Below are positions 1 to 64,000 of a DNA stretch of 64,000 nt, in pieces. The position numbers and the translations under genes were made by a program. Source of the stretch: Alphaproteobacteria bacterium (lineage in GTDB: Bacteria; Pseudomonadota; Alphaproteobacteria; MPNO01; UBA830); assembly GCA_964291215.2 (NCBI GenBank), contig OZ219791.1, positions 3,296,001 to 3,360,000 on the forward strand, written 5' to 3'. Position 1 is the stretch's first letter; the number at the start of each line of letters is the position of its first letter. A model generated the notes under the pieces. The model saw only the letters and a program-made list of their open reading frames with translations. It was not told where the DNA came from and made no database searches.

Positions 1-196
1 ACAGCTGCGTGCCCTTCGGCGACGCTCCCAAAAGGACTTCACCGGGGACATAGACACCCTCGCCGCTGCCCACTGAGCCAGCATCCGCCACCCGTGGCCA
101 AACCAGCGCCTTGTCGTCAGGGGAGGAGCCGGATGCGAACAGCGCACGTCCGGTTCTGTGCGGGGGGACCGGGGCAACCCGGTTCCCTACCGCGAT
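1..196 (+). mobile_element. 3' end of group II intron (degraded IEP tail, domains V-VI), inserted antisense in IS66
   Basis: DV GAGCCGGATGCG..CGCACGTCCGGTTC at ~126-156, DVI ending CCGCGAT at 196; homologous to 36256-36462. Confidence 0.9.
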
Positions 197-1486
197 GGTC
201 GTCTATGAAGCGCAGGTTCTCGTGTTTCACGAGACGTTCGTGCAGGTTGTGCGCGTTTGCGTCCACGTTTTCCTTTCGGCAGCGGCGGGATATCGGGCAG
301 TTCCCTGGCGCCCTGCGTGAGGATGGTGCGGTAGCGCTTGCGCACGGCCCGGCGTCGTTCAGGGTTTTGGATGCGCTCTTGTTGACCTTGTGGCAGGGAG
401 CAGGCTCTTCATAAGTCGCGCCCAGCGGTAGCCTCGACGACAAAGGTCAGTTCGCGCAGCAGGTGGCTGCCGCACAGCTGGTGGCTACACTGGCCCATGT
501 ACGAGGTCCAGCAGTCAGGACGCCCTTGTAGCACGGGATGATGCCGATCTCTTGCCTCCCGGCCGCGCTTGCGGTGCGGGAACTTGCACGTCAGGGTCCC
601 ACGACATGGAGCCACTTACTGTTGATCCGAAATCGTCGACATCGGGCGTTGCAGGAGGTGCGCCACGGCGGCCTCCTCCCATGACGCATCGTGAAAGCAT
701 AGCTGAGGCCTCGGAGAGCTTGATGCCGGAGATCGCCTGCACGAACGCGACGGCACGGCGCAGGGACAGCATTTGGGCGACCAGCAGGTTGATGACGAGG
801 GCCTGAATGCCGATGCCGTACTGCACGGGATGTTGTCGGGGAACCGGGCCTTGCACTTCGGGCATTCCTTGATCTCGGCGCGGCGCTCGACGACCTCGAA
901 CACGATGTCATAGAGGACGCGGCGCTCCCGATCGACGGGGCCGTCAGCGCCGCAGGCGTCGCAGGCCGCGACCGTTTCCTCGACGATGGCAGGTTGTCGC
1001 CCATCTGCCGGTTCGGCTTCGGGCCGTTGCTCCCGGCACGCTCTTGTCCGTCTGTGACGGCGGCAGACCGGAGTTCCGGCTCGTGCGTGGTCTTCTCCAG
1101 AAGGACGACGATGATGATGTCGAGCAGGATGACGAGGACGCGGATGACGGCCTCTTCCGCCACCTTGCCGGCAGCGCCGCGATCCGGGTCTTGGCCGCTT
1201 CGAACTCCTCGCGCGCCGCGTTGACCGTCGCCATCACCCGGCCTTGCGCTTCATCAGCGCGCCGCCTCCGAGATGCGTTTCCACATACAGATCATGCGGG
1301 GGCTGGAGCCCCGGAAGCAGCTGGCACAGCCCGCTCGTCGCCTTCGATCCAAAGTAGCCCACTGGCGGTCCCCGTCGTTCTCGATGACCACCACTAAGCG
1401 AATCGGCATGCAGTGTCAAATCTCCACGAAAACCCGTTCGTTGCTCTACCCCGACATCAAGCCGGAACCAGGGGGTGAGCAGTTAC
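197..1486 (-). mobile_element. IS66-family element, degraded (copy 1)
   Basis: IR GTAACTGCTCACCCCC at 1471-1486 (rc); TnpC fragments (CPKC zinc finger, AHNLHERL); homologous to 21755 and 41606 copies. Confidence 0.85.
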
Positions 1487-3125
1487 GATTTTTTGCAGTT
1501 TTCGCTGGCTTTCCTGTACTGAAGTTGTCATGGTGCGGGGATGTCGGTTCACAAGCACATCGCGTCCTGTTTGATTCACGTCGCAGCTCCGGAAGGGTCT
1601 GTCCGAGTCATATGAGGTCGAGGTTCGCGAAGCCTGAGGAGCATCCGCTGCGTTGATGGACGACTATCTCGGGTTTCGCCGTCTGGCGGGGCTGCGCCAT
1701 ATTGCGTCCTTCAGGGAGCAGTGGTCTGGCCGGGGCCTTCAAAGTGCCGCGACCGGTGGCTGGAAGCCGGAGCAGCAGTGGCTTGATCTGACAACACGCG
1801 ACTGCTTGCGGCGCCGGGAACGTTTCCGAACCTCGCCTCCTTCTTTCTTGCGACGCGGCGGCTGGCCGACGACTGGGCTGCGGCCACTAGGTGGCGGAGA
1901 CGTTCTGCGATCCGGAGCGTTTTGCGGGCACAAGGCGGCGGGCTGGCGTGCCAGGGGGTTTGCCCGCGGGGCTGCACCGGGCCCCATGGCAAGGAGATTT
2001 TTGTTGTGCGGCGCGACGGCTGCTGTCGCAGGCGCTGCGGTGGCGCCGCCTGCCTCCTCGCTCCCCGGGGTTCCGAAGTGATGTGTTCGCTGCACGACGA
2101 GCTGGCGGCGATCGAGGACTTCCGCCGCGCAGGAAGCACACGGTGTGCTCACGTTCTCGCCGAGCTTGCGAACATGAAAGGCAGCTGCGCAGTTTGCGCG
2201 GTCGCTGTCCCAGGATGAGCTCAGGGCCATCGGCGGAACCCAAGGACGGGGCTGCGCGAGCCGCCCTCCAAGGCGACCCTCCACCGGGCAGTTGATCGAT
2301 CCCGAGGCGCTCGAGGACATGCTCGGTCGCGGGCTCGCCCGGGCGCTTGCCGCCGACGGCAAGCGCATCCGCGGTGCCAACCGCCACCACGAGACCGTGG
2401 CCCTCACGCCTCCGGCGCACCCTTCGCGCTGTTGAACTTTGACGACGGCGAGCTGGCGGCCACCTCCTCGAGCGCACCGATGTTCGCGGCAAGGTGATCG
2501 CCAGGCGCTGCGGCGCAGACCATGTCTTCCCGGTCAAGGGCGCCCGAAACCTTCGACGGCATCGACCGGGAGACGGATGGCCGCTTCAAGGAGGCAAGGC
2601 CCGCCTCGAGCAGCGCTCGATACGTGCCGCTCAAGGGCTTGATCAACTACCTCGGCAGATCGCCCGCATGCTGCCGCAAGCCGCCGGGAAAGAGCGCCAG
2701 CGGCGCAGCGAGCGGCAACGACTGCACCGGTACATCAGCTCGATGCGCAACACGCGTCGCCAGAGGAACTGCTGCGGCCGCGGGCCGTGGAAAACATGAA
2801 CCACCGAGACTGCGTCTTCGGCGAGGACGCCTGCCTGACCCGCAAACCGCGTCAGCCTCGACAACATCGCGCTCGCGGTGATCTTCGCCAACCGACGCGA
2901 GAGCCTCGCCGAAACACGGCGGCAGTTCGACCGCCGGGAAGCCGTCGCAGCCCTGAGCGCCAATGGTGTCCGGCCGATTCCCGGACGCCGCCCACAACCC
3001 GCCCACGCGCCGATAACGCCGTCGGCGACGACCGCGGACGGCTCCGAAGCCGGAAAACCCGGCACGCCGTGAAACCTCCGGACAGCTGAAGACAGCAAAA
3101 TTGAATGCAGCATGAGAAACGCCTG
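1487..3125 (+). mobile_element. DUF4338-ISAs1 element, heavily degraded (copy A), left end truncated by IS66
   Basis: Colinear with 37854-39925; ISAs1 motifs DGKRIRG, VKG.PETF, VENMNH.DCVFGED. Confidence 0.85.
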
Positions 3126-3601
3126 CCTGACGGGGTCGCGCTGCGTCCGGGCGGTGGCATCCGCCTTGGGACAGGATTCTCGAGCGTGCCATCGCTTCCC
3201 ACGAAGACAGGCCGCCGCTCCAGCCCGCAAGGCGCGGACGACAAAAACGCCGCATCGGTCACAACCTCGCGCTCCCGCTCCGCAAGCACAAGGACGGGTG
3301 CCTGCGCTTCCTCACCGACCCCCGTTCTCCAACAACCAGGCCGAGCGCGATCTCCGGATGGGCAAGCTGCGGCAGAAGATCTCGGGCGGCTTCTGCTCCA
3401 TGCAAGATGCCCGCGATTTCGCCAACTTGCGATCCCACCGCCCGAAAACAGGACTGGAATGTCCTCGAAACGCTGGCCCACTCCGACCCCATCCAGCTGA
3501 TCCCGAAACCGCGCTTGTGAAATCCCTCCTCGGCGCCACCAGACTGGAACCATCAATCCACCGCATGTGAGCGCTCGGCGAAATCAGACCTGGGCAGTTA
3601 C
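3126..3601 (+). mobile_element. IS66-family 3' fragment (second subfamily)
   Basis: PFSNNQAERDLRMGKLRQKISGGF motif; IR CCTGGGCAGTTAC ending 3601. Confidence 0.8.
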
Positions 3602-3617
3602 AGCAACAGTATTGCGC

Positions 3618-4442
3618 CTAGGAAGCGCGGCGGCTCTCCTGAATGATGTTCGCGTCGGCATAGGCCTGTTTCCAATATCTGACCGCCTCCATGCAGGCAG
3701 GGTCGAGGTCGGAGCGCGGTTCGGGATCGTAATCCCAGTGGCCATACCGGTCGGTGCCGCGCACCAGGCTTGCCGTGCGGCGGCCGAGCACACACCGGGT
3801 ACGGGTCGGAAGAAAGGTGAACGACATGCCGAGACGCCGGTCGTTCGAGGTGTTGGGCGGCGAGCTGTGGAGCATGCGTTCGTGATGCATCGAAAACTGC
3901 CCGGCACGGAGCGGCATGAAGACTGCCGCGCTGTCGTCGAGCCCTTCGATGGACAGGCCGTGTGCGAGCAGGTTTTTCGGGTCGTAGGTCTCGACATGCT
4001 GCTGGTCTTCCCACCTGTGGCTCTCGGGGAGCACGCGCATGCAGCCGTTCTCGGGCGTGGCGTCGGTGAAGGCGAGCCAGAGCGTGATCACGTCATGCGG
4101 ATCGAGACTGTAATAGGCGGAGTCCTGATGCCAGGAAACGAATTTCCGGTCTCCGGCATCCTTGAACCAGAAGGTCGAGAGATAGAGGAGTATGTCCGGT
4201 CCGATCAGGTCCTCGACGGCATCGAGCAGTCTGGGATGGCGGGCGATTTCCCAGAGCCACCTGAACCCGAGATGCACCTTGATTCGCAGGTGCGACGAGA
4301 TCGGCCCGTCGATGGTCGCCTCATACGCCTCCAGCCGCATGCGGCATTCAGCCGCCTCTTCTGCCGTCAGGCAGTCGAAAGGAAAGACATAGCCCTCGTT
4401 CCAGAACTGGTCGACCTGGTCGCTTGTGAGAGTGCGGAGCAT
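3618..4442 (-). CDS. Phytanoyl-CoA dioxygenase family (Fe/2OG) protein
   Basis: WHQD..H facial triad, ENGCMRVLPESH. Confidence 0.9.
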   Translation of the reverse strand: MLRTLTSDQVDQFWNEGYVFPFDCLTAEEAAECRMRLEAYEATIDGPISSHLRIKVHLGFRWLWEIARHPRLLDAVEDLIGPDILLYLSTFWFKDAGDRKFVSWHQDSAYYSLDPHDVITLWLAFTDATPENGCMRVLPESHRWEDQQHVETYDPKNLLAHGLSIEGLDDSAAVFMPLRAGQFSMHHERMLHSSPPNTSNDRRLGMSFTFLPTRTRCVLGRRTASLVRGTDRYGHWDYDPEPRSDLDPACMEAVRYWKQAYADANIIQESRRAS

Positions 4443-4617
4443 GGCCTCGCTCCCTAGCTTTCATTGATACAACCGTAGCACACGATACGCGGGAACGGCA
4501 GGGCGGGGACAGGCGCGCCGGGTGCGCGATCTCTCGGACGGCGGTTTGCCGGACCGGGAAATGGCTGTTATGTCTGCACCGCAACAATGCAGCTGGTAAA
4601 AGAGTCTGGTCAGCGAC

Positions 4618-5256
4618 GTGAAACTCATCTGTCTTGACATGGAGGGGGTTCTCACCCCCGAGATCTGGATCGAACTGGCCGAGCGCAGCGGCGTCGACGA
4701 GCTCCGGCGGACAACCCGCGATGAGCCTGACTACGGCGCACTCATGAAGTACCGCATCGATGTGCTCGACCGCCACGGGCTCGACATGACCGCGCTCAAG
4801 CCGGTCATCGATTCGCTCGATCCGCTCCCGGGCGCTCTCGAATTCCTCGACGAGTTGCGTAGCCGCCACCAGGTGGTCATCCTGTCCGACACGTTCCGGG
4901 AATTCGTGGGGCCCTTGATGGCGAAGCTTGGGCGGCCGACCCTCTTCTGCCATCAACTCCTGATCGGCGGGAACGGGCGGATCAGCGGATACAGGCAGCG
5001 CATGCCTGATCACAAGCGTGCTGCGGTCATGGCGTTCCAGGGACTCAGCTTCACCGTCTATGCCGCCGGCGATTCCTACAACGACACCCGGATGCTCGCT
5101 GCGGCGGATGCCGGTTTCCTGTTTCGTCCGCCGCCCGGCGTGATCGAAGAGTTTCCGGAATTTCCGGTCCTGGGCGAGTATTCGGAGATGCTGGAGGCCT
5201 TCGCGGCGCCAGCGCCGCGGGAAGAACCGAGGGAACGCAGACTCGGGGGGATGTGA
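4618..5256 (+). CDS. thrH: Phosphoserine phosphatase/homoserine phosphotransferase
   Basis: CLDMEGVLTPEIW, GDSYNDT HAD motifs. Confidence 0.92.
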   Translation: MKLICLDMEGVLTPEIWIELAERSGVDELRRTTRDEPDYGALMKYRIDVLDRHGLDMTALKPVIDSLDPLPGALEFLDELRSRHQVVILSDTFREFVGPLMAKLGRPTLFCHQLLIGGNGRISGYRQRMPDHKRAAVMAFQGLSFTVYAAGDSYNDTRMLAAADAGFLFRPPPGVIEEFPEFPVLGEYSEMLEAFAAPAPREEPRERRLGGM

Positions 5257-5259
5257 ACG

Positions 5260-6522
5260 ATGGATGAGGTTCGCGCGGAGAAGACGGCGGACCACGAGCC
5301 GTTGCGCCGCCGAAGCGTCGGCGTTCGGGTCGGAAGCGTGGTTATCGGGGGAGGGGCGCCGATCGTGGTCCAGTCGATGACGGACACCGATACCGCCGAT
5401 GTCGAGGCCACGGTGCGTCAGGTTGCCGAACTCGCCCGCGCCGGCTCCGAGATCGTGCGCATCACCGTGGACCGCGACGAGGCGGCAAGGGCGGTTCCCA
5501 GAATTCGCGACCGCCTGGACCAGATGGACGTCAACGTGCCGTTGGTCGGCGACTTCCACTATATCGGACACAAGCTCCTTTCCGAGAATCCGGCCTGTGC
5601 CGAGGCGCTCGCCAAATACCGCATCAATCCCGGCAATGTCGGGTTCCGGGAAAAGCGCGACCGGCAATTCTCCGCCATGATCGAGATTGCCAACCGCAAC
5701 GCCAGGCCAGTGCGTATCGGCGTCAACTGGGGTTCCCTCGACCAGGAGCTGCTGACCAGGCTGATGGACGAGAACGCGTCCGCCGGCCGCCCGAAGGACG
5801 CCTCCGCCGTCACGCGCGAGGCGATGGTCATGTCCGGCCTTCTCTCGGCTGCGCGCGCCGAGGAGCTCGGCATGCCGAGAGACCGCATCATCATTTCGGC
5901 CAAGGTTTCGGCAATCCAGCACCTGATTGCGGTCTACCGCGATCTCGCCGCCCGCTGCGACTACGCGCTCCATCTCGGTCTGACGGAAGCGGGAATGGGA
6001 ACCAAGGGGATCGTCGCCTCGGCCGCGGGCATGGGCATCCTGCTCCAGGACGGCATCGGCGATACCGTGCGGATGTCGCTCACGCCCGAGCCTCGCGGCG
6101 ACCGGACCCGCGAGGTCATCGTCGCCCAGGAACTGCTGCAGACCATGGGGCTGAGGTCGTTCCTGCCGCTGGTGGCCTCCTGTCCGGGATGCGGCCGCAC
6201 GACATCGAGCTTCTTCCGGGAACTCGCGCAGCAAATTCAGGATCATGTTTGCGGCAGCATGCCCGAGTGGAGACGGAAATATCCCGGCGTCGAGAACCTG
6301 AACGTTGCGGTGATGGGATGCATCGTCAACGGTCCCGGCGAATCGCGGCACGCCGATATCGGGATCAGCCTGCCCGGCACCGGCGAAAGTCCCGTGGTGC
6401 CCGTCTTCATCGATGGCGAGAGGAAGATGACGCTGCGCGGCGCCGGAATCGCGGACGAATTTCTGGAAATTGTCGAGACCTATATCGAAGGCCGTTACGG
6501 CGCCAGTCCGGGCGGCGGCTGA
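5260..6522 (+). CDS. ispG: HMBPP synthase
   Basis: [29 protein letters not shown]. Confidence 0.97.
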
Positions 6523-6525
6523 TAC

Positions 6526-7332
6526 ATGTTCATAGAAACCCGCCGGCTCGATGATTCCAGGCTGATGTGCTTTGTCCCGGGCGAGCCGGTTCTGTCGCCC
6601 GGAACCCCGGAGGTGGATGAGGAAAGCGCGGCGTCATCGTCGCCGCTGGCGCGGCGCCTGTTGTCCATCGACGGGGTCGAGGGGGTAACGCTGAGCCTCG
6701 ACGAAATCACGGTGCGACGATCGGACGGGTTCGAGTGGTATATACTCAAGCCGCCGGTTCTCGGCGCGATAATGACCCATTACGGCTCTGGCGATCCGGT
6801 CCTGGCGGCTCCGGAAATTATCGAGACGCTGGCCTTCCTCGACGCCCGAATCCGGCCCGCGGCGGAGGCCTATGGCGGCGGCCTGCGCTTTTGCGGCCTC
6901 GAATCAGGGGTGCTCACGCTGGAGCTGACAGGAGGCGGAGGCGCCCGCAAGGACATGATCGCGAACATCATCCACCATCACCTGCCGCATGTGCGGGATG
7001 TCGCGTGGCACGGCGAGACGCCGCCGGCCGCGCTTCCCGACGAACTGCTCGAAGCCGGAGCCCTCGAGGGGCCGGAGGCCGACGCGGTTACGGAGTTCCT
7101 TGAAGAGCGCGTCAATCCGGCAGTTGCCGCCCATGGCGGCCACATTTCCCTGCTCGGAGTGGTCGATCACATCGCCTATGTCCGCATGGAAGGCGGATGC
7201 CAGGGCTGCTCGGCCTCGGCACTCACGCTGCAGCAGGGGATCCGCGACGCTGTGATCGCGGAAATCGCCTCCATCCAAGACATTGTCGACGTCACCGCTC
7301 ACGCCGAAGGCCTGAACCCCTTCTACAGCTGA
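6526..7332 (+). CDS. Nfu/NifU-family Fe-S carrier
   Basis: Nfu N-terminal domain plus two NifU-C repeats, GGCQGC in the last. Confidence 0.85.
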   Translation: MFIETRRLDDSRLMCFVPGEPVLSPGTPEVDEESAASSSPLARRLLSIDGVEGVTLSLDEITVRRSDGFEWYILKPPVLGAIMTHYGSGDPVLAAPEIIETLAFLDARIRPAAEAYGGGLRFCGLESGVLTLELTGGGGARKDMIANIIHHHLPHVRDVAWHGETPPAALPDELLEAGALEGPEADAVTEFLEERVNPAVAAHGGHISLLGVVDHIAYVRMEGGCQGCSASALTLQQGIRDAVIAEIASIQDIVDVTAHAEGLNPFYS

Positions 7333-7345
7333 TCCGGCGCTGCGC

Positions 7346-8167
7346 CTACGCAGCCCGGGCCGCGCGCTCCTCGGCAGCTTTGAAATCGAACGGTTCGGGC
7401 TCGATGTCGCCGGCATAGATGGCGTCTATGCGCTCCTGGCAAAGCGGATAGGAGAACTGCCCGTTGCGCATCGGGATGCGCAGCCGAAGCAGGCGGACGA
7501 CCAGCTCAGTCAGCTGTTCCCACTCGTCCTCGGCCAGCCCCTCGTTGTCGAGCCCGACGATGCCCTGCAGCATGTGTCCGAACTCGTCTTCGTAGACCAG
7601 TCCGCAAGCCTTCGAGATCAGGTCGTTGGCGACGGCAAAGGGCCCGCCCTTGCCGCCGACGCGCATGCCTTCGCGAAAGAGCGTGCAGTAGCCGCCTTCG
7701 GAAAACTTCGACGCCCGGAGTCCCATGGTGCCGTGATCGGCGAGGACGCTGTAGCGCATTTCGGTGAGCGTCCGGTCCTCTTCCCAACCGTCGCTGGCCT
7801 GGGGGTCGAGCGCTGGTGCACCGTCGGGCCGAATGGCGTCATAGGCGTCCGCGAAGGCGCAGAAATGGCTGAACTCCTCGTAAAGTTCCTCCATCAGGTG
7901 GCGGACATGGTGACGGTCGACGCCGCGGTCAAGCTGGGGCAGCGCCTCGCCAATTTCCTTCAACGGCCCGTCGATGACGCCCATGTTGTCGAGTTCGCCG
8001 ACTCCTGACCCCTTGAGTTCCTTGAAGCACTGGAGCTGCAGCCAGCGAAGATCGGTCTCGACCGTCCGGCCCTCCCAGTCCCAATAGGTCCGAACGACTT
8101 CGGCCTCCCCGGCAAAAAGCGGTGCAGCGGCAGCGATCAGGCTGTAAAGTCCCGTGCTTCCGGACAT
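7346..8167 (-). CDS. Ferritin-like/di-iron helical protein, function unknown
   Basis: EEFSH and DEFGH ExxH motifs, clean ORF. Confidence 0.6.
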   Translation of the reverse strand: MSGSTGLYSLIAAAAPLFAGEAEVVRTYWDWEGRTVETDLRWLQLQCFKELKGSGVGELDNMGVIDGPLKEIGEALPQLDRGVDRHHVRHLMEELYEEFSHFCAFADAYDAIRPDGAPALDPQASDGWEEDRTLTEMRYSVLADHGTMGLRASKFSEGGYCTLFREGMRVGGKGGPFAVANDLISKACGLVYEDEFGHMLQGIVGLDNEGLAEDEWEQLTELVVRLLRLRIPMRNGQFSYPLCQERIDAIYAGDIEPEPFDFKAAEERAARAA

Positions 8168-8354
8168 CAGCTATTCTCCCGCGACATTGGCGCGATCAGC
8201 GGACATCTCCTCCGGGAAGGAGCCGCGGACGGCTTCCTTTTGATGTCCCAATCACCTATTGATGTCAAGGTCGTGGGCGGGACTCTTGCCGTGTATGCTG
8301 CTCCGCAGGTGTGGTCGACGCGGCGCCAGGCCATTCCGCGGGGCGGAGGAAGGC

Positions 8355-9110
8355 ATGAGTATCTGGGGCAAGATCATCGGCGGGACGCTGGGCTTTGCCG
8401 TCGGCGGGCCGCTTGGCGCGCTGATCGGCGCTGTCGCCGGTCACATGCTCGACAGGTCGAAGCGCGGCGGCGGCGATGACACGACGCTGCTCGGGCGCGG
8501 CGATGTCGATCTCCAGGTGGCTTTCACGGTCGCGTTTATCGCGCTAGCGGCGAAGCTTGCGAAGGTCGACGGGCAGGTCACCCGCGATGAGGTAGCCATC
8601 CTGAAGCGCATCTTCAACATACCCGAGCATGCCACGGGCGAAGTTGGTGCGATCTTCAACGAGGCGAAGAGGGATGCGGGCGGTTTCGAGCCCTATGCGG
8701 AGCAGATTGCCGCGCTGCTCGGCCACGACCGGTCGGTGCTCGAGGGGCTTGTCGGCGCCCTGCTGATGATCGCGCATGCCGACGGCGTCTATCACCCGGC
8801 CGAACGCGCCTATATCGGCGAGGTAGCGCGCATTTTCGGTTTCGGTCCTGCTGACGTACGGCGCATCGAACAGACCTTCGTTGTCGATGGTGCCTCGGCC
8901 GACAGCAATCCCTACGAGATCCTTGGCATTGATGCCGGCGCGGACGACCGCGAGGTCAGAGCGGCTTATCGCCGGCTCTTGCAGGAGAACCACCCCGACA
9001 AGCTCATGGCGCAGGGGCTGCCCGAGGAGTTCGTCGAGGTCGCCAACCGGAAAATGGCCGAGATCAATGCTGCCTACGACCGGATCAAGAAGGAACGCAA
9101 CCTGAACTGA
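8355..9110 (+). CDS. djlA: TerB + DnaJ co-chaperone
   Basis: MSIWGKIIGG TM, AKVDG, HPD motif. Confidence 0.9.
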   Translation: MSIWGKIIGGTLGFAVGGPLGALIGAVAGHMLDRSKRGGGDDTTLLGRGDVDLQVAFTVAFIALAAKLAKVDGQVTRDEVAILKRIFNIPEHATGEVGAIFNEAKRDAGGFEPYAEQIAALLGHDRSVLEGLVGALLMIAHADGVYHPAERAYIGEVARIFGFGPADVRRIEQTFVVDGASADSNPYEILGIDAGADDREVRAAYRRLLQENHPDKLMAQGLPEEFVEVANRKMAEINAAYDRIKKERNLN

Positions 9111-9145
9111 CGAGGCTCCGCCGCCAACGGATGCCGGGAGAGCGC

Positions 9146-9490
9146 ATGTCCGAAACGAACGTGGCCAGGATGGTCTATGTGACCGTTGGCAGCCCGGAGG
9201 AGGCCCGCGCCATTGGCAGGGTTCTCGTGGATGAGCGTCTTGCTGCCTGCGTGAACATCTTCGAGTTCATGACGTCGCTCTACCGCTGGGAAGGCGACTT
9301 GTGCGAGGACCGGGAGACGGTACTGATTGCCAAGACCCGCGCGGACCTCGTTGACGCGCTGACGAAACGGGTGGTTTCGCTCCACAGTTACGACTGCCCC
9401 TGCGTGGCCGTGCTGCCCGTTGTCGGCGGCAATGCGCGCTTTCTGGCCTGGATCGCGGACGAAACGGCGGACGACACTGTCGTCCCCTGA
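9146..9490 (+). CDS. cutA: Divalent-cation tolerance protein
   Basis: LAACVN, SLYRWEG, HSYDCP. Confidence 0.93.
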   Translation: MSETNVARMVYVTVGSPEEARAIGRVLVDERLAACVNIFEFMTSLYRWEGDLCEDRETVLIAKTRADLVDALTKRVVSLHSYDCPCVAVLPVVGGNARFLAWIADETADDTVVP

Positions 9491-9502
9491 TGGCATCCGC
9501 CT

Positions 9503-10813
9503 TCAGGAGGCCGCCCGGAGCGCCTGGTCGAGATCGCGGATGATGTCCTCGACGGTCTCAAGCCCGACAGATATCCGCACCACATCGGGGCCGGCTCCGG
9601 CCGCGATCTGCTGCGCTTCCGTGAGCTGGCGATGGGTCGTCGACGCCGGATGGAGAACCAGGCTCCGCGTGTCGCCCACATTGGCAAGATGCGAGAGGAG
9701 TTGGCAGTTCTCGACCAGCCGTGTGCCGGCTTCGTAGCCTCCCTCAAGGCCGAAGGTGAAGACCGACCCGCATCCCTTCGGCATGTACTTTTCTTTCCAT
9801 CCGTAGGACGGGCTCGACGGGAGTGCGGCGAAGGATACCCACGCTACGGCGGGGTGCGTGTCGAGAAAAGCGGCGACCTCGGACGCGTTGGCCACATGCC
9901 GTTCCATGCGCAGCGGCAAGGTCTCGATACCAGTGATCGTCATGAACGCGTTGGTCGGCGACAGCGTCGGGCCGAAGTCGCGCAGCGCCACCGCCCGCGC
10001 ACGCATCGTGAATCCGAAATCTCCAAACGTCTCGTAGAAGGTGAGGCCGTGATAGGCCTCGTCGGGGGTGGTAAGTGCTGGAAACTTGTCGTTCCTGGCC
10101 CAGTCGAACCGGCCCGATTCGACGATGACGCCGCCCATCGAGTTGCCATGTCCGTTGAGATATTTGGTGGTTGAGTGGATGACGATGTCGGCGCCGTGAT
10201 CTACGGGATTGAAGAGGCACGGCGTCGCGATGGTGTTGTCGACGATCAATGGAATGCCGGCCTCGTCGGCGATTCCGGCGATGGTCTCGATGTCGCCGAT
10301 GATGCTCGACGGGTTGGACACGGATTCGATGAAAATCGCCTTCGAGTTCTCCCTGAGCGCATCGCGGAACGTCGCGGGTTCGAGAGGGTCGGCAAAGCTA
10401 CAGTCCCATCCCAGTTTCCTGAAGGAGACGCCGAACTGGGTGATGGAACCGCCATAGAGATAGCGTGAGGCAACGAAGTGGTCGCCCGGTTCCATGAAGG
10501 TGAAGAAGGCAAGAAACTGCGCTGCATGGCCGGAGCCGGCCGCGCACGCAGCGCGGGCGTTCTCGAGGCTGGCGACGCGTTCCTCAAGCACGGCGACGGT
10601 GGGGTTGGTCAGCCGCGAATAGATGAAGCCGAAGGTCTGCAGATTGAACAGCGAGGCAGCATGGTCGACATCGTCGAAGACATAGGAGGTCGAGTGATGG
10701 ATCGGCGTGTTGCGCGCGCCGGTAAGCGCGTCGGGGGCGGCGCCGGCGTGGATGGCGCGGGTCTCGAAACCCCATGCCGGGCGGCCGGGGTCTGTTTCCG
10801 GCTGTTTGCTCAT
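9503..10813 (-). CDS. metY: O-acetylhomoserine aminocarboxypropyltransferase
   Basis: YSRLTNPT, HSTTKY (PLP Lys), HPASTTH. Confidence 0.92.
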   Translation of the reverse strand: MSKQPETDPGRPAWGFETRAIHAGAAPDALTGARNTPIHHSTSYVFDDVDHAASLFNLQTFGFIYSRLTNPTVAVLEERVASLENARAACAAGSGHAAQFLAFFTFMEPGDHFVASRYLYGGSITQFGVSFRKLGWDCSFADPLEPATFRDALRENSKAIFIESVSNPSSIIGDIETIAGIADEAGIPLIVDNTIATPCLFNPVDHGADIVIHSTTKYLNGHGNSMGGVIVESGRFDWARNDKFPALTTPDEAYHGLTFYETFGDFGFTMRARAVALRDFGPTLSPTNAFMTITGIETLPLRMERHVANASEVAAFLDTHPAVAWVSFAALPSSPSYGWKEKYMPKGCGSVFTFGLEGGYEAGTRLVENCQLLSHLANVGDTRSLVLHPASTTHRQLTEAQQIAAGAGPDVVRISVGLETVEDIIRDLDQALRAAS

Positions 10814-10838
10814 GGATCCGTTCTCTGCCGGCGCTGGC

Positions 10839-11381
10839 TCAGCGCCGCGCGGCCAGTCTCGGCCGTTTCGCCGAGATCACGCCGGTATTGATGCCGGACC
10901 ACGACAGCTCGTGGTGAAGGCGGGCAAACTCGATTTTGGGGCAGCGATCCATGATGACCGTGAGCCCGGCCGCTTCGGCGCGCGCCGCCGCCTCATGGTC
11001 GATGACGCCGAGCTGCATCCACACCGTCCGTATTCCCCGCTCGCCCCTGAGAGAGATTGCCTCGTCGACGATCGGCCCCACGGCATCCGGATGGCGGAAG
11101 ATATCGACCATGTCGAAGCTTTCCGGGATTTCGCCGAGCGTCGCGTAGCAGGTCATGTCATGGATCTCGGCGCCAGCCGAGCCGGGATTGACCGGGATGA
11201 CGCGGTAACCCTTCTCCTGGAGGTATTTCATCGCGAAACTGCTCGGCCGCACCCATCTTGCCGAGACGCCGACCATGGCAATCGTCGAGGTGCCCGCGAG
11301 TACCGCCCGGATCGCGGCATCGGTGTAGGAGAGGACCGGATCCGGGCGTCGTTTGCCGGCGGCGCGGGGCTGCACCTTCAT
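10839..11381 (-). CDS. CoA-binding protein
   Basis: IAMVGVS..RPS, VWMQLG, MDRCPK; ATGA overlap with upstream gene. Confidence 0.88.
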   Translation of the reverse strand: MKVQPRAAGKRRPDPVLSYTDAAIRAVLAGTSTIAMVGVSARWVRPSSFAMKYLQEKGYRVIPVNPGSAGAEIHDMTCYATLGEIPESFDMVDIFRHPDAVGPIVDEAISLRGERGIRTVWMQLGVIDHEAAARAEAAGLTVIMDRCPKIEFARLHHELSWSGINTGVISAKRPRLAARR

Positions 11382-12172
11382 TCGCCGGTCCATCGGGGTG
11401 CGCGCTTTTCGAGGAACGCGTCTATACCCTCTCCGGCATCGCGGGCGAGCATGTTCTCGACCATGGCCTCTCCGGCGTACCGGTAGGCGTCCTCGACCGG
11501 GAGTTCGAGTTGGCGGTAAAACGCCGTCTTGCCGATGCGCAGCGTAAGCGGCGACTTGGAGGCAATCGCTTCGCACCATGAGGCTACCTCCTGGTCGAGC
11601 TCCTCGTCGGAGACGGCCCTGTTGACGAGGCCGGCGGCGGCGGCGTCCTCGGCATCGATCATTTCGCCGAGAAGCAGCATTTCCATCATCTTCTTGCGGG
11701 GCAGGTTACGGCTCGCCGCGACCATCGGCGTCGAGCAGAAGAGACCGATATTCACGCCCGGGGTGGCAAAGCGGGCGGAGCGGCCGGCAATGGCGAGGTC
11801 GCATGTCGCCACGAGCTGGCATCCGGCCGCCGTTGCCGTGGCGTGAACCCTGGCGATCACCGGTTGCGGCAGTTTCATGATCGACAGCATGAGCTTCGAG
11901 CATTGCGCGAAGAGCTTCTCGTGGCTTCGCCGGCCGGAGAGACCGCGAATCTCGCGGAGGTCGTGGCCGGCGCAGAAGGCGGGGCCGTTGGCCGCGATGA
12001 CGACGACGCGTATTGCCTTGTCGTCGGAAATGGCGTCGAGCTCTGCCTGCAGGGTGGCCATAAGGCTTGTCGACAGTGCGTTGCGCGCCTCCGGGCGATT
12101 GAGCGTCAGCGTCGCCACGCCAGCATGGTCGTTGCGCGCTAGAATCCCTTCCATTGGAGGACGGCCGTCCAT
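11378..12172 (-). CDS. Enoyl-CoA hydratase
   Basis: [25 protein letters not shown]; start uncertain (12154 alternative). Confidence 0.92.
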
Positions 12173-12339
12173 TTTGCAATCCCGAGAACATTGCGCACGG
12201 AAGCAAGCACTATAGCATCGGCGGTTGCGTTGCGGACGGAAAATTTGCTGTCCGGGAGAGCTTGACAAGAAGTCAGATTCTGTCATGTTGCGGGAGCTTC
12301 TCGCCGCGCTGGCGGCGTTTTTTGCCTTGGACAGTCGTA

Positions 12340-12804
12340 ATGAAAACCTATTCCGCAAAAGCGGCGGATATCGAATCGAAATGGTATCTGATCGATGCCG
12401 AGGATGTGGTGCTCGGCCGGCTCGCATCGCTGTGCGCGAGAATCCTCCGCGGCAAGCACAAGCCTGTCTTCACACCGCATGTGGATTGCGGCGACGGCGT
12501 CGTCGTCGTCAATGCGGAACGGGTTGCGCTTACCGGCAACAAGCTGACGGACAAGATCTACTACCGGCACACCGGCTATCCCGGCGGCATCAGGAGCGTC
12601 ACGCCGGAGAAGCTGATCGCGGACGGGAAGGCGGAACGAATCGTGATGAAGGCGGTCGAGCGGATGCTTCCCAAGACCAAGCTCGGACGCAGGCAGATAA
12701 CCAAGCTTCGCGTCTATTCCGGTCCCGACCATCCGCACCAGGCCCAGAACCCGGAACAGCTGGATCTGGCGTCGATGAACCGCAAGAACATGAGGACAGG
12801 CTGA
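12340..12804 (+). CDS. rplM: 50S ribosomal protein L13
   Basis: [22 protein letters not shown]. Confidence 0.98.
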
Positions 12805-12805
12805 G

Positions 12806-13348
12806 ATGGCCGAAACCGAGACACAGGAACAGCAACCCGCCGAAACGGTCCTCGGCGAGGCGATGGCCGCTGCCGGAGTCGCGGCCGGGGCGGACGCCTC
12901 CGAGGACGGCGATGCCGGCGACGCTTTCGGCGCCGCGCCGCAGGAACCGCAGATTGACAGTCTCGGCCGCGCCTATGCCACCGGAAAGCGCAAGAACGCG
13001 ATCGCCCGCGTGTGGCTGAAACGCGGCACGGGCGGCGTCGTGGTCAACGGCAGACCGGCGCCGGAGTATTTTGCCCGGTCGGTGCTCCAGATGATCATCA
13101 ACCAGCCCTTCGAGGCGGCCAACCGCGGAAACGAGTTCGACATCTGGTGCACGGTCAAGGGCGGCGGGCTCTCGGGCCAGGCCGGCGCGGTGCGCCACGG
13201 AATATCGAAGGCGCTCGCGCTGTTTGAGCCGGAACTCCGCTCGACCCTCAAGAAGGGCAGCTTCCTCACGCGGGATTCGCGCATCGTCGAGCGCAAGAAA
13301 TACGGCAAGCGCAAGGCGCGACGCAGCTTCCAGTTCTCCAAGCGCTAG
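12806..13348 (+). CDS. rpsI: 30S ribosomal protein S9
   Basis: [24 protein letters not shown]-terminus. Confidence 0.98.
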
Positions 13349-13372
13349 GCAGGCGTCTCGTCGCATCCAGAC

Positions 13373-13405
13373 AAGAGGCGCCCGGCGCGGGCGCCTTTTT
13401 TCTTT
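13373..13405 (+). terminator. Intrinsic terminator after rpsI
   Basis: AGGCGCCCG-GCG-CGGGCGCCT stem followed by T-tract. Confidence 0.8.
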
Positions 13406-13450
13406 GTGCGCGCCTGGCGCGCCCCTATACTGGCATCGGGAAACAGAGCC

Positions 13451-14509
13451 TTGGCAGAGCAGAGATCCGACAGCATTCGTGTCGCCCTTCTCGGCGCGAC
13501 CGGTTACACCGGCTCCGAACTGGTACGCCTCCTGATACCGCACCCTCGGGCAAGGATCGTGGCAGCGACCGCAGATCGACATGCGGGCAGGGACATCGCC
13601 GAGATCTTTCCGCAGTTCGCGGGCCGGGCGATTCCGAAGCTGACGCGCATAGAGGACCAGGACTGGTCTGCCATCGATGCCGTGTTTTGCTGCCTGCCTC
13701 ACGGTACTACCCAGGAGGTGATCGCCGCCCTGCCGCACCATCTCAGGATCCTCGACCTGTCAGCGGATTTCAGGTTGCAGGATCCGGCGACCTATGCCGA
13801 ATGGTATGGTCATGAGCATCTCGCCGTCGAACTCCAGGGCGAGGCGGTCTACGGGCTCACCGAGCGGGCGCGCGACAGCATTAGGGAGGCGCGGCTCGTC
13901 GCCTGTCCGGGCTGTTATCCAACATCGGCGATCCTTCCCCTGGCGCCGCTCCTTGAGGCGGGCGTGATTGACGCGGATGACGGCATCATCATCGATTCGA
14001 AATCCGGCGTCAGCGGCGCGGGGCGCGCGGCAAAGGAGATAAGTCTGTTCGCCGAGGTTGCCGAGGGCATTCACGCTTATGGCGTCGCGCGGCACCGCCA
14101 CGCCCCGGAGATCGAACAGGAACTATCGGCCGCGGCCGGACATCCGGTAAGCGTCAATTTTACACCGCACCTCATCCCGATGAACCGCGGAATCCTGTCG
14201 ACGATCTATGTCAGGCTGGCTGCGGGCGTCGGGTTCGAGGCACTCTGCGGCGCGTTGGCGCAAGCCTACGCGGAAGAACCGTTCGTGCGCGTCATGCCGC
14301 CCGGGGTCGCGCCGGCGAGCCGCCATGTGCGGGGATCTAATTTCGCCCTGATCGGTGCGTTTGCCGACCGCCTGCCGGGCCGCGCGATTCTCGTCTCGGT
14401 GCTCGACAATCTGGTCAAGGGCGCTTCCGGACAGGCGCTGCAGAACATGAACCTCATATTCGGCCTGCCGGAGACCATGGGTCTCGAACAGCAGCCCATG
14501 TACCCGTGA
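13451..14509 (+). CDS. argC: N-acetyl-gamma-glutamyl-phosphate reductase
   Basis: GATGYTG, PGCYPT, DNLVKGASGQA; TTG start inferred. Confidence 0.96.
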   Translation: MAEQRSDSIRVALLGATGYTGSELVRLLIPHPRARIVAATADRHAGRDIAEIFPQFAGRAIPKLTRIEDQDWSAIDAVFCCLPHGTTQEVIAALPHHLRILDLSADFRLQDPATYAEWYGHEHLAVELQGEAVYGLTERARDSIREARLVACPGCYPTSAILPLAPLLEAGVIDADDGIIIDSKSGVSGAGRAAKEISLFAEVAEGIHAYGVARHRHAPEIEQELSAAAGHPVSVNFTPHLIPMNRGILSTIYVRLAAGVGFEALCGALAQAYAEEPFVRVMPPGVAPASRHVRGSNFALIGAFADRLPGRAILVSVLDNLVKGASGQALQNMNLIFGLPETMGLEQQPMYP

Positions 14510-14583
14510 GCGTTGCGCCACCGCCTCCGAGGGGTGGGTATGCGGGAAGGCAGAAACCCGGCCCGCCAGATCGAGGAGATGTC

Positions 14584-15150
14584 ATGATCCAGTACCAGGG
14601 GAACATCCTTCCCTATCTCGAGAAGCGGCCGAAGATCGCAGACGATGTCTTCATCGCTCCAGGGGCCTGCATCATCGGTGATGTGGAGATTGGCGCGGGC
14701 TCGTCGATATGGTTCAATACGGTCATTCGCGGCGATGACTTTCCGATACGCATCGGCGAGCGCGTGAATGTCCAGGACGGAACCATCATTCATGTGCATA
14801 CGAGCTATCAGGGTACCTTCATCGGTGATGACGTGACGATTGGACACATGGCGCTGCTTCACGCCTGCAACATCGAGAGTGGTGCCTTCGTCGGCATGGG
14901 TTCCATAGCGCTCGACGGCAGCACCGTCGAGTCCGGCGCGATGTTGGCCGCCGGCGCGATGCTGACGCCGGGAAAGACGGTGAAGAGCGGTGAGTTGTGG
15001 GCCGGGCGCCCGGCGCGGTACATGCGCGCGATTACCGAGGAGGAACTCGGCAATTTCGAATGGTCATTTGACTCGTATGCCCAACGGGCGCAGGAATACC
15101 GTACGCAGTATGGACAGCTTGCCCGCGGCCGCCGTCAGGCGGCTGAATAG
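14584..15150 (+). CDS. Gamma carbonic anhydrase family protein
   Basis: Hexapeptide repeats, IRGD, NVQDGTIIH, GH..LH. Confidence 0.92.
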   Translation: MIQYQGNILPYLEKRPKIADDVFIAPGACIIGDVEIGAGSSIWFNTVIRGDDFPIRIGERVNVQDGTIIHVHTSYQGTFIGDDVTIGHMALLHACNIESGAFVGMGSIALDGSTVESGAMLAAGAMLTPGKTVKSGELWAGRPARYMRAITEEELGNFEWSFDSYAQRAQEYRTQYGQLARGRRQAAE

Positions 15151-15208
15151 GCACGGTTGCAATCGCGCCGGCCGGGCAGAGCCAGGAACTCTCGGGGGAA
15201 CGTGGACG

Positions 15209-15826
15209 ATGAGCCGGATACGCGAACTGGGCGATAGCGAAATTGGCAACTTGGCAGAATTCTTCGCGCCCGTATTGGAGCGGCTGGGGTTCGTGCCGAA
15301 TTCGCAGCGCGTCATGGCGCACAAGCCCGAGCTGCTTGAAGCATTCGCAGCACTGGCGAAAGCAGTCAACAACGAGACGGAACAGTCGATTCCGGCATCC
15401 CTCAAATACATGATTGCCAACGCCTCGAGTCTCGCGGCGGGCTGCATGTACTGCGTCGCCCACACCGGAAGTGGAACCAGCCGCACCGGTGTCGAGGACG
15501 AGAAGATCGCTGCCATCTGGGAGTTCGAGAGCAGCGACTTGTTTTCGGAGGCGGAAAAATCAGCCCTGCGTTTTGCTCAGGCGGCGGCCTCTGTGCCCAA
15601 CATGGCGGGCGACGCCGATTTCGCGGACCTGCGCCGACATTTCACCGACTATCAGATCGTCGAGATCGTCGGCGTGGTCTCGCTGTTCGGTTTCCTCAAC
15701 CGCTGGAACGACACCATGGCGACCACGCTGGAAGATGAGCCGACGGAATTTGCGGAGCGCACGATCAGAGACAAAGGCTGGGACGGCGGAAAGCATGTTG
15801 ACGATCCGCGTCAAGCGGCCGAGTAG
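15209..15826 (+). CDS. Carboxymuconolactone decarboxylase/AhpD family protein
   Basis: GFVPN, GCMYCVAH, FLNRWND. Confidence 0.88.
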   Translation: MSRIRELGDSEIGNLAEFFAPVLERLGFVPNSQRVMAHKPELLEAFAALAKAVNNETEQSIPASLKYMIANASSLAAGCMYCVAHTGSGTSRTGVEDEKIAAIWEFESSDLFSEAEKSALRFAQAAASVPNMAGDADFADLRRHFTDYQIVEIVGVVSLFGFLNRWNDTMATTLEDEPTEFAERTIRDKGWDGGKHVDDPRQAAE

Positions 15827-15850
15827 AGAGTTCCATTAGGGGGATCGTTT

Positions 15851-15881
15851 CCCTGCCGCACCGAGATCCGGTGCGGCAGGG
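15851..15881. terminator. GC-rich hairpin between CMD gene and infA
   Basis: CCCTGCCGCACCG-AGATC-CGGTGCGGCAGGG; no T-tract. Confidence 0.45.
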
Positions 15882-15952
15882 GCGGCAAGGCTGGCGGTCC
15901 CCGTCAGTGGTCCAGTCCGGCCTTGCTTGTCCGAAACAACACGGGAAATACG

Positions 15953-16171
15953 ATGCCGAAAGAAGATTTCATGGAGTTTTCCGGAATGGTCATGGAGCTG
16001 TTGCCCAATGCCATGTTCCGGGTGAAGCTGGATAACGACCACGAAGTGCTGGCCCACACTTCGGGCAAGATGCGCAAGAATCGGATTCGCGTTCTTGCCG
16101 GAGACCGCGTCAATGTCGAGATGACGCCCTACGATCTCACCAAGGGCCGGATCACCTTCCGTTTCAAATAG
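15953..16171 (+). CDS. infA: Translation initiation factor IF-1
   Basis: [22 protein letters not shown]. Confidence 0.98.
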
Positions 16172-16175
16172 GGCA

Positions 16176-16808
16176 ATGGCCGAAGCCCCCGGGCCGCAGC
16201 GCCTGGTTCTGGCATCTTCGTCGCCGCGCCGCCTTCAACTTCTGGCCCAGGTCGGGATCGTTCCCGACACCGTCATTCCTGCCGAAATCGACGAGACTCC
16301 GGGGGAGCGGGAGCTGCCTGGCCATCTTGCCCGCCGACTGGCCGATGCCAAGGCGGTAACTGTCGGGGTGGCGGCTGGTAGTGCATTCGTGCTTGCTGCG
16401 GACACGGTCGTTGCGCTTGGGCGCCGAATCCTGGGAAAGCCGGCCGGCGAAGCCGAGGCGCGGCGTTTCCTGCGCATGCTTTCGGGACGCCGCCACCAGG
16501 TCTATGGCGGTGTTACGGTGCTTGCTCCGGACGGCCGTTGCGCCGGTCGACTGGTACGGACTGCGGTCAGCTTCAAGCGTCTCGACACGTCTGAAGTCGA
16601 GAGCTATGTCGCTGGTGGCGAATGGCAGGGCAAGGCGGGGGGCTATTCCATACAGGGCGCAGCAGGGGCATTCGTGCCGCGCGTCAACGGCTCATATCCG
16701 AACGTTGTCGGGCTTCCCCTCTACGAGACAGTCTCCCTGCTGAGAGGGCTCGGTTATCAGCTGACGGCTGCAGCGCCAGACATGGCTGCAAGACGGGCGG
16801 ATCACTAA
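16176..16808 (+). CDS. maf: Maf nucleoside triphosphate pyrophosphatase
   Basis: LASSSPRR, ADTVV, KAGGY. Confidence 0.94.
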   Translation: MAEAPGPQRLVLASSSPRRLQLLAQVGIVPDTVIPAEIDETPGERELPGHLARRLADAKAVTVGVAAGSAFVLAADTVVALGRRILGKPAGEAEARRFLRMLSGRRHQVYGGVTVLAPDGRCAGRLVRTAVSFKRLDTSEVESYVAGGEWQGKAGGYSIQGAAGAFVPRVNGSYPNVVGLPLYETVSLLRGLGYQLTAAAPDMAARRADH

Positions 16809-18251
16809 ATGGCCACCGAACTCCTTGTCAGCACGCTGCCGGGAGAGGTGCGCGCGGCTCTCGTCGAGGACGGCGCGGTGACCGAACTTGCCTTTGAACG
16901 CGCCGGCGAAGCGAGCATCGTCGGGAACATCTATCTCGGCCGCATCGAGCGGATGATGCCTGGTGCCGGCGCGGCGTTCGTGAACATCGGTCTCGCGCGC
17001 TCAGGTTTTCTTGTCCTGGGGGATCGGTGGCAGGGATCCGCAACTCATGCGGAGGGTACCACGGGGGCGCTGCATGAAGGAGCAGCCGTGGTCGTGACGG
17101 CGGTCAAGGATTCGGTAGGACGCAAGGGCCCGGAACTCTCGTTGCGGCTGTCGCTGCCGGGGCGCCATCTCGTCTACCTGCCGCAGAATGGCCTAATCGC
17201 GGTCTCGCGCCGGATCGCTGACGAAGACGAGCGCCAGAGACTGCTCGGGCTGGGGGCGGAGATTGCAGCGCAGGAAGAGGGGCTTGTGGTCCGCACGGCC
17301 GCGACAGGGGCTTCGCGCGCGGATCTGGAAGCGGATTTGCGGCTACTTCGCGAAACCTGGGCCGCGGTCGAGAAGGCGCAAAGGACGGCTTCCGCGCCGA
17401 CGCTGCTTTATGCCGATCTTGATCCGGTAACTCGCATTCTCCGCGATCAGGCGCTCGACCGAATCGACCGTCTGGTTTTCGACGATGGGGCTGCTGCGGA
17501 CCGCGCCCGCCGGTATTGTGATGCGATGATACCGGGATGGTCTGAGCGGTTGAGTCTCCATTCTTCGGACGACGACATGTTCGAGGTTCTTGGCATAGAG
17601 GCGGAGATCGAGCGCGCCTGCCGCAGGCGCGTGCGAATGTCGTCCGGTGGCAACCTCGTCATCGACTCGATGGAAGCTTTGACCGCAATCGATGTGAATT
17701 CCGGCTCGTTCGAGGCCGGCTCCGATCCGGAACGGACAGCGTTCGAGATCAACCAGGAGGCCGCTGCGGAGGCTCTTCGCCAGATCCGGCTGCGTAATCT
17801 CTCCGGTCTGATCGTCATAGACTTCATCGGCATGGAAGATCCCGGCAACTGGCGCGCGGTTCTTGCCCTGCTGGAACAAGGGACCTTGCGGGACCGGACA
17901 CGCCTCCGCGTCCTGGGGCGGACGCGTGCCGGGTTGGTGGAACTTACCCGCCGCCGCCGCCGCCGTTCCCTGGCCCAGCTGATGACGGAAACATGCGCTT
18001 CGTGCCGCGGCTCCGGGTGGGCGGTGTCGCCGGATGCCGCCTGTCTCGACATATTGCGGGCGCTGCAGCGTGAAGGGGCGACTCTTCCGGCCAGGCAGCT
18101 GACACTACATGCGGCGCCTGAGGTTGCCGCCATGCTCGACAGCCGGTATGCGGATACACTGCGCGATCTTGAGGTGCAAATTGCCTGTCGTGTCGATGTG
18201 CGTGCGGCCGCGGGCTTGGCAAATCATCAGTACGAGATCGTGTCGGGATAG
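16809..18251 (+). CDS. rng: Ribonuclease E/G family
   Basis: GNIYLG, IDVNSG, LRNLSGLIVIDFI. Confidence 0.92.
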   Translation: MATELLVSTLPGEVRAALVEDGAVTELAFERAGEASIVGNIYLGRIERMMPGAGAAFVNIGLARSGFLVLGDRWQGSATHAEGTTGALHEGAAVVVTAVKDSVGRKGPELSLRLSLPGRHLVYLPQNGLIAVSRRIADEDERQRLLGLGAEIAAQEEGLVVRTAATGASRADLEADLRLLRETWAAVEKAQRTASAPTLLYADLDPVTRILRDQALDRIDRLVFDDGAAADRARRYCDAMIPGWSERLSLHSSDDDMFEVLGIEAEIERACRRRVRMSSGGNLVIDSMEALTAIDVNSGSFEAGSDPERTAFEINQEAAAEALRQIRLRNLSGLIVIDFIGMEDPGNWRAVLALLEQGTLRDRTRLRVLGRTRAGLVELTRRRRRRSLAQLMTETCASCRGSGWAVSPDAACLDILRALQREGATLPARQLTLHAAPEVAAMLDSRYADTLRDLEVQIACRVDVRAAAGLANHQYEIVSG

Positions 18252-18261
18252 GAGGGGCCGC

Positions 18262-18462
18262 ATGCGGAGAGCTTCCTGTCCCGTCTGCAAGGCGCCAAGG
18301 TCGCCGAAATATCGTCCGTTCTGCTCGAAACGCTGCAAGGATGCCGATCTCGGACGGTGGTTCAGCGGTGCCTACGCCATTCCCGCGGAAAAGGATGACG
18401 GGGAGGAGGATATCGTCTCGATCCAAGAGGCTGGGGACGGGTTGGGAGGGGATACGGAATAG
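18262..18462 (+). CDS. yacG: DNA gyrase inhibitor
   Basis: CPVC..RPFCSKRCKDADLGRW. Confidence 0.93.
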   Translation: MRRASCPVCKAPRSPKYRPFCSKRCKDADLGRWFSGAYAIPAEKDDGEEDIVSIQEAGDGLGGDTE

Positions 18463-18984
18463 GGCGGGGACTCGCCACACGGGATACGCCCACCTGTCCG
18501 ACTGGAATCGGTGGTGGCGCAGCATGCTGTCGGCGCACTGTCCGAGTACACGAAGCATGTCACCTGCCGCTTCCTCCCCCGTCAGGCACCCGCCGCCGGA
18601 AAGTGGCGGGCAGAAGTATGGGCACGGAGAATGCCTCTGCGTGCGCCAGGATGTCGGCGTCGTCAGTCACCAGCGCGTTGGCACGTCCGACAAGCGCGAG
18701 TTTCAGAAACGAACGGTCAAAACGATCGTTGCACTCGGGAACCGTCGGTGGCAGCTCCGGAACAGTGACGGTCTCGCAGAACGGAAGATAGTCGTCGAGG
18801 AGATCTTGCTGGTCCTCGGTACTCAGCGCGAATTTCAGATGTTCTGACTTCGTGAGTTGACTTCATCAGTCCGGCTCCCCTTTTGTTTGGGGATTATATA
18901 CCAGTTTACCCAAGCGGCGGATCGCCAGCCCAGGGGACTGATTTAAGAGAATCCAAAGGGGGTTATATCGAATGGTCCCAATCC

Positions 18985-19263
18985 TCAGTCATCAAGTTCC
19001 CGCAGTAGCGTTCCCATAGCATTGAGGGCGGCCTTGCGATTTACCTTCAGCATAGTCTCCATGACGGCTATGAATCCCTCCGGTTTGACAACGATGTGAA
19101 CGTCGGAGACGCCGCCCGAGCACGGTATGCTGGTCACTAAATCAACGGTTCCCTCGTAACCGCTGATCGAACCCGATCCGATTTCGAGATCAACCTTCAA
19201 TTGGTCCACTTTCTTCCCCGAGCGCGGGCCGCGCCAAACCTCACAGGATGTCAGTTTCAGCAT
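18985..19263 (-). CDS. Hypothetical passenger protein
   Basis: 92-aa ORF, last in a run downstream of the transposase. Confidence 0.5.
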   Translation of the reverse strand: MLKLTSCEVWRGPRSGKKVDQLKVDLEIGSGSISGYEGTVDLVTSIPCSGGVSDVHIVVKPEGFIAVMETMLKVNRKAALNAMGTLLRELDD

Positions 19264-19267
19264 GTGA

Positions 19268-19417
19268 CTACTTCTCAGAATCATCCGGCTTGAGGTAGCG
19301 CCAATCATCCTTCGGCTTGCGCTGCATGATCGCGAGGGCAATGTCCTTCGACGCGGCGTCAATCGGCTCCGGTAACGGCTTCTCTGCAGGACGGCCCCGC
19401 GACCGCTTCTCGGTCAA
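19268..19417 (-). CDS. 49-aa small protein (not in ORF track)
   Basis: AAGGAG RBS, TTG start, MTEKRSRGRPAEKPLPEPIDAASKDIALAIMQRKPKDDWRYLKPDDSEK. Confidence 0.6.
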   Translation of the reverse strand: MTEKRSRGRPAEKPLPEPIDAASKDIALAIMQRKPKDDWRYLKPDDSEK

Positions 19418-19435
19418 TGGTCGTCTCCTTCAGTC

Positions 19436-19714
19436 TTATCGGCTTTGCTGCCTGATCTTGTCGCACTTGTCTAGCAGCACCGCCAATCGCACCGCGGGGG
19501 ATGCATCCATGTAAAGGGGGCGGGCGTAAGCCTCAAGCAGGAGCGTGCCCTTGACCGCGATCAATGGGGTCCGCGGATCGTCCTCCATGATCCTCGTCAT
19601 GCTGGCCGCTACCCAGTTCCAGCAAGCCTTGTGTCTTTCAGTCGGATCGCCATCGGCGGCCGCTGCTGGAAACGCGAAATGCGCGAGGATCAGACCGATA
19701 ACGATTGCTCTCAT
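19436..19714 (-). CDS. Small secreted hypothetical protein
   Basis: Signal peptide MRAIVIGLILAHFAFPAAA, two Cys. Confidence 0.6.
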   Translation of the reverse strand: MRAIVIGLILAHFAFPAAAADGDPTERHKACWNWVAASMTRIMEDDPRTPLIAVKGTLLLEAYARPLYMDASPAVRLAVLLDKCDKIRQQSR

Positions 19715-19728
19715 GCTCCGTCGTCCTT

Positions 19729-20670
19729 CTATTCGGAGATTAGATCGGAGTAGCTGAGTCGCTTCCCGATCATGCCGGTTACGGTCGTGGCCATCTGGTC
19801 GAGTGTATCGGCGGGCCGGATGTTGTGCCGTCCCGAAAACTCGGTCACATAGCGGTGCATGTGCTTGGTGCTCATGTGGTGGTAGGTACCATGATACCCC
19901 CGCTTGAGCATGGACCAGAAAGACTCGATCCCGTTCGTGTGCGCCATCTGCCGGACATACTCGCCAACGCTGTGATTGACGCTTTCATGGTCGAAAGGAA
20001 TTCCGTTGTATGTCTTCGCGTCATCCGTGTAAACGGTGGCGGACGGATCGGTGTGATCGCCGATGAAGCCGTGCAGGGTTTCGGCGTCAGTCGCCTCGAC
20101 GGGCCGGGCGACGACCTTGCCGGTCTCCCGATCCTTCGCGCCGACCACAGCGGTTTTGCCGACAGGGCCGCGCCCGGTGAGCTTGGCCCGCTTGGCCTTC
20201 GGCATGTTCTTGCGCTTCCCGCCCATGTAGGTCTCATCGACCTCGCAAGGGCCGGCAAAGAGATCGGCGCTGTTATCGTCCCATGTCTCGCGGATGCGGT
20301 GCGCCAGGTGCCAGGCGGTCTTCTGCGTTACGCCGAGATCGCGGTGCAGCTTCATCGAGGACTGTCCCTTGAGGCCGGTGTTGAAGAGGTAGATCGCGAT
20401 GGCCCAGATCTGAAAGCCGAGAGGCGATGAATGCATCAGGGTATCGGTCTTCACTGAGAAGTCCTTGCGGCAGGACCGGCAGCGGTAGGGCTGGGGCTTG
20501 CGCGTCACCCGCTCCTGCACGTTATCGGAGCCGCACTTCGGACAATGGACGCCATCGGGCCAGCGGATTTTCGTGAACCATGCTTCGGCGGTCGCGTCAT
20601 CGGGGAACATGCGGATGAGATCAACGAAGGTCATCCCCTTGCGGAAGTTCTTTCCCGATCCTTTTGTCAT
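19729..20670 (-). CDS. IS1595-family transposase
   Basis: CPKC..CRSC zinc finger, EVDETY, YTDD, HTNGIESFW; uninterrupted. Confidence 0.95.
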   Translation of the reverse strand: MTKGSGKNFRKGMTFVDLIRMFPDDATAEAWFTKIRWPDGVHCPKCGSDNVQERVTRKPQPYRCRSCRKDFSVKTDTLMHSSPLGFQIWAIAIYLFNTGLKGQSSMKLHRDLGVTQKTAWHLAHRIRETWDDNSADLFAGPCEVDETYMGGKRKNMPKAKRAKLTGRGPVGKTAVVGAKDRETGKVVARPVEATDAETLHGFIGDHTDPSATVYTDDAKTYNGIPFDHESVNHSVGEYVRQMAHTNGIESFWSMLKRGYHGTYHHMSTKHMHRYVTEFSGRHNIRPADTLDQMATTVTGMIGKRLSYSDLISE

Positions 20671-20784
20671 GTCTCTACTCCCTATTATGGAAACAGTTTA
20701 CCCAAATCGGGTCGACTCGTCAACAGTTGCCGAAAAAAAAAATTTCTGCTAAATTGTGGGAGTGAACCGTTCACATCATCGCTT

Positions 20785-21300
20785 ATGACGATGGGCTACC
20801 CTGCCAAAGCCGTCGCAAACTACTTCCTGTCAAAATACGGGAAGCATGGCATTACGCCGCTCAAAATCCAGAAGCTCGTGTACATCGCCCATGGTTGGCA
20901 CATGGCCCTGCACGGTGTGGAAAACCCGTTGGTTGATGATGAATATGCCGAGGCTTGGGAATACGGGCCAGTGTTCTCATCCCTGTACCATGAGTTCAAA
21001 TATCGTGGTCGCCTCCCGATCCTCGAACTTGCGACCGAAATAGACGACGATCTGGAATTCACACCCCCGAAGATCCCAAAGTCCGATAAGTCGACCACCG
21101 GGCTGCTTGACCGGATTTGGGAGATCTATGGTGGCCGCACAGGGATTGAACTTTCCGAGATGTGTCATCAGGAAGGTTCGCCGTGGGATAAGGCCAGGAA
21201 AAATTCACAAGGTCGGAGGAACGCTCATATCAGCGACGAAGAAATAGCCGCTCACTATAGAGAGAAGTTGGAGCGAAATAAGGCGCGGCGCAATGGCTGA
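20785..21300 (+). CDS. Panacea (DUF4065/SocA/GepA) antitoxin
   Basis: AVANYFL, TPLKIQKLVY, EAWEYGPV, LSEMCH..PW. Confidence 0.9.
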   Translation: MTMGYPAKAVANYFLSKYGKHGITPLKIQKLVYIAHGWHMALHGVENPLVDDEYAEAWEYGPVFSSLYHEFKYRGRLPILELATEIDDDLEFTPPKIPKSDKSTTGLLDRIWEIYGGRTGIELSEMCHQEGSPWDKARKNSQGRRNAHISDEEIAAHYREKLERNKARRNG

Positions 21301-21694
21301 TCTTGATAACGTGACTGAAGACCCAGAAAATTTGTCGCTCGGAGTGACGGGGAACGCTGAATCTGATTTTTTGTCAGGGCAGGGAGAAGCATTAGCAAAA
21401 GTCCAAGTGGCTTTGGCCCGACAAAGATTGCGGTTTAGACGATTTGCTTTCATCGTCGCTCTTCTCGTCATGGTTGCCGCCGGTATTCTGGAATGGAAAC
21501 TTCTGGAATATATTCGCACGCCGTGTTCGCAAGCTGATGACCTGTTCGTTCTTTTGGCCATCTCCCCTATCGCCTCGATTACGCTGATCTTGATCTTCGT
21601 TCTGAACGGTGTGTTTCGTGGTTTCCGAGAAAGCGACCTAAAGGGCCTCCCGCTTGAAACCGCCGGCAAGGCAGCTTTTGGGGGCGATTCTTAG
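21293..21694 (+). CDS. Two-TM membrane protein, putative Panacea-paired toxin
   Basis: 8-nt overlap with Panacea gene; two hydrophobic helices. Confidence 0.65.
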   Translation: MADLDNVTEDPENLSLGVTGNAESDFLSGQGEALAKVQVALARQRLRFRRFAFIVALLVMVAAGILEWKLLEYIRTPCSQADDLFVLLAISPIASITLILIFVLNGVFRGFRESDLKGLPLETAGKAAFGGDS

Positions 21695-22557
21695 CCTCCC
21701 GCAATCTTGCGGGTTGGGTAAACTAGTATATAAGCCCCTTTTGTTTCCAACACAGTAACTGCTCACCCCCTGGTTCCGGCTTGATGTCGGGGTAGAGCAA
21801 CGAACGGGTTTTCGTGGAGATTTGACACTGCATGCCGATTCGCTTAGTGGTGGTAATCGAGAACGACAGGGACCGCCAGTGGGCTACTTTGGATCGAAGG
21901 CGACGAGCGGGCTGTGCCAGCTGCTTCCGGGGCTCCAGCCCCCGCATGATCTGTATATGGAAACGCATCTCGGAAGCGGCGCGCTGATGAAGCGCAAGGC
22001 CGGGTGATGGCGACGGTCAACGCGGCGCGCGAGGAGTTCGAAGCGGCCAAGACCCGGATCGCGGCGCTGCGTGCGGCCGGCAAGGTGCCGAAAGAGGCCG
22101 TGATCCGCGTCTTCTTCATCCTGCTCGACATCCTCATCGTCGTCCTTCTGGAGAAGACCACGCACGAGCCGGAACTCCGGTCTGCCGCCGTCACAGACGG
22201 ACGAGAGCGTGCCGGGAGCAACGGCAAGGGCCCGAAGCCAAACCGGCAGATGGGCGACAACCTGCGCAAGACTATCGTCGAGGAGACGGTCGCGGCCTGC
22301 GACGCCTGCGGCGCTGACGGCCCCGTCGATCGGGAGCGCCGCGTCCTCTACGACATCGTGTTCGAGGTCGTGCCGCGCCGAGATCAAGGAATGCCCGAAG
22401 TGCAAGGCCCGGGACCGGTTCCCCGAAAACATCCCGTGCAGTACGGCATCGGCATCCAAGCCCTCGTCATCAACCTGCTGGTCGCCCAGATGCTGTCCCT
22501 GCGCCGTCGCGCTCGTGCAGGCGATCTCCGGCATCAAGCTCTCCGAGGCCTCAGCTA

Positions 22558-23851
22558 GATTACGCAACCTGATGTCTGGAAATTGTCGTGAAGCTGATCG
22601 AGCAGTTCCCATTTGATGTATGCCTTGGTTTCGGTTTCCCATTTTTCGTCGATGAGGACCGCGGTTGAGAGGCGCTCCAACGAGGCGAGGTTCGGAAAGA
22701 CTCTGACTTTGGAGGTGCGCCGCTTGAGCTCTTGCTGGATCGGCCGCTCGATGCCGTTCGAGGTTCGCATGCGCTTGCGGTGAGCATCGGGCAAGGTGAA
22801 GACAGCGAGCCCCGCATTGTTTTCCAGCCAGTCTGCGAAGCTTGGATGCTTGTCGCGATAGCTGGCCACGAGGGCGCCCAGTTCAGCCTCGGCGGTTTGG
22901 AGTGAGGACGCATTCCAGACGGCTCCGAGCTGTTTTCCAATACGTTTCCTGATGTCATTGTTCGGTGCGTGCTGCACGGCGTTTTGCGCCAAGTGGAACT
23001 GGCAGCGCTGCCATGTCGCCGCGCCCAGCACCGCGCGTCGTGCCGCTTTCAGCCCAGCATGGTCATCCGAGACGATGAAGGTCGTACCATGCAGGCCACG
23101 GGCTAACAAGCTTTCCAGGAAGGCTCTCCAATGGACCTCGGCCTCGGAGAGCGCCACAGAGAGCCCCAGAACGTGCCTGCAGCCCCTATTCCGATGGCCG
23201 AGAGCACTGCAACATCGCGCACAACGCCGTCATGGCGGGCTTTTTCGTAGCGCGCATCCAGGATCAAGTATTTCATCAGGGGCCGGTTGCGCGGTGAGTT
23301 CTTCGTCGAGCACCCTGGTGGCCCGACTGACCTGAGAAGAGGACAGGCTCCCGAACTCGCGCATTACATCTTGCCGTGTGGAAACACCCTTGATGTACAT
23401 CTCGGCTACGGCCAGCATGACGGCGCGAGAAGATCGCTGGCCGCGTTCAAGCGACTGGGGATAGAACGGATCGTCCCCGTGACCGTTTGGCACCTGAACG
23501 GTAACAGTGGGGGTGTCGATCCGCTTGTAGCCGTTGGCATAGCCCTGTCGCTCCGGTGTCCGTTCGTAGTGGCCCGCTTTCAAGTACTGCTCGCGCTCGA
23601 TTTGCATCGCAAGCTCGAAGAGCTGGCCAAAGACCCGCCCCAGATTCGTTGCTCCGTTTGCGATCAGATGTTCCAAAACAGTCCCGATCGTCGTAGTGTG
23701 TCGCAGGTCCATTCGCTTCCTCCATGAAGGTTTTACAACTCCATGGGATAGCACGATGGCGCCGCGTTTCACTGGGGGGCTAGCCCCCCCCCAGTGAAAC
23801 GCCTCAAAGCGCAAACCTCAGACAAATTTCCAGACATCAAGTTACAGTACC
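22558..23851 (-). mobile_element. IS256-family element, frameshifted
   Basis: EMYIKGVSTR, VSDDHAGL, WQRCQFH, RTSNGIER; IRs containing TGATGTCTGGAAATT. Confidence 0.9.
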
Positions 23852-24354
23852 ACCTGCGCGAACTGACCTTTGTCGTCGAGGCTACCGCGCGACTGATGAA
23901 GAGCCTGCTCCGCGAGGTCTGCCACAAGGTCAACAAGAGCGCATCCAAAACCCTGAACGAGGCCGACCTCCGGGCCGTGCGCAAGCGCTACCGCACCATC
24001 CTCACTCAGGGCGCCAGGGAACTGCCCGACATCCCGCCGCCGCCGAAAGGAAAACGTGGACGCAAGTCCGACGCGCACAACCTGCACGAACGTCTCGTGA
24101 AACACGAAAAGTCAGTCCTGCGCTTCATAGACGACCCCGACGTCAGCTTCACCAACAATGCCAGAGAACAGAAGATCAGGATGGCAAAGGTCAAGGTGTC
24201 CGGATGCTTCCGCTCCACGCAAAAGCATGGTGCCAAGCTACCTCACCTCCATGGCCGCACTCGGCTACAACCCACTCGTCGCCACCCAGATCGCCCTCGA
24301 CGGAAAAGCCGCAGACATCATCAACGAGCACCACGACCAATCAGAACCCAACTA

Positions 24355-25525
24355 GTCACCTGAATCTAAAGTTCGTGGCATAAGTTTTTTTCGACGCGGA
24401 GACAGAAGCGCTTGACGGCGGCGAGGATTTCGTCAGCGGACTTTGTCCACTTGAAGGGCTTGGGATTTTCGTTGTGGGTTTTGATGAAGGCCCGGATGTC
24501 GGTTTCGAGTTGCAAGGTCGAGCGGTGGACGCCACGTTGCAACTGCTTGCGGGTCAGTTCGGCGAACCAGCGCTCGACCTGATTGAGCCACGAGGCGGAT
24601 GTCGGCGTGAAGTGGACGTGCCAGTGCGGCCGCCGGGCCAGCCAGGCTTTGACCGCGGCAGTCTTGTGGGTGGCGTAGTTGTCCATGACGATGTGGATGT
24701 CGAGGCCGTCCGGGATATTGCGGTCGATCACCTTGAGGAAGTCGAGGAACTCTTTGGCCCGGTGGCGTCTGTTGCCGATGACCGCGCCGGTGGCGATGTC
24801 GAGCGCGGCGAACAGCGAGGTCGTTCCGTTGCGCTTGTAGTCATGGGTGCGCCGCTCAGGGATGCCGGGCAGCAGGACCGGCTGGGTGCGGTCGAGGGCC
24901 TGGATCTGGCTCTTTTCGTCGACGCAGAGCACCAGCGCGCGATCCGGCGGCGAGAGGTAGAGGCCGACGATGTCGCGGACCTTATCGACGAAGTGCGGAT
25001 CACGAGAGAGCTTGAACGTCTCAGCTCGGTGCGGCTGCAGGCCGAAGGCGCCCCAGATGCGCCAGATCGACGTGTGCGACAGCCCCGCCTCCTTCGCCAT
25101 CGAGCGCAGCGACCAGTGGGTCGCGTCCGCGGGCGTCGAGGTGAGCGTGCGCTCGATCACTTCCGCCACCTTCTCGTCCGCGATGCTCCGCGGGCGTCCC
25201 GGCCGGGGCTCGTCCGAAAGCCCCTCGATGCGGTCCTTGACAAAGCGCTTGCGCCACTTGCCGACGGTGTGCTCGTGCACGCCGATCTCTGCGGCCACCG
25301 CCTTGTTGCCAAGCCCGTCCGCGCAACGCAGGATTATGCGGCAACGATCCGACAGCGAGCGCGCCACACGGTGGCGGCGCACCTGCGCCTCCAGATACGA
25401 CCGTTCCGAATTACTCAAGACCAGCACCGCCAAGGGCCGTCCTATACCGCGTGGCATCGCCATGACCTCCGTGTTCACACTCCGACCGCCATCATACAAT
25501 TATACTTACTTCAGTTCCAGATGAC
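24355..25525 (-). mobile_element. IS630-family element inserted at CTAG
   Basis: CTAG at 24352-55 and 25525-28; IRs GTCACCTGAATCT / AGTTCCAGATGAC. Confidence 0.9.
24366..25463 (-). CDS. IS630 transposase (open frame, two apparent 2-codon deletions)
   Basis: [26 protein letters not shown]. Confidence 0.9.
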
Positions 25526-25527
25526 TA

Positions 25528-25726
25528 GTGTTGTGTCCCGCAAATACGCGCATATAACCTTTCAAGCTTGTCGAAGATCGAATCTGCGGTTACGACCCAT
25601 ACGAAAGGGGATGTGGATTTTCGGTGGGCAACCAGAGGGGAAGTTGGCGGCCGCGGGGCATATCGAAAGGCCTCCTGTTGCGAGAGAGACCGAGAATATA
25701 TCACACTTATTTACGGGACACTACAC
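25528..25726. mobile_element. ~200-bp MITE (IS630-like ends)
   Basis: IRs GTGTTGTGTCCCGCAAATA / TATTTACGGGACACTACAC, CTAG at both sides. Confidence 0.8.
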
Positions 25727-26118
25727 TAGGGGTGAGTAGATACGATTCGGTTACTCCTTCGTTTCAGGGGGCTTTCACCCCCTGTCTTCTGCCAGTTCGC
25801 CTGGCACACCGGAACCAGCTCTGCCCGCTCGACCCGGGGCGCACCGTCGTCCCGGGCCTCGGCACCCCGCAGCGCGTACACGCTCTCACGCACCCGCCGC
25901 TCCGTTTCCTCAAAGGCCTCGGCGCTGCGAACCGAGTTGCCGATGACAAACCGCGGTTATCTGCGTGACCGCCTCGACAACCCGAGCGGCAAGCCGGAAA
26001 TATCGATCGACGCGGAAGGCTGCGAAACTGACATGGGAGCGCTCCTGATGCTGTGGATTGTCTCCAATATCATCTCGCATCTTGCGGTGCAGAGCGTTCC
26101 CACCTCCACCGCTCGGCC

Positions 26119-26238
26119 CGTGACAAAATCCTGTCCTGAAACCGGCGATTGTCACGAAAACCCGTTTTCGCCGCTGCCTCGCGACCACACAACCGCGTTA
26201 AATCAATGATTTGCATTCGCCATGCGAGAACTGCACCC
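26119..26238 (-). repeat. Left end of ISKra4/ISLre2-like element
   Basis: Near-identical to 60503-60613; terminus GGGTGCAGTTCTC. Confidence 0.7.
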
Positions 26239-26239
26239 G

Positions 26240-26453
26240 GACCGCGCGCTGCAACACCCCGCCCGTGCCCTGCGAGACCTTGGTCGAGGTCCCGCGCCAC
26301 GGCGGCGGTGTCTGCCGGGCCGCGGGCTGGACCCGCGTCGGAACAACCAGAGGGCGCGGCCGCTACGACCGACATGACAGGGCCGACAAGCCGAAGAAGG
26401 ACATCTGGCTCTGCCCGCTCCGCAAGGACCGGAAGCGGGCCCTCAATCGCTGA
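26240..26453 (+). pseudogene. C-terminal fragment of DUF4338 protein
   Basis: ETLVE..AAGWTRVGTTRGRGRYD..KKDIWLCPL. Confidence 0.65.
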
Positions 26454-26513
26454 ACCCTGCAACCGCCAACCGGCACAGGATGGCGCTCAGCTCCTCCTCC
26501 GCAGCGCCGGGAC

Positions 26514-26706
26514 CACAGTGATCCCACGCTGTTAATCCGGCGACGACTGGCGAGATTTTTTCAGTTTGCGTCGCGCTGCAATCGTGCCGCCAAGGCTTGA
26601 TGGGGCCTTCTCGGCACGAAAATTGTGATCAAGGAGGCGATTTGTGATGAGTCGAGCCCCAACGTATTCGGATTTCGCGTCTCCGAATTAGCATGGGATC
26701 GTCGTG
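26514..26706 (+). mobile_element. ISAs1-type MITE (copy 1)
   Basis: Ends CACAGTGATCCCACG / CATGGGATCGTCGTG resemble IRs of 43474-45398; 9-bp TSD CGCCGGGAC/CGCTGGGAC. Confidence 0.75.
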
Positions 26707-27268
26707 CGCTGGGACAAAACCGCAACCAATGCGGAAAACACGGCATGGCGCCAGTGCCCCTCACCGCGCATCCCGGTGCACGAAACCGCTCCGGGTAACT
26801 CTGGAACTCCCTGACAAAAGCCCGTCAAACGGACGAAAACAACAACACCTCACCGCACGAACGAACGCTTACAGTTACCGTTTTCTGTTCGATTCGGCAC
26901 TACGGCCTGGTGGACCGGGACGCATGTCTCCGGTTGCAGGAAATCAGCACCTTAAAGCCATTGTTCACGACAAATGTTCTCCATATGTTCTGCATCCATG
27001 CCGGAACACCTTTCCATCGCGAACGCTTCCGCAGGTCGGGCCGGTTGGCCCTGTGGCCACCCGAACCGCCGTGCGCGAAGGCGCACGGCCCTCCCGGGAA
27101 GCGCCCGACTGGCCTCCGGAACGCGGATGGACACTGCCGGCAAGGGCGACGGGCCGGGTTCGATCAGGCTCTTCGAATTGCCGCTCCCCGGCACGGTGAT
27201 CGGCGACGTACCAGTGAACGGCGCTCCCGGGTGGTCCGGGCGGTTGTCGGACAGGCTGTCGCAGCGCT

Positions 27269-29218
27269 TTGTTGGCCGGATACGAAGCCGTGGCAAGCGC
27301 TCGAAGCGCCCCTCGATCTCATGTCTCCGCTGCTGTTGTCGGACGGGCGGCCGGCATGGCACCTGAAATCCCCGAGGTGTCGTCGACCGCGGTTCTCGCG
27401 GGCACGTTGGGCCTCGCCCTGGTCCTGTTCTATGCGACTGACCGCCGCGAGAAATGGCTCTGGCTCCGGTTCTGCGTGCATGGCGGCGCGCTCGCGGCCT
27501 GCGGCGCGATCCTGTGGACGGCGGTCGTGCGGCCGCTCGCCGACAACGGCCCGGCGGCACTTCTCGCACCCCTTCAGGAGGCCGCGTTCGGCGGTTCGGC
27601 CGCCGTCATGCTGGCCCTGCCGGGATTCGTGATCATGACCGTGCTGTGGCTCGAGGTCGCCGTGCAGGCGCTCAAGCGCCTCCACCGGCGGACGCGGCGG
27701 CAACGCGCCGATTCCGACCTCTATGGCCGGGCGTCGTTCCTCGATCCGCGTTTCGTGACGCGGTTAACGCGGCGTGACGGTATTCTCCTCGGCCAGCGGG
27801 GCTCCGGTCTGGAGGCGCCGATCGTCGCCTGGCCGCTGGAGGGCTCCGCGATCACCATCGCGCCGCCGCGGACGGGGAAGGGCGCGACGATTGCGCTCAA
27901 CCTCCTGTCGCCCGGGTGGCGCGGTTTTGCAGGCTCGACCGTAATCATCGATCCCCGCGGCGAGATCTGGTGCGTCGCCGCGCGCCGCCGCCGGGAGATG
28001 GGGCGTCAGGTGCTGCTTCTCGATCCGTTCTCGGTCGTCGAGAGGCATGCGGCGCAGTTCCCCGAAGCGCACCTGCCGGTGACCGGGAGCGCGGTGTTCA
28101 ATCCGCTGGACTTCATCCGCGACGACGAGAATCACGCCTACCACGACATCAACATCCTGCTCGACGCGCTGCTGACGCCGCCGAAGCCCGATGCCCATCC
28201 CGCGGCCAGGCATTTCTACGAGTCCGCGCACGCGATCATCGCCGGCTACATGGCTTGGGTTCGCTATCGCGAACCGGAGCCGCAGCGTACTCTGGAGAGG
28301 CTTCACCAGATGCTGTCGATGTCGGCCAGGCAGCAGGACACCTTTGCCGAGGCGATTCGCGAGACCGAACGTTTTGCCGGCGGCCTGACCCATCTCGCGG
28401 TCGAGAGACAGAGCCAGACGGGATCGGACGAGAAGGGGTCGAATTTCTCGACGATCGCGAACCAGCTCGCGTTCCTGAACTTTCCCGAACTCCGGTCGCA
28501 CACCCGAAAGTCGAATTTCGATCCTCTGGATCTTGCCGACGGCAAGACCGATCTGTTCGTGGTCGCGCCGGAGGAGATGATTGATCACGTCAGGGGCTGG
28601 ATCAGGCTTTGGATCACGATCCCGAACGCGGTGTCGGGGCGCCGCGCCCTGGAGCGGGACCTCTTCCTGATCATCGACGAGATGCCGCGGCTGGGCTTCC
28701 TCAAGCCGGTCATGGACGGCTACAACCTGGCGGCCGGCAGGGGCGTGCATTTCTGGTGCTTCGCGCAGTCGCTGTCGGCTCTCGATTCGACCTGGGGCCG
28801 GGATCACCGCAAGACGCTCACGGATCTTGCCGAGGTTGTGCAGGTCCTCGGCTTCCCGCGCACGGATGCGGCGGGGGCGGAGGAGATGTCGAAGGCGCTC
28901 GGCACGGCAACCTTCGAATCGAGAACCGAAAGCCGCTCGGGAACGATTTCCGAAAGCAGGGTCCTGGCGGCCAATACCCAGTGGCAGGCCGGAGAATCGC
29001 GCACAGTGGTGCGCGAACGGCTGGTCACGCCCGACGAGCTGATGACGCTGCCGCCCGATCGGCAGTTCGTGATCGCCGCGCCAAAGGACATGCCGCGCGA
29101 TCCGCTGCACCTCAATCACACCCGCTACTGGAAACACCGTGCAACCGAACTGCTTGCCGATCCGAATCCGCTGGCCATGCGCAAGCGTTGCGCCGCGCCG
29201 CAGCTGGCAGCTGGCTGA
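27269..29218 (+). CDS. Type IV coupling protein (VirD4/TraG family)
   Basis: N-terminal TMs, Walker A APPRTGKG, IDPRGE, FNPLD, LIIDEM, QSLS; start uncertain. Confidence 0.92.
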   Translation: MLAGYEAVASARSAPRSHVSAAVVGRAAGMAPEIPEVSSTAVLAGTLGLALVLFYATDRREKWLWLRFCVHGGALAACGAILWTAVVRPLADNGPAALLAPLQEAAFGGSAAVMLALPGFVIMTVLWLEVAVQALKRLHRRTRRQRADSDLYGRASFLDPRFVTRLTRRDGILLGQRGSGLEAPIVAWPLEGSAITIAPPRTGKGATIALNLLSPGWRGFAGSTVIIDPRGEIWCVAARRRREMGRQVLLLDPFSVVERHAAQFPEAHLPVTGSAVFNPLDFIRDDENHAYHDINILLDALLTPPKPDAHPAARHFYESAHAIIAGYMAWVRYREPEPQRTLERLHQMLSMSARQQDTFAEAIRETERFAGGLTHLAVERQSQTGSDEKGSNFSTIANQLAFLNFPELRSHTRKSNFDPLDLADGKTDLFVVAPEEMIDHVRGWIRLWITIPNAVSGRRALERDLFLIIDEMPRLGFLKPVMDGYNLAAGRGVHFWCFAQSLSALDSTWGRDHRKTLTDLAEVVQVLGFPRTDAAGAEEMSKALGTATFESRTESRSGTISESRVLAANTQWQAGESRTVVRERLVTPDELMTLPPDRQFVIAAPKDMPRDPLHLNHTRYWKHRATELLADPNPLAMRKRCAAPQLAAG

Positions 29219-29255
29219 CGGAATGTCCGAACATTTCATCGCACAACAGGGAGAA

Positions 29256-29906
29256 ATGACGATGACGAAAAACCGGAGAACGGAATCGGCAACAGAAGGG
29301 ATCTGCGGGACCGCGGCTGTGCCGAAGACCGGAGACCCGGCCGCCGGTCGCGACGGCGCGAATACGCCGGAAGCGCAGCTTCGCGGCCACGATGCCGACC
29401 CAAAGGCGGGCGGCGCCGCCTTCGCGCCCGGGCAGGCTGTCGACAACATGACGGTTCAGCGCAAGGCCATGGAGGAGATCCAGGAAACCCTGCAAGGCCT
29501 CGTTGAGGCTGTCGAGGCAACAGGACGGCTGATGAGCTTCCTTGGCGGTAGGGGGAAGCCGACGGCGGAGGGCGATTCCGCAGATGATCCGCTTGAGAAG
29601 GCTGCGCAGCGGATCGAGGAACAGGTGCGCGTATACACCGCCGACTTTCACAGGTGGCAGGAGATCAACCGGCGGGTTCCGGCAAGGCTCCGGGCGGCGT
29701 TTGCCGCGGTCTCATTTGTCGCGGTGTTCTCCCTTGGCGTTCTGGTCGAACAGCGCTGGCAGCCGATTCCGGTCCAGGACGACACCGGCGGGTGGAAGAA
29801 TCATGTCTGGCAACACTATGGCCGGCAGGTTGCCGACTGCTACCGGGGCATCGGAGAGAAGGCTGCCGACGGGTCGTGCGTGGTCATCGTGCGGCAGAAG
29901 CGGTAG
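29256..29906 (+). CDS. Hypothetical coiled-coil/single-TM protein
   Basis: GGAG RBS; lies between T4CP and relaxase. Confidence 0.7.
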   Translation: MTMTKNRRTESATEGICGTAAVPKTGDPAAGRDGANTPEAQLRGHDADPKAGGAAFAPGQAVDNMTVQRKAMEEIQETLQGLVEAVEATGRLMSFLGGRGKPTAEGDSADDPLEKAAQRIEEQVRVYTADFHRWQEINRRVPARLRAAFAAVSFVAVFSLGVLVEQRWQPIPVQDDTGGWKNHVWQHYGRQVADCYRGIGEKAADGSCVVIVRQKR

Positions 29907-30042
29907 CCGGGAGGCGAATCGATGGCCCGCGCAGCAGCCGGATCGGCCCCTCTTCTGCCGGACAAGGCGTTCCGCCACGGTCGGCAGCACTCGCTGCCGC
30001 CGGATCGGGGCGTCCGGTCGCCGCAAGGACTGGTTGTCTGAC

Positions 30043-33000
30043 ATGGTTGCGACGTACGGAAGATCGGGTGGGCCGCAATACTATCTGGACAGTCAGCAGA
30101 CGCTCCACGGGCCCCGGCACGGCGCGGACGGATCTCGGGAGGCTCAGGGGGCTTGGTGGAACCCCGGCGGCATGTTCAGCCTGCCCGACGGAGATCCGGT
30201 CGAGCCCGAGGCTTTCCGCAATCTTCATCGCGGCCGTTCTCCGGACGGCCTGACGGGCCTTGCGCGGAGATTCCGCGGCCAGCGCCGTGGCGGCACCGAT
30301 CTGGTGTTCGCTGCCGACAAGTCGGTTTCCGCCCTGTGGGCGCTGGCCGATCCGGCGATGGGCCGGCAAATCGAAGAGGCGCACGACGCGGCCGTTCGCG
30401 TGGCGCTCGACGAGATTGTCGCGAAGCGTGCGAGCTGGGCGGTGAGTAGGCGCAACGGCGGACGCGAGTTTGGCGCCGCGAAGGTCCTGGGAGCCACGTT
30501 CCGGCATGGATGCAGCCGACAAGGAGACCCGCACCTTCACACTCACGGCGTGATTTTCAATCTCGCGTGGTCCTTCGATGACGGAATCTGTCGATCCTTG
30601 GAATCCCGGCCGCTCCATAGCTGGATGAAGGCTGCCGCATCGGTCTATCGGCACGCGTTGGCTTGGGGCCTCGGTGAGCGACTCGGGATCCGGTGCGAGC
30701 GGTATGGCCGCAACGGCGCCTATGCGCGCGTTGCCGGGATGCCTTTCGGACTTGTGCGTGACTGGTCGAAACGCATGCGGGCCATGAGGGCGGCGATGGA
30801 GGACGCGGGGATGCGGGCGCGCGGCGCGTCGCCGTCGCAGATCGAGGCGATTGCACGGAAGACCCGCGACGGGAGAGCCGAGCCGCATCCGGCGCTCGAG
30901 AACCTGGTTCCGGTTTGGATGCGCGAGCAGAGAGCCCATGTCGCCGACCCGGCCCGCCTGATCGCATCCCTGCCCGAGCCCGACCGGTCCGACGCCCGGT
31001 TCCGCGAGATTCTCCATAACCTCGAACACCTGCCCGAAAAGCTTGTGGCCGGCCGTTTCGTTTTCTCCTACCCATTGGTAGTCGAAGAAGTCTGCAATGC
31101 AACGGCCGGCTACATGGACTGGTCGTCCGCCGAGACCTGGACGGCGAATATCGTTTCCCGCCCCGAGGTTGTGCGCGTCGACGATCCGGAAAGGTCCCCC
31201 GCTGCGCGGGCCGGGCAGGAAGGCCTGCAGATCTACAGGCTGAGGGCAACACCGGGCCTTGAGGAGGAGGTGAGGCAGGCGGTGCGGGAGCTGAACGCGG
31301 ACGGGCGCTTCCATGTGCCGCGGCCGGATGTCGAGGACAGGATTGGGGCGCTCCTGGAGGCCGGATACCCGCTCGACGATGATCACATCGCGGCGATCCG
31401 GCGCTGTACGTCTTCGAGCCGTGTAGCGGCAATCGAGTTCGCGCCAGCGATGGACCGAAGCCTGGTGCTGCGTCCGGTCAGGGATCTCTATCGGGAACAT
31501 GGCTATCAGGTGATCGGCACCGCATCCACCTTGCGTGCGGCCGCGGAACTTTACAATGAGAGCGGTATCGCCGCCGTGCAGGTTGGGCGGTTTCTGCGGA
31601 TGGGCAGAAACGGCGCCATCGACAAGGACCGCCCCCTGGTTCTGGCGGTTGCCGACGCGGGCATTCTTGACGCGCGGGAAATCGGGATTCTTCTCGAGTT
31701 CTCGGAGCGACATCTCGCCAAGATCCTCCTGGTTGCGACTTCGGGTCAGCGGCCGAGGCTCGCCGTCTCCCCCGCGTTCGATCTCGTCACCGCCGCTGCC
31801 GGCCAGCAGCATGTCGGTGCAGCCACGCACTGGCGCACCGACGCGGGCCGGACATGGAGGCGAACGGCCGATGGCGCCGGCCGGGGCGGAGAGGTTGCAG
31901 AGGGGTTGCCCCGGGTCACGATTCTGCCTGATGTCGCGGTCGCGGGACAACTGGCGCAAACTCCGTCCGCCCGTGTGCGCCTCTGCGCGGGTCTCGGTGA
32001 AGCGATCGCGCGGATGGTTGATGAATGGGACCGGGTGCGGCGTGCCGGTCCTGGCGATGCCGTCGCGGTGGTCGTGCGGACACGGAACGAGGAGCAGGTC
32101 CTCAACCATGTTTTCCGCGCCCGCCTGCTGGCGGGGTCCGCGGACGGTCCGCGCGTTCGCATGCATGTGCACTGCCGTACTGGCATGGAGTACGGCACGG
32201 CGGTGCCAATCGAGGTCAAGGCAGGCGATTGGCTGAGACTCGGCGCCACGCTTTGGGAAAAGCGGTTGTTGAACGGATCGGTCGTGGTCGTCGAGGACAT
32301 CGCGTTGGTGCCCTCCGGGTCGAAAGAACCGCGCTATCTGCTGCGTGTGCGGACGGAAGCCGGGCGCCGCGAGGAGTTCTTCCACGACGAGGTACGGGAC
32401 CACCGTGGCGGCATCCGTCTCGGGCATGGATATGTCTCTACGGTTGCCAACGCGATCGGCAGATTCGACCGCCTCCTCGTTCTTGCCGACGACCGGTGGC
32501 ACATCGAGCAGTTCGAGCGTGCGGCTTTCTGCTGTCGCGGCGAAATCGATGTACATGTCAATCGCGAGCTTCTTTCCGCCGCGCTCTGTCCGGTGGGTGC
32601 AACGAACGACCCGCGATCCGCTGTCGACGATTCGCGAATTCTCGACCATCTCCGCCGCTGCTGGTCGGCGCGGCGTGGTTCCGTGCATCCCGAAAAAAGC
32701 GTCCGGCCGGAAGTTTCCAGGCTCTATCCCGACGGTTGCGCAACCGCGGTCCGTTGGGTTTCTGCCAATGACGGTGGTGACGGATCGTTGCAGAGGCTCG
32801 CACGGAACATTACTTGCGCCGAATTGGACCTGCGCCACGGTGAAACGGTTGCGGCTTTCGCCGGCGGACGGAACGAGGTGCTGGCGGAATGGTCGCGTTG
32901 CCGGGAGCGAATCGCTGTGGAGGGCGATTCCGCGCTGCTTTCGCCGTCTGTCGGCAACACCATCCGGCGGCACGAGGAGCTTTTGGATCTCGCCAGGAGC

Positions 33001-33615
33001 CTGCCGCTCTTGTGGGGGACCGGAATGGCCGATCTTCTTGCGAAAAGGGGAAATCTGAAGGCGGGCGATGTTCGGGAATTCCACGACCTCTACCGGCGCA
33101 TGCGGACCGACCGATGGATTGCGGCAAGGAAGTCGGGGCGTCGAAAGCTGGCGGGAGACAATGCCGACGTGCGGACGGATGTGTCACGGAAAGAGCGCGA
33201 CGTCAGCCATGACGCGAAGCTTGTCGAGACGTACCTCGCAGAGGTCGGGCGCTGCCGCGAGTTTCGGCGCTTCACCCTCGATGTGGCGGCGCGTCAGGAC
33301 CGGCCGGTTGAAGAGCTCGCCTCGTGGGCGGAGAGCCTGGCCGACTACGACCGGATGATCGCCCGTGGTCGGGAAATGCTCTCGGGGGAGCTCGTCGCGA
33401 GCGGCTTGCCACGGGCCGAGGACACGGACATGGCTGCCGTCAGGACGGCTGTCGAAACGCTCGAAGAGGAGCGGCACCAGGGTCTCTCCGGGCCTGATCG
33501 GCGGTCCGACGACGAGAATGTCTGCGAGCGAAGGTGCCCGTTGCACGCCGGCACGGACGAGGCGCATCTGGCGCAGAGAAATTCGGCGGGGCAGGGCCGG
33601 TCATTTTCCTGGTGA
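30043..33615 (+). CDS. MobF/TrwC-type relaxase with degenerate helicase domain
   Basis: YY near N-terminus, DLVFAADKSVSALWA, H..SR.GDPHLHTH. Confidence 0.9.
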   Translation: MVATYGRSGGPQYYLDSQQTLHGPRHGADGSREAQGAWWNPGGMFSLPDGDPVEPEAFRNLHRGRSPDGLTGLARRFRGQRRGGTDLVFAADKSVSALWALADPAMGRQIEEAHDAAVRVALDEIVAKRASWAVSRRNGGREFGAAKVLGATFRHGCSRQGDPHLHTHGVIFNLAWSFDDGICRSLESRPLHSWMKAAASVYRHALAWGLGERLGIRCERYGRNGAYARVAGMPFGLVRDWSKRMRAMRAAMEDAGMRARGASPSQIEAIARKTRDGRAEPHPALENLVPVWMREQRAHVADPARLIASLPEPDRSDARFREILHNLEHLPEKLVAGRFVFSYPLVVEEVCNATAGYMDWSSAETWTANIVSRPEVVRVDDPERSPAARAGQEGLQIYRLRATPGLEEEVRQAVRELNADGRFHVPRPDVEDRIGALLEAGYPLDDDHIAAIRRCTSSSRVAAIEFAPAMDRSLVLRPVRDLYREHGYQVIGTASTLRAAAELYNESGIAAVQVGRFLRMGRNGAIDKDRPLVLAVADAGILDAREIGILLEFSERHLAKILLVATSGQRPRLAVSPAFDLVTAAAGQQHVGAATHWRTDAGRTWRRTADGAGRGGEVAEGLPRVTILPDVAVAGQLAQTPSARVRLCAGLGEAIARMVDEWDRVRRAGPGDAVAVVVRTRNEEQVLNHVFRARLLAGSADGPRVRMHVHCRTGMEYGTAVPIEVKAGDWLRLGATLWEKRLLNGSVVVVEDIALVPSGSKEPRYLLRVRTEAGRREEFFHDEVRDHRGGIRLGHGYVSTVANAIGRFDRLLVLADDRWHIEQFERAAFCCRGEIDVHVNRELLSAALCPVGATNDPRSAVDDSRILDHLRRCWSARRGSVHPEKSVRPEVSRLYPDGCATAVRWVSANDGGDGSLQRLARNITCAELDLRHGETVAAFAGGRNEVLAEWSRCRERIAVEGDSALLSPSVGNTIRRHEELLDLARSLPLLWGTGMADLLAKRGNLKAGDVREFHDLYRRMRTDRWIAARKSGRRKLAGDNADVRTDVSRKERDVSHDAKLVETYLAEVGRCREFRRFTLDVAARQDRPVEELASWAESLADYDRMIARGREMLSGELVASGLPRAEDTDMAAVRTAVETLEEERHQGLSGPDRRSDDENVCERRCPLHAGTDEAHLAQRNSAGQGRSFSW

Positions 33616-33654
33616 CATTCTGTGCCAGCATCGGCGTTCTTTCGGGGAGGCTCC

Positions 33655-33828
33655 CACGACGATCCCATGCTAATTCGGAGACGCGAAATCCGAATGCGTT
33701 GGGGCTCGGGTCATCACAGATCGCCTCCTTGATCGCAATTTTCGTGCCGAGAAGGTCCCATCGAGCCTTTGCGGTACGATTGCAGCGCGACGCAAACTGA
33801 AAAAATCTTGCCAGTCGTCGCCGAATTA
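33655..33828 (-). mobile_element. ISAs1-type MITE (copy 2, inverted, truncated by ISNCY)
   Basis: 174-bp inverted match to 26533-26706, 11 mismatches, no indels. Confidence 0.8.
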
Positions 33829-36800
33829 GTGCCCGCAAGAAAAAGTACAATTATTTGATTCCAATACCTGAATCGCGGTATGGGCGAAACGAAAAATCCC
33901 GCTTTGGGGCGGGAATCGGCCGGTTTGACCGAGAATCAACCGGATTTTCAGGAAACTTCGCGAGAATAGCCATGCGAGACGTCATCCGCCCTCAGTTGGA
34001 ATTGGGACAGGTTGCGATCGAGAAGATCGATCTCAACGAGAACTCGCGGGACGACATGCGCGGGATTCAGCACGTGTACGCCGACCCGGCTGTTTGAGAT
34101 CCTGGAGGAGGGGATCCTTCCGAGAGTATCCCACAGGAAAGGGCGTCCCGGCGCTGTGGAAGATCCTGGTGTCCTGAAGCAGGGCCTGGGGTATGACTTC
34201 GATCACCTGCACGAGCTGATGAACGAGATGGTTCGCAAGTTCCTGGGTCACATCTGGTACGACACACGCTACGGGCATCAGACGGTGGTGGACAACGTGA
34301 GCCAGCTGACGCCGGAAGTGCTGGGGAAGGTGTCGCAACTGGTCGCGGAGAGCGGCCATGCGATGATACGTAGCAAAGATTGTCCCAAGTCGGACGGTTC
34401 TCTGCGAGGCCGCTGCGATTCGTTCGTGGTGGAGGTGCACTACCCGACGGACATCAATCTTCTGTGGGATGCGTTGTCTGGTGCGCGATACAGGCCGCGC
34501 AGCGTGCGCACGGGAATGATCGAATGGCGTCAGTGGAAGCATCGGACCCGGGTATTACAGAAGCACTTTCAGAAGGTCCGTCGGGCCTCTTCGGAGGATG
34601 GTACCTCGACGCCGGCTGGGAGTTGGGGTGCAAGAGACGGTTCCTGTATTTCTGGAGAAGGGCGTTGAGGCCCTCGCAGTTCTCAAGATCGAGTCGTATC
34701 TCAAGCATGCCCGCCGACAGATCGACCAAGTGGACCGCCGCCTAAGGCGAGAAGATCCCGCAGGAAGAGAAGGTGTTTTCGATCTTCGAGGAGCGCTGGT
34801 GCGTGAAGGGCAGTGCCGGTGGGAGCGCCAGGCTAACTGGTAGGATGTCGCCGGGTGAGAGTTCCGGCAGGAAGAGAGGCTAACCACCACTTCCTCCGTG
34901 AACCATGCGTCGTGAGGCGAAGCGTTGGGGAGCGGCAAGCCGGGCTATTGAGCCACGAGATACTGTGAAACCGGAGTGCCGAGGTCGTCCACCAGGCCGA
35001 AGGCAACACCCTGCGAGCCGCGTTTGGTGAGGCGAGCAGGGCTCCGCGGGGTCTGAGAACCATGGCTGAAGCAGGGACCCGGGAGGTCTTGCCCCACTGT
35101 CGTAGAGGGGTCGCAGAGGAAAGGAACTATTCCGTAACCCGATGATGAACGAGAAGTCAGATTCGGCCATAGTACCGTCGAAGGCGGCGAACAAGGGTTC
35201 CTCGGAGCCTGCGGAGCTGCTGGAGGGAAGGGAAATGCGGTTGGCCCGCGCCGCGCAGAAGCGGGAAAGCGGGTCACAGGCGGCGCATACGACAAGTTGC
35301 GAAGAGGAATCCGGAAGAGCGTCTTGTGACGTTGCTCCATCACGTGATGTCCTGCACGCGGCGTTTCACTCCTTGAGAAAGGACGCGGCAGCGGGCGTGG
35401 ACGGAGTTACGTGGCACGCGTATGCGGAAGGTGTGGAACTGGTCGACCTGCCGTGTGCCCAGGGGTGCGTATCGGGCGCCTCCGTCGGGCATACATACCC
35501 AAGGAGGGCAACGACCGCTTGCCTCGGACAAGATTCTTAAGCGGGCAGTGACGGACACGATTCTGGTACCGCGAGACGGAGTTCCTCGGGTTCAGTTATG
35601 GTTTCCGGCCGGGACGCACAACGCGCTCGATGCAGTCACGGTGGAACGGCGGAAGGTCAACTGGATCGTTGACGCCCCTTCGACAATCTCGACCACCTGG
35701 TCGCGATGCTCGAGAGACGGATCGGGGGGTCTGATCATCAAGTGACGCTGGCGTCATGGAGCGACACCGGTGTTGGTTCGCCGCAGGGCGCAGCCCCTGC
35801 CTGGCGAACGTTTACCTGCACTACGTGACTGGTTTCAGAACCATTGGCGCAAACGGATGACTGACACGATCATCGTGCGCTATGCGGATGATTTTGTGTG
35901 CGGCTTTCAGGATCAGGGCGATGCGAAGCGCTGGGACCTCGGGGAGAGGTTGGCTCACTTGAACTGCACCCGGACAATCATCGAGTTCGGTCGGTTTGCG
36001 AGAGCGAACCGCCGGAAGCGGGGGCAAGACGTTCGACTTCCTCGGTATGAGGCACTATTGCGAGCAGACGTGGAAGGGCAAGTTCAGGGTCGGCCGCAAA
36101 CCATCCCGGAAACGGGCACCTTGCGGCGGATCAAGGAGGCGCTGCGCAAGCGGTGGCACGACAACCGGCACAAGACGGCCAAGTGGCGAGTGATCAAAGG
36201 CTGCTACTACGCCGTTCCGGGAAGCAGCCTGCAGGGGTTCATATACCAATGCAAACGGCTGCGTGCCCTTCGGCGGCGTTCCCAAAAGGATCGCACCGAA
36301 TGGAGGGACATGGACACCCTCATCGAAGCTCACTGGCCTAAGGCCAGCATCCGCCACCCGTGGCCAAACCAGCGCCTTGTCGTCAGGACCTGAGGGAGGA
36401 GCGAACAGCGCAAGTCCGGATCTGTGCGGGGGAACCGGGGAAACCCGGTTCCCTACCGCGATAACTCGGCGTGCCGGTGGCCGTTCTGGAGGATCAGCAC
36501 GGCTTTCTTCTGCACCACCGGATCCTGTGGGAAGGCAGTGACGCGGACCATGCGGTGCCCATGATCCGTGAAGTACAGGCCCGCTTCCCCGATCTGCGCC
36601 TGTGCAGTTTCGATCGGGGGTTCCACAGTCCTCGGGTCGCACTGGACGAACTACTGGATGTGCTTCCGAAGAAAAGGATGCTCTCGGACCGGGAACGGGA
36701 AGCTGAGACGACATTCCGGGAGATGCGCCGGCAGCATCCGGCTGTGGAGTCCGCGATCAACAATCTCGAGCAACGCGGCATGGACCGGGTCCTGTCCTAT

Positions 36801-36848
36801 GGAGTGGACGGCTTTGCGCGGATGGTGGCGCTGGTGGCCTTCAATGTC
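33829..36848 (+). mobile_element. ISNCY/IS5-like element, degraded, split by group II intron
   Basis: MRDVIRPQLELG, RCDSFVVE.HYPTD, EKVFSIFE, SFDRGFHS, HPAVESAINNLE. Confidence 0.8.
34823..36462 (+). mobile_element. Group II intron with frameshifted reverse transcriptase
   Basis: Removal restores VPVELGVPV in host transposase; AAGVDG, RYADDF; DV/DVI ending CCGCGAT. Confidence 0.92.
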
Positions 36849-36849
36849 C

Positions 36850-37455
36850 CCACCGCCTGCTGGCCATGCTGGAAGCGCTCGCCGCACTGGAGCCCTCCCA
36901 CACCAGGCGCTCCGGGGAACAGGTCCGGCTCCAGCAGTTCTCGACCCCGCTGCCGCTCGCTTATGCGGCATTGCAGGCCGCCGCAGTCCGACCGGACGAT
37001 ACCGTGCTGGAGCCGTCCGCCGGCATGCTGGCGGTGATGGCGCAGTGCGCGCTGGACGACCGGGCGGCAGGCGCGCTCCATCTCAACGAATACGCGCCCA
37101 CGCGGGCGCTGACGCGGCTCTTCCCCGGGGTCGCCGTCACCGCGTTCGACGCCGAGGCGATCGCCGACCGGCTGCGCGGCGTCCGCCCCACCGTGGTGTT
37201 GATGAACCCGCCGTTTTCGGCGTCGACCGCATCGCCCGCGGCGCCGACCTGCACCATGTCCGCTCGGCCGCCTCGATGTTGCCGCCCGGCGGCCGGCTGG
37301 TCGCGATCACCTCGGCCCATTGCGCGCCCGGCAACACCGCATGGCGTGATGTCTTCGGCTCGCTAGACGACGCCCGCTGCCTCTTCACCATGGCGACCGA
37401 CGACCGCGCCTATGCCAGGCGCGGCACCGGCTTCGACACCCGCTTGACCGTGGGG
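36850..37455 (+). pseudogene. Strawberry-notch-like methylase/helicase N-terminal fragment
   Basis: QQFSTPLPL, VLEPSAG, MNPPFS. Confidence 0.75.
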
Positions 37456-37499
37456 AGGCTCCGGTCGCGTCGAACCCGTCGGCGGGATGGCGCGGTCCA

Positions 37500-37800
37500 G
37501 TGCCCTGGCAGGATGTCGGGGCGAGCGGATCCACCACCAAATCGCGCTTGCTCCATCTCTGAAACTCGCACAGCCTCCGCGCCTGCCCGATCACCTCGCG
37601 CCCCCCCTGGATCGCGCTTGCCGGCAACCCCGACCATATCTTTACCGTCGCCACCGACCCCACGCAGACCCGGCAGCAGCAGGCCTTCGAGCTCCTCGGC
37701 GTCGACCCGGACGGAATGTTCCCGGTCATCGGCCAGATCGATCAGCCGTTACTGCCTGTTTCCACACAGAACCCGGGCCAAACCTCGATGAAGTTCCGCC
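37500..37800 (+). pseudogene. IS1634-like transposase 3' remnant
   Basis: QQQAFELLGV C-terminal motif; boundaries approximate. Confidence 0.45.
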
Positions 37801-37853
37801 CGGGCGGAAGACCGACCTGCTCTGGATGGGGACGATCCGCTACCCTTGCATTC

Positions 37854-39925
37854 CAGGACTTTCTCACGCTGCATTCGATCTTGTCGACTGCTGATGGAGG
37901 GAGGTTGTACAACCTGCCGGGTTTTCTGGCTTCAGGGCCGTCCGCGGTCGTCGCCGGCGGCGTTGCCGGTGCGCGGGCGGGTTGTTTTCGGGATGTGGGC
38001 GGGTTGTGGGCGGTGTCCGGGAATCGGCCGGACGCCATTGGCGCTCAGGGCTGAATCAGAGCTGCGACGGCTTCTCGGCGGTCGAGCTGCAGCCGCCGCC
38101 GTGTTTCGGCGAGGCTCTCGCGTCGGTTGGCGAAGATCACCGCGAGCGCGATGTTGTTGAGGCTGGCGCGGTTTGCGGGGCCGTTGCCGGTGCGTGTCAG
38201 GCAGGCATCTTCGCCGAAGACGCAGTCTCTCTGGCGGTGGTTCATGTTTTCCACAGCCCAGTGCCCGCGATTGAGCCGCAGCAGTTCCTCTGGCGACGCG
38301 TGTTGCGCATCGAGCGAGGTGATGATGTATTCGGTACAGTCGTTGCCGCTCGCTGCGCCGCTGGCGCTCTTTCCCAGCGGCTCACGGTAGCGCTTGATGC
38401 GGGCGATCTGGCTGATGCCGGGGTAGTTGATCAAGCCCTTGAGCGGCGTCAGGACACGTATCGAGCGCTGCTCGAGGCGTCCGTGGGCCTTGTCTAACTT
38501 TTCCTTGAAGCGGCCGCTGGCATCTGTCTCCCAGTCGATGCCGTCGAGGATATCGAAGGTTTCGGGCGCATTGCCCTTGACCGAGAAAACATAGTCTGCG
38601 CCGCAGCGCCGGGTGATCAGCGCCGCCGTCTTGCGCGTCGTGGCGTCGAGGGTGATCACCTTGCCGCGGACATCGGTGCGCTCGAGGAGGTGGCCGCCAA
38701 CTCACCTCCCTCGTCGTCGAAATTCAACAGCGCGAAGGGTGCGCCGGAGGCGTGAGAGCCACGGTCTCGTGGTGGCCGTCGCCGTTGCGGTTGGCGCCGC
38801 GGATGCGCTTGCCGTCGGCGGCAAGCGCTCGGGCGAGCCTGCGCCCGCCATAGCGGCCGAGTACATCCTCGAGCGCCTCGGGGTCGATCGACTGCCCGGT
38901 GGAGGGTCGCCTTGGAGGGCGGCTCGCGCAGCTCCGTCCTCGGGTTCCGCCATGCGCCGATGGCCTCGAGCTCGTCCTGAGACAGCGACCGCGCAAACTG
39001 CGCAGCTGCGAGGCAGCCTTTCATGTTCGCAAGCTCGGCGAGAACGTGTACCGTGAGCACGCAGGCCACCGTGTGCTTCCTGCCCTGCGCGCGGCGGAAG
39101 TCCTCGATCGCCGCCAACTCTTCGTGCAGCGAACGCATCACCTCGGAACCCCGGGGAGCGAGGAGGCAGGCGGCGCTACCGCAGCGCCTGCGGACGTGAC
39201 AGCAGCCGCCGGGCGTCGCGCCGCAGCGGCACAACGAAAATCTCCTTGGGCTTACCATGGGGGTCGGTGTAGCGCCCGTTGGCGCGGGCAAACCCCTTGG
39301 TCCGGCGCACGCCAGCCTGCCGCCTTGTGCCCGCAAAACGCGCCGGATCGCAGAATGTCTCCGCCACAACCACCTGGTGGCCGTAGGCCTCCAGCCAATC
39401 GTCGGCCAGCCGCCGCGTCATATGCGCAAGAAAGAAGGAGGCAAGGTTCGGAAACGTTCCCGGCGCCGCAAGTACCAGCAGTCGCGTGTTGTTCGCGATC
39501 AGATCAAGCCGCCGGAACTGCTGCTCTGACTTCCAGCCAATCCACCGGTCGCGGCACTTGAAGGCCCCGTTCTGCCACGCCGCCAGACCCAGCCACTGCC
39601 CCCTGAAGGACGCAATGTAGCGCAGACCGCGTCCTGCCAGACGGCGAAACCCGAGATAATGATGCTCGTCCATCAACGCATCCCACAGCAGACGCTCCTC
39701 AGGCTTCGCGAACCTCAACCTCGGACAGGCGAAACCCTTCCGGAGCTGCGACGTGAATCGGACAGGATGCGATGTGCTTGTGAACCGACATCCCCGCACC
39801 ATGACAACTTCAGTGCAAGAAAGCCAGCGAAAACTGTAAAAAAATCTCCCGCACCAACCCGCGACCCCGCAAAGCCCAGGTACTGCCTTGAAAAATCAGA
39901 CAGAATTTAGCGTAAGACCACCCTG
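37854..39925 (-). mobile_element. DUF4338-ISAs1 element (copy C, least eroded)
   Basis: IRs CAGGGTGGTCTTACG / CAGGACTTTCTCACG; TSD CTTGCATTC; HYLGF..RDRWIGW..NNTR, VITLDA, GHWAVEN. Confidence 0.93.
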
Positions 39926-40070
39926 CTTGCATTCCGACATCGATTGAGCGCGGCCACGAAACCGTCTATGTTGTCCATGTCGCTCCAGCGTGAACCCGGC
40001 ATCCGCGCCGCAGGATGTGGAAGGCTTCGCAAGGACTGGGGATGGGGAGGACAGCAGTTGTCTTTTTGTG

Positions 40071-40101
40071 TTATACAACATTAATTCATACTGTTGTATA
40101 A
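40071..40101. promoter_or_regulatory. Palindromic operator upstream of NTase gene
   Basis: TTATACAACA-N11-TGTTGTATAA perfect inverted repeat. Confidence 0.6.
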
Positions 40102-40103
40102 TC

Positions 40104-41135
40104 ATGACCAACGATCTCCGGTTCCACAGCCACACCGGCAACGCCGCTTATCACGACCTTCGGCGGCTCCTCATGGACGCCGCAGTGTCCGAAATCCGCG
40201 GTACGCCAACCCGGATTGCCGTCAAGGGCCGCCATTTCTGGTATGACAAATACCGGATCGGCGATGAGGTGCGACAACGCTACATCGGACCCGAAACCAA
40301 CGAACTACTCGCCAGACTGGGCCGCCTAGGCCGGTCGAACGCCGACCGCAGGGCATTGCAGCAGGAGCAGGCCCGCCTCGTCCGGCTCCTGAGAGCCAGC
40401 AACTACCGATCGATGGATCGCGGCACCGGCAGCCTCTTGGCTGCATTCGCCAGATGCGGTGTCTTCCGCCTGGGCGGCACGCTGGTCGGGACGGTCGCCT
40501 TCCAGCACTACGAGGGCGAACTCGGCGTGGTCATGGACTTCGACCAGACCGCCCGCACCGACGATATTGATATCGCTAGCTTCGAACGACTGTCCTTCGC
40601 GCTTGGCGACAGTGTTGAAACACCGCTGGATGACGTCTTCCGGGACCTGAAGTTCCAGCCCGTTCCCTCTCTGGACCGGCAGCACGTCTGGCGCTGGCGC
40701 CAGACAAGCGGACCGGTCCTGGTCGAGTTCCTGATGCCGGCGCACGGGAAAGAAGGTGTGCGCAAACTGCCGGCCCTGGGCGTCAGCGCTCGGGCCCTGC
40801 ACCATCTCGACTATCTCTTCGAGGACCCCGTTCCGGCTGTGTCGCTCTACCGATCCGGCGTGCTCGTCCAGATCCCGCGGCCTGAACGCTACGCCATGCA
40901 CAAGCTGATCGTGGCTGAACGGCGTCACGACGGGCCGGACTCGTTGAAAGCTGCAAAGGACCGTGCCCAGGCGGATTTTCTCATCGCTGCCTTGGCAGAG
41001 CTGCGCCCGGATGAATTACGTCTGGCCCATGACGAAGCCATGGAGCGCGGGCCCGGCTGGCGCAACCGGATCAAAGCCAGCTTGGACAGGCTGCCGGACG
41101 CAAAGGAACACCTGCTTGAGACAGCCGGCGGCTGA
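40104..41135 (+). CDS. GSU2403-family nucleotidyltransferase-fold protein
   Basis: QRYIGP, GGTLVGT.AF, TDDIDI, PERYAMHKL, KDRAQA. Confidence 0.88.
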   Translation: MTNDLRFHSHTGNAAYHDLRRLLMDAAVSEIRGTPTRIAVKGRHFWYDKYRIGDEVRQRYIGPETNELLARLGRLGRSNADRRALQQEQARLVRLLRASNYRSMDRGTGSLLAAFARCGVFRLGGTLVGTVAFQHYEGELGVVMDFDQTARTDDIDIASFERLSFALGDSVETPLDDVFRDLKFQPVPSLDRQHVWRWRQTSGPVLVEFLMPAHGKEGVRKLPALGVSARALHHLDYLFEDPVPAVSLYRSGVLVQIPRPERYAMHKLIVAERRHDGPDSLKAAKDRAQADFLIAALAELRPDELRLAHDEAMERGPGWRNRIKASLDRLPDAKEHLLETAGG

Positions 41136-41399
41136 GCTCAACCATACCCGGCCTCCGCTGAGAGGGACTGATGTACAGCACATCTCCGAAGTGACGCCGG
41201 CACGGCTGCGGGACTTCGCGCCCTTCCGTCGGCCTTGGGGCAGTGCATCCGCAGGCTCGCGCCGTCCTGCGACGTGTCGGAAAGACCTGCGGGGCCACGA
41301 GTTCCGACCGGTGGAGCATCGCATCACTGGGGGCTGTCAGTGATTAGTCCCGATCGATCTGTCCATGGTAAATCTCGCTGCGCGTTCAGTTGCATGGCC

Positions 41400-41605
41400 G
41401 TATCTACTCACCCCTAGTTGGGTTCTGATTGGTCGTAGTGCTCGTTGATGATGTCTGCGGCTTTTCCGTCGAGGGCGATCTGGGTGGCGACGAGTGGGTT
41501 GTAGCTGAGTGCGGCCATGGAGGTGAGGTAGCTTGAGCCCCGGCACCATGCTTTTGCGTGGAGCATGGTGCGGAAGCATCCGGATACCTTGACCTTTGCC
41601 ATCCT
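41400..41605 (-). mobile_element. IS66 3' end fragment
   Basis: IRR GTATCTACTCACCCC; matches 24176-24355. Confidence 0.85.
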
Positions 41606-43120
41606 GTAACTGCTCACCCCTGGTTCCGGCTTGATGTCGGGGTAGAGCAACGAACGGGTTTTCGTGGAGATTTGACACTGCAGGCCGTTTCGTTTAGTGG
41701 TGGTCATTGAGAACGACGGGGACCGCCAGTGAGCTACTTTGGATCGAAGGCGACGAGCGGGCTGTGCTATCGGAGGCGGCGCGCTGATGAAGCGCAAGGC
41801 CGGGCGGCGGAGTACCGGAAGATGCCGCCGGGCGAGCGCCAGGCGATGCTCGCGACGATCATGACCGTCGAGGCCGGGTGATGGCGACGGTCAACGCGGC
41901 GTCGCTGCGCGAAGAGTTCGAAGCGGCCAAGACCCGGATCACGGCGCTGCGTGCGGCCGGCAAGGTGCCGAAAGAGGCCGTGATCCGCGTCCTCGTCATC
42001 CTGCTCGACATCATCATCGTCGTCCTTCTGGAGAAGACCACGCACGAGCCGGAGCTCCGGTCTGCCGCCGTCACAGACGGACAAGGACGAGAGCGTGCCG
42101 GGAGCAACGGCAAGGGCCCGAAGCCGAACCGGCAGATGGGCGACAACCTGCGCAAGATCATCGTTGAGGAGACGGTCGCGGCCTGCGACGCCTGCGGCGC
42201 CGACGGCGTCGACCCCGTCGATCGGGAGCGCCGCACGACATCGTGTTCGAGGTCGTCGAGCGCCGCGCCGAGATCAAGGAATGCCCGAAGTGCAAGGCCC
42301 GGGGCCGGTTCCCCGACAACATCCCGTGCAGTACGGCATCGGCATCAAGGCCCTCGTCATCAACCTGCTGGTCGCCCAGATGCTGTCCCTGCGCCGTGCC
42401 GTCGCGTTCGTGCAGGCGATCTCCGGCATCAAGCTCTCCGAGGCAACCTGCCTCGGCTATGCTTTCACGATGCGTCATGGGAGGAGGCCGCCGTGGCGCA
42501 CAGTTCGTGGCGGCGATGGAGGATGTACTTGACATTTATCAGCGGGACTTTGCCGGGGACGAGGTGCTGGTGTGCATGGATGAAACCAGCCGGCAGCAGA
42601 CGAAGGAAACCCCCCGTCCTCCGGTCAGCCGGAGGTGGTCAACTATGAATATGAGCGCAACGGCACGGCCAACCTCTTCATGGCCTTTGCGCCCAACGAG
42701 AACTGGCGCACGGTGAAAGTCACCGACCGCCGCGGGACTGGGCGCACTTCATCCGGGAGCTTGCCGACGACCATTTCCCCGACAGGAAGATCGTGCCGGA
42801 CAATCTGAACACGCACAGTCACTGTATGAAGCCTTCGAGCCCGAGGAGGCGGGTACGAAAGCGGTTCGAGTTTCGCTATACGCCGAAGCATGGAAGCTGG
42901 CTCAACATGGCCGAGATCGGTGCGCTGTCGCGGCAATGCCTTCGGCGACGCATTCCCGACCGCGACACCATGCTGCGGGAGACCGTGGCGTGGGTCGAGC
43001 GCCGCAATGCGGCCGATGTCACTGTCGACTGGCGTTTCACGACGAAGGATGCCCGGACGAAACTGAAGTCACTATATCCATCAATCTAATAATGTTAAAC
43101 TACTAGAGGTGAGTAGATAC
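41606..43120 (+). mobile_element. IS66 (copy 3) whose 3' half is replaced by an IS630 remnant
   Basis: IRL at 41606, IRR GGTGAGTAGATAC ending 43120. Confidence 0.85.
42505..43103 (+). pseudogene. IS630-family transposase 3' remnant (second subfamily)
   Basis: VCMDET, YERNGTANLF, DNLNTH, YTPKHGSWLNMAEI, KLKSLYP. Confidence 0.85.
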
Positions 43121-43218
43121 CCGCCGGGTTGCCGATCCGATCAGGTAGAAGCGGAAAGGCGAAACCGATTGAGCGTGGAAGGCTGGTGTAGCTGGCGGCC
43201 CCGCGCGTGACCGTGCCG

Positions 43219-43453
43219 ATGACGATAGCTTGGAGAAAACCCCTCGCTCCCGGCGTGCCACAAGACCGCCCACGGCATCGGAGCAGCTTGGGCGCTGTGG
43301 CCATTTCCCGACGGGCCACCCAAGCACGATCTCACCAACTGGACCGCCATCGATGACTGGCCCGATCCCGTGCCGTTTGTGGAGGCCGAGATCGATGTGT
43401 TCGAGCGATGGTTTGGCGACCTGTTCGATGAACTGTTCGACCCGGATTTCTGA
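43219..43453 (+). pseudogene. Small acidic protein remnant
   Basis: DDWPDPVPFVEAEIDVFERWFGDLFDELF*; ATG is in a different frame. Confidence 0.4.
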
Positions 43454-43473
43454 GTGTCTCCATGCCGGGGCCG

Positions 43474-45398
43474 CACGGCGATCCCACGCTAGGTTTGTTG
43501 GAAGGGTCGGTTTTGCTTGTTCAGGATGATTCGCATTTTCGCTGGCTTTTTGTGAAGCGGCGTAGTATCCGTTGTCGTGGGGGCAGCGGATTTTTTTGAG
43601 ACGACTCTGGAGGGTTTTGCGCTCCGGGATGTGGTTGTGCGCCTTGCGCGGCCTGATGTCGCTGGAACCGTGTTGTTGACCGTATCTTGGTTTCAAGCAG
43701 TTTGCCGGTCGAGGTCTGCGTATTCACTTGGCGCGGGCGGTGGATTGGTGCTGCGGGCTGGCAGACGGGCGCCCTCAGCTGCGCACCCGTTGGCTGGCGC
43801 CGCGAGGAACAGTTCAGGCGGTTGCCGGGAACAACACGAGGTTTGTTGTTCTTGGTGGTCGTTTCCGGGCCTCGTTTGTGTTGTCGCGGATGGTGCGGCG
43901 GCGACTGGGAGGCTGCCGTTGCTTGTTGCGGAGTCGTTTGTCTCGCCGACGAAGTTCAGCGGCACCATGTACAAGGCAGCGAACTGGGAGTGCGTTGGCA
44001 GGAGCTATGCGCGCGCCAGCGGGCGCTATACCGACCGGGGAGGCGAAGGATCTTTACGTGTTTCCGCTGCGTCGTGACGTCGGCTGCGGGATCGTTCGCC
44101 GCTTCCTGTGGCGTGGGAGTTGCGGGCGCCGCTGGTCGGCGCAGGAGTTGCGCTCGATTTATCAGCGGCGCTTTCCGGCGCGCGCAGGGGCACCGCGGCG
44201 ACGCCTGGAGCTACGACGACGAATTCGTCCGACTTCCGGCGCGCGCAGGGGCGCAAGCACCGCATCGCCTCGGTGCTGTGCGTGATTTTGCTGGCTTGCG
44301 AACCGGCACGGTGCGGTTGCGGCGGCGCACTACGCGATGACGCAGAAGGAGCTGGAGCAGCATGGAAGAACAGGGACAAGCCGGTTTCCAAATCGACCGT
44401 GCACCGGGTGCTGCAGAACACCGACCCGGGATGGATCGAGGATGCGGCGCGCAGCCGCGCCTGGAGGTCGGCAACGCGGTCGACGGCAAGCGCATCCGCG
44501 GCCGCACCGGCGAGGATCATTACGAGACGGTCTCGCTGGCCGGTATTCGATCCTCAACTATCACGACGGGGAGATCGCTGCCGTCCACGCCGCGACGGCA
44601 CCGGTTGCCGGCCGTCTGCTCACCCTCGACGCGCTCCATACCACCCGCGAGACCGCGCGGCTGATCGTCGAGACCCATCGCGCGGACTGGATGATGATGG
44701 TCAAGGGCAACGCGCCCGAGACCTTCGAGACCTTCGAGAGCATCAACTGGAAGACCGCCAGCGCTACAACGAAAAGCCCGCGCATGGCCGCCAGCGCACC
44801 ATCGAGGTCTTCACCCCGCTGGCGAAGATGATCAACTAGTCAAGCAGATCTTCCGCGTCACCCGACGCGTCGAATTCAAGAAATCCAGAAAACGGACAAC
44901 CGAATACGCCATGACCTCGGTCAAGCGCGCCTCGCCGCAACAGCTGCTCGCATGGAATCGCGGACACTGGGTAGTCGAGAGCCACCATCATGTCCGCGAT
45001 GCCACCTTCCGCGAAGACGACTCCATGCTCCGAACGCGCCAGCAAACAACGCGATCACCCTCGCAATCGCCGTCATCATCCGCAACAAACGCAAGCTGCC
45101 CAAACCCTTCAACAGCTTCGTCGACGCCCGCCACCACTATGCCGACAAGCGCAAGCAGGTCCTGCACGCAATCACAAGACCAGGCTGACCGCGCCTCTCT
45201 CCCCGACAGAAACTGCAAGCTCTCGAGCCCGGCAACCAAACCCGGCAGGCCTCTCGCTCACCCCGGATACGCCGACCAATCGCGCCCCGCGCCGTAACAG
45301 CGCGTCAGCAAATCTCAAAATCGCAGCCTCGAACGCGTCGACCCGCGCCACGATCAGGACTCCGATCACATCACATCAACAAGCATGGGATCACCTTG
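43474..45398 (+). mobile_element. Second DUF4338-ISAs1 subfamily element, heavily degraded
   Basis: IRs CACGGCGATCCCACG / CATGGGATCACCTTG; perfect 10-bp TSD GCCGGGGCCG. Confidence 0.9.
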
Positions 45399-45453
45399 GC
45401 CGGGGCCGGAGTCAGGCTTGCAAATGGTACCAATAACTGATACTGACCACTTC

Positions 45454-45708
45454 ATGAAAAAGCGCCATAGAGCCACGCTGGAACTGATCTTCGTCCGCCC
45501 CGTCAACGGCTCAATCCGCTGGTCCGACATTGAGGCGCTGTTTGCCGCTCTTGGGGCGGAAATCAGCGAACGGGAAGGTTCGAGAATAGGCGTGTTTCTG
45601 TTTGGCGAAGTTCGCGTCTTTCACCGCCCGCATCCGTCACCGGATACGGACAAGGGTGCGGTTGCCAGTATTCGCAAGTGGCTGGAAGAACACGGAGTGA
45701 AACCATGA
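45454..45708 (+). CDS. hicA: HicA toxin
   Basis: W.DIEALF..LGA.I.E..GSR, FHRPHP. Confidence 0.92.
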   Translation: MKKRHRATLELIFVRPVNGSIRWSDIEALFAALGAEISEREGSRIGVFLFGEVRVFHRPHPSPDTDKGAVASIRKWLEEHGVKP

Positions 45709-46055
45709 TCAATGTGATCGAGATCGATGGGGAGAAGGCGGTCGTTACCTTTGACTCAGACATTCAGATGCTGCGCGGCGAGTTTATCGGGCTGAATGGC
45801 GGCGCCGACTTCTATGCCGAGAGTGTCCACGATCTGATCGAGGAAGGCCGGAAATCGCTGGCGGTCTATCTGGAGATGTGTCGGGAAAAGGGCATCGAAC
45901 CGGGCCGAAAATTTTCCGGGAAGTTCAATGTCCGCCTCGATCCTTCCGATCATGCCGCAGCAGTCATTGCAGCCGCCGCAGCGGGCAAGAGCCTGAATGA
46001 ATGGGTCGTCGGGGCGATCAGGGAAGCCGCCGAGAGTGGCAACCAGGCGGCCTGA
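45705..46055 (+). CDS. hicB: HicB antitoxin
   Basis: ATGA overlap; ADFYA, FSGKFNVR, SLNEW. Confidence 0.92.
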   Translation: MINVIEIDGEKAVVTFDSDIQMLRGEFIGLNGGADFYAESVHDLIEEGRKSLAVYLEMCREKGIEPGRKFSGKFNVRLDPSDHAAAVIAAAAAGKSLNEWVVGAIREAAESGNQAA

Positions 46056-47780
46056 TCTTGAGCCTATGACTGGATCGTTTCGGTATCGACATATGTTTGA
46101 GAAGGAGACCGGGCATGAACGCCCCCGCTTCCACCATCACTCGGCACGCTGCCCCTTAGCTGTGCGTCTCGACGGCGCGTCAGGCCCAGCATGAGGTCTC
46201 CATTCCCGACCAGAAGCGACAAGGCGAAGTCCAGGGTGGTCTTACGCTAAATTCTGTCTGATTTTTCAAGGCAGTACCTGGGCTTTGCGGGGTCGCGGGT
46301 TGGTGCGGGAGATTTTTTTACAGTTTTCGCTGGCTTTCTTGCACTGAAGTTGTCATGGTGCGGGGATGTCGGTTCACAAGCACATCGCATCCTGTCCGAT
46401 TCACGTCGCAGCTCCGGAAGGGTCTGTCCGAGGTTGAGGTTCGCGAAGCCTGAGGAGCGTCCGCTGTGGGATGCGTTGATGGACGACTATCTCGGGTTTC
46501 GCCGTCTGGCGGGGCTGCGCTATATTGCGTCCTTCAGGGGGCAGTGGCTGGGTCTGGCGGCGTGACGGGGCCTTCAAGTGCCGCGACCGGTGGATTGGCT
46601 GGAAGCCGGAGCAGCAGGGCTTGATCTGACAACACGCGACTGCTTGCGGCGCCGGGAACGTTTCCGAACCTTGCCTCCTTCTTTCTTGCGACGCGGCGGC
46701 TGGCCGACGATTGGCTGGAGGCCTACGGCCACCAGGTGGCGGAGACGTTCTGCGATCCGGCGCGTTTTGCGGGCACAAGGCGGCAGGCTGGTGTGCCAAG
46801 GGGTTTGCCCGCGGGCGCTACACCGACCCCCATGGTAAGGAGATTTTCGTTGTGCGGCGCGACGGCTGCTGTCGCAGGCGCTGCGGTAGCGCCGCCTGCC
46901 TCCTCGCTCCCCGGGGTTCCGAGGTGATGCGTTCGCTGCACGAAGAGTTGGCGGCGATCGAGGACTTCCGCCGCGCAGGAAGCACACGGTGTGCTCACGT
47001 TCTCGCCGAGCTTGCGAACATGAAAGGCAGCTGCGCAGTTTGCGCGGTCGCTGTCTCAGGACGAGGCCATCGGCGGAACCCGGGGACGGAGCTGCGCGAG
47101 CCGCCCTCCAAGGCGACCCTCCACTGGGCAGTCGATCGACCCCGAGGCGCTTGAGGATGTACTCGGCCGCGGGCTCGCCCGAGCGCTTGCCGCCGACGGC
47201 AAGCGCATCCGCGGCGCTAACCGCAACGGCCACCACGAGACCGTGGCTCTCACGCATCCGGCGCACCCTTCGCGCTGTTGAATTTCGACGACGGTGAGCT
47301 GGCGGCCACCTCCTCGAGCGCACCGATGTCCGCGGCAAGGTGATCACCCTCGACGCCGGCGGCGCTGATCACCCGGCGCTGCGGCGCAGACTATGTCTTC
47401 TCGGTCAAAGGCAATGCGCCCGAAACCTTCGACATCCTCGACGGCATCGACTGGGAGACAGATGGCCGCTTCAAGGAAGAGTAAGGCCCGCCTCGAGCAG
47501 CGCGTGCCGCTCAAGGGCTTGATCAACTACCCCGGCCAGATCGCCCGCATCAAGCGCTACCGCGAGCCGCTGGGAAAGAGCGCCAGCGGCGCAGCGAGCG
47601 GCAACGACTGTACCGATACATCATCACCTTATATGACTAGGTTTTGTCCCCTTGATGATGAAATCATCCACAGCAGTTGGGGGCGGGAAAATGTGGATCT
47701 GTGGGAGAGCTATGGTTGCAGAGAGATTCCGCTCCCCTGAGCGAACACGCACAGGGGAGCGGGGATCAAACGATCTCCGC

Positions 47781-47904
47781 GGAGGTTGCCGTTTTCACCT
47801 TGACAGGGCCGCGAGCGAGTGTGGTCGGCCAACCTCCCTTGACGTCCCTCGCATGGATGCTTGGGTTTGAACCCGTATCATCGTAAGGCGAGGAGCAAGG
47901 GACG
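47781..47904 (+). ncRNA. IS110 bridge RNA target- and donor-binding loops
   Basis: Two stem-loops whose internal loops match the target (TCACCT; CGAGCGAG) and donor (CATGGATGCT; TAAG). Confidence 0.8.
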
Positions 47905-48636
47905 ATGGTCAAGATAGTAGCAGGGGTCAGCCAGTCTGGACATCTGGCGCATTGTTTTGCGAACGACGCCACGGGCAAGTGGCTTCGCGGCCTCGGGGTG
48001 AGCCGGGTGGTGGGCGACAGGCCGCTATCACCGCAAGGTTCACCAGTGTCTTCATGACCGGGGCTTCGAGGTTATTCTCGTCAACCCGTTGCGGGCGCTT
48101 CGCCGAGGCGATGGGCCATCTGGCCGACCGCGTCGACGCCAAGATCGGCTGGGCGATCTTGAGCCTGTGGCTCCGCCTTCCTCAAGAGCCTGGAGGATCT
48201 CCTGGTGCCGCGCTTGTCGACGCCAAGCAGGTGGCAGATGAGGTGGATGGCGAGACCGTCACAAGGGCCTCAGCGGCCGATCTCGATGACCGCATTGCCG
48301 GCGCGGCGATCAAAGCGGTGATCGCCGGTGATCCCGAGCAGAGGTACCCTGACCTCGATCCGGTGACCGCCGCAGCCCTTCTGGATGCCCGAACTCGGCA
48401 GCGTCGGCAGGCGGCAGCCTTGATCGGGGTGGCGCCGATGGCCAACGACTACGGTGCTCGGCACATCCGTGGCGGGCGCCGAAGGCCACGCGATCTCCTG
48501 GCCGCGACCGGCACGCTTCAACGCGGACCTGGTGCGCCTCAAGACTGCCGGCAAGCAAGGTCGCGATTGTCGCCGTGATGCGCAAGCTCTGGCGAACACC
48601 TTGCTGCGACAGCAGCGTTGCCTGAAGTACCGGTGA

Positions 48637-48837
48637 GTGAGCGAAGGAGACACGGCCCTCACCCCTGCCGAGAGCGCGATCGGGACTGTCTCGACAGTCT
48701 CCCTCTACGACACGACTTGGGGAGAATGTCTGCAGATCATCGTCGAGGTCGACATCAAGGAGATCGAACCGCCTTGGGACACCTGGAACCCGGACGGTCA
48801 CGTGCCCGGGGACGGCAAGGTAGCCGCGTTCACGTGA
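48637..48837 (+). CDS. Small acidic hypothetical protein inside IS110
   Basis: 66-aa open frame downstream of the recombinase. Confidence 0.4.
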   Translation: MSEGDTALTPAESAIGTVSTVSLYDTTWGECLQIIVEVDIKEIEPPWDTWNPDGHVPGDGKVAAFT

Positions 48838-49509
48838 CCAATGGACGGCAACCCGCCGCCGGGACCACAAGCTTCATGTCGCCTCGCTCGCAGAGCAAAC
48901 CCCACACCGCTTGTGGACAACCACAGAAAACATCACCACAGACACCCGCAAAAACCTTGCCAAGAAACATGGATGCTCGCTCGATGCGCAACACGCCAGA
49001 GGAACCGCTGCGGCCGCGGGCCGTGGAAAACATGAACCACCGAGACTGCGTTTTCGGCGAAGACGCCTGCCTGACACGCCCGCAAACCGCGCCAGCCTCA
49101 ACAACATCGCGCTCGCGGTGATCTTCCGACGCGAGAGCCTCGCCGAAACACGGCGGCGGCTCGACCGCCGAGAAGCCGTCGCAGCTCTGATTCGGCCCTG
49201 AGCGCCAATGGCGTCCGGCCGATTCCCGGACGCCGCCCACAACCCGCCTACATCCCGAAAACAACCCGCCCACGCGCCGGCAACGCCGCCGGCGACGACC
49301 GCGGACGGCCCCAAAGCCAGAAAACCCGGCAGGTTGTACAACCCCCCTCCATCAGCAGTCGACAAGATCGAATGCAGCGTGAGAAAGTCCTGGCCTCCAA
49401 GACGAAGCGCTTGTCATCGGACCCTCCCGGGTGTAAACTTACCGTCTTCGATGCGACTTTACGTATCGTCGGTGATGATGGCTTTTCATGCGTCCCGGCG
49501 GCACAACCT

Positions 49510-49585
49510 GCCCAGGTAGCTCAGTTGGTAGAGCATCGCACTGAAAATGCGGGTGTCGGTGGTTCGAATCCGCCCCTGGGCACCA
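49510..49585 (+). tRNA. tRNA-Phe(GAA)
   Basis: 76-nt cloverleaf, anticodon loop CTGAAAA, TTCGAAT, CCA end. Confidence 0.97.
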
Positions 49586-49661
49586 CTCTTTCCATGCCTT
49601 CGACAACCAATCCTGAAGGCGTCCGGGACTCCGCTGCGCGGGCACCGGCCTGCGCCGTTCG

Positions 49662-52043
49662 TCAACCTTCCTTGCCCGAGATCGCCTTCCAGACGGTCTC
49701 GGGTGTCAGAGGCATCGCGAGATCGGTCACGCCTGTCGGGGCGAGCGCATCAAGCGCCGCGCCGACCACGGCGGCCGGCGAGCCGATGGAACCCGATTCA
49801 CCGCACCCCTTCGCGCCGAGCGGGTTGTGGGTGCAGGGATGGGACTCGTCGAGCCTGCCTTCGAAACTCACGAGGTCGTCGGCTCGCGGCATGCAGTAAT
49901 CGAGATAGGATCCCGAAAGGAGTTGTCCCGAGCGCGGATCGTAGCTGCAGTGTTCCGTCATCGCCTGGCCGATTCCCTGCGCGAGGCCGCCATGGACCTG
50001 ACCCTCGACGATGAGGGGATTGATCACGGTTCCGATATCGTCGACCGTGAGGTAGCTCATGATCTCCATGGTGCCGGTCTCGGCATCGATCTCGATCTCG
50101 CAGAGGTGGCCGCCGTTGGAATAGGCGAAGTTGGGCGGGTCGTAGAACGCGTTCTCGTTCAGGCCCGGTTCGACCCCTGCGGGGAGGGCATGGGCGACAT
50201 TGGCGGCTGCGGCAACGCTCTGGAGCGGCAGCCGCCGGTCGGTGCCGGCGACCGTATACATCCCGTCGTCGAAAACGAGGTCTCCGGGATCGGCCTCGAG
50301 CAGATCGGCGGCAATCAACCGTCCCTTGGCGATTATCTTGTCGGCGGCGGCGGCGATCGCCGATCCGCCCACCGCGATGGAGCGCGAGCCAAAGGTGCCG
50401 GTTCCCATCTGCACGACGCCGGTATCGCCCTCGATGACCTCGACCGTGGAATAGGGCAGGCCCAGACGCTCGGCGACGATCTGGGCGTAGGTAGTCTCGT
50501 GGCCCTGCCCGTGATTGTGCGTGCCCGCGAGAATCTGCACGCTGCCGTCTCCGGCGATGCGGATCTCGGCGCTTTCGAAGAAACCGACTCGAGCGCCGAG
50601 CATGCCTGCCAGGCGTGACGGGGCGACGCCGGACGTCTCGACGAACAGGGCCAGGCCGATGCCTCGGAGCCTGCCCCTGTGCGCCGATTCCTCGCGGCGT
50701 TTGGCAAAACCCCGCCAGTTCCCGACCTTGAGAAGCGCATCCAGAATTCCAGGGAAGTCGCCGCAGTCATAGGTCGGTCCGATCGGCGTTGCATAGGGCA
50801 TGCAATCGGCTGGAATCAGGTTGCGGCGTCGGATTTCGACCCGGTCGATGCCAAGCAACCGGGCGGCCTCGTCGGCAAGGCGCTCGAGCACGTAGCAGGC
50901 TTCGGGGCGGCCAGCGCCGCGATAGGCGTCGACCGGCACCGTGTTGGTGAGCGCGGCCGTCACATCGATGCGGATGGCCGGTGTGCCGTAGATGCCGGCC
51001 AGCAGTGCAGTGTAGATCGCACCCGGAATCGCGGCGCCGAACGTCGAGACGTAGGCGCCGACATTGGCGGTGGTGACGACGTGCAGACCCAGGAACCGGC
51101 CGTCGGCATCAATGCCGAGCCTCGCCCGCGTCAGGTGGTCTCGAGCCTGTGTATCGCTGCTGAAGGCCTCCGAGCGGCTGGAAATCCAGCGTATGGGAAC
51201 ACCGAGGCGGCGTGCGGCCCAGACGAGGATTGTCTCTTCGGGATAATGCTTGCCTTTGGTTCCGAAGCCGCCGCCGACATCAGGCGCGATCACGCGGAGC
51301 TTGTGCGTCGGCAGCGACAACGCTTCGCAGACCGAGCGGCGGATCAGATGCGGGGCCTGGGTGGCATCGTGAAGAACCGTGATATCCGATGTCGGGTCGT
51401 GCGAGGCCAGACAGGCCCGTGCCTCGATCGCTCCGCAGGCGAGCCGGTTGTTGATGAGTTCAAGTTCGACCACATGGTCAGCGGTTGCGATCGCTGTTGC
51501 CGCCTTGTCCGCATCTCCCCGGCCCCAGGAGAACAGGCGGTTGCCAGCGATCTCCGGATGCAAGAGCGGCGCGCCGTCGGCGAGTGCGGTGCTTGCGTCG
51601 GTGACCGCGGGCAGGGGGCGGTATTCGACCCCTACCTCCAATGCCGCGTCCCCGGCCTGCGCCTCTGTTTCGGCGACGATCATCGCGACCGCCTCACCGA
51701 CATGGCGCACGCGGCCGCGTGCCAGTGGCCACCGTTCGGGGACGATCATCCTGGAGCCGTCAGAATCTTCCATGATCCACATGCAGGGCATCGGCAAAAT
51801 ACCCTCGTCTGCCATGTCCTCGCCGGTGAGGCAGGCAACGACACCCGGCATGCGTGCGGCTTCCTCCACATCCACGGCGACGATCTCGGCATGGCTGTGT
51901 GGCGAGCGGATGAACGCGGCATGATGCTGGTTCGGAACCACGATGTCGGAAACGAACCGTCCCCGTCCCTGCAGGAAGCGTTCGTCCTCCTTGCGGATGA
52001 GAGGCTGGCCGATTCCTTGCGAAACGGCTTTGGAATTGGTCAT
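49662..52043 (-). CDS. Xanthine dehydrogenase/CoxL-like molybdopterin-binding subunit
   Basis: VGGGFG, AYRGAGRPE, HGQGHET, AKGCGE. Confidence 0.93.
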   Translation of the reverse strand: MTNSKAVSQGIGQPLIRKEDERFLQGRGRFVSDIVVPNQHHAAFIRSPHSHAEIVAVDVEEAARMPGVVACLTGEDMADEGILPMPCMWIMEDSDGSRMIVPERWPLARGRVRHVGEAVAMIVAETEAQAGDAALEVGVEYRPLPAVTDASTALADGAPLLHPEIAGNRLFSWGRGDADKAATAIATADHVVELELINNRLACGAIEARACLASHDPTSDITVLHDATQAPHLIRRSVCEALSLPTHKLRVIAPDVGGGFGTKGKHYPEETILVWAARRLGVPIRWISSRSEAFSSDTQARDHLTRARLGIDADGRFLGLHVVTTANVGAYVSTFGAAIPGAIYTALLAGIYGTPAIRIDVTAALTNTVPVDAYRGAGRPEACYVLERLADEAARLLGIDRVEIRRRNLIPADCMPYATPIGPTYDCGDFPGILDALLKVGNWRGFAKRREESAHRGRLRGIGLALFVETSGVAPSRLAGMLGARVGFFESAEIRIAGDGSVQILAGTHNHGQGHETTYAQIVAERLGLPYSTVEVIEGDTGVVQMGTGTFGSRSIAVGGSAIAAAADKIIAKGRLIAADLLEADPGDLVFDDGMYTVAGTDRRLPLQSVAAAANVAHALPAGVEPGLNENAFYDPPNFAYSNGGHLCEIEIDAETGTMEIMSYLTVDDIGTVINPLIVEGQVHGGLAQGIGQAMTEHCSYDPRSGQLLSGSYLDYCMPRADDLVSFEGRLDESHPCTHNPLGAKGCGESGSIGSPAAVVGAALDALAPTGVTDLAMPLTPETVWKAISGKEG

Positions 52044-52137
52044 CGGCAGGTCCTCGTCAGGCAGCACGGCATGGGACGGCCAGTCCGGGGCGTCCTCCGG
52101 GAAGTATCCGGCGCGGCTGTGTCATCGGCAACCGGCC

Positions 52138-53325
52138 TCAACCGCGGGATTCGGCCGCAGCTGCCGAGAGTGCAAGGAGGGCCTCGTCGCTGCCCGGCGG
52201 TCCGATCAGGGAGATTCCGAGCGGCGCGCCGGCGGTTGCCAGCGGAAGGGAGATCTGGGGGAAGCCGGAGAGCCCGGCAGGACAGGTGAGGCCCATCGTA
52301 CGCACCCGGAACGCGTCGACCTCCGTCGAGCCGGCGTCGCGTCGCGGGCTGCAGGGCGCGGTCGGGATGACGAGCAGCGTCTCTCCGCGGCCCACCAGTT
52401 CGTCAAGGCGCGCGCGGGCGACATCGCGCACCGGCTGGTGTTCCTCTGCGTGATGCTCGGTCAGCGTCGCAGCGAAGGCGAAGCGTTCCTTCACGCCGGG
52501 GCCGAACGCGGGTTCGTGTTCGGTGATCCACGCGCCATGGGCCTGCCAGATCTCGAGGGCCTGGAGGTGGCGGAAGGCGTCGAACCACCGGTCAAGTCCC
52601 TCCGCGGCAATGCGGACGGTTTTCGTACGTAGGCCGAGAGCCTCGACAAGCGCTCGCGCCTCGGCTTCCGAGGCCCGGCGCTCGTCTCCGGGCAGGCGGG
52701 CGAAGGCGTCTTCCGCGACGAGCGCCGTTTGCGGAGAGATGACGCGTGCGGCCCCGTCGAGCAGAACATCGCCGACGGCGCTGAATAGCGCGGGGTCGTG
52801 CGCAAACCATCCTATGACATCAAATGAATCGGCGAGCGCCACAACGCCGCGATCGGGTACGCGGCCGTGCGTGGGGCGAATGCCGTAGATTCCCGAAAAG
52901 CTCGCGGGACAGCGGACGGAACCGCCGCAATCCGTGCCGAGCGCCAAGTCGGCAAGGCCGCCGGCGACGGCAGCGGCTGATCCCGACGATGATCCGCCGA
53001 TCGAATGTTGCGGTGCGGCCGGGTTCACCGGCGCTCCGTAATGGATGTTGTTGCCGGCGAGGCTGTAGCACATCTCGTCGCACACGGTTTTGCCGACGAG
53101 CGAAGCCCCGGCGTCGAGAAGGAGCTTCACCGCTGTGGCGTGGGCCGCTGCCGGTGGATGGGTCGCCAGCCAGATGGGCTGGCCGTTGCCGGTCTTGCGG
53201 CCGGCGACATCGAACACGTCTTTTGCCGCAAAGGTGGCGCCCGAAAGCGCGCCGCTGCCCGTCGCAGGTTCGCTTACCGCCGGGCCGGCGAGAAAGGCGC
53301 CGAAATCGTCAGTCATTGGCCGCAT
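52138..53325 (-). CDS. Amidase
   Basis: AKD, GGSSSGSA, GTDCGGSVR. Confidence 0.92.
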   Translation of the reverse strand: MRPMTDDFGAFLAGPAVSEPATGSGALSGATFAAKDVFDVAGRKTGNGQPIWLATHPPAAAHATAVKLLLDAGASLVGKTVCDEMCYSLAGNNIHYGAPVNPAAPQHSIGGSSSGSAAAVAGGLADLALGTDCGGSVRCPASFSGIYGIRPTHGRVPDRGVVALADSFDVIGWFAHDPALFSAVGDVLLDGAARVISPQTALVAEDAFARLPGDERRASEAEARALVEALGLRTKTVRIAAEGLDRWFDAFRHLQALEIWQAHGAWITEHEPAFGPGVKERFAFAATLTEHHAEEHQPVRDVARARLDELVGRGETLLVIPTAPCSPRRDAGSTEVDAFRVRTMGLTCPAGLSGFPQISLPLATAGAPLGISLIGPPGSDEALLALSAAAAESRG

Positions 53326-53408
53326 GCTCCTGGATTTCTGCGCCCGGGCGCGGCTTGGCTGCCTGCCGGTGTCGCGGCGCTCCGGTTACTGCTGCTCTTG
53401 GCGACGCC

Positions 53409-54401
53409 TCACAGGCCGAGTTCCCATCGCAAATTCCCCTCGTACATTGCCTCGCGGTCGGCGTCCGTGCAGCGGAGATTCTCGATAACTCCGATAGTCG
53501 AGCGGATGAGGCGTCCGCCGCCTTCCTCGTCATAGGGGCAGTCGGTGGCGAAGAAGGAATGATCGGCGCCAAAGAAATCGAGGCCGGCCTGGCTCGCCGC
53601 CTGGGCGCCGAACATTGCCGTATCCCCGAAATAGTCCCTGAAATACTCCACCAGAGGTTTCTTGAGCACATCCCGGAAAGAGCGGCCCTCGCCCATGTCG
53701 GCGTTGCGGCTTTCCCAGCTCGGCGTGAAGCGGCCTTCGGCATGGGGAACATAGGCGCCCCAGTGATGCGCGATGATCCTGAGGCCAGGGATCTCATCGA
53801 ACATTCCTGAACACGCGATCCGCGCCATTGCTGCACTCGTCTCGTAGGCCCATCCGAATCCCCAGAAGATCTCGTGAAACGAGCGGTCCTCGGTGAGGTA
53901 ATCGGGATGTGTCGCCGGGCGGGTCGGGTGAAGCCAGATCACCTTTCTGCGCTCCGTTATCTTGGCAAAGATGTCTCGGAATTCCGGCTGGTCGAGCGCC
54001 CGGTTGTTCACGTTGGTGAAGAGCTGGAAGCCGACCGCGCCCAGTTCGTCGATCGTGCGGTCGATCTCGGCAAGGGCCGCGTCGGTGTTGTTCATCGGCA
54101 GCGAGGCGATGAACCACGGCATGCGGTCGGCGCGCTCGCGGCAGATGCGGGCCATCCCGTCATTTGCTACGCGGGTGAGGCCGGGGCTGTCATCGGGGCC
54201 GGCGATCGAATCGATTGGAGGCTGGGACATCGAGATGATCTGCTGGTAGTCGTCGAATTCCTCGAGCATCCGCTCGCGCGCGTCCATGTCGTATATCGTC
54301 CGGATCGCCTTCCAGCGTTTGACGGCGGCATCGGGCATCAGGCCCTCGACCTTCTCGAAGAACTCGGGCGGAAAGACGTGGTTGAAGACATCGATTTTCA
54401 T
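53409..54401 (-). CDS. Amidohydrolase_2 family (decarboxylase/hydratase-like)
   Basis: IDVFNH, WLHP, AHHWG, FATDCPY. Confidence 0.88.
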   Translation of the reverse strand: MKIDVFNHVFPPEFFEKVEGLMPDAAVKRWKAIRTIYDMDARERMLEEFDDYQQIISMSQPPIDSIAGPDDSPGLTRVANDGMARICRERADRMPWFIASLPMNNTDAALAEIDRTIDELGAVGFQLFTNVNNRALDQPEFRDIFAKITERRKVIWLHPTRPATHPDYLTEDRSFHEIFWGFGWAYETSAAMARIACSGMFDEIPGLRIIAHHWGAYVPHAEGRFTPSWESRNADMGEGRSFRDVLKKPLVEYFRDYFGDTAMFGAQAASQAGLDFFGADHSFFATDCPYDEEGGGRLIRSTIGVIENLRCTDADREAMYEGNLRWELGL

Positions 54402-54495
54402 CTGGATCGCTCCTTGCCCGGGCGGCGCCCGGCGGGACTGAAGGGTGGGCGATGTTGCCGCGGCGCCGTGCGGCGGCACGGACAGGACGGGAAGC

Positions 54496-55113
54496 CTAGT
54501 ACGGGCCCCAGGCGCGTCCGGTGGCCGGGCGTGCCCCGATCGTGTCATGCCAGCGGCGGACATTGGCGAACTCCTCCAGCCCGATGCCGTTGACACCATG
54601 GAGGTGGACGTCCGGATAGCAGGTGATGTCGGCGATCGAGAAATCGCCTGCGAGATATTCGCTTTCCCCGAGACGGCGGTCGAGCACGCCGAGGAGGTCG
54701 CGTAGCGTCGCCTCGTAATGCCTCTTCGCGGCCGGAACATCCTCGCCGAACCTGAGGAAGAAGAGGCCGTATTGCTGGGCGAGCGTAGTGAAAGTTGCCG
54801 AACCGAAGATGAACCACTGGTCGACCATGATCCTGCGCACCGGATCCCCGGGATAGAGGCCCGGTGCCGCCTTCTCCGCGAGGTACTTCAGGATGGCGCC
54901 CGATTCGCAAAGCGTGACACGCTGGCCGCCCGGCCCGTCGTCATCGACAATGGCGGGAATCTTGTGGGCGGGACTGATCTTCATGAAGTCGGGATCGTGC
55001 TGTTCCCGCTTCGTCAGGTCGATCGGACGGATGGCATATTCCAGTCCGCTTTCCTCAACCATCTGGCGCGCCTTGTAGCCGTTGTCCGTAGTCCAGAAAT
55101 AAAGTGTGAGCAT
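54496..55113 (-). CDS. Glutathione S-transferase (YfcG-like)
   Basis: TDNG.K, KIPAIVD, ESGAIL. Confidence 0.9.
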   Translation of the reverse strand: MLTLYFWTTDNGYKARQMVEESGLEYAIRPIDLTKREQHDPDFMKISPAHKIPAIVDDDGPGGQRVTLCESGAILKYLAEKAAPGLYPGDPVRRIMVDQWFIFGSATFTTLAQQYGLFFLRFGEDVPAAKRHYEATLRDLLGVLDRRLGESEYLAGDFSIADITCYPDVHLHGVNGIGLEEFANVRRWHDTIGARPATGRAWGPY

Positions 55114-55413
55114 TCATTCCTCCCTGTGCCGCCGCAGGTATTCCGTTGCTCCGCTGCTTGGCGGACCGTTCCTGCCGCGGCTGGTAGAGTTTCCCAGAAT
55201 GGGCCGGTTGCGTAAAGGTGCAAAACTCGCACAGCCCGACGTGCCGCGGAGAATCGGCTGCATCCGGTGGTGTCCTGCGGCAAGCCTCGTCGCCGGCGCA
55301 TGGGGGTCGCCGACAGGGTCGTTGTATGCGGAGGAGACGGCTGTTATAGAGCGGCGAGTGCAAATTCGATCCGGCCCGGTCGGCATCGGGCGCGTGAGGT
55401 CCCGGAAAGGCTC

Positions 55414-56049
55414 ATGGATACGGTAGCAGAGAAGATACTGACGTTCTGGTTCAGCACGGTCGACCTCTCCCGGGAGATCGAGCGCCGTCCGGCGTGGTTC
55501 AAGGCCACGCCGGAATTCGACGCGGACCTCGTGCGCAACTTTGCAGCTGTGCACGAGCGGGCGGCGCAGGGGGATTTCGACCAGTTCGTCAGTGACGCTG
55601 CCGAATGCCTGGCGCTGATCATCGCGCTCGACCAGTTTCCGCGCAATCTCTATCGTGGCACGCCGCGTTCCTACGCCACCGATGCCAAGGCGCGGTCGAC
55701 CGCGGTTCTGGCACTCGAGCGCGGCTACGACCGCGGCTTCAGCCATTTTCCGAGGGTTTTCACCTATCTGCCGTTCGAGCACAGCGAGGCGCTGGCGGAT
55801 CAGGAGAGGGCCGTCGATCTGTTCTCCGCGCTGGGCGAGGAGCGTTCAACGGACTCTGCGATCGCCCATCGCGATGCGATCAGGAGGTTCGGGCGATTCC
55901 CCCATCGCAACAGGATCCTCGGGCGCTCCAACACCCCGGAGGAGGACGAGTACCTCAAGGACCCGCCCTTGTGGGGCATGACGGCCGCCGAGGCGGCTGA
56001 ACTCGAGGAGCGCAAGGCGAGAGAATCCGGGAAAAACGCGACGGCCTGA
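55414..56049 (+). CDS. DUF924 family protein
   Basis: LDQFPRN, YLPFEHSE, FGRFPHRN. Confidence 0.92.
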   Translation: MDTVAEKILTFWFSTVDLSREIERRPAWFKATPEFDADLVRNFAAVHERAAQGDFDQFVSDAAECLALIIALDQFPRNLYRGTPRSYATDAKARSTAVLALERGYDRGFSHFPRVFTYLPFEHSEALADQERAVDLFSALGEERSTDSAIAHRDAIRRFGRFPHRNRILGRSNTPEEDEYLKDPPLWGMTAAEAAELEERKARESGKNATA

Positions 56050-56067
56050 ACCCCCGGCCTCGCCGGA

Positions 56068-57591
56068 TCAGTCCAGCAGCGCCCGCAGTCGGGTCTTGAG
56101 GATCTTTCCGTAGTTGTTCTTCGGAAGCTCGGTCAGGAAGCGGTAGGCCCGCGGCCGCTTGAAGCGCGCGATGTGGGCAAGGCAAAGCTCGTCGAGCTCC
56201 GCCTCGCGCACCGGTCTTCCCGGTTTCGGGACGATGAACGCGACCACCCGCTCGCCCCAGTCTGGGTGAGGCTCGCCGACGACGGAGGCTTCGAGTACGC
56301 CGTCGTGGCGCAGCAGCACCTCCTCGACCTCGCGCGGATAGATATTGGATCCGCCCGAGATGATCAGATCCTTGGAACGGTCCTTGAGCGTGAGAAAGCC
56401 GTCGTCGTCGAGCGCTCCCATGTCCCCGGTATGGAGCCAGCCGTCCCTCAACGTGCCGGTGGTGGCGTCCGGGTTGCGGAAATATCCCCGCATTACCACC
56501 TCGCCGCGGACGGTGACCTCACCGATCGTGCCGGTTGCCGCCTCGCCGCCCCGCTCGTCGACGACACGAACCTCGACGCCAGCTTGGGGGCGGCCGACGG
56601 ACGACAGGCGCGCCTCATGACGCGAATGGTCGGCATTCACATGGTCTTCGCGGGACAGCGCGGTGATGGTCATCGGCGCTTCCCCCTGACCGTAGATCTG
56701 GACCAGGCGGGGGCCGAGAACCTTGATCGCCGTGAGCATGTCCTCCCGGTACATGGGCGCGCCGCCATAGACGATGGTCTTCAGGTTCCCGAGATCATGG
56801 CGTTCGATGCCGGGCGATCGAATTAGGCGCGTCAGCATGGTCGGCGCGAGGAAGAAGGTTGCGCCCGGCCAGCAACCGATCAGCGCGAGGCACTCCTCGG
56901 GATCGAACCCGCCGGACTCCGGGATCACCTGACAGGCGCCGCGCGCGACATGCGGCAGCAGGTAGAGGCCTGAGCCGTGACTCATCGGTGCGGCATGTAT
57001 GATGCAGTCGTCGGATCCGATGCTGTCGACATTGGCAAAATACGCCGCCGTCATCGCCCGCAGGTTGCGATGACTCAGCATCGCACCCTTGGGACGTCCA
57101 GTGGTGCCCGATGTGTAGAACAGCCAGGCGAGATCGTCGGCGCCAGCCTCCTCGGGCAGCATCTCCGTCCCCTCGAACAGAGACTGGTAGGACATGCTTG
57201 TGCACAGGATCGAATGCCGAAGGCCGGCCACGTCGTTCCGGATGCTGGCAAGGCCGCCTGCCAGCGTCTCGTCCACGAAGACCGCGGCCGCGCCGGCATT
57301 GTCGAGAATCCACGCGAATTCGCGCCGATGCAGCCGGGCGTTCATTGGCAGCACGGCGCAACCGGCGTGCCAGGCGGCGAACATGATTTCCGAATATTCG
57401 GGGCAGTTGCCCATGGCGAGCGCAACGACATCGCCGCGCCGGAGGCCGAGCGACATCCGCAGTCCCGCCGCGAGATGCGCCGACCGCGTCGCGTGCCTTT
57501 CATAGGAGGCAACGACCCGGTTGCCGGCCGCCAGTGCTGGCGCGCCCGGCCACCGCGCCGCGGAATCTATGAGCAGCCGCGCAAGATTCAT
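56068..57591 (-). CDS. AMP-binding acyl-CoA synthetase
   Basis: YTSGTTGRPKG, YGQGE, TGDMG. Confidence 0.93.
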   Translation of the reverse strand: MNLARLLIDSAARWPGAPALAAGNRVVASYERHATRSAHLAAGLRMSLGLRRGDVVALAMGNCPEYSEIMFAAWHAGCAVLPMNARLHRREFAWILDNAGAAAVFVDETLAGGLASIRNDVAGLRHSILCTSMSYQSLFEGTEMLPEEAGADDLAWLFYTSGTTGRPKGAMLSHRNLRAMTAAYFANVDSIGSDDCIIHAAPMSHGSGLYLLPHVARGACQVIPESGGFDPEECLALIGCWPGATFFLAPTMLTRLIRSPGIERHDLGNLKTIVYGGAPMYREDMLTAIKVLGPRLVQIYGQGEAPMTITALSREDHVNADHSRHEARLSSVGRPQAGVEVRVVDERGGEAATGTIGEVTVRGEVVMRGYFRNPDATTGTLRDGWLHTGDMGALDDDGFLTLKDRSKDLIISGGSNIYPREVEEVLLRHDGVLEASVVGEPHPDWGERVVAFIVPKPGRPVREAELDELCLAHIARFKRPRAYRFLTELPKNNYGKILKTRLRALLD

Positions 57592-57613
57592 GTCCCCGCG
57601 TCCGGAGGAAGGG

Positions 57614-58780
57614 TCAGCGGACGGCTTCGAGTATCGACGTGTAGTTCGCGACCGCGGATCCGCCCATGTTGAACACGGCGGCGATCTCCGCGCCCGGAAT
57701 CTGGAGGGCTTCGGCGTCGCCCCGGGTCTGCATCGCGGCCATCACGTGCATCGAGACTCCGGTGGCGCCGATCGGGTGGCCCTTCGACTTGAGGCCGCCC
57801 GAAGGATTGACCGGCAGGGTGCCATTCTTGACCGCGGCGCCATCGGTGACGACGCGGGCTCCGTCGCCCTTGTCGGCGAGGCCCATGGCCTCGTAGATCA
57901 GCAGTTCGGCGATGGTGAAGCAGTCGTGCACTTCGGCGACATCGAGATCATCGACCGTGACACCGGCCTGTATGTAAGCCTCCTGCCACGCCCGCGCCGG
58001 CCCCTCGAACTGGATGACGTCGCGCTTCGACATCGGCAGGAAGTCGTTGACGTGCACGGCGGCGCGGAACAGGACGGCCTTGTTCATCGCCATCGCGGTC
58101 TGCACGTCGGCGAGCACGACCGCGGCGGCGCCGTCGGTCACCGGCGAGCAGTCCGAGCGCTTCAGCGGCCCGGAGACCACCGGGTTCTTTTCCGAAGGAT
58201 GGCGGCAGAACTCGTAGCCGAGATCCTTCTGGAAATGGGCGAGCGGATTGACCGCGCCGTTGGCATGGTTCTTGGCCGCGATGCGCGCCAGCGCGTCGGA
58301 CTGGTCGCCGAAACGCTGGAAATAGCTTTCGGCGATGCGGGCGAAGATGTCGGCGAAGGATCCGTTCTCACCGCCCTCCTCGCGCACGTAACTGCCCTTG
58401 GTCAGGAGCTCGCCGATGGCCTCGCCGGCAAGTTCGGTCATCTTCTCTACACCGACGCAGAGAACAACGCGGGCCTTTCCGGCAGCGATGGCGTTCAGGC
58501 CCTGGAAGATGGCGGCGCTGCCGGTCGCGCACGCGTTCTCGACGCGGGTAGCGGGCTTGAAACGCAAGTCCGGGTGGGCCTGCAGGACCAGGGACGCTGG
58601 GAAATCCTGCATGACGAAGCCGCCGTTGAAATGACCGATGTAGATCTCGTCGACATCGGCGGGCGGGACGCCGGCGTCGGCAAGCGCACCGGTTGCGACT
58701 TCGGTGATGAGATCCTCGACCTCGACACCCTCGTGCCGACCAAACTTGGTGTGGGCCCAGCCCACGATGTAGCCTGTCAT
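57614..58780 (-). CDS. Thiolase (SCP2-type)
   Basis: ENACATG, EVHDCF, GHPIGATG, NMGG. Confidence 0.92.
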   Translation of the reverse strand: MTGYIVGWAHTKFGRHEGVEVEDLITEVATGALADAGVPPADVDEIYIGHFNGGFVMQDFPASLVLQAHPDLRFKPATRVENACATGSAAIFQGLNAIAAGKARVVLCVGVEKMTELAGEAIGELLTKGSYVREEGGENGSFADIFARIAESYFQRFGDQSDALARIAAKNHANGAVNPLAHFQKDLGYEFCRHPSEKNPVVSGPLKRSDCSPVTDGAAAVVLADVQTAMAMNKAVLFRAAVHVNDFLPMSKRDVIQFEGPARAWQEAYIQAGVTVDDLDVAEVHDCFTIAELLIYEAMGLADKGDGARVVTDGAAVKNGTLPVNPSGGLKSKGHPIGATGVSMHVMAAMQTRGDAEALQIPGAEIAAVFNMGGSAVANYTSILEAVR

Positions 58781-58866
58781 TTCCGCCTCCCGTTGATGCC
58801 CCAATGCGAGTCTCGCACATCAGACCGGCCGGTCAAGTTCCGCGCCGCCGATTCGGGAGGGCCGCG

Positions 58867-60063
58867 TCACCAGTCGAAGGGCAGTCCGGCATATTGCTCG
58901 GCGAGTGTCCCGAGCGCGCGTTCGGAACGGGTGAGGTAGTCGAGCTCGTCCTCGCAGGCGCGCCCGTCAAATGGGTCGTCGTCCGGAAAGCGGTGCAGAA
59001 GGCGGGTCATGTGCCAGGAGAAACGCTCGGCGTTCCAGACCCGCCGCAGGGCGGCGTCCGAATAGGCTTCGAGCCAGCGGTCGTCATTGTCGGCATAGTG
59101 ACCGATGAACGCGCGCGACAGGTAGTGGACGTCGGAGAAGGCCAGGTTGAGACCCTTGGCGCCGGTCGGCGGAACGATGTGGGCGGCGTCCCCGGCGAGA
59201 AACAGGCGGCCGTGCCGCATCGGCTCGGCGACGAAACTCCTCAGCTGCGCAATCGACTTCTCGATCGAGGGCCCGGTCTCGATGGTCTCCGCGATGTCCG
59301 CCGGATAGCGCGCTTTCAGTTCTTCCCAGAAGCGGTCATCCGGCCAATCATCGATGCTGTCGTCGAGGCTGCACTGGATGTAATAGCGGCTGAGCCGTTC
59401 GTTGCGCATCGAGGCGAGCGCGAATCCGCGGTGGTGGCGCGCATAGACGAGATCGGGCAGCGGCGCGGTCTCGGACATGATCCCGAGCCAGCCGAACGGA
59501 TAGGCCTTCTCGAAGACCCTGAGGGTGGTTCCGGGAATGGTCTGGCGGCAAATGCCGTGGAACCCGTCGCATCCGGCGATGAAGTCGCAGTCTATGCGGT
59601 GTTCGCGGCCATCCTTGCGGAATGTGACAAACGGATTTTCTGTGGCGATGTCGCATGGCCGCACGTCTTCGGCTTCGTCGATGATCTCGCCGCCAGCGCT
59701 GTCCCGCGCCTCGTAAAGATCCTCGGTTATCGCGGTCTGGCCGTAGGCGACCATCGGTTTTCCGGTAAATCGCATGGTGTCGATCAGAAGCCTGCGGTCG
59801 CCGCCCCAAACGATGTACGAGCCGTCATGGCGCCGGCCCTCGCGATCCATGCGCTTGCCGAGCCCGATGGAGCGCAGGATGTCCACGGATCCGCTCTCCA
59901 GCACGCCGGCGCGTATGCGTTCGAGCACGTAGGCTCGGCTTCTCCGTTCAAGGACGATGCTAGCGATGCCGGAGAGGTGGAGGATGTGCGAGAGCAAAAG
60001 GCCGGATGGGCCTCCTCCGACGATCGCGACCTGGGTGGGCCGTGCGGCGGGGTTCGCTGCCAT
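58867..60063 (-). CDS. pobA: 4-hydroxybenzoate 3-monooxygenase
   Basis: RIRAGVLE, GCDGFHG, HIVPPTGAKGLNLA. Confidence 0.95.
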   Translation of the reverse strand: MAANPAARPTQVAIVGGGPSGLLLSHILHLSGIASIVLERRSRAYVLERIRAGVLESGSVDILRSIGLGKRMDREGRRHDGSYIVWGGDRRLLIDTMRFTGKPMVAYGQTAITEDLYEARDSAGGEIIDEAEDVRPCDIATENPFVTFRKDGREHRIDCDFIAGCDGFHGICRQTIPGTTLRVFEKAYPFGWLGIMSETAPLPDLVYARHHRGFALASMRNERLSRYYIQCSLDDSIDDWPDDRFWEELKARYPADIAETIETGPSIEKSIAQLRSFVAEPMRHGRLFLAGDAAHIVPPTGAKGLNLAFSDVHYLSRAFIGHYADNDDRWLEAYSDAALRRVWNAERFSWHMTRLLHRFPDDDPFDGRACEDELDYLTRSERALGTLAEQYAGLPFDW

Positions 60064-60185
60064 CCGTCAACCGGTCCCGTCCGGCACCATCTGTCCGATG
60101 CCGATTCCGGCAGGGATCCGTCCGGGTGAGAGTTTCGTATGGCACAGTTGCAGGCTCAGTTCCATTTGTTCATCTCACAGTGGCG

Positions 60186-60613
60186 GGGTGTGATTTGGGT
60201 TGATGTTGTTGTTGGCTGGTGCGTCGTCTGCACCGAATCATGGCCGTCCACGCGCTCTCGAAGCGGCCGGATCAGGGCGCGGAAGGTGATTGTCCGCTGA
60301 CGATGCGCCAGCGCATGCCGGAGCGTTTCATGCGCTGTGTGACGAGGGTCTTGTTTGCCGCCTCGACAATTCCCGAGCCGGTTGCTTCAGCGCGTGGTAG
60401 CGGTGGCGATGCTTGCGGAAGAAGGACAGTTCCCTGTCGGCCCGTTGGCGCCGCGGTGTCGCGAAGGTGGCCCCGGATCACCCTGTCGATGCCGCGGGGG
60501 TCGTGACAAAATCCTGTCCTGAAACGGGCGATTGTCACGAAAACCCGTTTTCGCCGCTGCCTCGCGACCATGTTAAATCAATGACTTGGATTCGCCATAC
60601 GAGAACTGCACCC
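60186..60613 (-). mobile_element. Internally deleted ISKra4/ISLre2-like element
   Basis: GSGIVEAANKTLVTQRMKRSGMRW; GGGTG termini. Confidence 0.75.
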
Positions 60614-60888
60614 ATCCGTCCCGGCGCTTCCTACCGTGCGCCCGCAGCGTTCCAGGTGGCGAGAAACCGTTCGCGGATCCCGTCGCGGCGACGAGCGCAG
60701 TACCGCGTCAGCCAGCCGCAGGCCCTCATGAGCTGTCCTCGTCTGCCGCGAGTGCCCGACGACACTCCTTCCTCGCAAGCGACATTGCGGGTCGGTCGAC
60801 GCGATAGCGGTGCCGCGCCTGCCCGTCGCAGAAAACTCCGGTGTCTCCGGCGGCACGACCCTTTCTGACCTGTCGCGCCGTTCGTCGA

Positions 60889-61713
60889 TCACTTCGCCAC
60901 CGCGGGTTCGATGTTCAGCATGTCCGCGACTTCCGGCCAACTCCGCGCGCCGTTGGTCCTGAGATCGTCTGTCAGGTCCTCGGGCATCCAGCGCCAGATC
61001 GCGGCCTCGAAGGTCGGGCGTGCCTTGATGCCGGCCAGCCATCGGGTGACGCCGGGCAGGCGGCCGCCTTCCCACATCCCCTGCATGGACATCATGTCGA
61101 GCCGCATCACATAAGGCGTCATCGCGATGTCGGCAAAGCTGAAATTGTCACCCGCAAGCCACGTGTTGTCCTCGAGAGCATCTTCCATTTTCTTCAGGTA
61201 GCGGTCGTAGAGCTCGACCTGCTGGCGCGCGCCCGGAGCCTCGAAGCCCAGGCGCACCAGTTCCTTCTTGCGTTCATGCCAGTTTGCACTGACCGAGAAC
61301 GGCGGTGTCGAATCGAGGAATTCCCGGAGTCCCTTTTCGCCAAGCCCCCTGATGGTGTGACGGTGCGAGGCCATGAAGGTCAACGCCCCACAAGCCGGAT
61401 GAAGGTCCTCGTCGACGGCCTTGGTCCAGTACCGCACCTCTGCGCGCTGCACCGGATCCTCGGGGCGGATCCGGTTTTCCGCAAAGACATCATCGAGATA
61501 TTCGCAGATATTCGTCGACTCTCGGATGATCGCGCGGTCGTGAACGAGGGTCGGAACGACGGCCTTGGGATTGATCTTGGTGTATTCGGGCTTGAACTGG
61601 TCGCCCTTGAGGATGTCGATATAGTGCCCCGTCCAGGACAGCCCCTTTTCCTCGAGAAAGAAGCGGACCTTTGCCGCGCACACGGACGATCCGTGATGAT
61701 AGAGTTCAAGCAT
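60889..61713 (-). CDS. Glutathione S-transferase family protein
   Basis: SVCAAKVR, INPKAVVPTL, ESTNICEYLD. Confidence 0.9.
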   Translation of the reverse strand: MLELYHHGSSVCAAKVRFFLEEKGLSWTGHYIDILKGDQFKPEYTKINPKAVVPTLVHDRAIIRESTNICEYLDDVFAENRIRPEDPVQRAEVRYWTKAVDEDLHPACGALTFMASHRHTIRGLGEKGLREFLDSTPPFSVSANWHERKKELVRLGFEAPGARQQVELYDRYLKKMEDALEDNTWLAGDNFSFADIAMTPYVMRLDMMSMQGMWEGGRLPGVTRWLAGIKARPTFEAAIWRWMPEDLTDDLRTNGARSWPEVADMLNIEPAVAK

Positions 61714-61871
61714 GCTGGGCTCTCCCCGATTTTTGATCAATTCTCCCGCCTGCGATCCCCGAAGCGGGAAGCGGCAATGTTCCCGCCAGGTTCGCGGAAA
61801 TCAAGTCAGGCTCCGGCGAGCGGCTTCCGGCGGCTCCGCGCCGTGGGCAGCGCGCTGTCCGTTCTGCCGGG

Positions 61872-62405
61872 TCAATCGACGGCATGGGCGCTGACGAGGA
61901 TCGCGGCCAGGAGGCATGGTTCGTCGGTGCGGACGCTCCAGGAGTGATTGGTGCCCCGCTGGACCATGACGTCGCCCTGTCTGAGGCACACCTCGCCGGT
62001 CTCGAGAATCGCCCAGATCTCTCCCTTGAGAACGATGAGGTAGTCCACCGTCGAGGTCTTGTGCATCATCGCATCGCTGCTTGTCATGTCCGCTGCATGC
62101 CTGGCGCCGATGGATTCGAATGCGTCACGCGCGTCGGCGCGGTTGCGCCAGGCCTTGTCGGGAGGGAACTCGACGATGCGGAAAACGGTGCCGCCCGGCG
62201 GCGGTTCGAGTACGACCGGGCGGTCGGCGGCGTCCTCCTGTCCTGAATTGTCGGCCGGCACGCCGACGGTCTGCCACAGGTCGGTGAGCGCGAGCCCCGG
62301 CATGGACTCCATTTCCTTGACCGCCGTCGCGTGCCCGTCGATGACAAACACCGATCTTCCGTCCTCGTCGTGCGCTGTGACCACGCGGCGGATCTTCTCG
62401 ACCAT
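61872..62405 (-). CDS. Cupin domain protein
   Basis: RRVVT.H, MHKTSTVDY, QRGTNHSW. Confidence 0.9.
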   Translation of the reverse strand: MVEKIRRVVTAHDEDGRSVFVIDGHATAVKEMESMPGLALTDLWQTVGVPADNSGQEDAADRPVVLEPPPGGTVFRIVEFPPDKAWRNRADARDAFESIGARHAADMTSSDAMMHKTSTVDYLIVLKGEIWAILETGEVCLRQGDVMVQRGTNHSWSVRTDEPCLLAAILVSAHAVD

Positions 62406-62408
62406 CGT

Positions 62409-63383
62409 TCAGTTCTCCCTGACGACCCTGTTGCGAAGGATTCCGATCCCCTCGACTTCGAGTTCTATCACGTCGCCGTCCGACAAGTAACGTTCAAGCT
62501 CCAGCCCGCACCCGCCGCCGACGGTGCCCGAACCGAAGAACTCCCCCGGATGAAGGGTCTCGGAGCGTGATATCCGGGCGATCAGGTCCTCGAACTTCCA
62601 GTGCATGCTGCCGGAATGTCCGCGCGACCATTCCTCGCCGTTGACGCGCGCGACCATCGAGCAGTCATAGGGCTCGATCTCGTCAGCGGTAACGATACAG
62701 GGGCCGATCACGTTCCCGGTGTCAAAATCCTTGCCCTTCGCGGGTCCGAGACCGCCCGGCATTTCGAGCGCCTGCGCGTCGCGTGCAGAGATGTCGTTGA
62801 AGATGGCGTAGCCGAATATGTGTCGGCGCGCATCGCGGCGGCTGATGTCACTTCCTCCGGTGCCCAAAAAGAACCCGAATTCGAGCTCGTAGTCGAGTAC
62901 GTCGGCATAGGCGGGCCACACTATGTCCTCGTCGTGCCCGATGACAGAGAAGCGGTTGGCCTTGTAGTAGATCGGCTGCCGGTACCAGACATCGGGAACC
63001 TGGAAAAGGCCGTTTGTTTCGATTTCGCGGAGTGCGGCCTCGGGATCGGGCCGGGACGCGGCATAGTTCTTCCGCAGTACGCCATAGGCTTGTTTCAGGT
63101 GTTCCTCGAAACACAGGCAGTCGCGGATCTGGGGCGGTTCCGGCACCGGCGTCCGCAAGGTTATGCGGTCCGCGGGGATCACGGATCGGGCTGGCGGGTC
63201 GACGGATGCGAGACGGGCGGCCTCAAGCGCTTCGCCACCGGCGCGGATCAGGGCAAGCATCGACGAGAAGGCGGAACCGCCCGGGGACCGGCTCAGATCC
63301 ACCACTGCGATGTCGTTTTCGATGAGGGCGCCGACCCGGTCTTTGCCGTCGCCGCCATCCCGGCGGAAGGTCACGAGTTTCAT
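62409..63383 (-). CDS. Fumarylacetoacetate hydrolase family protein
   Basis: DYELE, NDISARD, KGKDF, GSGT. Confidence 0.92.
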   Translation of the reverse strand: MKLVTFRRDGGDGKDRVGALIENDIAVVDLSRSPGGSAFSSMLALIRAGGEALEAARLASVDPPARSVIPADRITLRTPVPEPPQIRDCLCFEEHLKQAYGVLRKNYAASRPDPEAALREIETNGLFQVPDVWYRQPIYYKANRFSVIGHDEDIVWPAYADVLDYELEFGFFLGTGGSDISRRDARRHIFGYAIFNDISARDAQALEMPGGLGPAKGKDFDTGNVIGPCIVTADEIEPYDCSMVARVNGEEWSRGHSGSMHWKFEDLIARISRSETLHPGEFFGSGTVGGGCGLELERYLSDGDVIELEVEGIGILRNRVVREN

Positions 63384-63739
63384 CGCGTTATTGGTATTCC
63401 CGGCGGAGCCGTGTTCCCTTCGGACCGCGCAAGTGGATCCAGACCGCACGGCGGTTGTTCCTCATCATGGCATGATTGCCTCCTGCCGCAACAGTAGTGC
63501 TCGGTGTCGGCGAATCGACGGCAAAGCGCGTTCGGCTGCGGGCTTGAATGGCGAGCTGGCGGGCGTTGGCGAAATGGGAACCGGGGTTTGGCGGTTGACT
63601 GCGGCAAACGCGGTCACGCCGGTCGCCAGGGTGCGACGCTGCGCAGCGCGGCAGAACTCGAACGAACGCTTACCTTCGGCCTAAGGGTGGACCACTTTGA
63701 CAGGAGAGGATCAGTGCGCAGCAATGCACATTCCTACCG

Positions 63740-64000
63740 CGACGACGGCGCTGCGCGATGTCTTCCCCGACATACGCGAGCAGAGATGCTGGGTTCACAA
63801 GACATCGAACGTCCTGGGCGCCATGCCCAAATCCATGCACGAACAGGCCAAGGCTGATCTGCAGGGCATCTGGATGGCCGAGACCAGGAAGGAGGCCAAT
63901 ACCGTCTTCGATCCCTTCGTCGAAACCTACGGCGTGAAATACGAGAAGGCCGTGGCCAAGCTGGTCAAAGACCGCGACGAATTGCTGGCCTTCTACGACT
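63740..64000 (+). pseudogene. IS256-family transposase fragment, runs off window
   Basis: QRCWVHKTSNVL, LLAFYD. Confidence 0.8.

What the first reader, a model, noticed from the sequence alone, without database searches (positions are those of the whole stretch)
37854..49392. Mobile elements are shredded by size-restricted 5-8 nt deletions: candidate MGE-silencing process
SEEN: hand alignment of ISAs1 copy C (rc 39740-38760) to copy D (46420-47240) gives about 24 deletions in ~1 kb. All are 5-8 nt (mostly 6, then 7), there are no insertions and few substitutions. Many sit at 1-5 nt microhomologies, e.g. ggtAAGcccAAGga to ggtAAGga, ctCACGgtaCACGtt to ctCACGtt, gaCGAGctCGAGgc to gaCGAGgc. Similar short-gap damage is apparent in unrelated families (IS66, IS256, IS630, ISNCY, IS110) and in the group II intron (7 nt lost from domain V at ~36411). 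Host genes, hicAB, the NTase, T4CP and relaxase remain open. KNOWN: neutral pseudogene decay and slippage give mainly 1-nt indels and a broad size tail. INFERENCE: a tight 6-7 nt mode suggests repeated nuclease cuts with short resection and end-joining aimed at mobile DNA, a deletion analogue of fungal RIP. The responsible enzyme is not identifiable in this window.
Basis: partly seen in the sequence, partly recalled or inferred. Interest (0 to 1): 0.92.

Follow-up and report, generated by a model that had tools for sequence, protein, structure and literature searches.

The report
Repeat-directed 5–7-base deletion drive
In this bacterium nearly every jumping-gene family with many copies is riddled with the same 5–7-base deletions at fixed sites, while single-copy DNA is spared, and the deletions likely spread from copy to copy through a one-way repair step by an unidentified enzyme, which would act as a self-propagating brake on mobile DNA.

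Summary
Copy C vs D has 23 gaps (22 of 5–8 nt), no insertions. Across 1.6 Mb of repeats, 15,833 of 20,431 deletions are 5–7 nt. An intact outgroup shows they are losses (897 vs 8). Microhomology is only modestly enriched, Ku and LigD were not found, and identical deletions recur at fixed sites in most copies and assort almost independently. The target is long repeats, not mobility as such: multi-copy host genes are hit, while low-copy IS, short MITEs, IS ends and single-copy genes are spared. In a young 11-copy burst, sites deleted in the older copies are already 76% deleted (92 of 121), against 15% for those copies' SNPs. A young family without damaged close kin gained none. Best reading (about 0.55): copy-to-copy conversion that removes 5–8-nt loops one way, with mismatch repair likely setting the lower size limit. 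One same-genus genome shows a weaker 5–6-nt form; six other relatives sampled show none. No enzyme was identified. Ten literature searches found no description.

The parts
37845..39925 (-). ISAs1-family element, copy C (DruA-like N-terminal region plus ISAs1 transposase); lightly damaged, recent arrival
   Evidence: NF033564, PF14236; 14 deletions of 5-8 nt vs outgroup L269; a strain in run X3 joins 37844 to 39926 directly, an empty site (table 8, record 17)
39990..41135 (+). Single-copy nucleotidyltransferase, open frame (control)
   Evidence: PF12281; X1 and X2 contigs match without gaps
41400..42501 (.). Two pieces of the highest-copy family (family 0; IS66-like by ends and motifs, name recalled, no Pfam hit on the fragments)
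   Evidence: 10 deletions of 5-7 nt in 41606-42501 and one in 41400-41606; 0 of 173 copies covering at least 60% are free of such deletions
42496..43106 (+). IS630-family fragment (family 7)
   Evidence: PF13358; 5 deletions of 5-7 nt
43473..45398 (+). Second ISAs1-type element (family 9)
   Evidence: NF033564 on sister copy L230; 21 deletions of 5-8 nt plus one of 11 nt
45385..46055 (+). hicA-hicB toxin-antitoxin pair, open frames (control)
   Evidence: PF07927, PF05534
46232..47629 (+). ISAs1-family copy D, first part, heavily deleted
47626..48979 (+). IS110-family composite element (family 8) inserted into copy D, with an ISNCY-like piece at 48691-48982
   Evidence: PF02371 on sister copy L229; NF033593 below cut-off on sister copy L231; 33 deletions of 5-8 nt plus 5 longer
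48976..49392 (+). ISAs1-family copy D, last part
   Evidence: 6 deletions of 5-7 nt; continues copy C homology
36255..36462 (+). 3' end of a group II intron with 7 nt missing from domain V
   Evidence: alignment to the intron end at window 1-196, itself missing 6, 6 and 7 nt; Rfam RF02005 and RF00029
22558..23851 (.). IS256-family copy (family 1), same damage, outside the finding
   Evidence: NF033543 on sister copy L227; 12 deletions of 5-7 nt
24352..25527 (-). Nearly intact IS630 (family 45, low copy): only two 6-nt deletions
   Evidence: NF033545
26514..26706 (.). 190-bp MITE (family 3, 106 copies; a second copy at 33655-33829), no deletion: neutral multi-copy control
197..3125 (.). Further family 0 and ISAs1 copies with the same damage
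   Evidence: 35 deletions of 5-8 nt in 1495-2956

Best explanation
The genome's long repeats carry thousands of identical 5-7-base deletions at fixed sites, and these are likely passed from damaged to intact copies by a one-way, short-patch conversion step that removes the looped-out bases when two copies pair. SHOWN: size window, deletion polarity, recurrence at the same sites, near-independent assortment beyond about 25 nt, dependence on matching flanks within about 12 nt, confinement to long multi-copy DNA, speed far above point mutation, and patchy SNP exchange between copies. INFERRED: (1) copies pair, by RecA-type strand exchange or annealing of short fragments; (2) the extra 5-8 bases of the intact strand form a loop; (3) an unidentified structure-specific nuclease with a mild GAN-then-cut preference clips the loop and the nick is sealed, so deletions are gained and seldom lost; (4) loops of up to 3-4 nt and SNPs go through intact MutS/MutL instead, which would set the lower size limit; (5) new deletions arise rarely, partly as slips of the same step, and each then sweeps its family. 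The result: none of the eight highest-copy transposase families checked retains a near-full-length frame.
For: Polarity: 897 deletions vs 8 insertions of 5-8 nt in 33 copies against outgroup L269. Recurrence: 165 family-0 copies share 103 sites yet form 165 distinct patterns, with four-gamete failure in 96% of 1046 site pairs; single sites reach 172 of 181 copies. Drive: 325 of 583 distinct 5-7-nt deletions exceed 50% frequency vs 2 of 75 of 1-4 nt (180 rare events overlapping hot sites set aside; some families overlap). Young family 24: at 11 sites deleted in all 3 older copies, 92 of 121 young-copy states are deleted, with intact alleles scattered among different young copies; SNP alleles shared by all 3 older copies reached 13 of 88; at 3 sites where older copies are mostly intact, at most 4 of 33 young states are intact (one rare alternative site not counted). 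SNP patches from older copies appear in young ones. Equally young family 21 (12 copies, about 1 private SNP each, no close damaged kin): no new 5-9-nt deletion, and its 18-69-nt deletions stayed single. Footprint: private SNPs are depleted beside deleted junctions (ratio 0.31 at 1-3 nt, 0.5-0.6 at 4-12, 0.88 at 21-30); neighbours under 20 nt apart are nested or exclusive. Targeting: median load rises 0.4, 2.6, 9.6, 13.5, 15.2 per kb with copy number in families over 700 bp; 106 MITE copies have 63 substitutions but 0.75 deletions per kb; the outer 100 bp of IS have 0-0.09 hot sites per 25 bp vs 0.2-0.6 inside; FN3 and RTX-repeat paralogues show more 6-nt than 3-nt gaps (24 vs 10, 26 vs 14); 289 single-copy genes show 62, 36, 19 gaps of 1, 2, 3 codons. 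MutS, MutL, RecA, RecJ are intact. Bulges over 3 nt are not repaired by E. coli MMR (PMC5416779, passage).
Against: No enzyme found: EndoV, T4 EndoVII, S1/P1, NucS and RecT were not found in G000. A nearest-neighbour trio test gave 52 gains vs 90 losses, the wrong direction at face value; I think parallel gains and shuffled haplotypes make it uninformative, but it gives no support. In family 45 an old copy's private deletions with clean flanks (e.g. positions 231, 281, 422, 900) reached 0 of 4 younger copies. In G002 the four most damaged copies are not a clade and hold private deletions, so de novo formation may be frequent in some copies. Copies only 78-84% identical share a deletion when the 8-nt flanks match (11 of 15), which suggests short homology, while spared ends and MITEs suggest long homology; this tension is unresolved. 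Rare deletions overlap hot sites 36 of 84 vs 17.7 expected, which fits repeated cutting as well. The upper limit at 7-8 nt is unexplained. The strain-level single-copy control (20 kb, 192 SNPs, at most one 5-6-nt event) is about 95% coding by a crude estimate.
Confidence: 0.55

Rival explanations
1. Guide-directed cutting with memory: short nucleic-acid guides made from repeat copies direct a nuclease to fixed sites in intact copies, a precise 5-7-nt excision destroys the site, and the resistant allele accumulates (partly by repair from sister copies).
For: Fixed sites without a strong motif (cross-validated AUC 0.73-0.80); about 12-nt footprint on each side; some SNPs 4-9 nt away protect fully; alternative outcomes cluster at hot sites; sharing follows local rather than global identity.
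Against: None of 111 CRISPR spacers matches an IS family; no Piwi domain in 5 of 5 genus genomes (short or divergent Argonautes could be missed); no cluster of short IS-matching stretches outside repeats (21 scattered); short guides would not obviously spare IS ends and MITEs; SNPs inside the deleted bases show no clear protection (inconclusive).
Confidence: 0.2
2. RIP-like de novo mutagenesis: pairing of repeats licenses a nuclease to cut out 5-7 nt at sequence-preferred sites with no template, so recurrence reflects site preference.
For: GAN-edge preference already in singletons (1.7-fold) and in G002; private deletions concentrated in single copies; length and copy-number dependence as in RIP.
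Against: Young family 21 gained none in 12 copies; about 1-3% of positions are hot yet local sequence predicts them poorly; nested dependence between neighbours; sites are not centred on inter-copy mismatches (8 of 18 vs 10 expected; 22 of 56 vs 18.4); no Ku or LigD.
Confidence: 0.13
3. A past or general mutational bias towards 5-7-nt deletions, purged from genes by selection, shuffled among copies by ordinary unbiased gene conversion.
For: SNPs are shuffled too (LD falls to background by about 40 nt); trio test shows no excess of gains; 6-nt excess is known in pseudogenes (PMC6054270, section 18).
Against: Neutral MITEs and IS ends have normal substitution but almost no deletions; single-copy genes show no 2-codon excess although 6-nt events outnumber 3-nt events 7842 to 192 in repeats; the process acts in a very young family; frequency spectra of deletions and SNPs differ sharply.
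Confidence: 0.09
4. Assembly or polishing artefact.
For: Only assembled contigs of runs with unrecorded library type could be laid; per-copy phasing is unverified.
Against: Junction variants occur in three runs from three samples; single-copy DNA matches X2; MITEs and family 21 are clean; an outgroup confirms strict polarity; a second genome shows a shifted size window.
Confidence: 0.03

Closest known systems
Deletion-biased nonallelic gene conversion (Assis and Kondrashov 2012, PMC3280953; part 1 of 3 read)
   Same: Paralogues pass deletions to each other more often than insertions, at rates far above mutation, and shrink together.
   Different: Described in Drosophila and primates with a bias of about 3.4-fold and no narrow size window; here bacterial, near one-way, confined to 5-8 nt, sparing ends and short repeats, and breaking every high-copy transposase family checked.
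Repeat-induced point mutation (RIP) of fungi (recalled)
   Same: Acts on repeats by copy number and length, not on mobility as such; disables transposons.
   Different: RIP makes untemplated C-to-T changes in a dinucleotide context; here substitutions show no context and the lesions are deletions that recur identically.
Gene conversion among bacterial IS copies (Cordaux 2009, seen only as a reference title in PMC3205602; scan notes e1-187647, e1-461217)
   Same: Defective alleles move between resident IS copies.
   Different: Those are single alleles or homogenisation; here dozens of sites per family, size-gated and directional.
Small deletions in symbiont pseudogenes (Danneels et al. 2018, PMC6054270; passages and section 18 read)
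   Same: Short deletions, some at microhomologies, with an excess at multiples of 3, in genomes lacking Ku/LigD.
   Different: Their sizes follow a power law with 1 nt commonest (131 of size 1 vs 44-45 of sizes 2-3); here 5 and 7 nt are as prominent as 6, and 1-4 nt are minor.
Mismatch-repair escape of large loops in oligonucleotide recombination (PMC5416779, passage)
   Same: Loops above 3-4 nt pass MutS, matching the sharp lower edge.
   Different: Escape alone has no direction and no upper limit; no RecT-type annealase was found.

Membership tests
Biased gene conversion between paralogues | Alleles are exchanged between non-allelic copies in patches | tested here: met
   SNP patches of older copies in young copies; LD decays within about 40 nt
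Biased gene conversion between paralogues | Directional transfer favouring the deletion | tested here: inconclusive
   Family 24 supports it (92 of 121 vs at most 4 of 33); trio test does not (52 gains, 90 losses)
Biased gene conversion between paralogues | Needs a donor copy carrying the allele | tested here: inconclusive
   Family 21 without damaged kin gains none; private deletions in single copies of family 45 and G002 lack a visible donor
RIP | C-to-T hypermutation in a dinucleotide context | tested here: not met
   Ordinary transition spectrum without context bias
RIP | Restricted to repeats above a length threshold | tested here: met
Ku/LigD non-homologous end joining | Ku and an ATP-dependent ligase | tested here: not met
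   0 of 5 genus genomes for PF02735 and PF01068
Microhomology-mediated end joining (A-EJ) | Most junctions at microhomology, variable and often long deletions | tested here: not met
   24-40% of junctions have none; sizes fixed at 5-8 nt and identical across copies
CRISPR self-targeting | Spacers matching the mutated sites | tested here: not met
   111 spacers, no match of full length to IS families or elsewhere in the genome
Prokaryotic Argonaute | PIWI-domain protein | tested here: inconclusive
   PF02171 not found in 5 of 5; short or divergent forms not searched
Prokaryotic Argonaute | Small guide population enriched for repeats | not testable with these tools
   No small-RNA or small-DNA data
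NucS/EndoMS repair | NucS gene and cuts centred on mismatches | tested here: not met
   Not found in G000 (two weak hits in G002); deletions not centred on SNPs
Endonuclease V repair | nfi gene | tested here: not met
   0 of 5 genus genomes, 3 of 78 in the order
Ordinary pseudogene decay | Power-law indel sizes with 1 nt commonest | tested here: not met
   669 of 1 nt vs 15,833 of 5-7 nt

The most novel reading that the evidence does not exclude
This lineage has a dedicated, so far unknown anti-transposon system, a bacterial deletion counterpart of RIP: an enzyme that recognises paired repeats, writes 5-7-base deletions into them and then uses damaged copies as a heritable memory to cut the same bases out of every new copy, so that any element that multiplies is switched off within the time of about one point mutation.
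Probability: 0.3. Interest if true: 0.97.

Novelty: new variant of a known kind. Interest (0 to 1): 0.86.

Why it matters
Bacteria are not known (from my own knowledge and ten searches of the held library) to have a RIP-like process that edits repeats in place. Here one has removed about 133 kb and broken every high-copy transposase family checked, while leaving single-copy genes alone. It bears on how bacteria survive transposon explosions and on how loops too large for mismatch repair are handled. The pattern is easy to screen for in long-read genomes, and graded relatives (strong, weak, none) make a search for the enzyme feasible. A nuclease that removes 5-8-base loops one way would also be a precise deletion tool.

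Tried and rejected
Whole-genome self-BLAST timed out; its partial output gave the first spectrum, later replaced by family analysis. A first family build had a masking fault and was redone. Motif searches found no restriction-type site or PAM at any offset, only a local G|NT(C)...(G)AN|C tendency. No asymmetry relative to the coding strand (strand calls uncertain for two families). Hairpin flanks are only slightly enriched. CRISPR spacers, Piwi, Ku, ATP ligase, NucS, EndoVII, S1/P1, RecT and EndoV were not found in G000; no match does not prove absence. Reverse transcriptases track the signature (19, 7, 6 hits in G000, G001, G002; 0 in G003, G004), but they are group II intron relics and track general mobile load, so I did not adopt this. 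The trio test and the inside-loop SNP test were inconclusive. The 'disrupted single-copy' class is mostly off-frame artefact and gave no true pseudogene set. The one genome-collection scan used an off-frame query and returned little. The 21-mer was not found in 400 other genomes of the phylum, and only 3 of 54 metagenome loci aligned to the element over 200 nt. G001 (220 contigs) was not assessed for the signature. Scan look-ups by place and by a first set of words returned nothing.


Full report
SETTING. The window is G000:C2:3296001-3360000 of a 6.15-Mb, two-contig genome, 99.3% complete. Its 16S is about 88.6% identical to alphaproteobacterial records; habitat was not determined. About 2.07 Mb lies in repeats. 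I built 116 repeat families from the genome. Several overlap (13/17, 8/19, 16/48/73), so counts over families are not fully independent; genome totals are from the non-redundant count. Deletions fixed in all or all but one copy are invisible to the consensus, so loads are underestimates, most in small families.

OBSERVATION. Copy C against D gives 23 gaps, all missing from D: 2x5, 11x6, 8x7, 1x8, 1x12, with 14 substitutions. The intron domain V loss and damage in the other window elements are confirmed, and NTase, hicAB, T4CP and relaxase are open. Genome-wide, 1.60 Mb of repeats hold 45,536 substitutions and 20,431 deletions: 669 of 1 nt, 158, 192, 317 of 2-4 nt, 3517, 7842, 4474, 708 of 5-8 nt, and an echo at 11-14 nt; about 133 kb is lost. 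An intact ISAs1 relative from a metagenome contig (L269) gives independent polarity: 897 deletions against 8 insertions of 5-8 nt in 33 copies, with 14 already in copy C; three such outgroup copies differ among themselves by no 5-7-nt gap. Contigs of three runs carry junction variants, and one strain lacks copy C at a clean empty site. Microhomology is enriched only modestly.

THE DELETIONS RECUR. Each family has a limited set of sites: 103 in 165 near-full family-0 copies, median 27 per copy, every copy a different combination, four-gamete failure 96%, r2 about 0.03. Of distinct 5-7-nt deletions 325 of 583 exceed half of the copies, against 2 of 75 for 1-4 nt; among 86 clean singletons 34 are 1 nt and 25 are 5-7 nt (180 rare events overlapping hot sites set aside). 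SNPs are mostly private (1078 of 1861) with an ordinary spectrum, and common SNPs are shuffled too. Neighbouring deletions under about 20 nt apart are nested (e.g. 82 both, 42 first only, 0 second only) or exclusive. Private SNPs are depleted within about 12 nt of deleted junctions. Copies 78-84% identical carry the same deletion in 11 of 15 cases with matching 8-nt flanks and 6 of 123 with two or more mismatches. Local sequence has a mild effect (GA one base before the cut: 53 of 112 high-frequency sites vs 23.8 expected; AUC 0.73-0.80).

SPEED AND DIRECTION. In family 24, eleven young copies differ by a few SNPs yet by many deletions. At 11 sites deleted in all three older copies, 92 of 121 young states are deleted and the intact alleles sit in different young copies, so the founder was most likely intact there. 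SNP alleles shared by the three older copies reached 13 of 88. At three sites where older copies are mostly intact, only 4 of 33 young states are intact. Patches of older-copy SNPs in young copies show exchange directly. Family 21, twelve copies of similar age with no close damaged kin, has gained no 5-9-nt deletion. Across 90 pairs chosen for near identity there are 533 deletion differences and 346 SNP differences (the choice favours low SNP counts). Against: the trio test gave 52 gains and 90 losses, and private deletions of an old family-45 copy did not reach 4 younger copies.

THE TARGET IS LONG REPEATS. Load rises with copy number, and families under 700 bp stay low. MITE family 3 (106 copies) has 62.6 substitutions but 0.75 deletions per kb, family 12 none. 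The outer 100 bp of IS are nearly free of hot sites though substituted normally, including coding ends in several families. Near internal breakpoints the load is slightly reduced (0.84 rising to 0.97 of expectation). Multi-copy FN3 and RTX-repeat host genes show more 6-nt than 3-nt gaps and few of 5 or 7, as expected if frame-keeping events survive selection. Two- to three-copy repeats mostly have none (56-84% of pairs by divergence class), and low-copy IS66 transposases are intact. In 289 single-copy genes gaps fall 62, 36, 19 for 1-3 codons; 220 kb aligned to G004 hold two 6-nt gaps; a strain differing by 192 SNPs over 20 kb has at most one 5-6-nt event, in mostly coding DNA.

RELATIVES. 5-7-nt gaps per kb between repeat copies in sampled regions: G002 3.7 (5 and 6 only), G004 0.33, G003 0.47 (4 pairs), G053 0.13, G037 and G051 0.01, G047 0 (samples of about 100-440 kb; copies in G037, G047 and G051 are young). 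In 58 alignments of one G002 family the deletions recur at shared sites with the same edge preference, but about half the copies have none and four unrelated copies hold 7-13. High copy number alone is therefore not enough.

MECHANISM. I commit to one-way removal of 5-8-nt loops when an intact copy pairs with a damaged one (0.55). It accounts for identical recurrence, the 12-nt footprint, nesting, dependence on damaged kin and copy number. Intact MutS/MutL and the known escape of loops over 3 nt (PMC5416779, passage) would explain the lower edge. Pairing route, nuclease, upper size limit and origin of new deletions are inferred or open. Guide-directed cutting (0.2) and untemplated pairing-triggered cutting (0.13) remain. 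Ku, LigD-type ligase, Piwi, NucS, EndoVII, S1/P1, RecT and EndoV were not found, and CRISPR spacers (type I-G-like and II-C-like arrays; type names recalled from repeats and gene order) do not match.

COMPARISON AND NOVELTY. It works like RIP in effect and like deletion-biased nonallelic conversion in mechanism (PMC3280953, part 1 of 3 read), but fails RIP's defining mutation and goes beyond the known conversion bias in strength and size gating. Symbiont pseudogene deletions follow a power law (PMC6054270, passages and section 18). PMC3205602 (passages) describes degraded Wolbachia IS without such a window in the passages seen. Ten library searches (listings only, apart from the four papers named) showed no description; this does not cover subscription literature. 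Verdict: real, genome-wide, strange and testable; new variant of a known kind on present evidence, categorically new if a dedicated enzyme is found.

Noticed in passing
L122:700-3300 (G000:C1:476943-479301) and 11 sister copies: Family 21: an IS66 element with an intact Dam-like adenine methyltransferase passenger (TIGR00571, weak) amplified recently to 12 near-identical copies, although its transposase is frameshifted near the start; the catalytic part carries only in-frame gaps against a G004 homologue. It may be an escapee or be moved in trans.
   Followed up: partly
window 37845-39925: A strain in run X3 lacks copy C at a precise empty site, so this insertion postdates a split of about 1% sequence divergence, yet C already has 14 short deletions.
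   Followed up: partly
G000:C1:574173-600000 and C2:2063981-2069513: Three CRISPR systems: a 97-repeat array with type I-G-like genes followed by Cmr-like genes, and a Cas9 locus with 16 repeats; no spacer targets the genome's own IS.
   Followed up: partly
families 3, 12, 23, 54, 68 (e.g. window 26514-26706): Five unrelated MITE-like families are all 188-195 bp long; whether this length reflects escape from the deletion process is untested.
   Followed up: no
L199-L205, L026, L030 (G002): G002's ISAs1-like family often lies in runs of adjacent copies; its size window is 5-6 nt with almost no 7, suggesting a lineage-specific ruler.
   Followed up: partly
window 27269-33615: Single-copy T4 coupling protein and TrwC relaxase genes are intact although mobile in origin; an intact IS1595 transposase lies at 19729-20670 and a Panacea antitoxin domain at 20545-21300.
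   Followed up: no
window 39179-39895 (-): The ISAs1 transposases here are fused to an N-terminal DruA-like (PF14236) region.
   Followed up: no

Follow-up and report, generated by a model that had tools for sequence, protein, structure and literature searches.

When one transposable element sits inside another, the locus raises two questions: what steered it to that position, and whether the position reflects a lasting preference for that host. In the 64,000-nucleotide stretch of alphaproteobacterial DNA analysed here (the window), a decayed IS110-family element splits a decayed ISAs1 transposase gene (Table 1). We consider it likely that the element, a broken copy of the IS621 type, was steered to a CT core in ISAs1 by its bridge RNA, and that its family re-aims its guides at multicopy DNA. 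The dinucleotide CT is present at both edges of the element (47628-47629 and 48976-48977), and rejoining the flanks restores the empty site, which is found with 0 mismatches on the minus strand of an uninterrupted ISAs1 copy in the window (copy C, 38311-38324): CT alone is repeated, indicating a scarless insertion about a short core. The split falls at the Ser codon of an I-T-S-L motif (~residue 540). The coordinates that a sequence-only reading had given for the element, its hairpins and its guide matches all hold, as does its reading of the empty site in copy C; corrections to the guides follow below. The host family assignment is based on NF033564, for which copy C and the best-preserved ISAs1 copy score above cut-off, together with the DDE_Tnp_1_assoc and DDE_Tnp_1 domains; the ends of the interrupted host lack a target duplication. 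A 9-nt remnant of this IS110 family also persists elsewhere in the window, at another site: it lies in antisense orientation near the 5' end of a third ISAs1 copy.

Table 1. Features of the nested elements and of related loci in the window (window coordinates)
Feature	Position	Strand	Remarks
Decayed IS110-family element, IS621 type	47630..48977	+	1348 bp (intact relative 1966 bp)
Recombinase pseudogene	47905..48636 (end approximate)	+	family assigned via paralogues and intact relative
Target-binding loop of predicted bridge RNA	47781..47837	+	outer stem with 6-nt deletion; inner stem with 5-nt deletion
Left target guide	47792..47800	+	last 6 nt = left flank plus core; allele in 1/62 copies
Right target guide	47812..47819	+	8/8 complementary to core plus right flank
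Donor-binding loop	47843..47904	+	inner stem broken by 7-nt deletion at 47852
Left donor guide	47853..47861	+	matches 48969-48977
Right donor guide	47878..47887	+	discontinuous pairing with core and first element bases, one bulged base
-35-like hexamer	48957..48962	+	joins -10-like hexamer 47632-47637 in the circle; function predicted
Remnant of 96-aa passenger gene	48655..48775 (limits approximate)	+	intact in relatives
Host element, decayed ISAs1	46232..49392	+	DruA(DUF4338)-DDE_Tnp_1_assoc-DDE_Tnp_1 fusion gene, split by the IS110 element
ISAs1 copy C, uninterrupted	37854..39925	-	empty target 38311-38324; 9-bp target duplication
Second ISAs1 family	43473..45294	+	homologous T-S codons ~44911-44922, target of sister guide, empty here
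9-nt remnant of same IS110 family	1606..1614	-	in third ISAs1 copy (1487-3125)

The recombinase fragments in the window matched nothing in Pfam and NCBIfam, and the family was recognized through other copies: IS110 paralogues in this genome match PF02371 and PF01548, and an intact relative (L040, genome G041) has a 315-aa ORF carrying both the PF01548 (DEDD) and PF02371 (Tnp) domains. This relative retains the catalytic D, E, D, D and Ser residues in register with D11/E60/D102/D105/S241 of IS621, which is also its best match among solved structures (8wt6; E 2e-28). It resides in another genome and is ~7% divergent. The window copy, on the other hand, is frameshifted, and none of the family copies in this genome has an intact recombinase: the family is dead here. 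Two intact IS110 genes on contig C1 were considered as helpers and rejected, as they belong to another family. A DNA search of 40 relatives of this genome gave only two short weak matches, and a protein search within the order found one distant copy among 77 other genomes. Membership of the IS1111 group was likewise rejected: the guides lie upstream of the gene, whereas that group has its guide RNA downstream, and no sub-terminal inverted repeats of 7-17 bp were seen. No end-to-end inverted repeat of the element occurs among the 25 longest of the 32 listed repeats, and no Rfam family reaches its gathering score over it. At ~700 bp the right end exceeds the 315-bp left end, contrary to the usual IS621-type proportion, because the passenger gene lies there; the bridge RNA is nonetheless in the left end. 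The 96-aa passenger gene is conserved across the lineage; its modelled product (pLDDT 86) had no PDB fold match at E 0.001, and a plasmid search with the protein was blank.

The predicted bridge RNA is best seen in 12 less-damaged relatives, where the left end encodes a target loop followed by a donor loop, each with an internal loop and an inner hairpin. In the scaffold alignment of these relatives 99% of 423 cells are paired and 6/36 pairs have changes on both sides, with just 0-1/500 shuffles scoring as high on four of five measures; the donor-loop stems hardly vary, and the covariation therefore speaks mainly for the target loop. Together with the recombinase domains, this two-loop RNA supports the earlier assignment to the IS621-type architecture with a CT core. 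The left end of the window copy still folds (47725-47915; z -4.5, equally stable shuffles 0/200), but its guides are only partly free of pairing (mean unpaired probability 0.38-0.49) because deletions of 5-7 nt at 47788, 47802 and 47852 have damaged the scaffold; it is in the 12-relative consensus that the target guides form loops. As for handshake bases beside the right guides, judged by eye, both guides with T-before-core targets have the pairing base, and so do a few with C. Deletions of 5-7 nt are a signature of this IS110 family here; in this genome MutS is intact and no Ku gene was found.

The guides of the window copy agree with both the site and the element's own ends. Positions 47795-47800 repeat the four bases left of the core plus CT, and 47812-47819 are the exact reverse complement of CT plus six bases of the right flank; both matches in this order and 5-25 nt apart arose in 1/20,000 mononucleotide shuffles of the left end. 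The right target guide recurs in one other copy, located at the same site, and the pair of guides is found once among the copies. On the donor side, the proposed ten-of-ten left match (47852-47861 identical to 48968-48977) reduces to a guide of 8-9 nt, the tenth base having been created by the 7-nt deletion at 47852, while the right guide, first read as TAAG, does pair there but is longer than four nucleotides (~47878-47887, with one bulged base). As the left-end guides match the site and the element's own ends, the bridge RNA is likely to have steered the insertion in the window. Joining the ends would set the -35-like and -10-like hexamers 17 nt apart, and they could form the junction promoter proposed earlier; the layout is plausible, but with the last T of the -10-like hexamer missing it is weak by consensus. 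A promoter scan of the integrated form of the element found no site.

Beyond this locus, the genome holds ~60 copies of the family with one donor sequence and 18 guide combinations, which match ~14 site classes. Most of these lie in other mobile elements, namely two ISAs1 families (one of them hit at four positions), ISNCY, IS66, a DruA-Tn5-like IS4 and a probable IS1634, and a few are single-copy spots. The IS1634 label (host E) rests on one weak match (E 7e-4), since no intact relative was found in the five genomes searched; plasmid searches for hosts I and J were blank. Permutation tests showed that guides agree with their own flanks: the left guide at 4.12 of 5 positions against 2.96 when shuffled (41 copies) and the right guide at 4.93 of 6 against 3.89 (57 copies), each with p 5e-5. 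The agreement persists when each site counts once (14 sites per side; p 1.5e-4 left, 1e-4 right) and in relatives, where 10 guides at 23 loci from 8 other genomes or contigs give p 5e-5 to 1e-4. Further, the second element base covaries with the right donor guide in 20/20 readable loci of relatives and in 4/4 variant-ended copies of this genome, and a guide predicted from an unmatched site class subsequently turned up in a truncated copy. Many copies are mosaics whose guide mismatches their own flank, including two of the three complete copies at the window's site; a relative, L071, similarly has a guide that mismatches its right flank.

How such broken copies came to occupy guide-matched sites is a further question. 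They may have moved on after breaking, each using its own bridge RNA with a recombinase supplied in trans by an intact helper that was lost or lives in a co-resident bacterium; we regard this as possible, if somewhat unlikely, and it is compatible with bridge-RNA-steered insertion and re-aimed guides. Distinct guide-matched sites contain nearly identical copies whose recombinase genes have 15-29 deletions, no deletion touches the final 26 bp of the element in 57 copies, and two deletions in 17 copies leave a shorter, fully paired target stem. Two public runs holding the window DNA also have gap-free pieces identical to the intact relative, and the bridge RNA and donor of IS621 act in trans according to the covered portion of one report (PMC11208160). 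Against this, the intact relative is itself divergent and from another genome, conversion following insertion would produce an identical pattern, and the depletion of deletions looked for in the bridge RNA across copies was not found: their density there (2.15 per 100 nt) is near that of the gene (2.52).

A less probable explanation is that few insertions were real, one per site class, and that these were multiplied by transposition of the host or by gene conversion, so that copy numbers and the pattern of empty alleles would carry no information on recurrent guided insertion or on selection. At site B, ~10 copies have one junction-destroying deletion in common, deletions are common to many copies and recombine (all four gametes occur in 491/2371 deletion pairs), and left and right flanks often come from different site classes. 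Yet the inserted elements are younger than their hosts, with median substitutions per kb of 14 vs 39 (E), 12 vs 56 (A), 15 vs 49 (D) and, at B and C, 26 vs 36-39, although gene conversion among copies alone could lower the divergence of the inserted elements. Filled hosts also do not form one branch: in host E they are interleaved with empty ones (six label changes), in trees that are weak (1-2 starred branches each) and in which some host B rows are mislabelled. Near-identical copies (2-7 substitutions) occur at four site classes, all fitting their guide, and covariation of guide and flank over 14 site classes and 8 other genomes is left unexplained by multiplication.

Occupancy, counted as filled, empty with a perfect 11-mer and empty but mismatched or deleted, is 21/5/16 for host B, 11/1/20 for C, 3/1/8 for D and 13/1/12 for E; these four sites are well filled, and most of their empty hosts have an allele that mismatches the guide. 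The window's site, with 3-5 filled hosts and 19 perfect ones still empty, is nowhere near saturation, nor are sites G, H, I and J. At least three empty repeat sites exist for 7/13 guide 11-mers, compared with 12% of the 3507 neighbours one or two steps away, a partly circular comparison because the guides derive from surviving copies. Single-copy DNA likewise contains ~172 exact and empty matches to the 13 guide 11-mers, which fits selection against such insertions but also a stricter specificity.

The sequence-only reading had presented the element as programmed against an ISAs1 gene serving as a safe harbour. Taken as a family-wide parasitism of one conserved ISAs1 motif, this is very improbable. 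The window guide does fit the I-T-S-L codons and a sister guide the homologous codons of the second ISAs1 family, and ISAs1 accounts for 5/10 multicopy site classes. The claim is too narrow, however: only 3/62 left ends and 5/70 right ends are at the window's site, three ISAs1 sites are antisense at the unrelated residues 58, 331 and 438, and further sites lie in the ISNCY, IS66, IS4 and probable IS1634 elements. In relatives the targets include group II introns, further IS and ordinary genes, with 6/21 loci in or beside the last. Most copies are thus elsewhere, which partly bears out the refuting condition named in that reading, though not at unrelated sequences, because each site class is matched by a different guide of the family. 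What survives of the safe harbour is a tendency toward multicopy DNA, the right flank having at least nine genomic matches in 53/58 paired copies, with a few single-copy sites existing alongside.

Even more doubtful is the idea that guides are rewritten from the flanks, the target DNA templating the guide after a mismatched insertion. The three complete copies at the window's site have 2, 1 and 0 guide mismatches, each of the two changes being a transversion, and transversions make up only ~1 in 4 substitutions here; but other rare guide variants diverge from their own flank (for example C2+3385613, C1-926035, C2+1912835), a commoner sister guide overwriting a matched guide yields the same series, and the tree leaves its direction unfixed. 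That mis-polished repeats produced the deletions and mosaic guides is scarcely credible. The window's two private guide letters are absent from contigs of three runs, but rare variants are lost from contigs of this kind. Public-run contigs contain both the empty site and the deletion alleles seen here, core genes and younger IS families are intact, and a pair of errors would not each bring the guide back into agreement with the flanks.

In our preferred reading, that of guided insertion with re-aimed guides, a working element would, by analogy with IS621, circularise and make its bridge RNA from the junction promoter, and then recombine into any 11-14 bp site spelled by the target loop. Guides would alter by one or two substitutions and by swaps of left and right halves between copies. 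Those fitting multicopy, dispensable DNA would be likely to spread, given the many identical, low-cost sites available there, and some host copies probably stay empty because their allele mismatches the guide. The guide of the window copy would then likely have branched off late, by two letters, from the one that fits the homologous codons of the second ISAs1 family. A bolder version, which we offer as speculative and rather doubtful as a whole, is that one donor carries a changing repertoire in a single genome, re-aimed by point changes and half swaps to a new site in a rival transposon once the matching old sites are exhausted; the 2-1-0 series would be a switch caught mid-step, and defective copies would spread on a borrowed recombinase with a small gene shared with IS21 elements.

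Bridge RNAs can be reprogrammed in the laboratory and differ between species. Natural guide change is described only as single cases in the portion of the literature covered here, whereas this genome provides a series built on a single scaffold, in which guides differ by one or two letters, halves have recombined and host alleles are either filled or skipped. The series likely records how guides get re-aimed in nature and supplies natural predictions for the tolerance of mismatches, wobbles and bulges; the intact relatives offer a compact recombinase and ten natural guide-target pairs. The mechanism is the known one of IS621: the useful part is the one-genome guide repertoire with allele-level occupancy.

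Other IS110-family elements also land in mobile DNA. IS4321 and IS5075, of the IS1111 group, have sub-terminal repeats and target the terminal repeats of Tn21; they resemble the present family in landing in another mobile element and differ in the IS1111 layout, which is not seen here. Mostly open papers were surveyed, and in these we found no ISAs1-targeting IS110, one-genome guide repertoire or peak of 5-7 nt deletions, although the supplements of PMC11208160 and PMC11187229 may already hold the lineage. Expanded IS110 elements, as far as the available part of their description goes, likewise carry extra cargo (10.64898/2026.08.14.744561), but the cargo here is one small lineage-kept gene rather than resistance cargo. 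Recombination on half matches, in which partial guide matches can drive events (10.64898/2026.08.31.748434, in part), may by analogy bear on the mismatched copies and the 9-nt remnant.

The closest parallel is IS621, as depicted in the covered portions of PMC11208160 and PMC11208158 and in structure 8wt6: shared are a DEDD and Ser recombinase of ~315 aa, the CT core, a left-end RNA with target loop before donor loop, the 9-nt left target guide, the discontinuous right donor guide and the promoter layout at the circle junction, the last read here from sequence. The present family differs in its longer ends (315-bp left; ~700-bp right with the 96-aa passenger gene), its 7-8 nt right target guide, the many guides in one genome, copies that are all broken here, and targets in other mobile elements instead of REP sequences. 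IS110 elements that target another IS are already known, ISEc21 being one (PMC11187229, in the portion covered). Like ISEc21 and ISMch6, the present family belongs to the IS110 group, has an upstream non-coding region and targets codons in the transposase of another IS, theirs being of the IS3 family; the same portion describes a natural redirection by three changed bases between relatives (PMC11187229). There, each element has one target and redirection is between species, whereas here 18 guide combinations address ~14 site classes in one genome, the hosts are ISAs1, ISNCY, IS66, IS4 and a probable IS1634, and the recombinase is shorter, in the size class of IS621.

The element interrupting the ISAs1 copy in the window is a real, well-supported and decayed IS110 of the bridge-RNA type. 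The coordinates that a sequence-only reading had assigned to the element, its hairpins and its guides were all correct on re-check, as was the empty site in copy C, an uninterrupted ISAs1: it is located at 38311-38324, the flanks of the element rejoin to it with CT alone repeated, and the rejoined joint is also present in contigs of two public runs. The two target-guide matches arise jointly in 1 of 20,000 shuffles. Other details require amendment: the left donor guide lies where it had been placed, but the tenth base of its supposed 10/10 match results from a deletion of 7 nt; TAAG, given as the right donor guide, is present, but that guide spans about 10 nt with a bulge rather than 4 nt. In the window copy the guides are not cleanly unpaired in the naked fold (unpaired 0.38-0.49), because three deletions affect its RNA scaffold. 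Support for a target loop that contains an inner hairpin comes from an alignment of 12 less-damaged relatives. The host is a DruA(DUF4338)-ISAs1 fusion gene, which the insertion splits at the Ser codon of an I-T-S-L motif around residue 540.

While the recombinase-gene fragments of the window copy matched no family, their paralogues in the same genome (G000) match PF02371, PF01548 and NF033542. An intact relative of 1966 bp is present as four identical copies in G041, an alphaproteobacterial MAG by its record. The recombinase of this relative, 315 aa long, carries the PF02371 and PF01548 domains and finds its best solved match in IS621, and the left end of the element folds with a z of -6.7. 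Among the 12 relatives 6 of 36 base pairs have changed on both sides, five of these in the outer target stem; the donor-loop stems are nearly invariant and support for them is therefore weaker. The IS110 and IS621-type features with a clear test outcome were found, short right end excepted. Three DnaA-box-like 9-mers, with one mismatch to the consensus, are spread over the two ends (positions 35, 71 and 1908 of the element at L040, the G041 locus; ~47666 and ~48912 in the window). In two public runs with window DNA, X1 and X2, there are also gap-free pieces that match the intact G041 element exactly, and both elements therefore likely co-occur in the same samples. Two intact genes of ~415 aa in G000 (C1:480775-482061 and C1:883541-884827) belong to a second, unrelated IS110 family.

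The 6.15 Mb of G000, 27% of it repeats, contain 68 left-end and 71 right-end matches to the family, of which a length filter kept 62 and 70. The donor ends are nearly invariant, and the target guides form 18 combinations among the 62 left ends, with two more in truncated copies; they differ by one or two letters, with left and right halves in mixed combinations. One such mixed guide, in C1-2112912 (contig, strand, position), fits a single-copy site on both sides. The window's guide pair occurs once, and the expectation that all other copies would share its ISAs1 site fails: just 3 left and 5 right ends lie there. The guides nevertheless track their flanks: agreement is 4.12/5 against 2.96 shuffled on the left (n=41, leaving out 21 copies with the junction deleted or replaced or with a 10-nt guide) and 4.93/6 against 3.89 on the right (n=57), each with p 5e-5; when each of the 14 sites per side counts once, p is 1.5e-4 and 1e-4, respectively. 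In a tree built with the guide letters blanked, the commonest guide is still confined to a single side of one branch, whose support is 99. Some targets (C2+2356349; L080, L089 and L094 of a third genome, G050) fit the left guide after a one-base shift only, which suggests bulge tolerance.

A protein search of 121 genomes around G041 found the lineage in 9; among 77 other genomes in the order of G000, one has a more distant member, and two metagenome contigs also carry the lineage. A set of 23 loci in 8 genomes or contigs yields 10 more guides, all with the same donor, and these too track the flanks (p 5e-5 to 1e-4); one guide mismatches its own right flank. The element's second base covaries with the right donor guide at 20/20 readable loci.

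Ten multicopy site classes (A being the window's) were mapped in G000: four in the ISAs1 family that hosts the window copy, of which one is in sense and three are antisense; a fifth at the homologous T-S codons in another ISAs1 family; single classes in ISNCY, in IS66 and in a probable IS1634 (a weak assignment); and two in a DruA-Tn5-like IS4. The proposal that multicopy IS serve as a safe harbour fits the family as a tendency: 53 of the 58 copies with both ends have a right flank with at least nine genomic matches, and four sit in near single-copy DNA. It does not hold as an exclusive rule: at 21 loci of relatives the flanks match a transposase or reverse transcriptase (10), a methylase in a multicopy element (1), ordinary genes (6) or nothing (4), and mobile DNA is therefore the commonest, not the sole, landing place. 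Relatives also sit at group II intron ends (L076, L082 and L086 in G041; L068, L083 and L087 in a further genome, G045), with a reverse-transcriptase match at L068, the others being presumed from end motifs. At 13 places in G041 (L048-L060) the left end is represented by its first 55 bp alone; what follows is a gene for a DNA adenine methylase that belongs to a multicopy element, with no right end seen within 1.5 kb. In several G000 copies, other IS sit within the first 20 bases of the left end (e.g. C2-686701, C2-868412, C2+178908 and C1+2246187). A 9-nt footprint of the family (1606-1614, minus) marks site C of a third ISAs1 copy (1487-3125); nearly all of the element is gone, from an internal CT as far as the right core. 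By eye, the left flank of C2-1488754 and the right flank of C2-1145913 form one continuous frame, which we take to resemble an IS630 start, and both fit one guide, as might be expected had two IS110 copies recombined and divided a single site between them.

We infer that a guide fitting a dead, multicopy IS would have a large number of identical and harmless sites at its disposal, and would leave many copies for that reason. At sites E, D, C and B hosts with the perfect 11-mer are mostly filled and the empty ones have mismatches or deletions; sites G, H, I and J are mostly unfilled. At least three empty sites in repeats exist for 7 of 13 guide 11-mers against 12% of near neighbours, a partly circular test, and ~172 exact single-copy matches are empty. 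Independent insertions are favoured by two observations: the IS110 passengers diverge less among themselves than their hosts do, and filled hosts are scattered on the trees, which are weak and have some host B rows mislabelled. On the opposing side, about ten copies at site B have one junction deletion in common, the two flanks of a copy often come from different site classes, and all four gametes occur in 491 of the 2371 deletion pairs: conversion and recombination are therefore strong, and the counts blurred. Of the three complete copies at site A, one has the sister guide, which mismatches the site at 2 positions; an intermediate guide in the second mismatches it at 1, and the guide of the third matches it fully (0). 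The series may show a guide switching step by step to a site still unfilled; alternatively, the commoner guide may be overwriting a matched one, and the tree does not separate the two.

Features of the window and occupancy of site classes in G000
Feature	Coordinates	Detail
Decayed IS110 element	47630-48977	within ISAs1 copy 46232-49392
5-7 nt deletion examples	46232-49392, 37854-39925, 1487-3125	
96-aa passenger gene	L040:3398-3685	right end of element; remnant at window ~48655-48775
Group II intron pieces	34859-35061 and 124-196	one splits ISNCY copy
HicAB pair	45385-46055	
Nucleotidyltransferase (NTP_transf_8)	39990-41135	
tRNA gene	49510-49582	
Xanthine-dehydrogenase-type molybdoprotein	49662-52067	
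Site A (window's)		3-5 filled, 19 perfect empty, 16 mismatched or deleted
Site B		21 filled, 5 perfect empty, 16 mismatched or deleted
Site C		11 filled, 1 perfect empty, 20 mismatched or deleted
Site D		3 filled, 1 perfect empty, 8 mismatched or deleted
Site E		13 filled, 1 perfect empty, 12 mismatched or deleted

Relative to the intact element each G000 copy has lost ~580 nt in ~42 deletions; the distinct deletions number 182, and 87 of them are 5-7 nt long. The family is dead in this assembly, because each of 57 copies carries 15-29 deletions in the recombinase gene; broken copies may nonetheless have moved with recombinase supplied from elsewhere. A sample of 250 random repeat windows has 62 distinct indels of 4 nt, 435 of 5 nt, 876 of 6 nt, 606 of 7 nt and 106 of 8 nt. 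Deletions of 5-7 nt abound in old IS families, with a second hump at 12-14 and few of 2-4 nt. Low-copy paralogues show a smaller 5-7 nt peak, core genes and younger IS families are intact, and the relatives' IS110 copies have no obvious peak. Microhomology at these deletions is modest, and deletion alleles recur in contigs of public runs. Published bacterial spectra follow a power law with 3n bias (PMC6054270). MutS is present in G000, and a search there for Ku found none. Loops of at least 5 nt would be expected to escape MutS. In 17 commonest-guide copies (e.g. C2-2422769), 6-nt and 5-nt deletions on opposite arms leave a shorter, fully paired target stem, which selection or hairpin correction may explain.

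The 96-aa gene is intact in 16/16 full-length matches, each with more silent than amino-acid changes, and by this comparison the helical passenger is under purifying selection; it is more conserved than the recombinase. It has 1415 homologues, ~28 further copies of its family in G041, and no Pfam family or fold match; at 6 of 7 other loci checked the family adjoins istB of IS21 elements.

IS621 proceeds, according to PMC11208160 and PMC11208158, from a circle through a junction promoter and the bridge RNA to recombination at CT. By analogy, the window family would follow this chemistry; its working is likened to that of IS621, although its right end is not short. IS110 elements landing in other IS, and the mechanism itself, are already known: PMC11187229 describes ISEc21, which targets IS3 catalytic codons, and the natural redirection of ISMch6. 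Our literature searches turned up neither a paper on an IS110 targeting ISAs1 nor one on a guide repertoire within one genome. The breadth of this repertoire, together with occupancy at the level of alleles, opens natural guide change to direct test.
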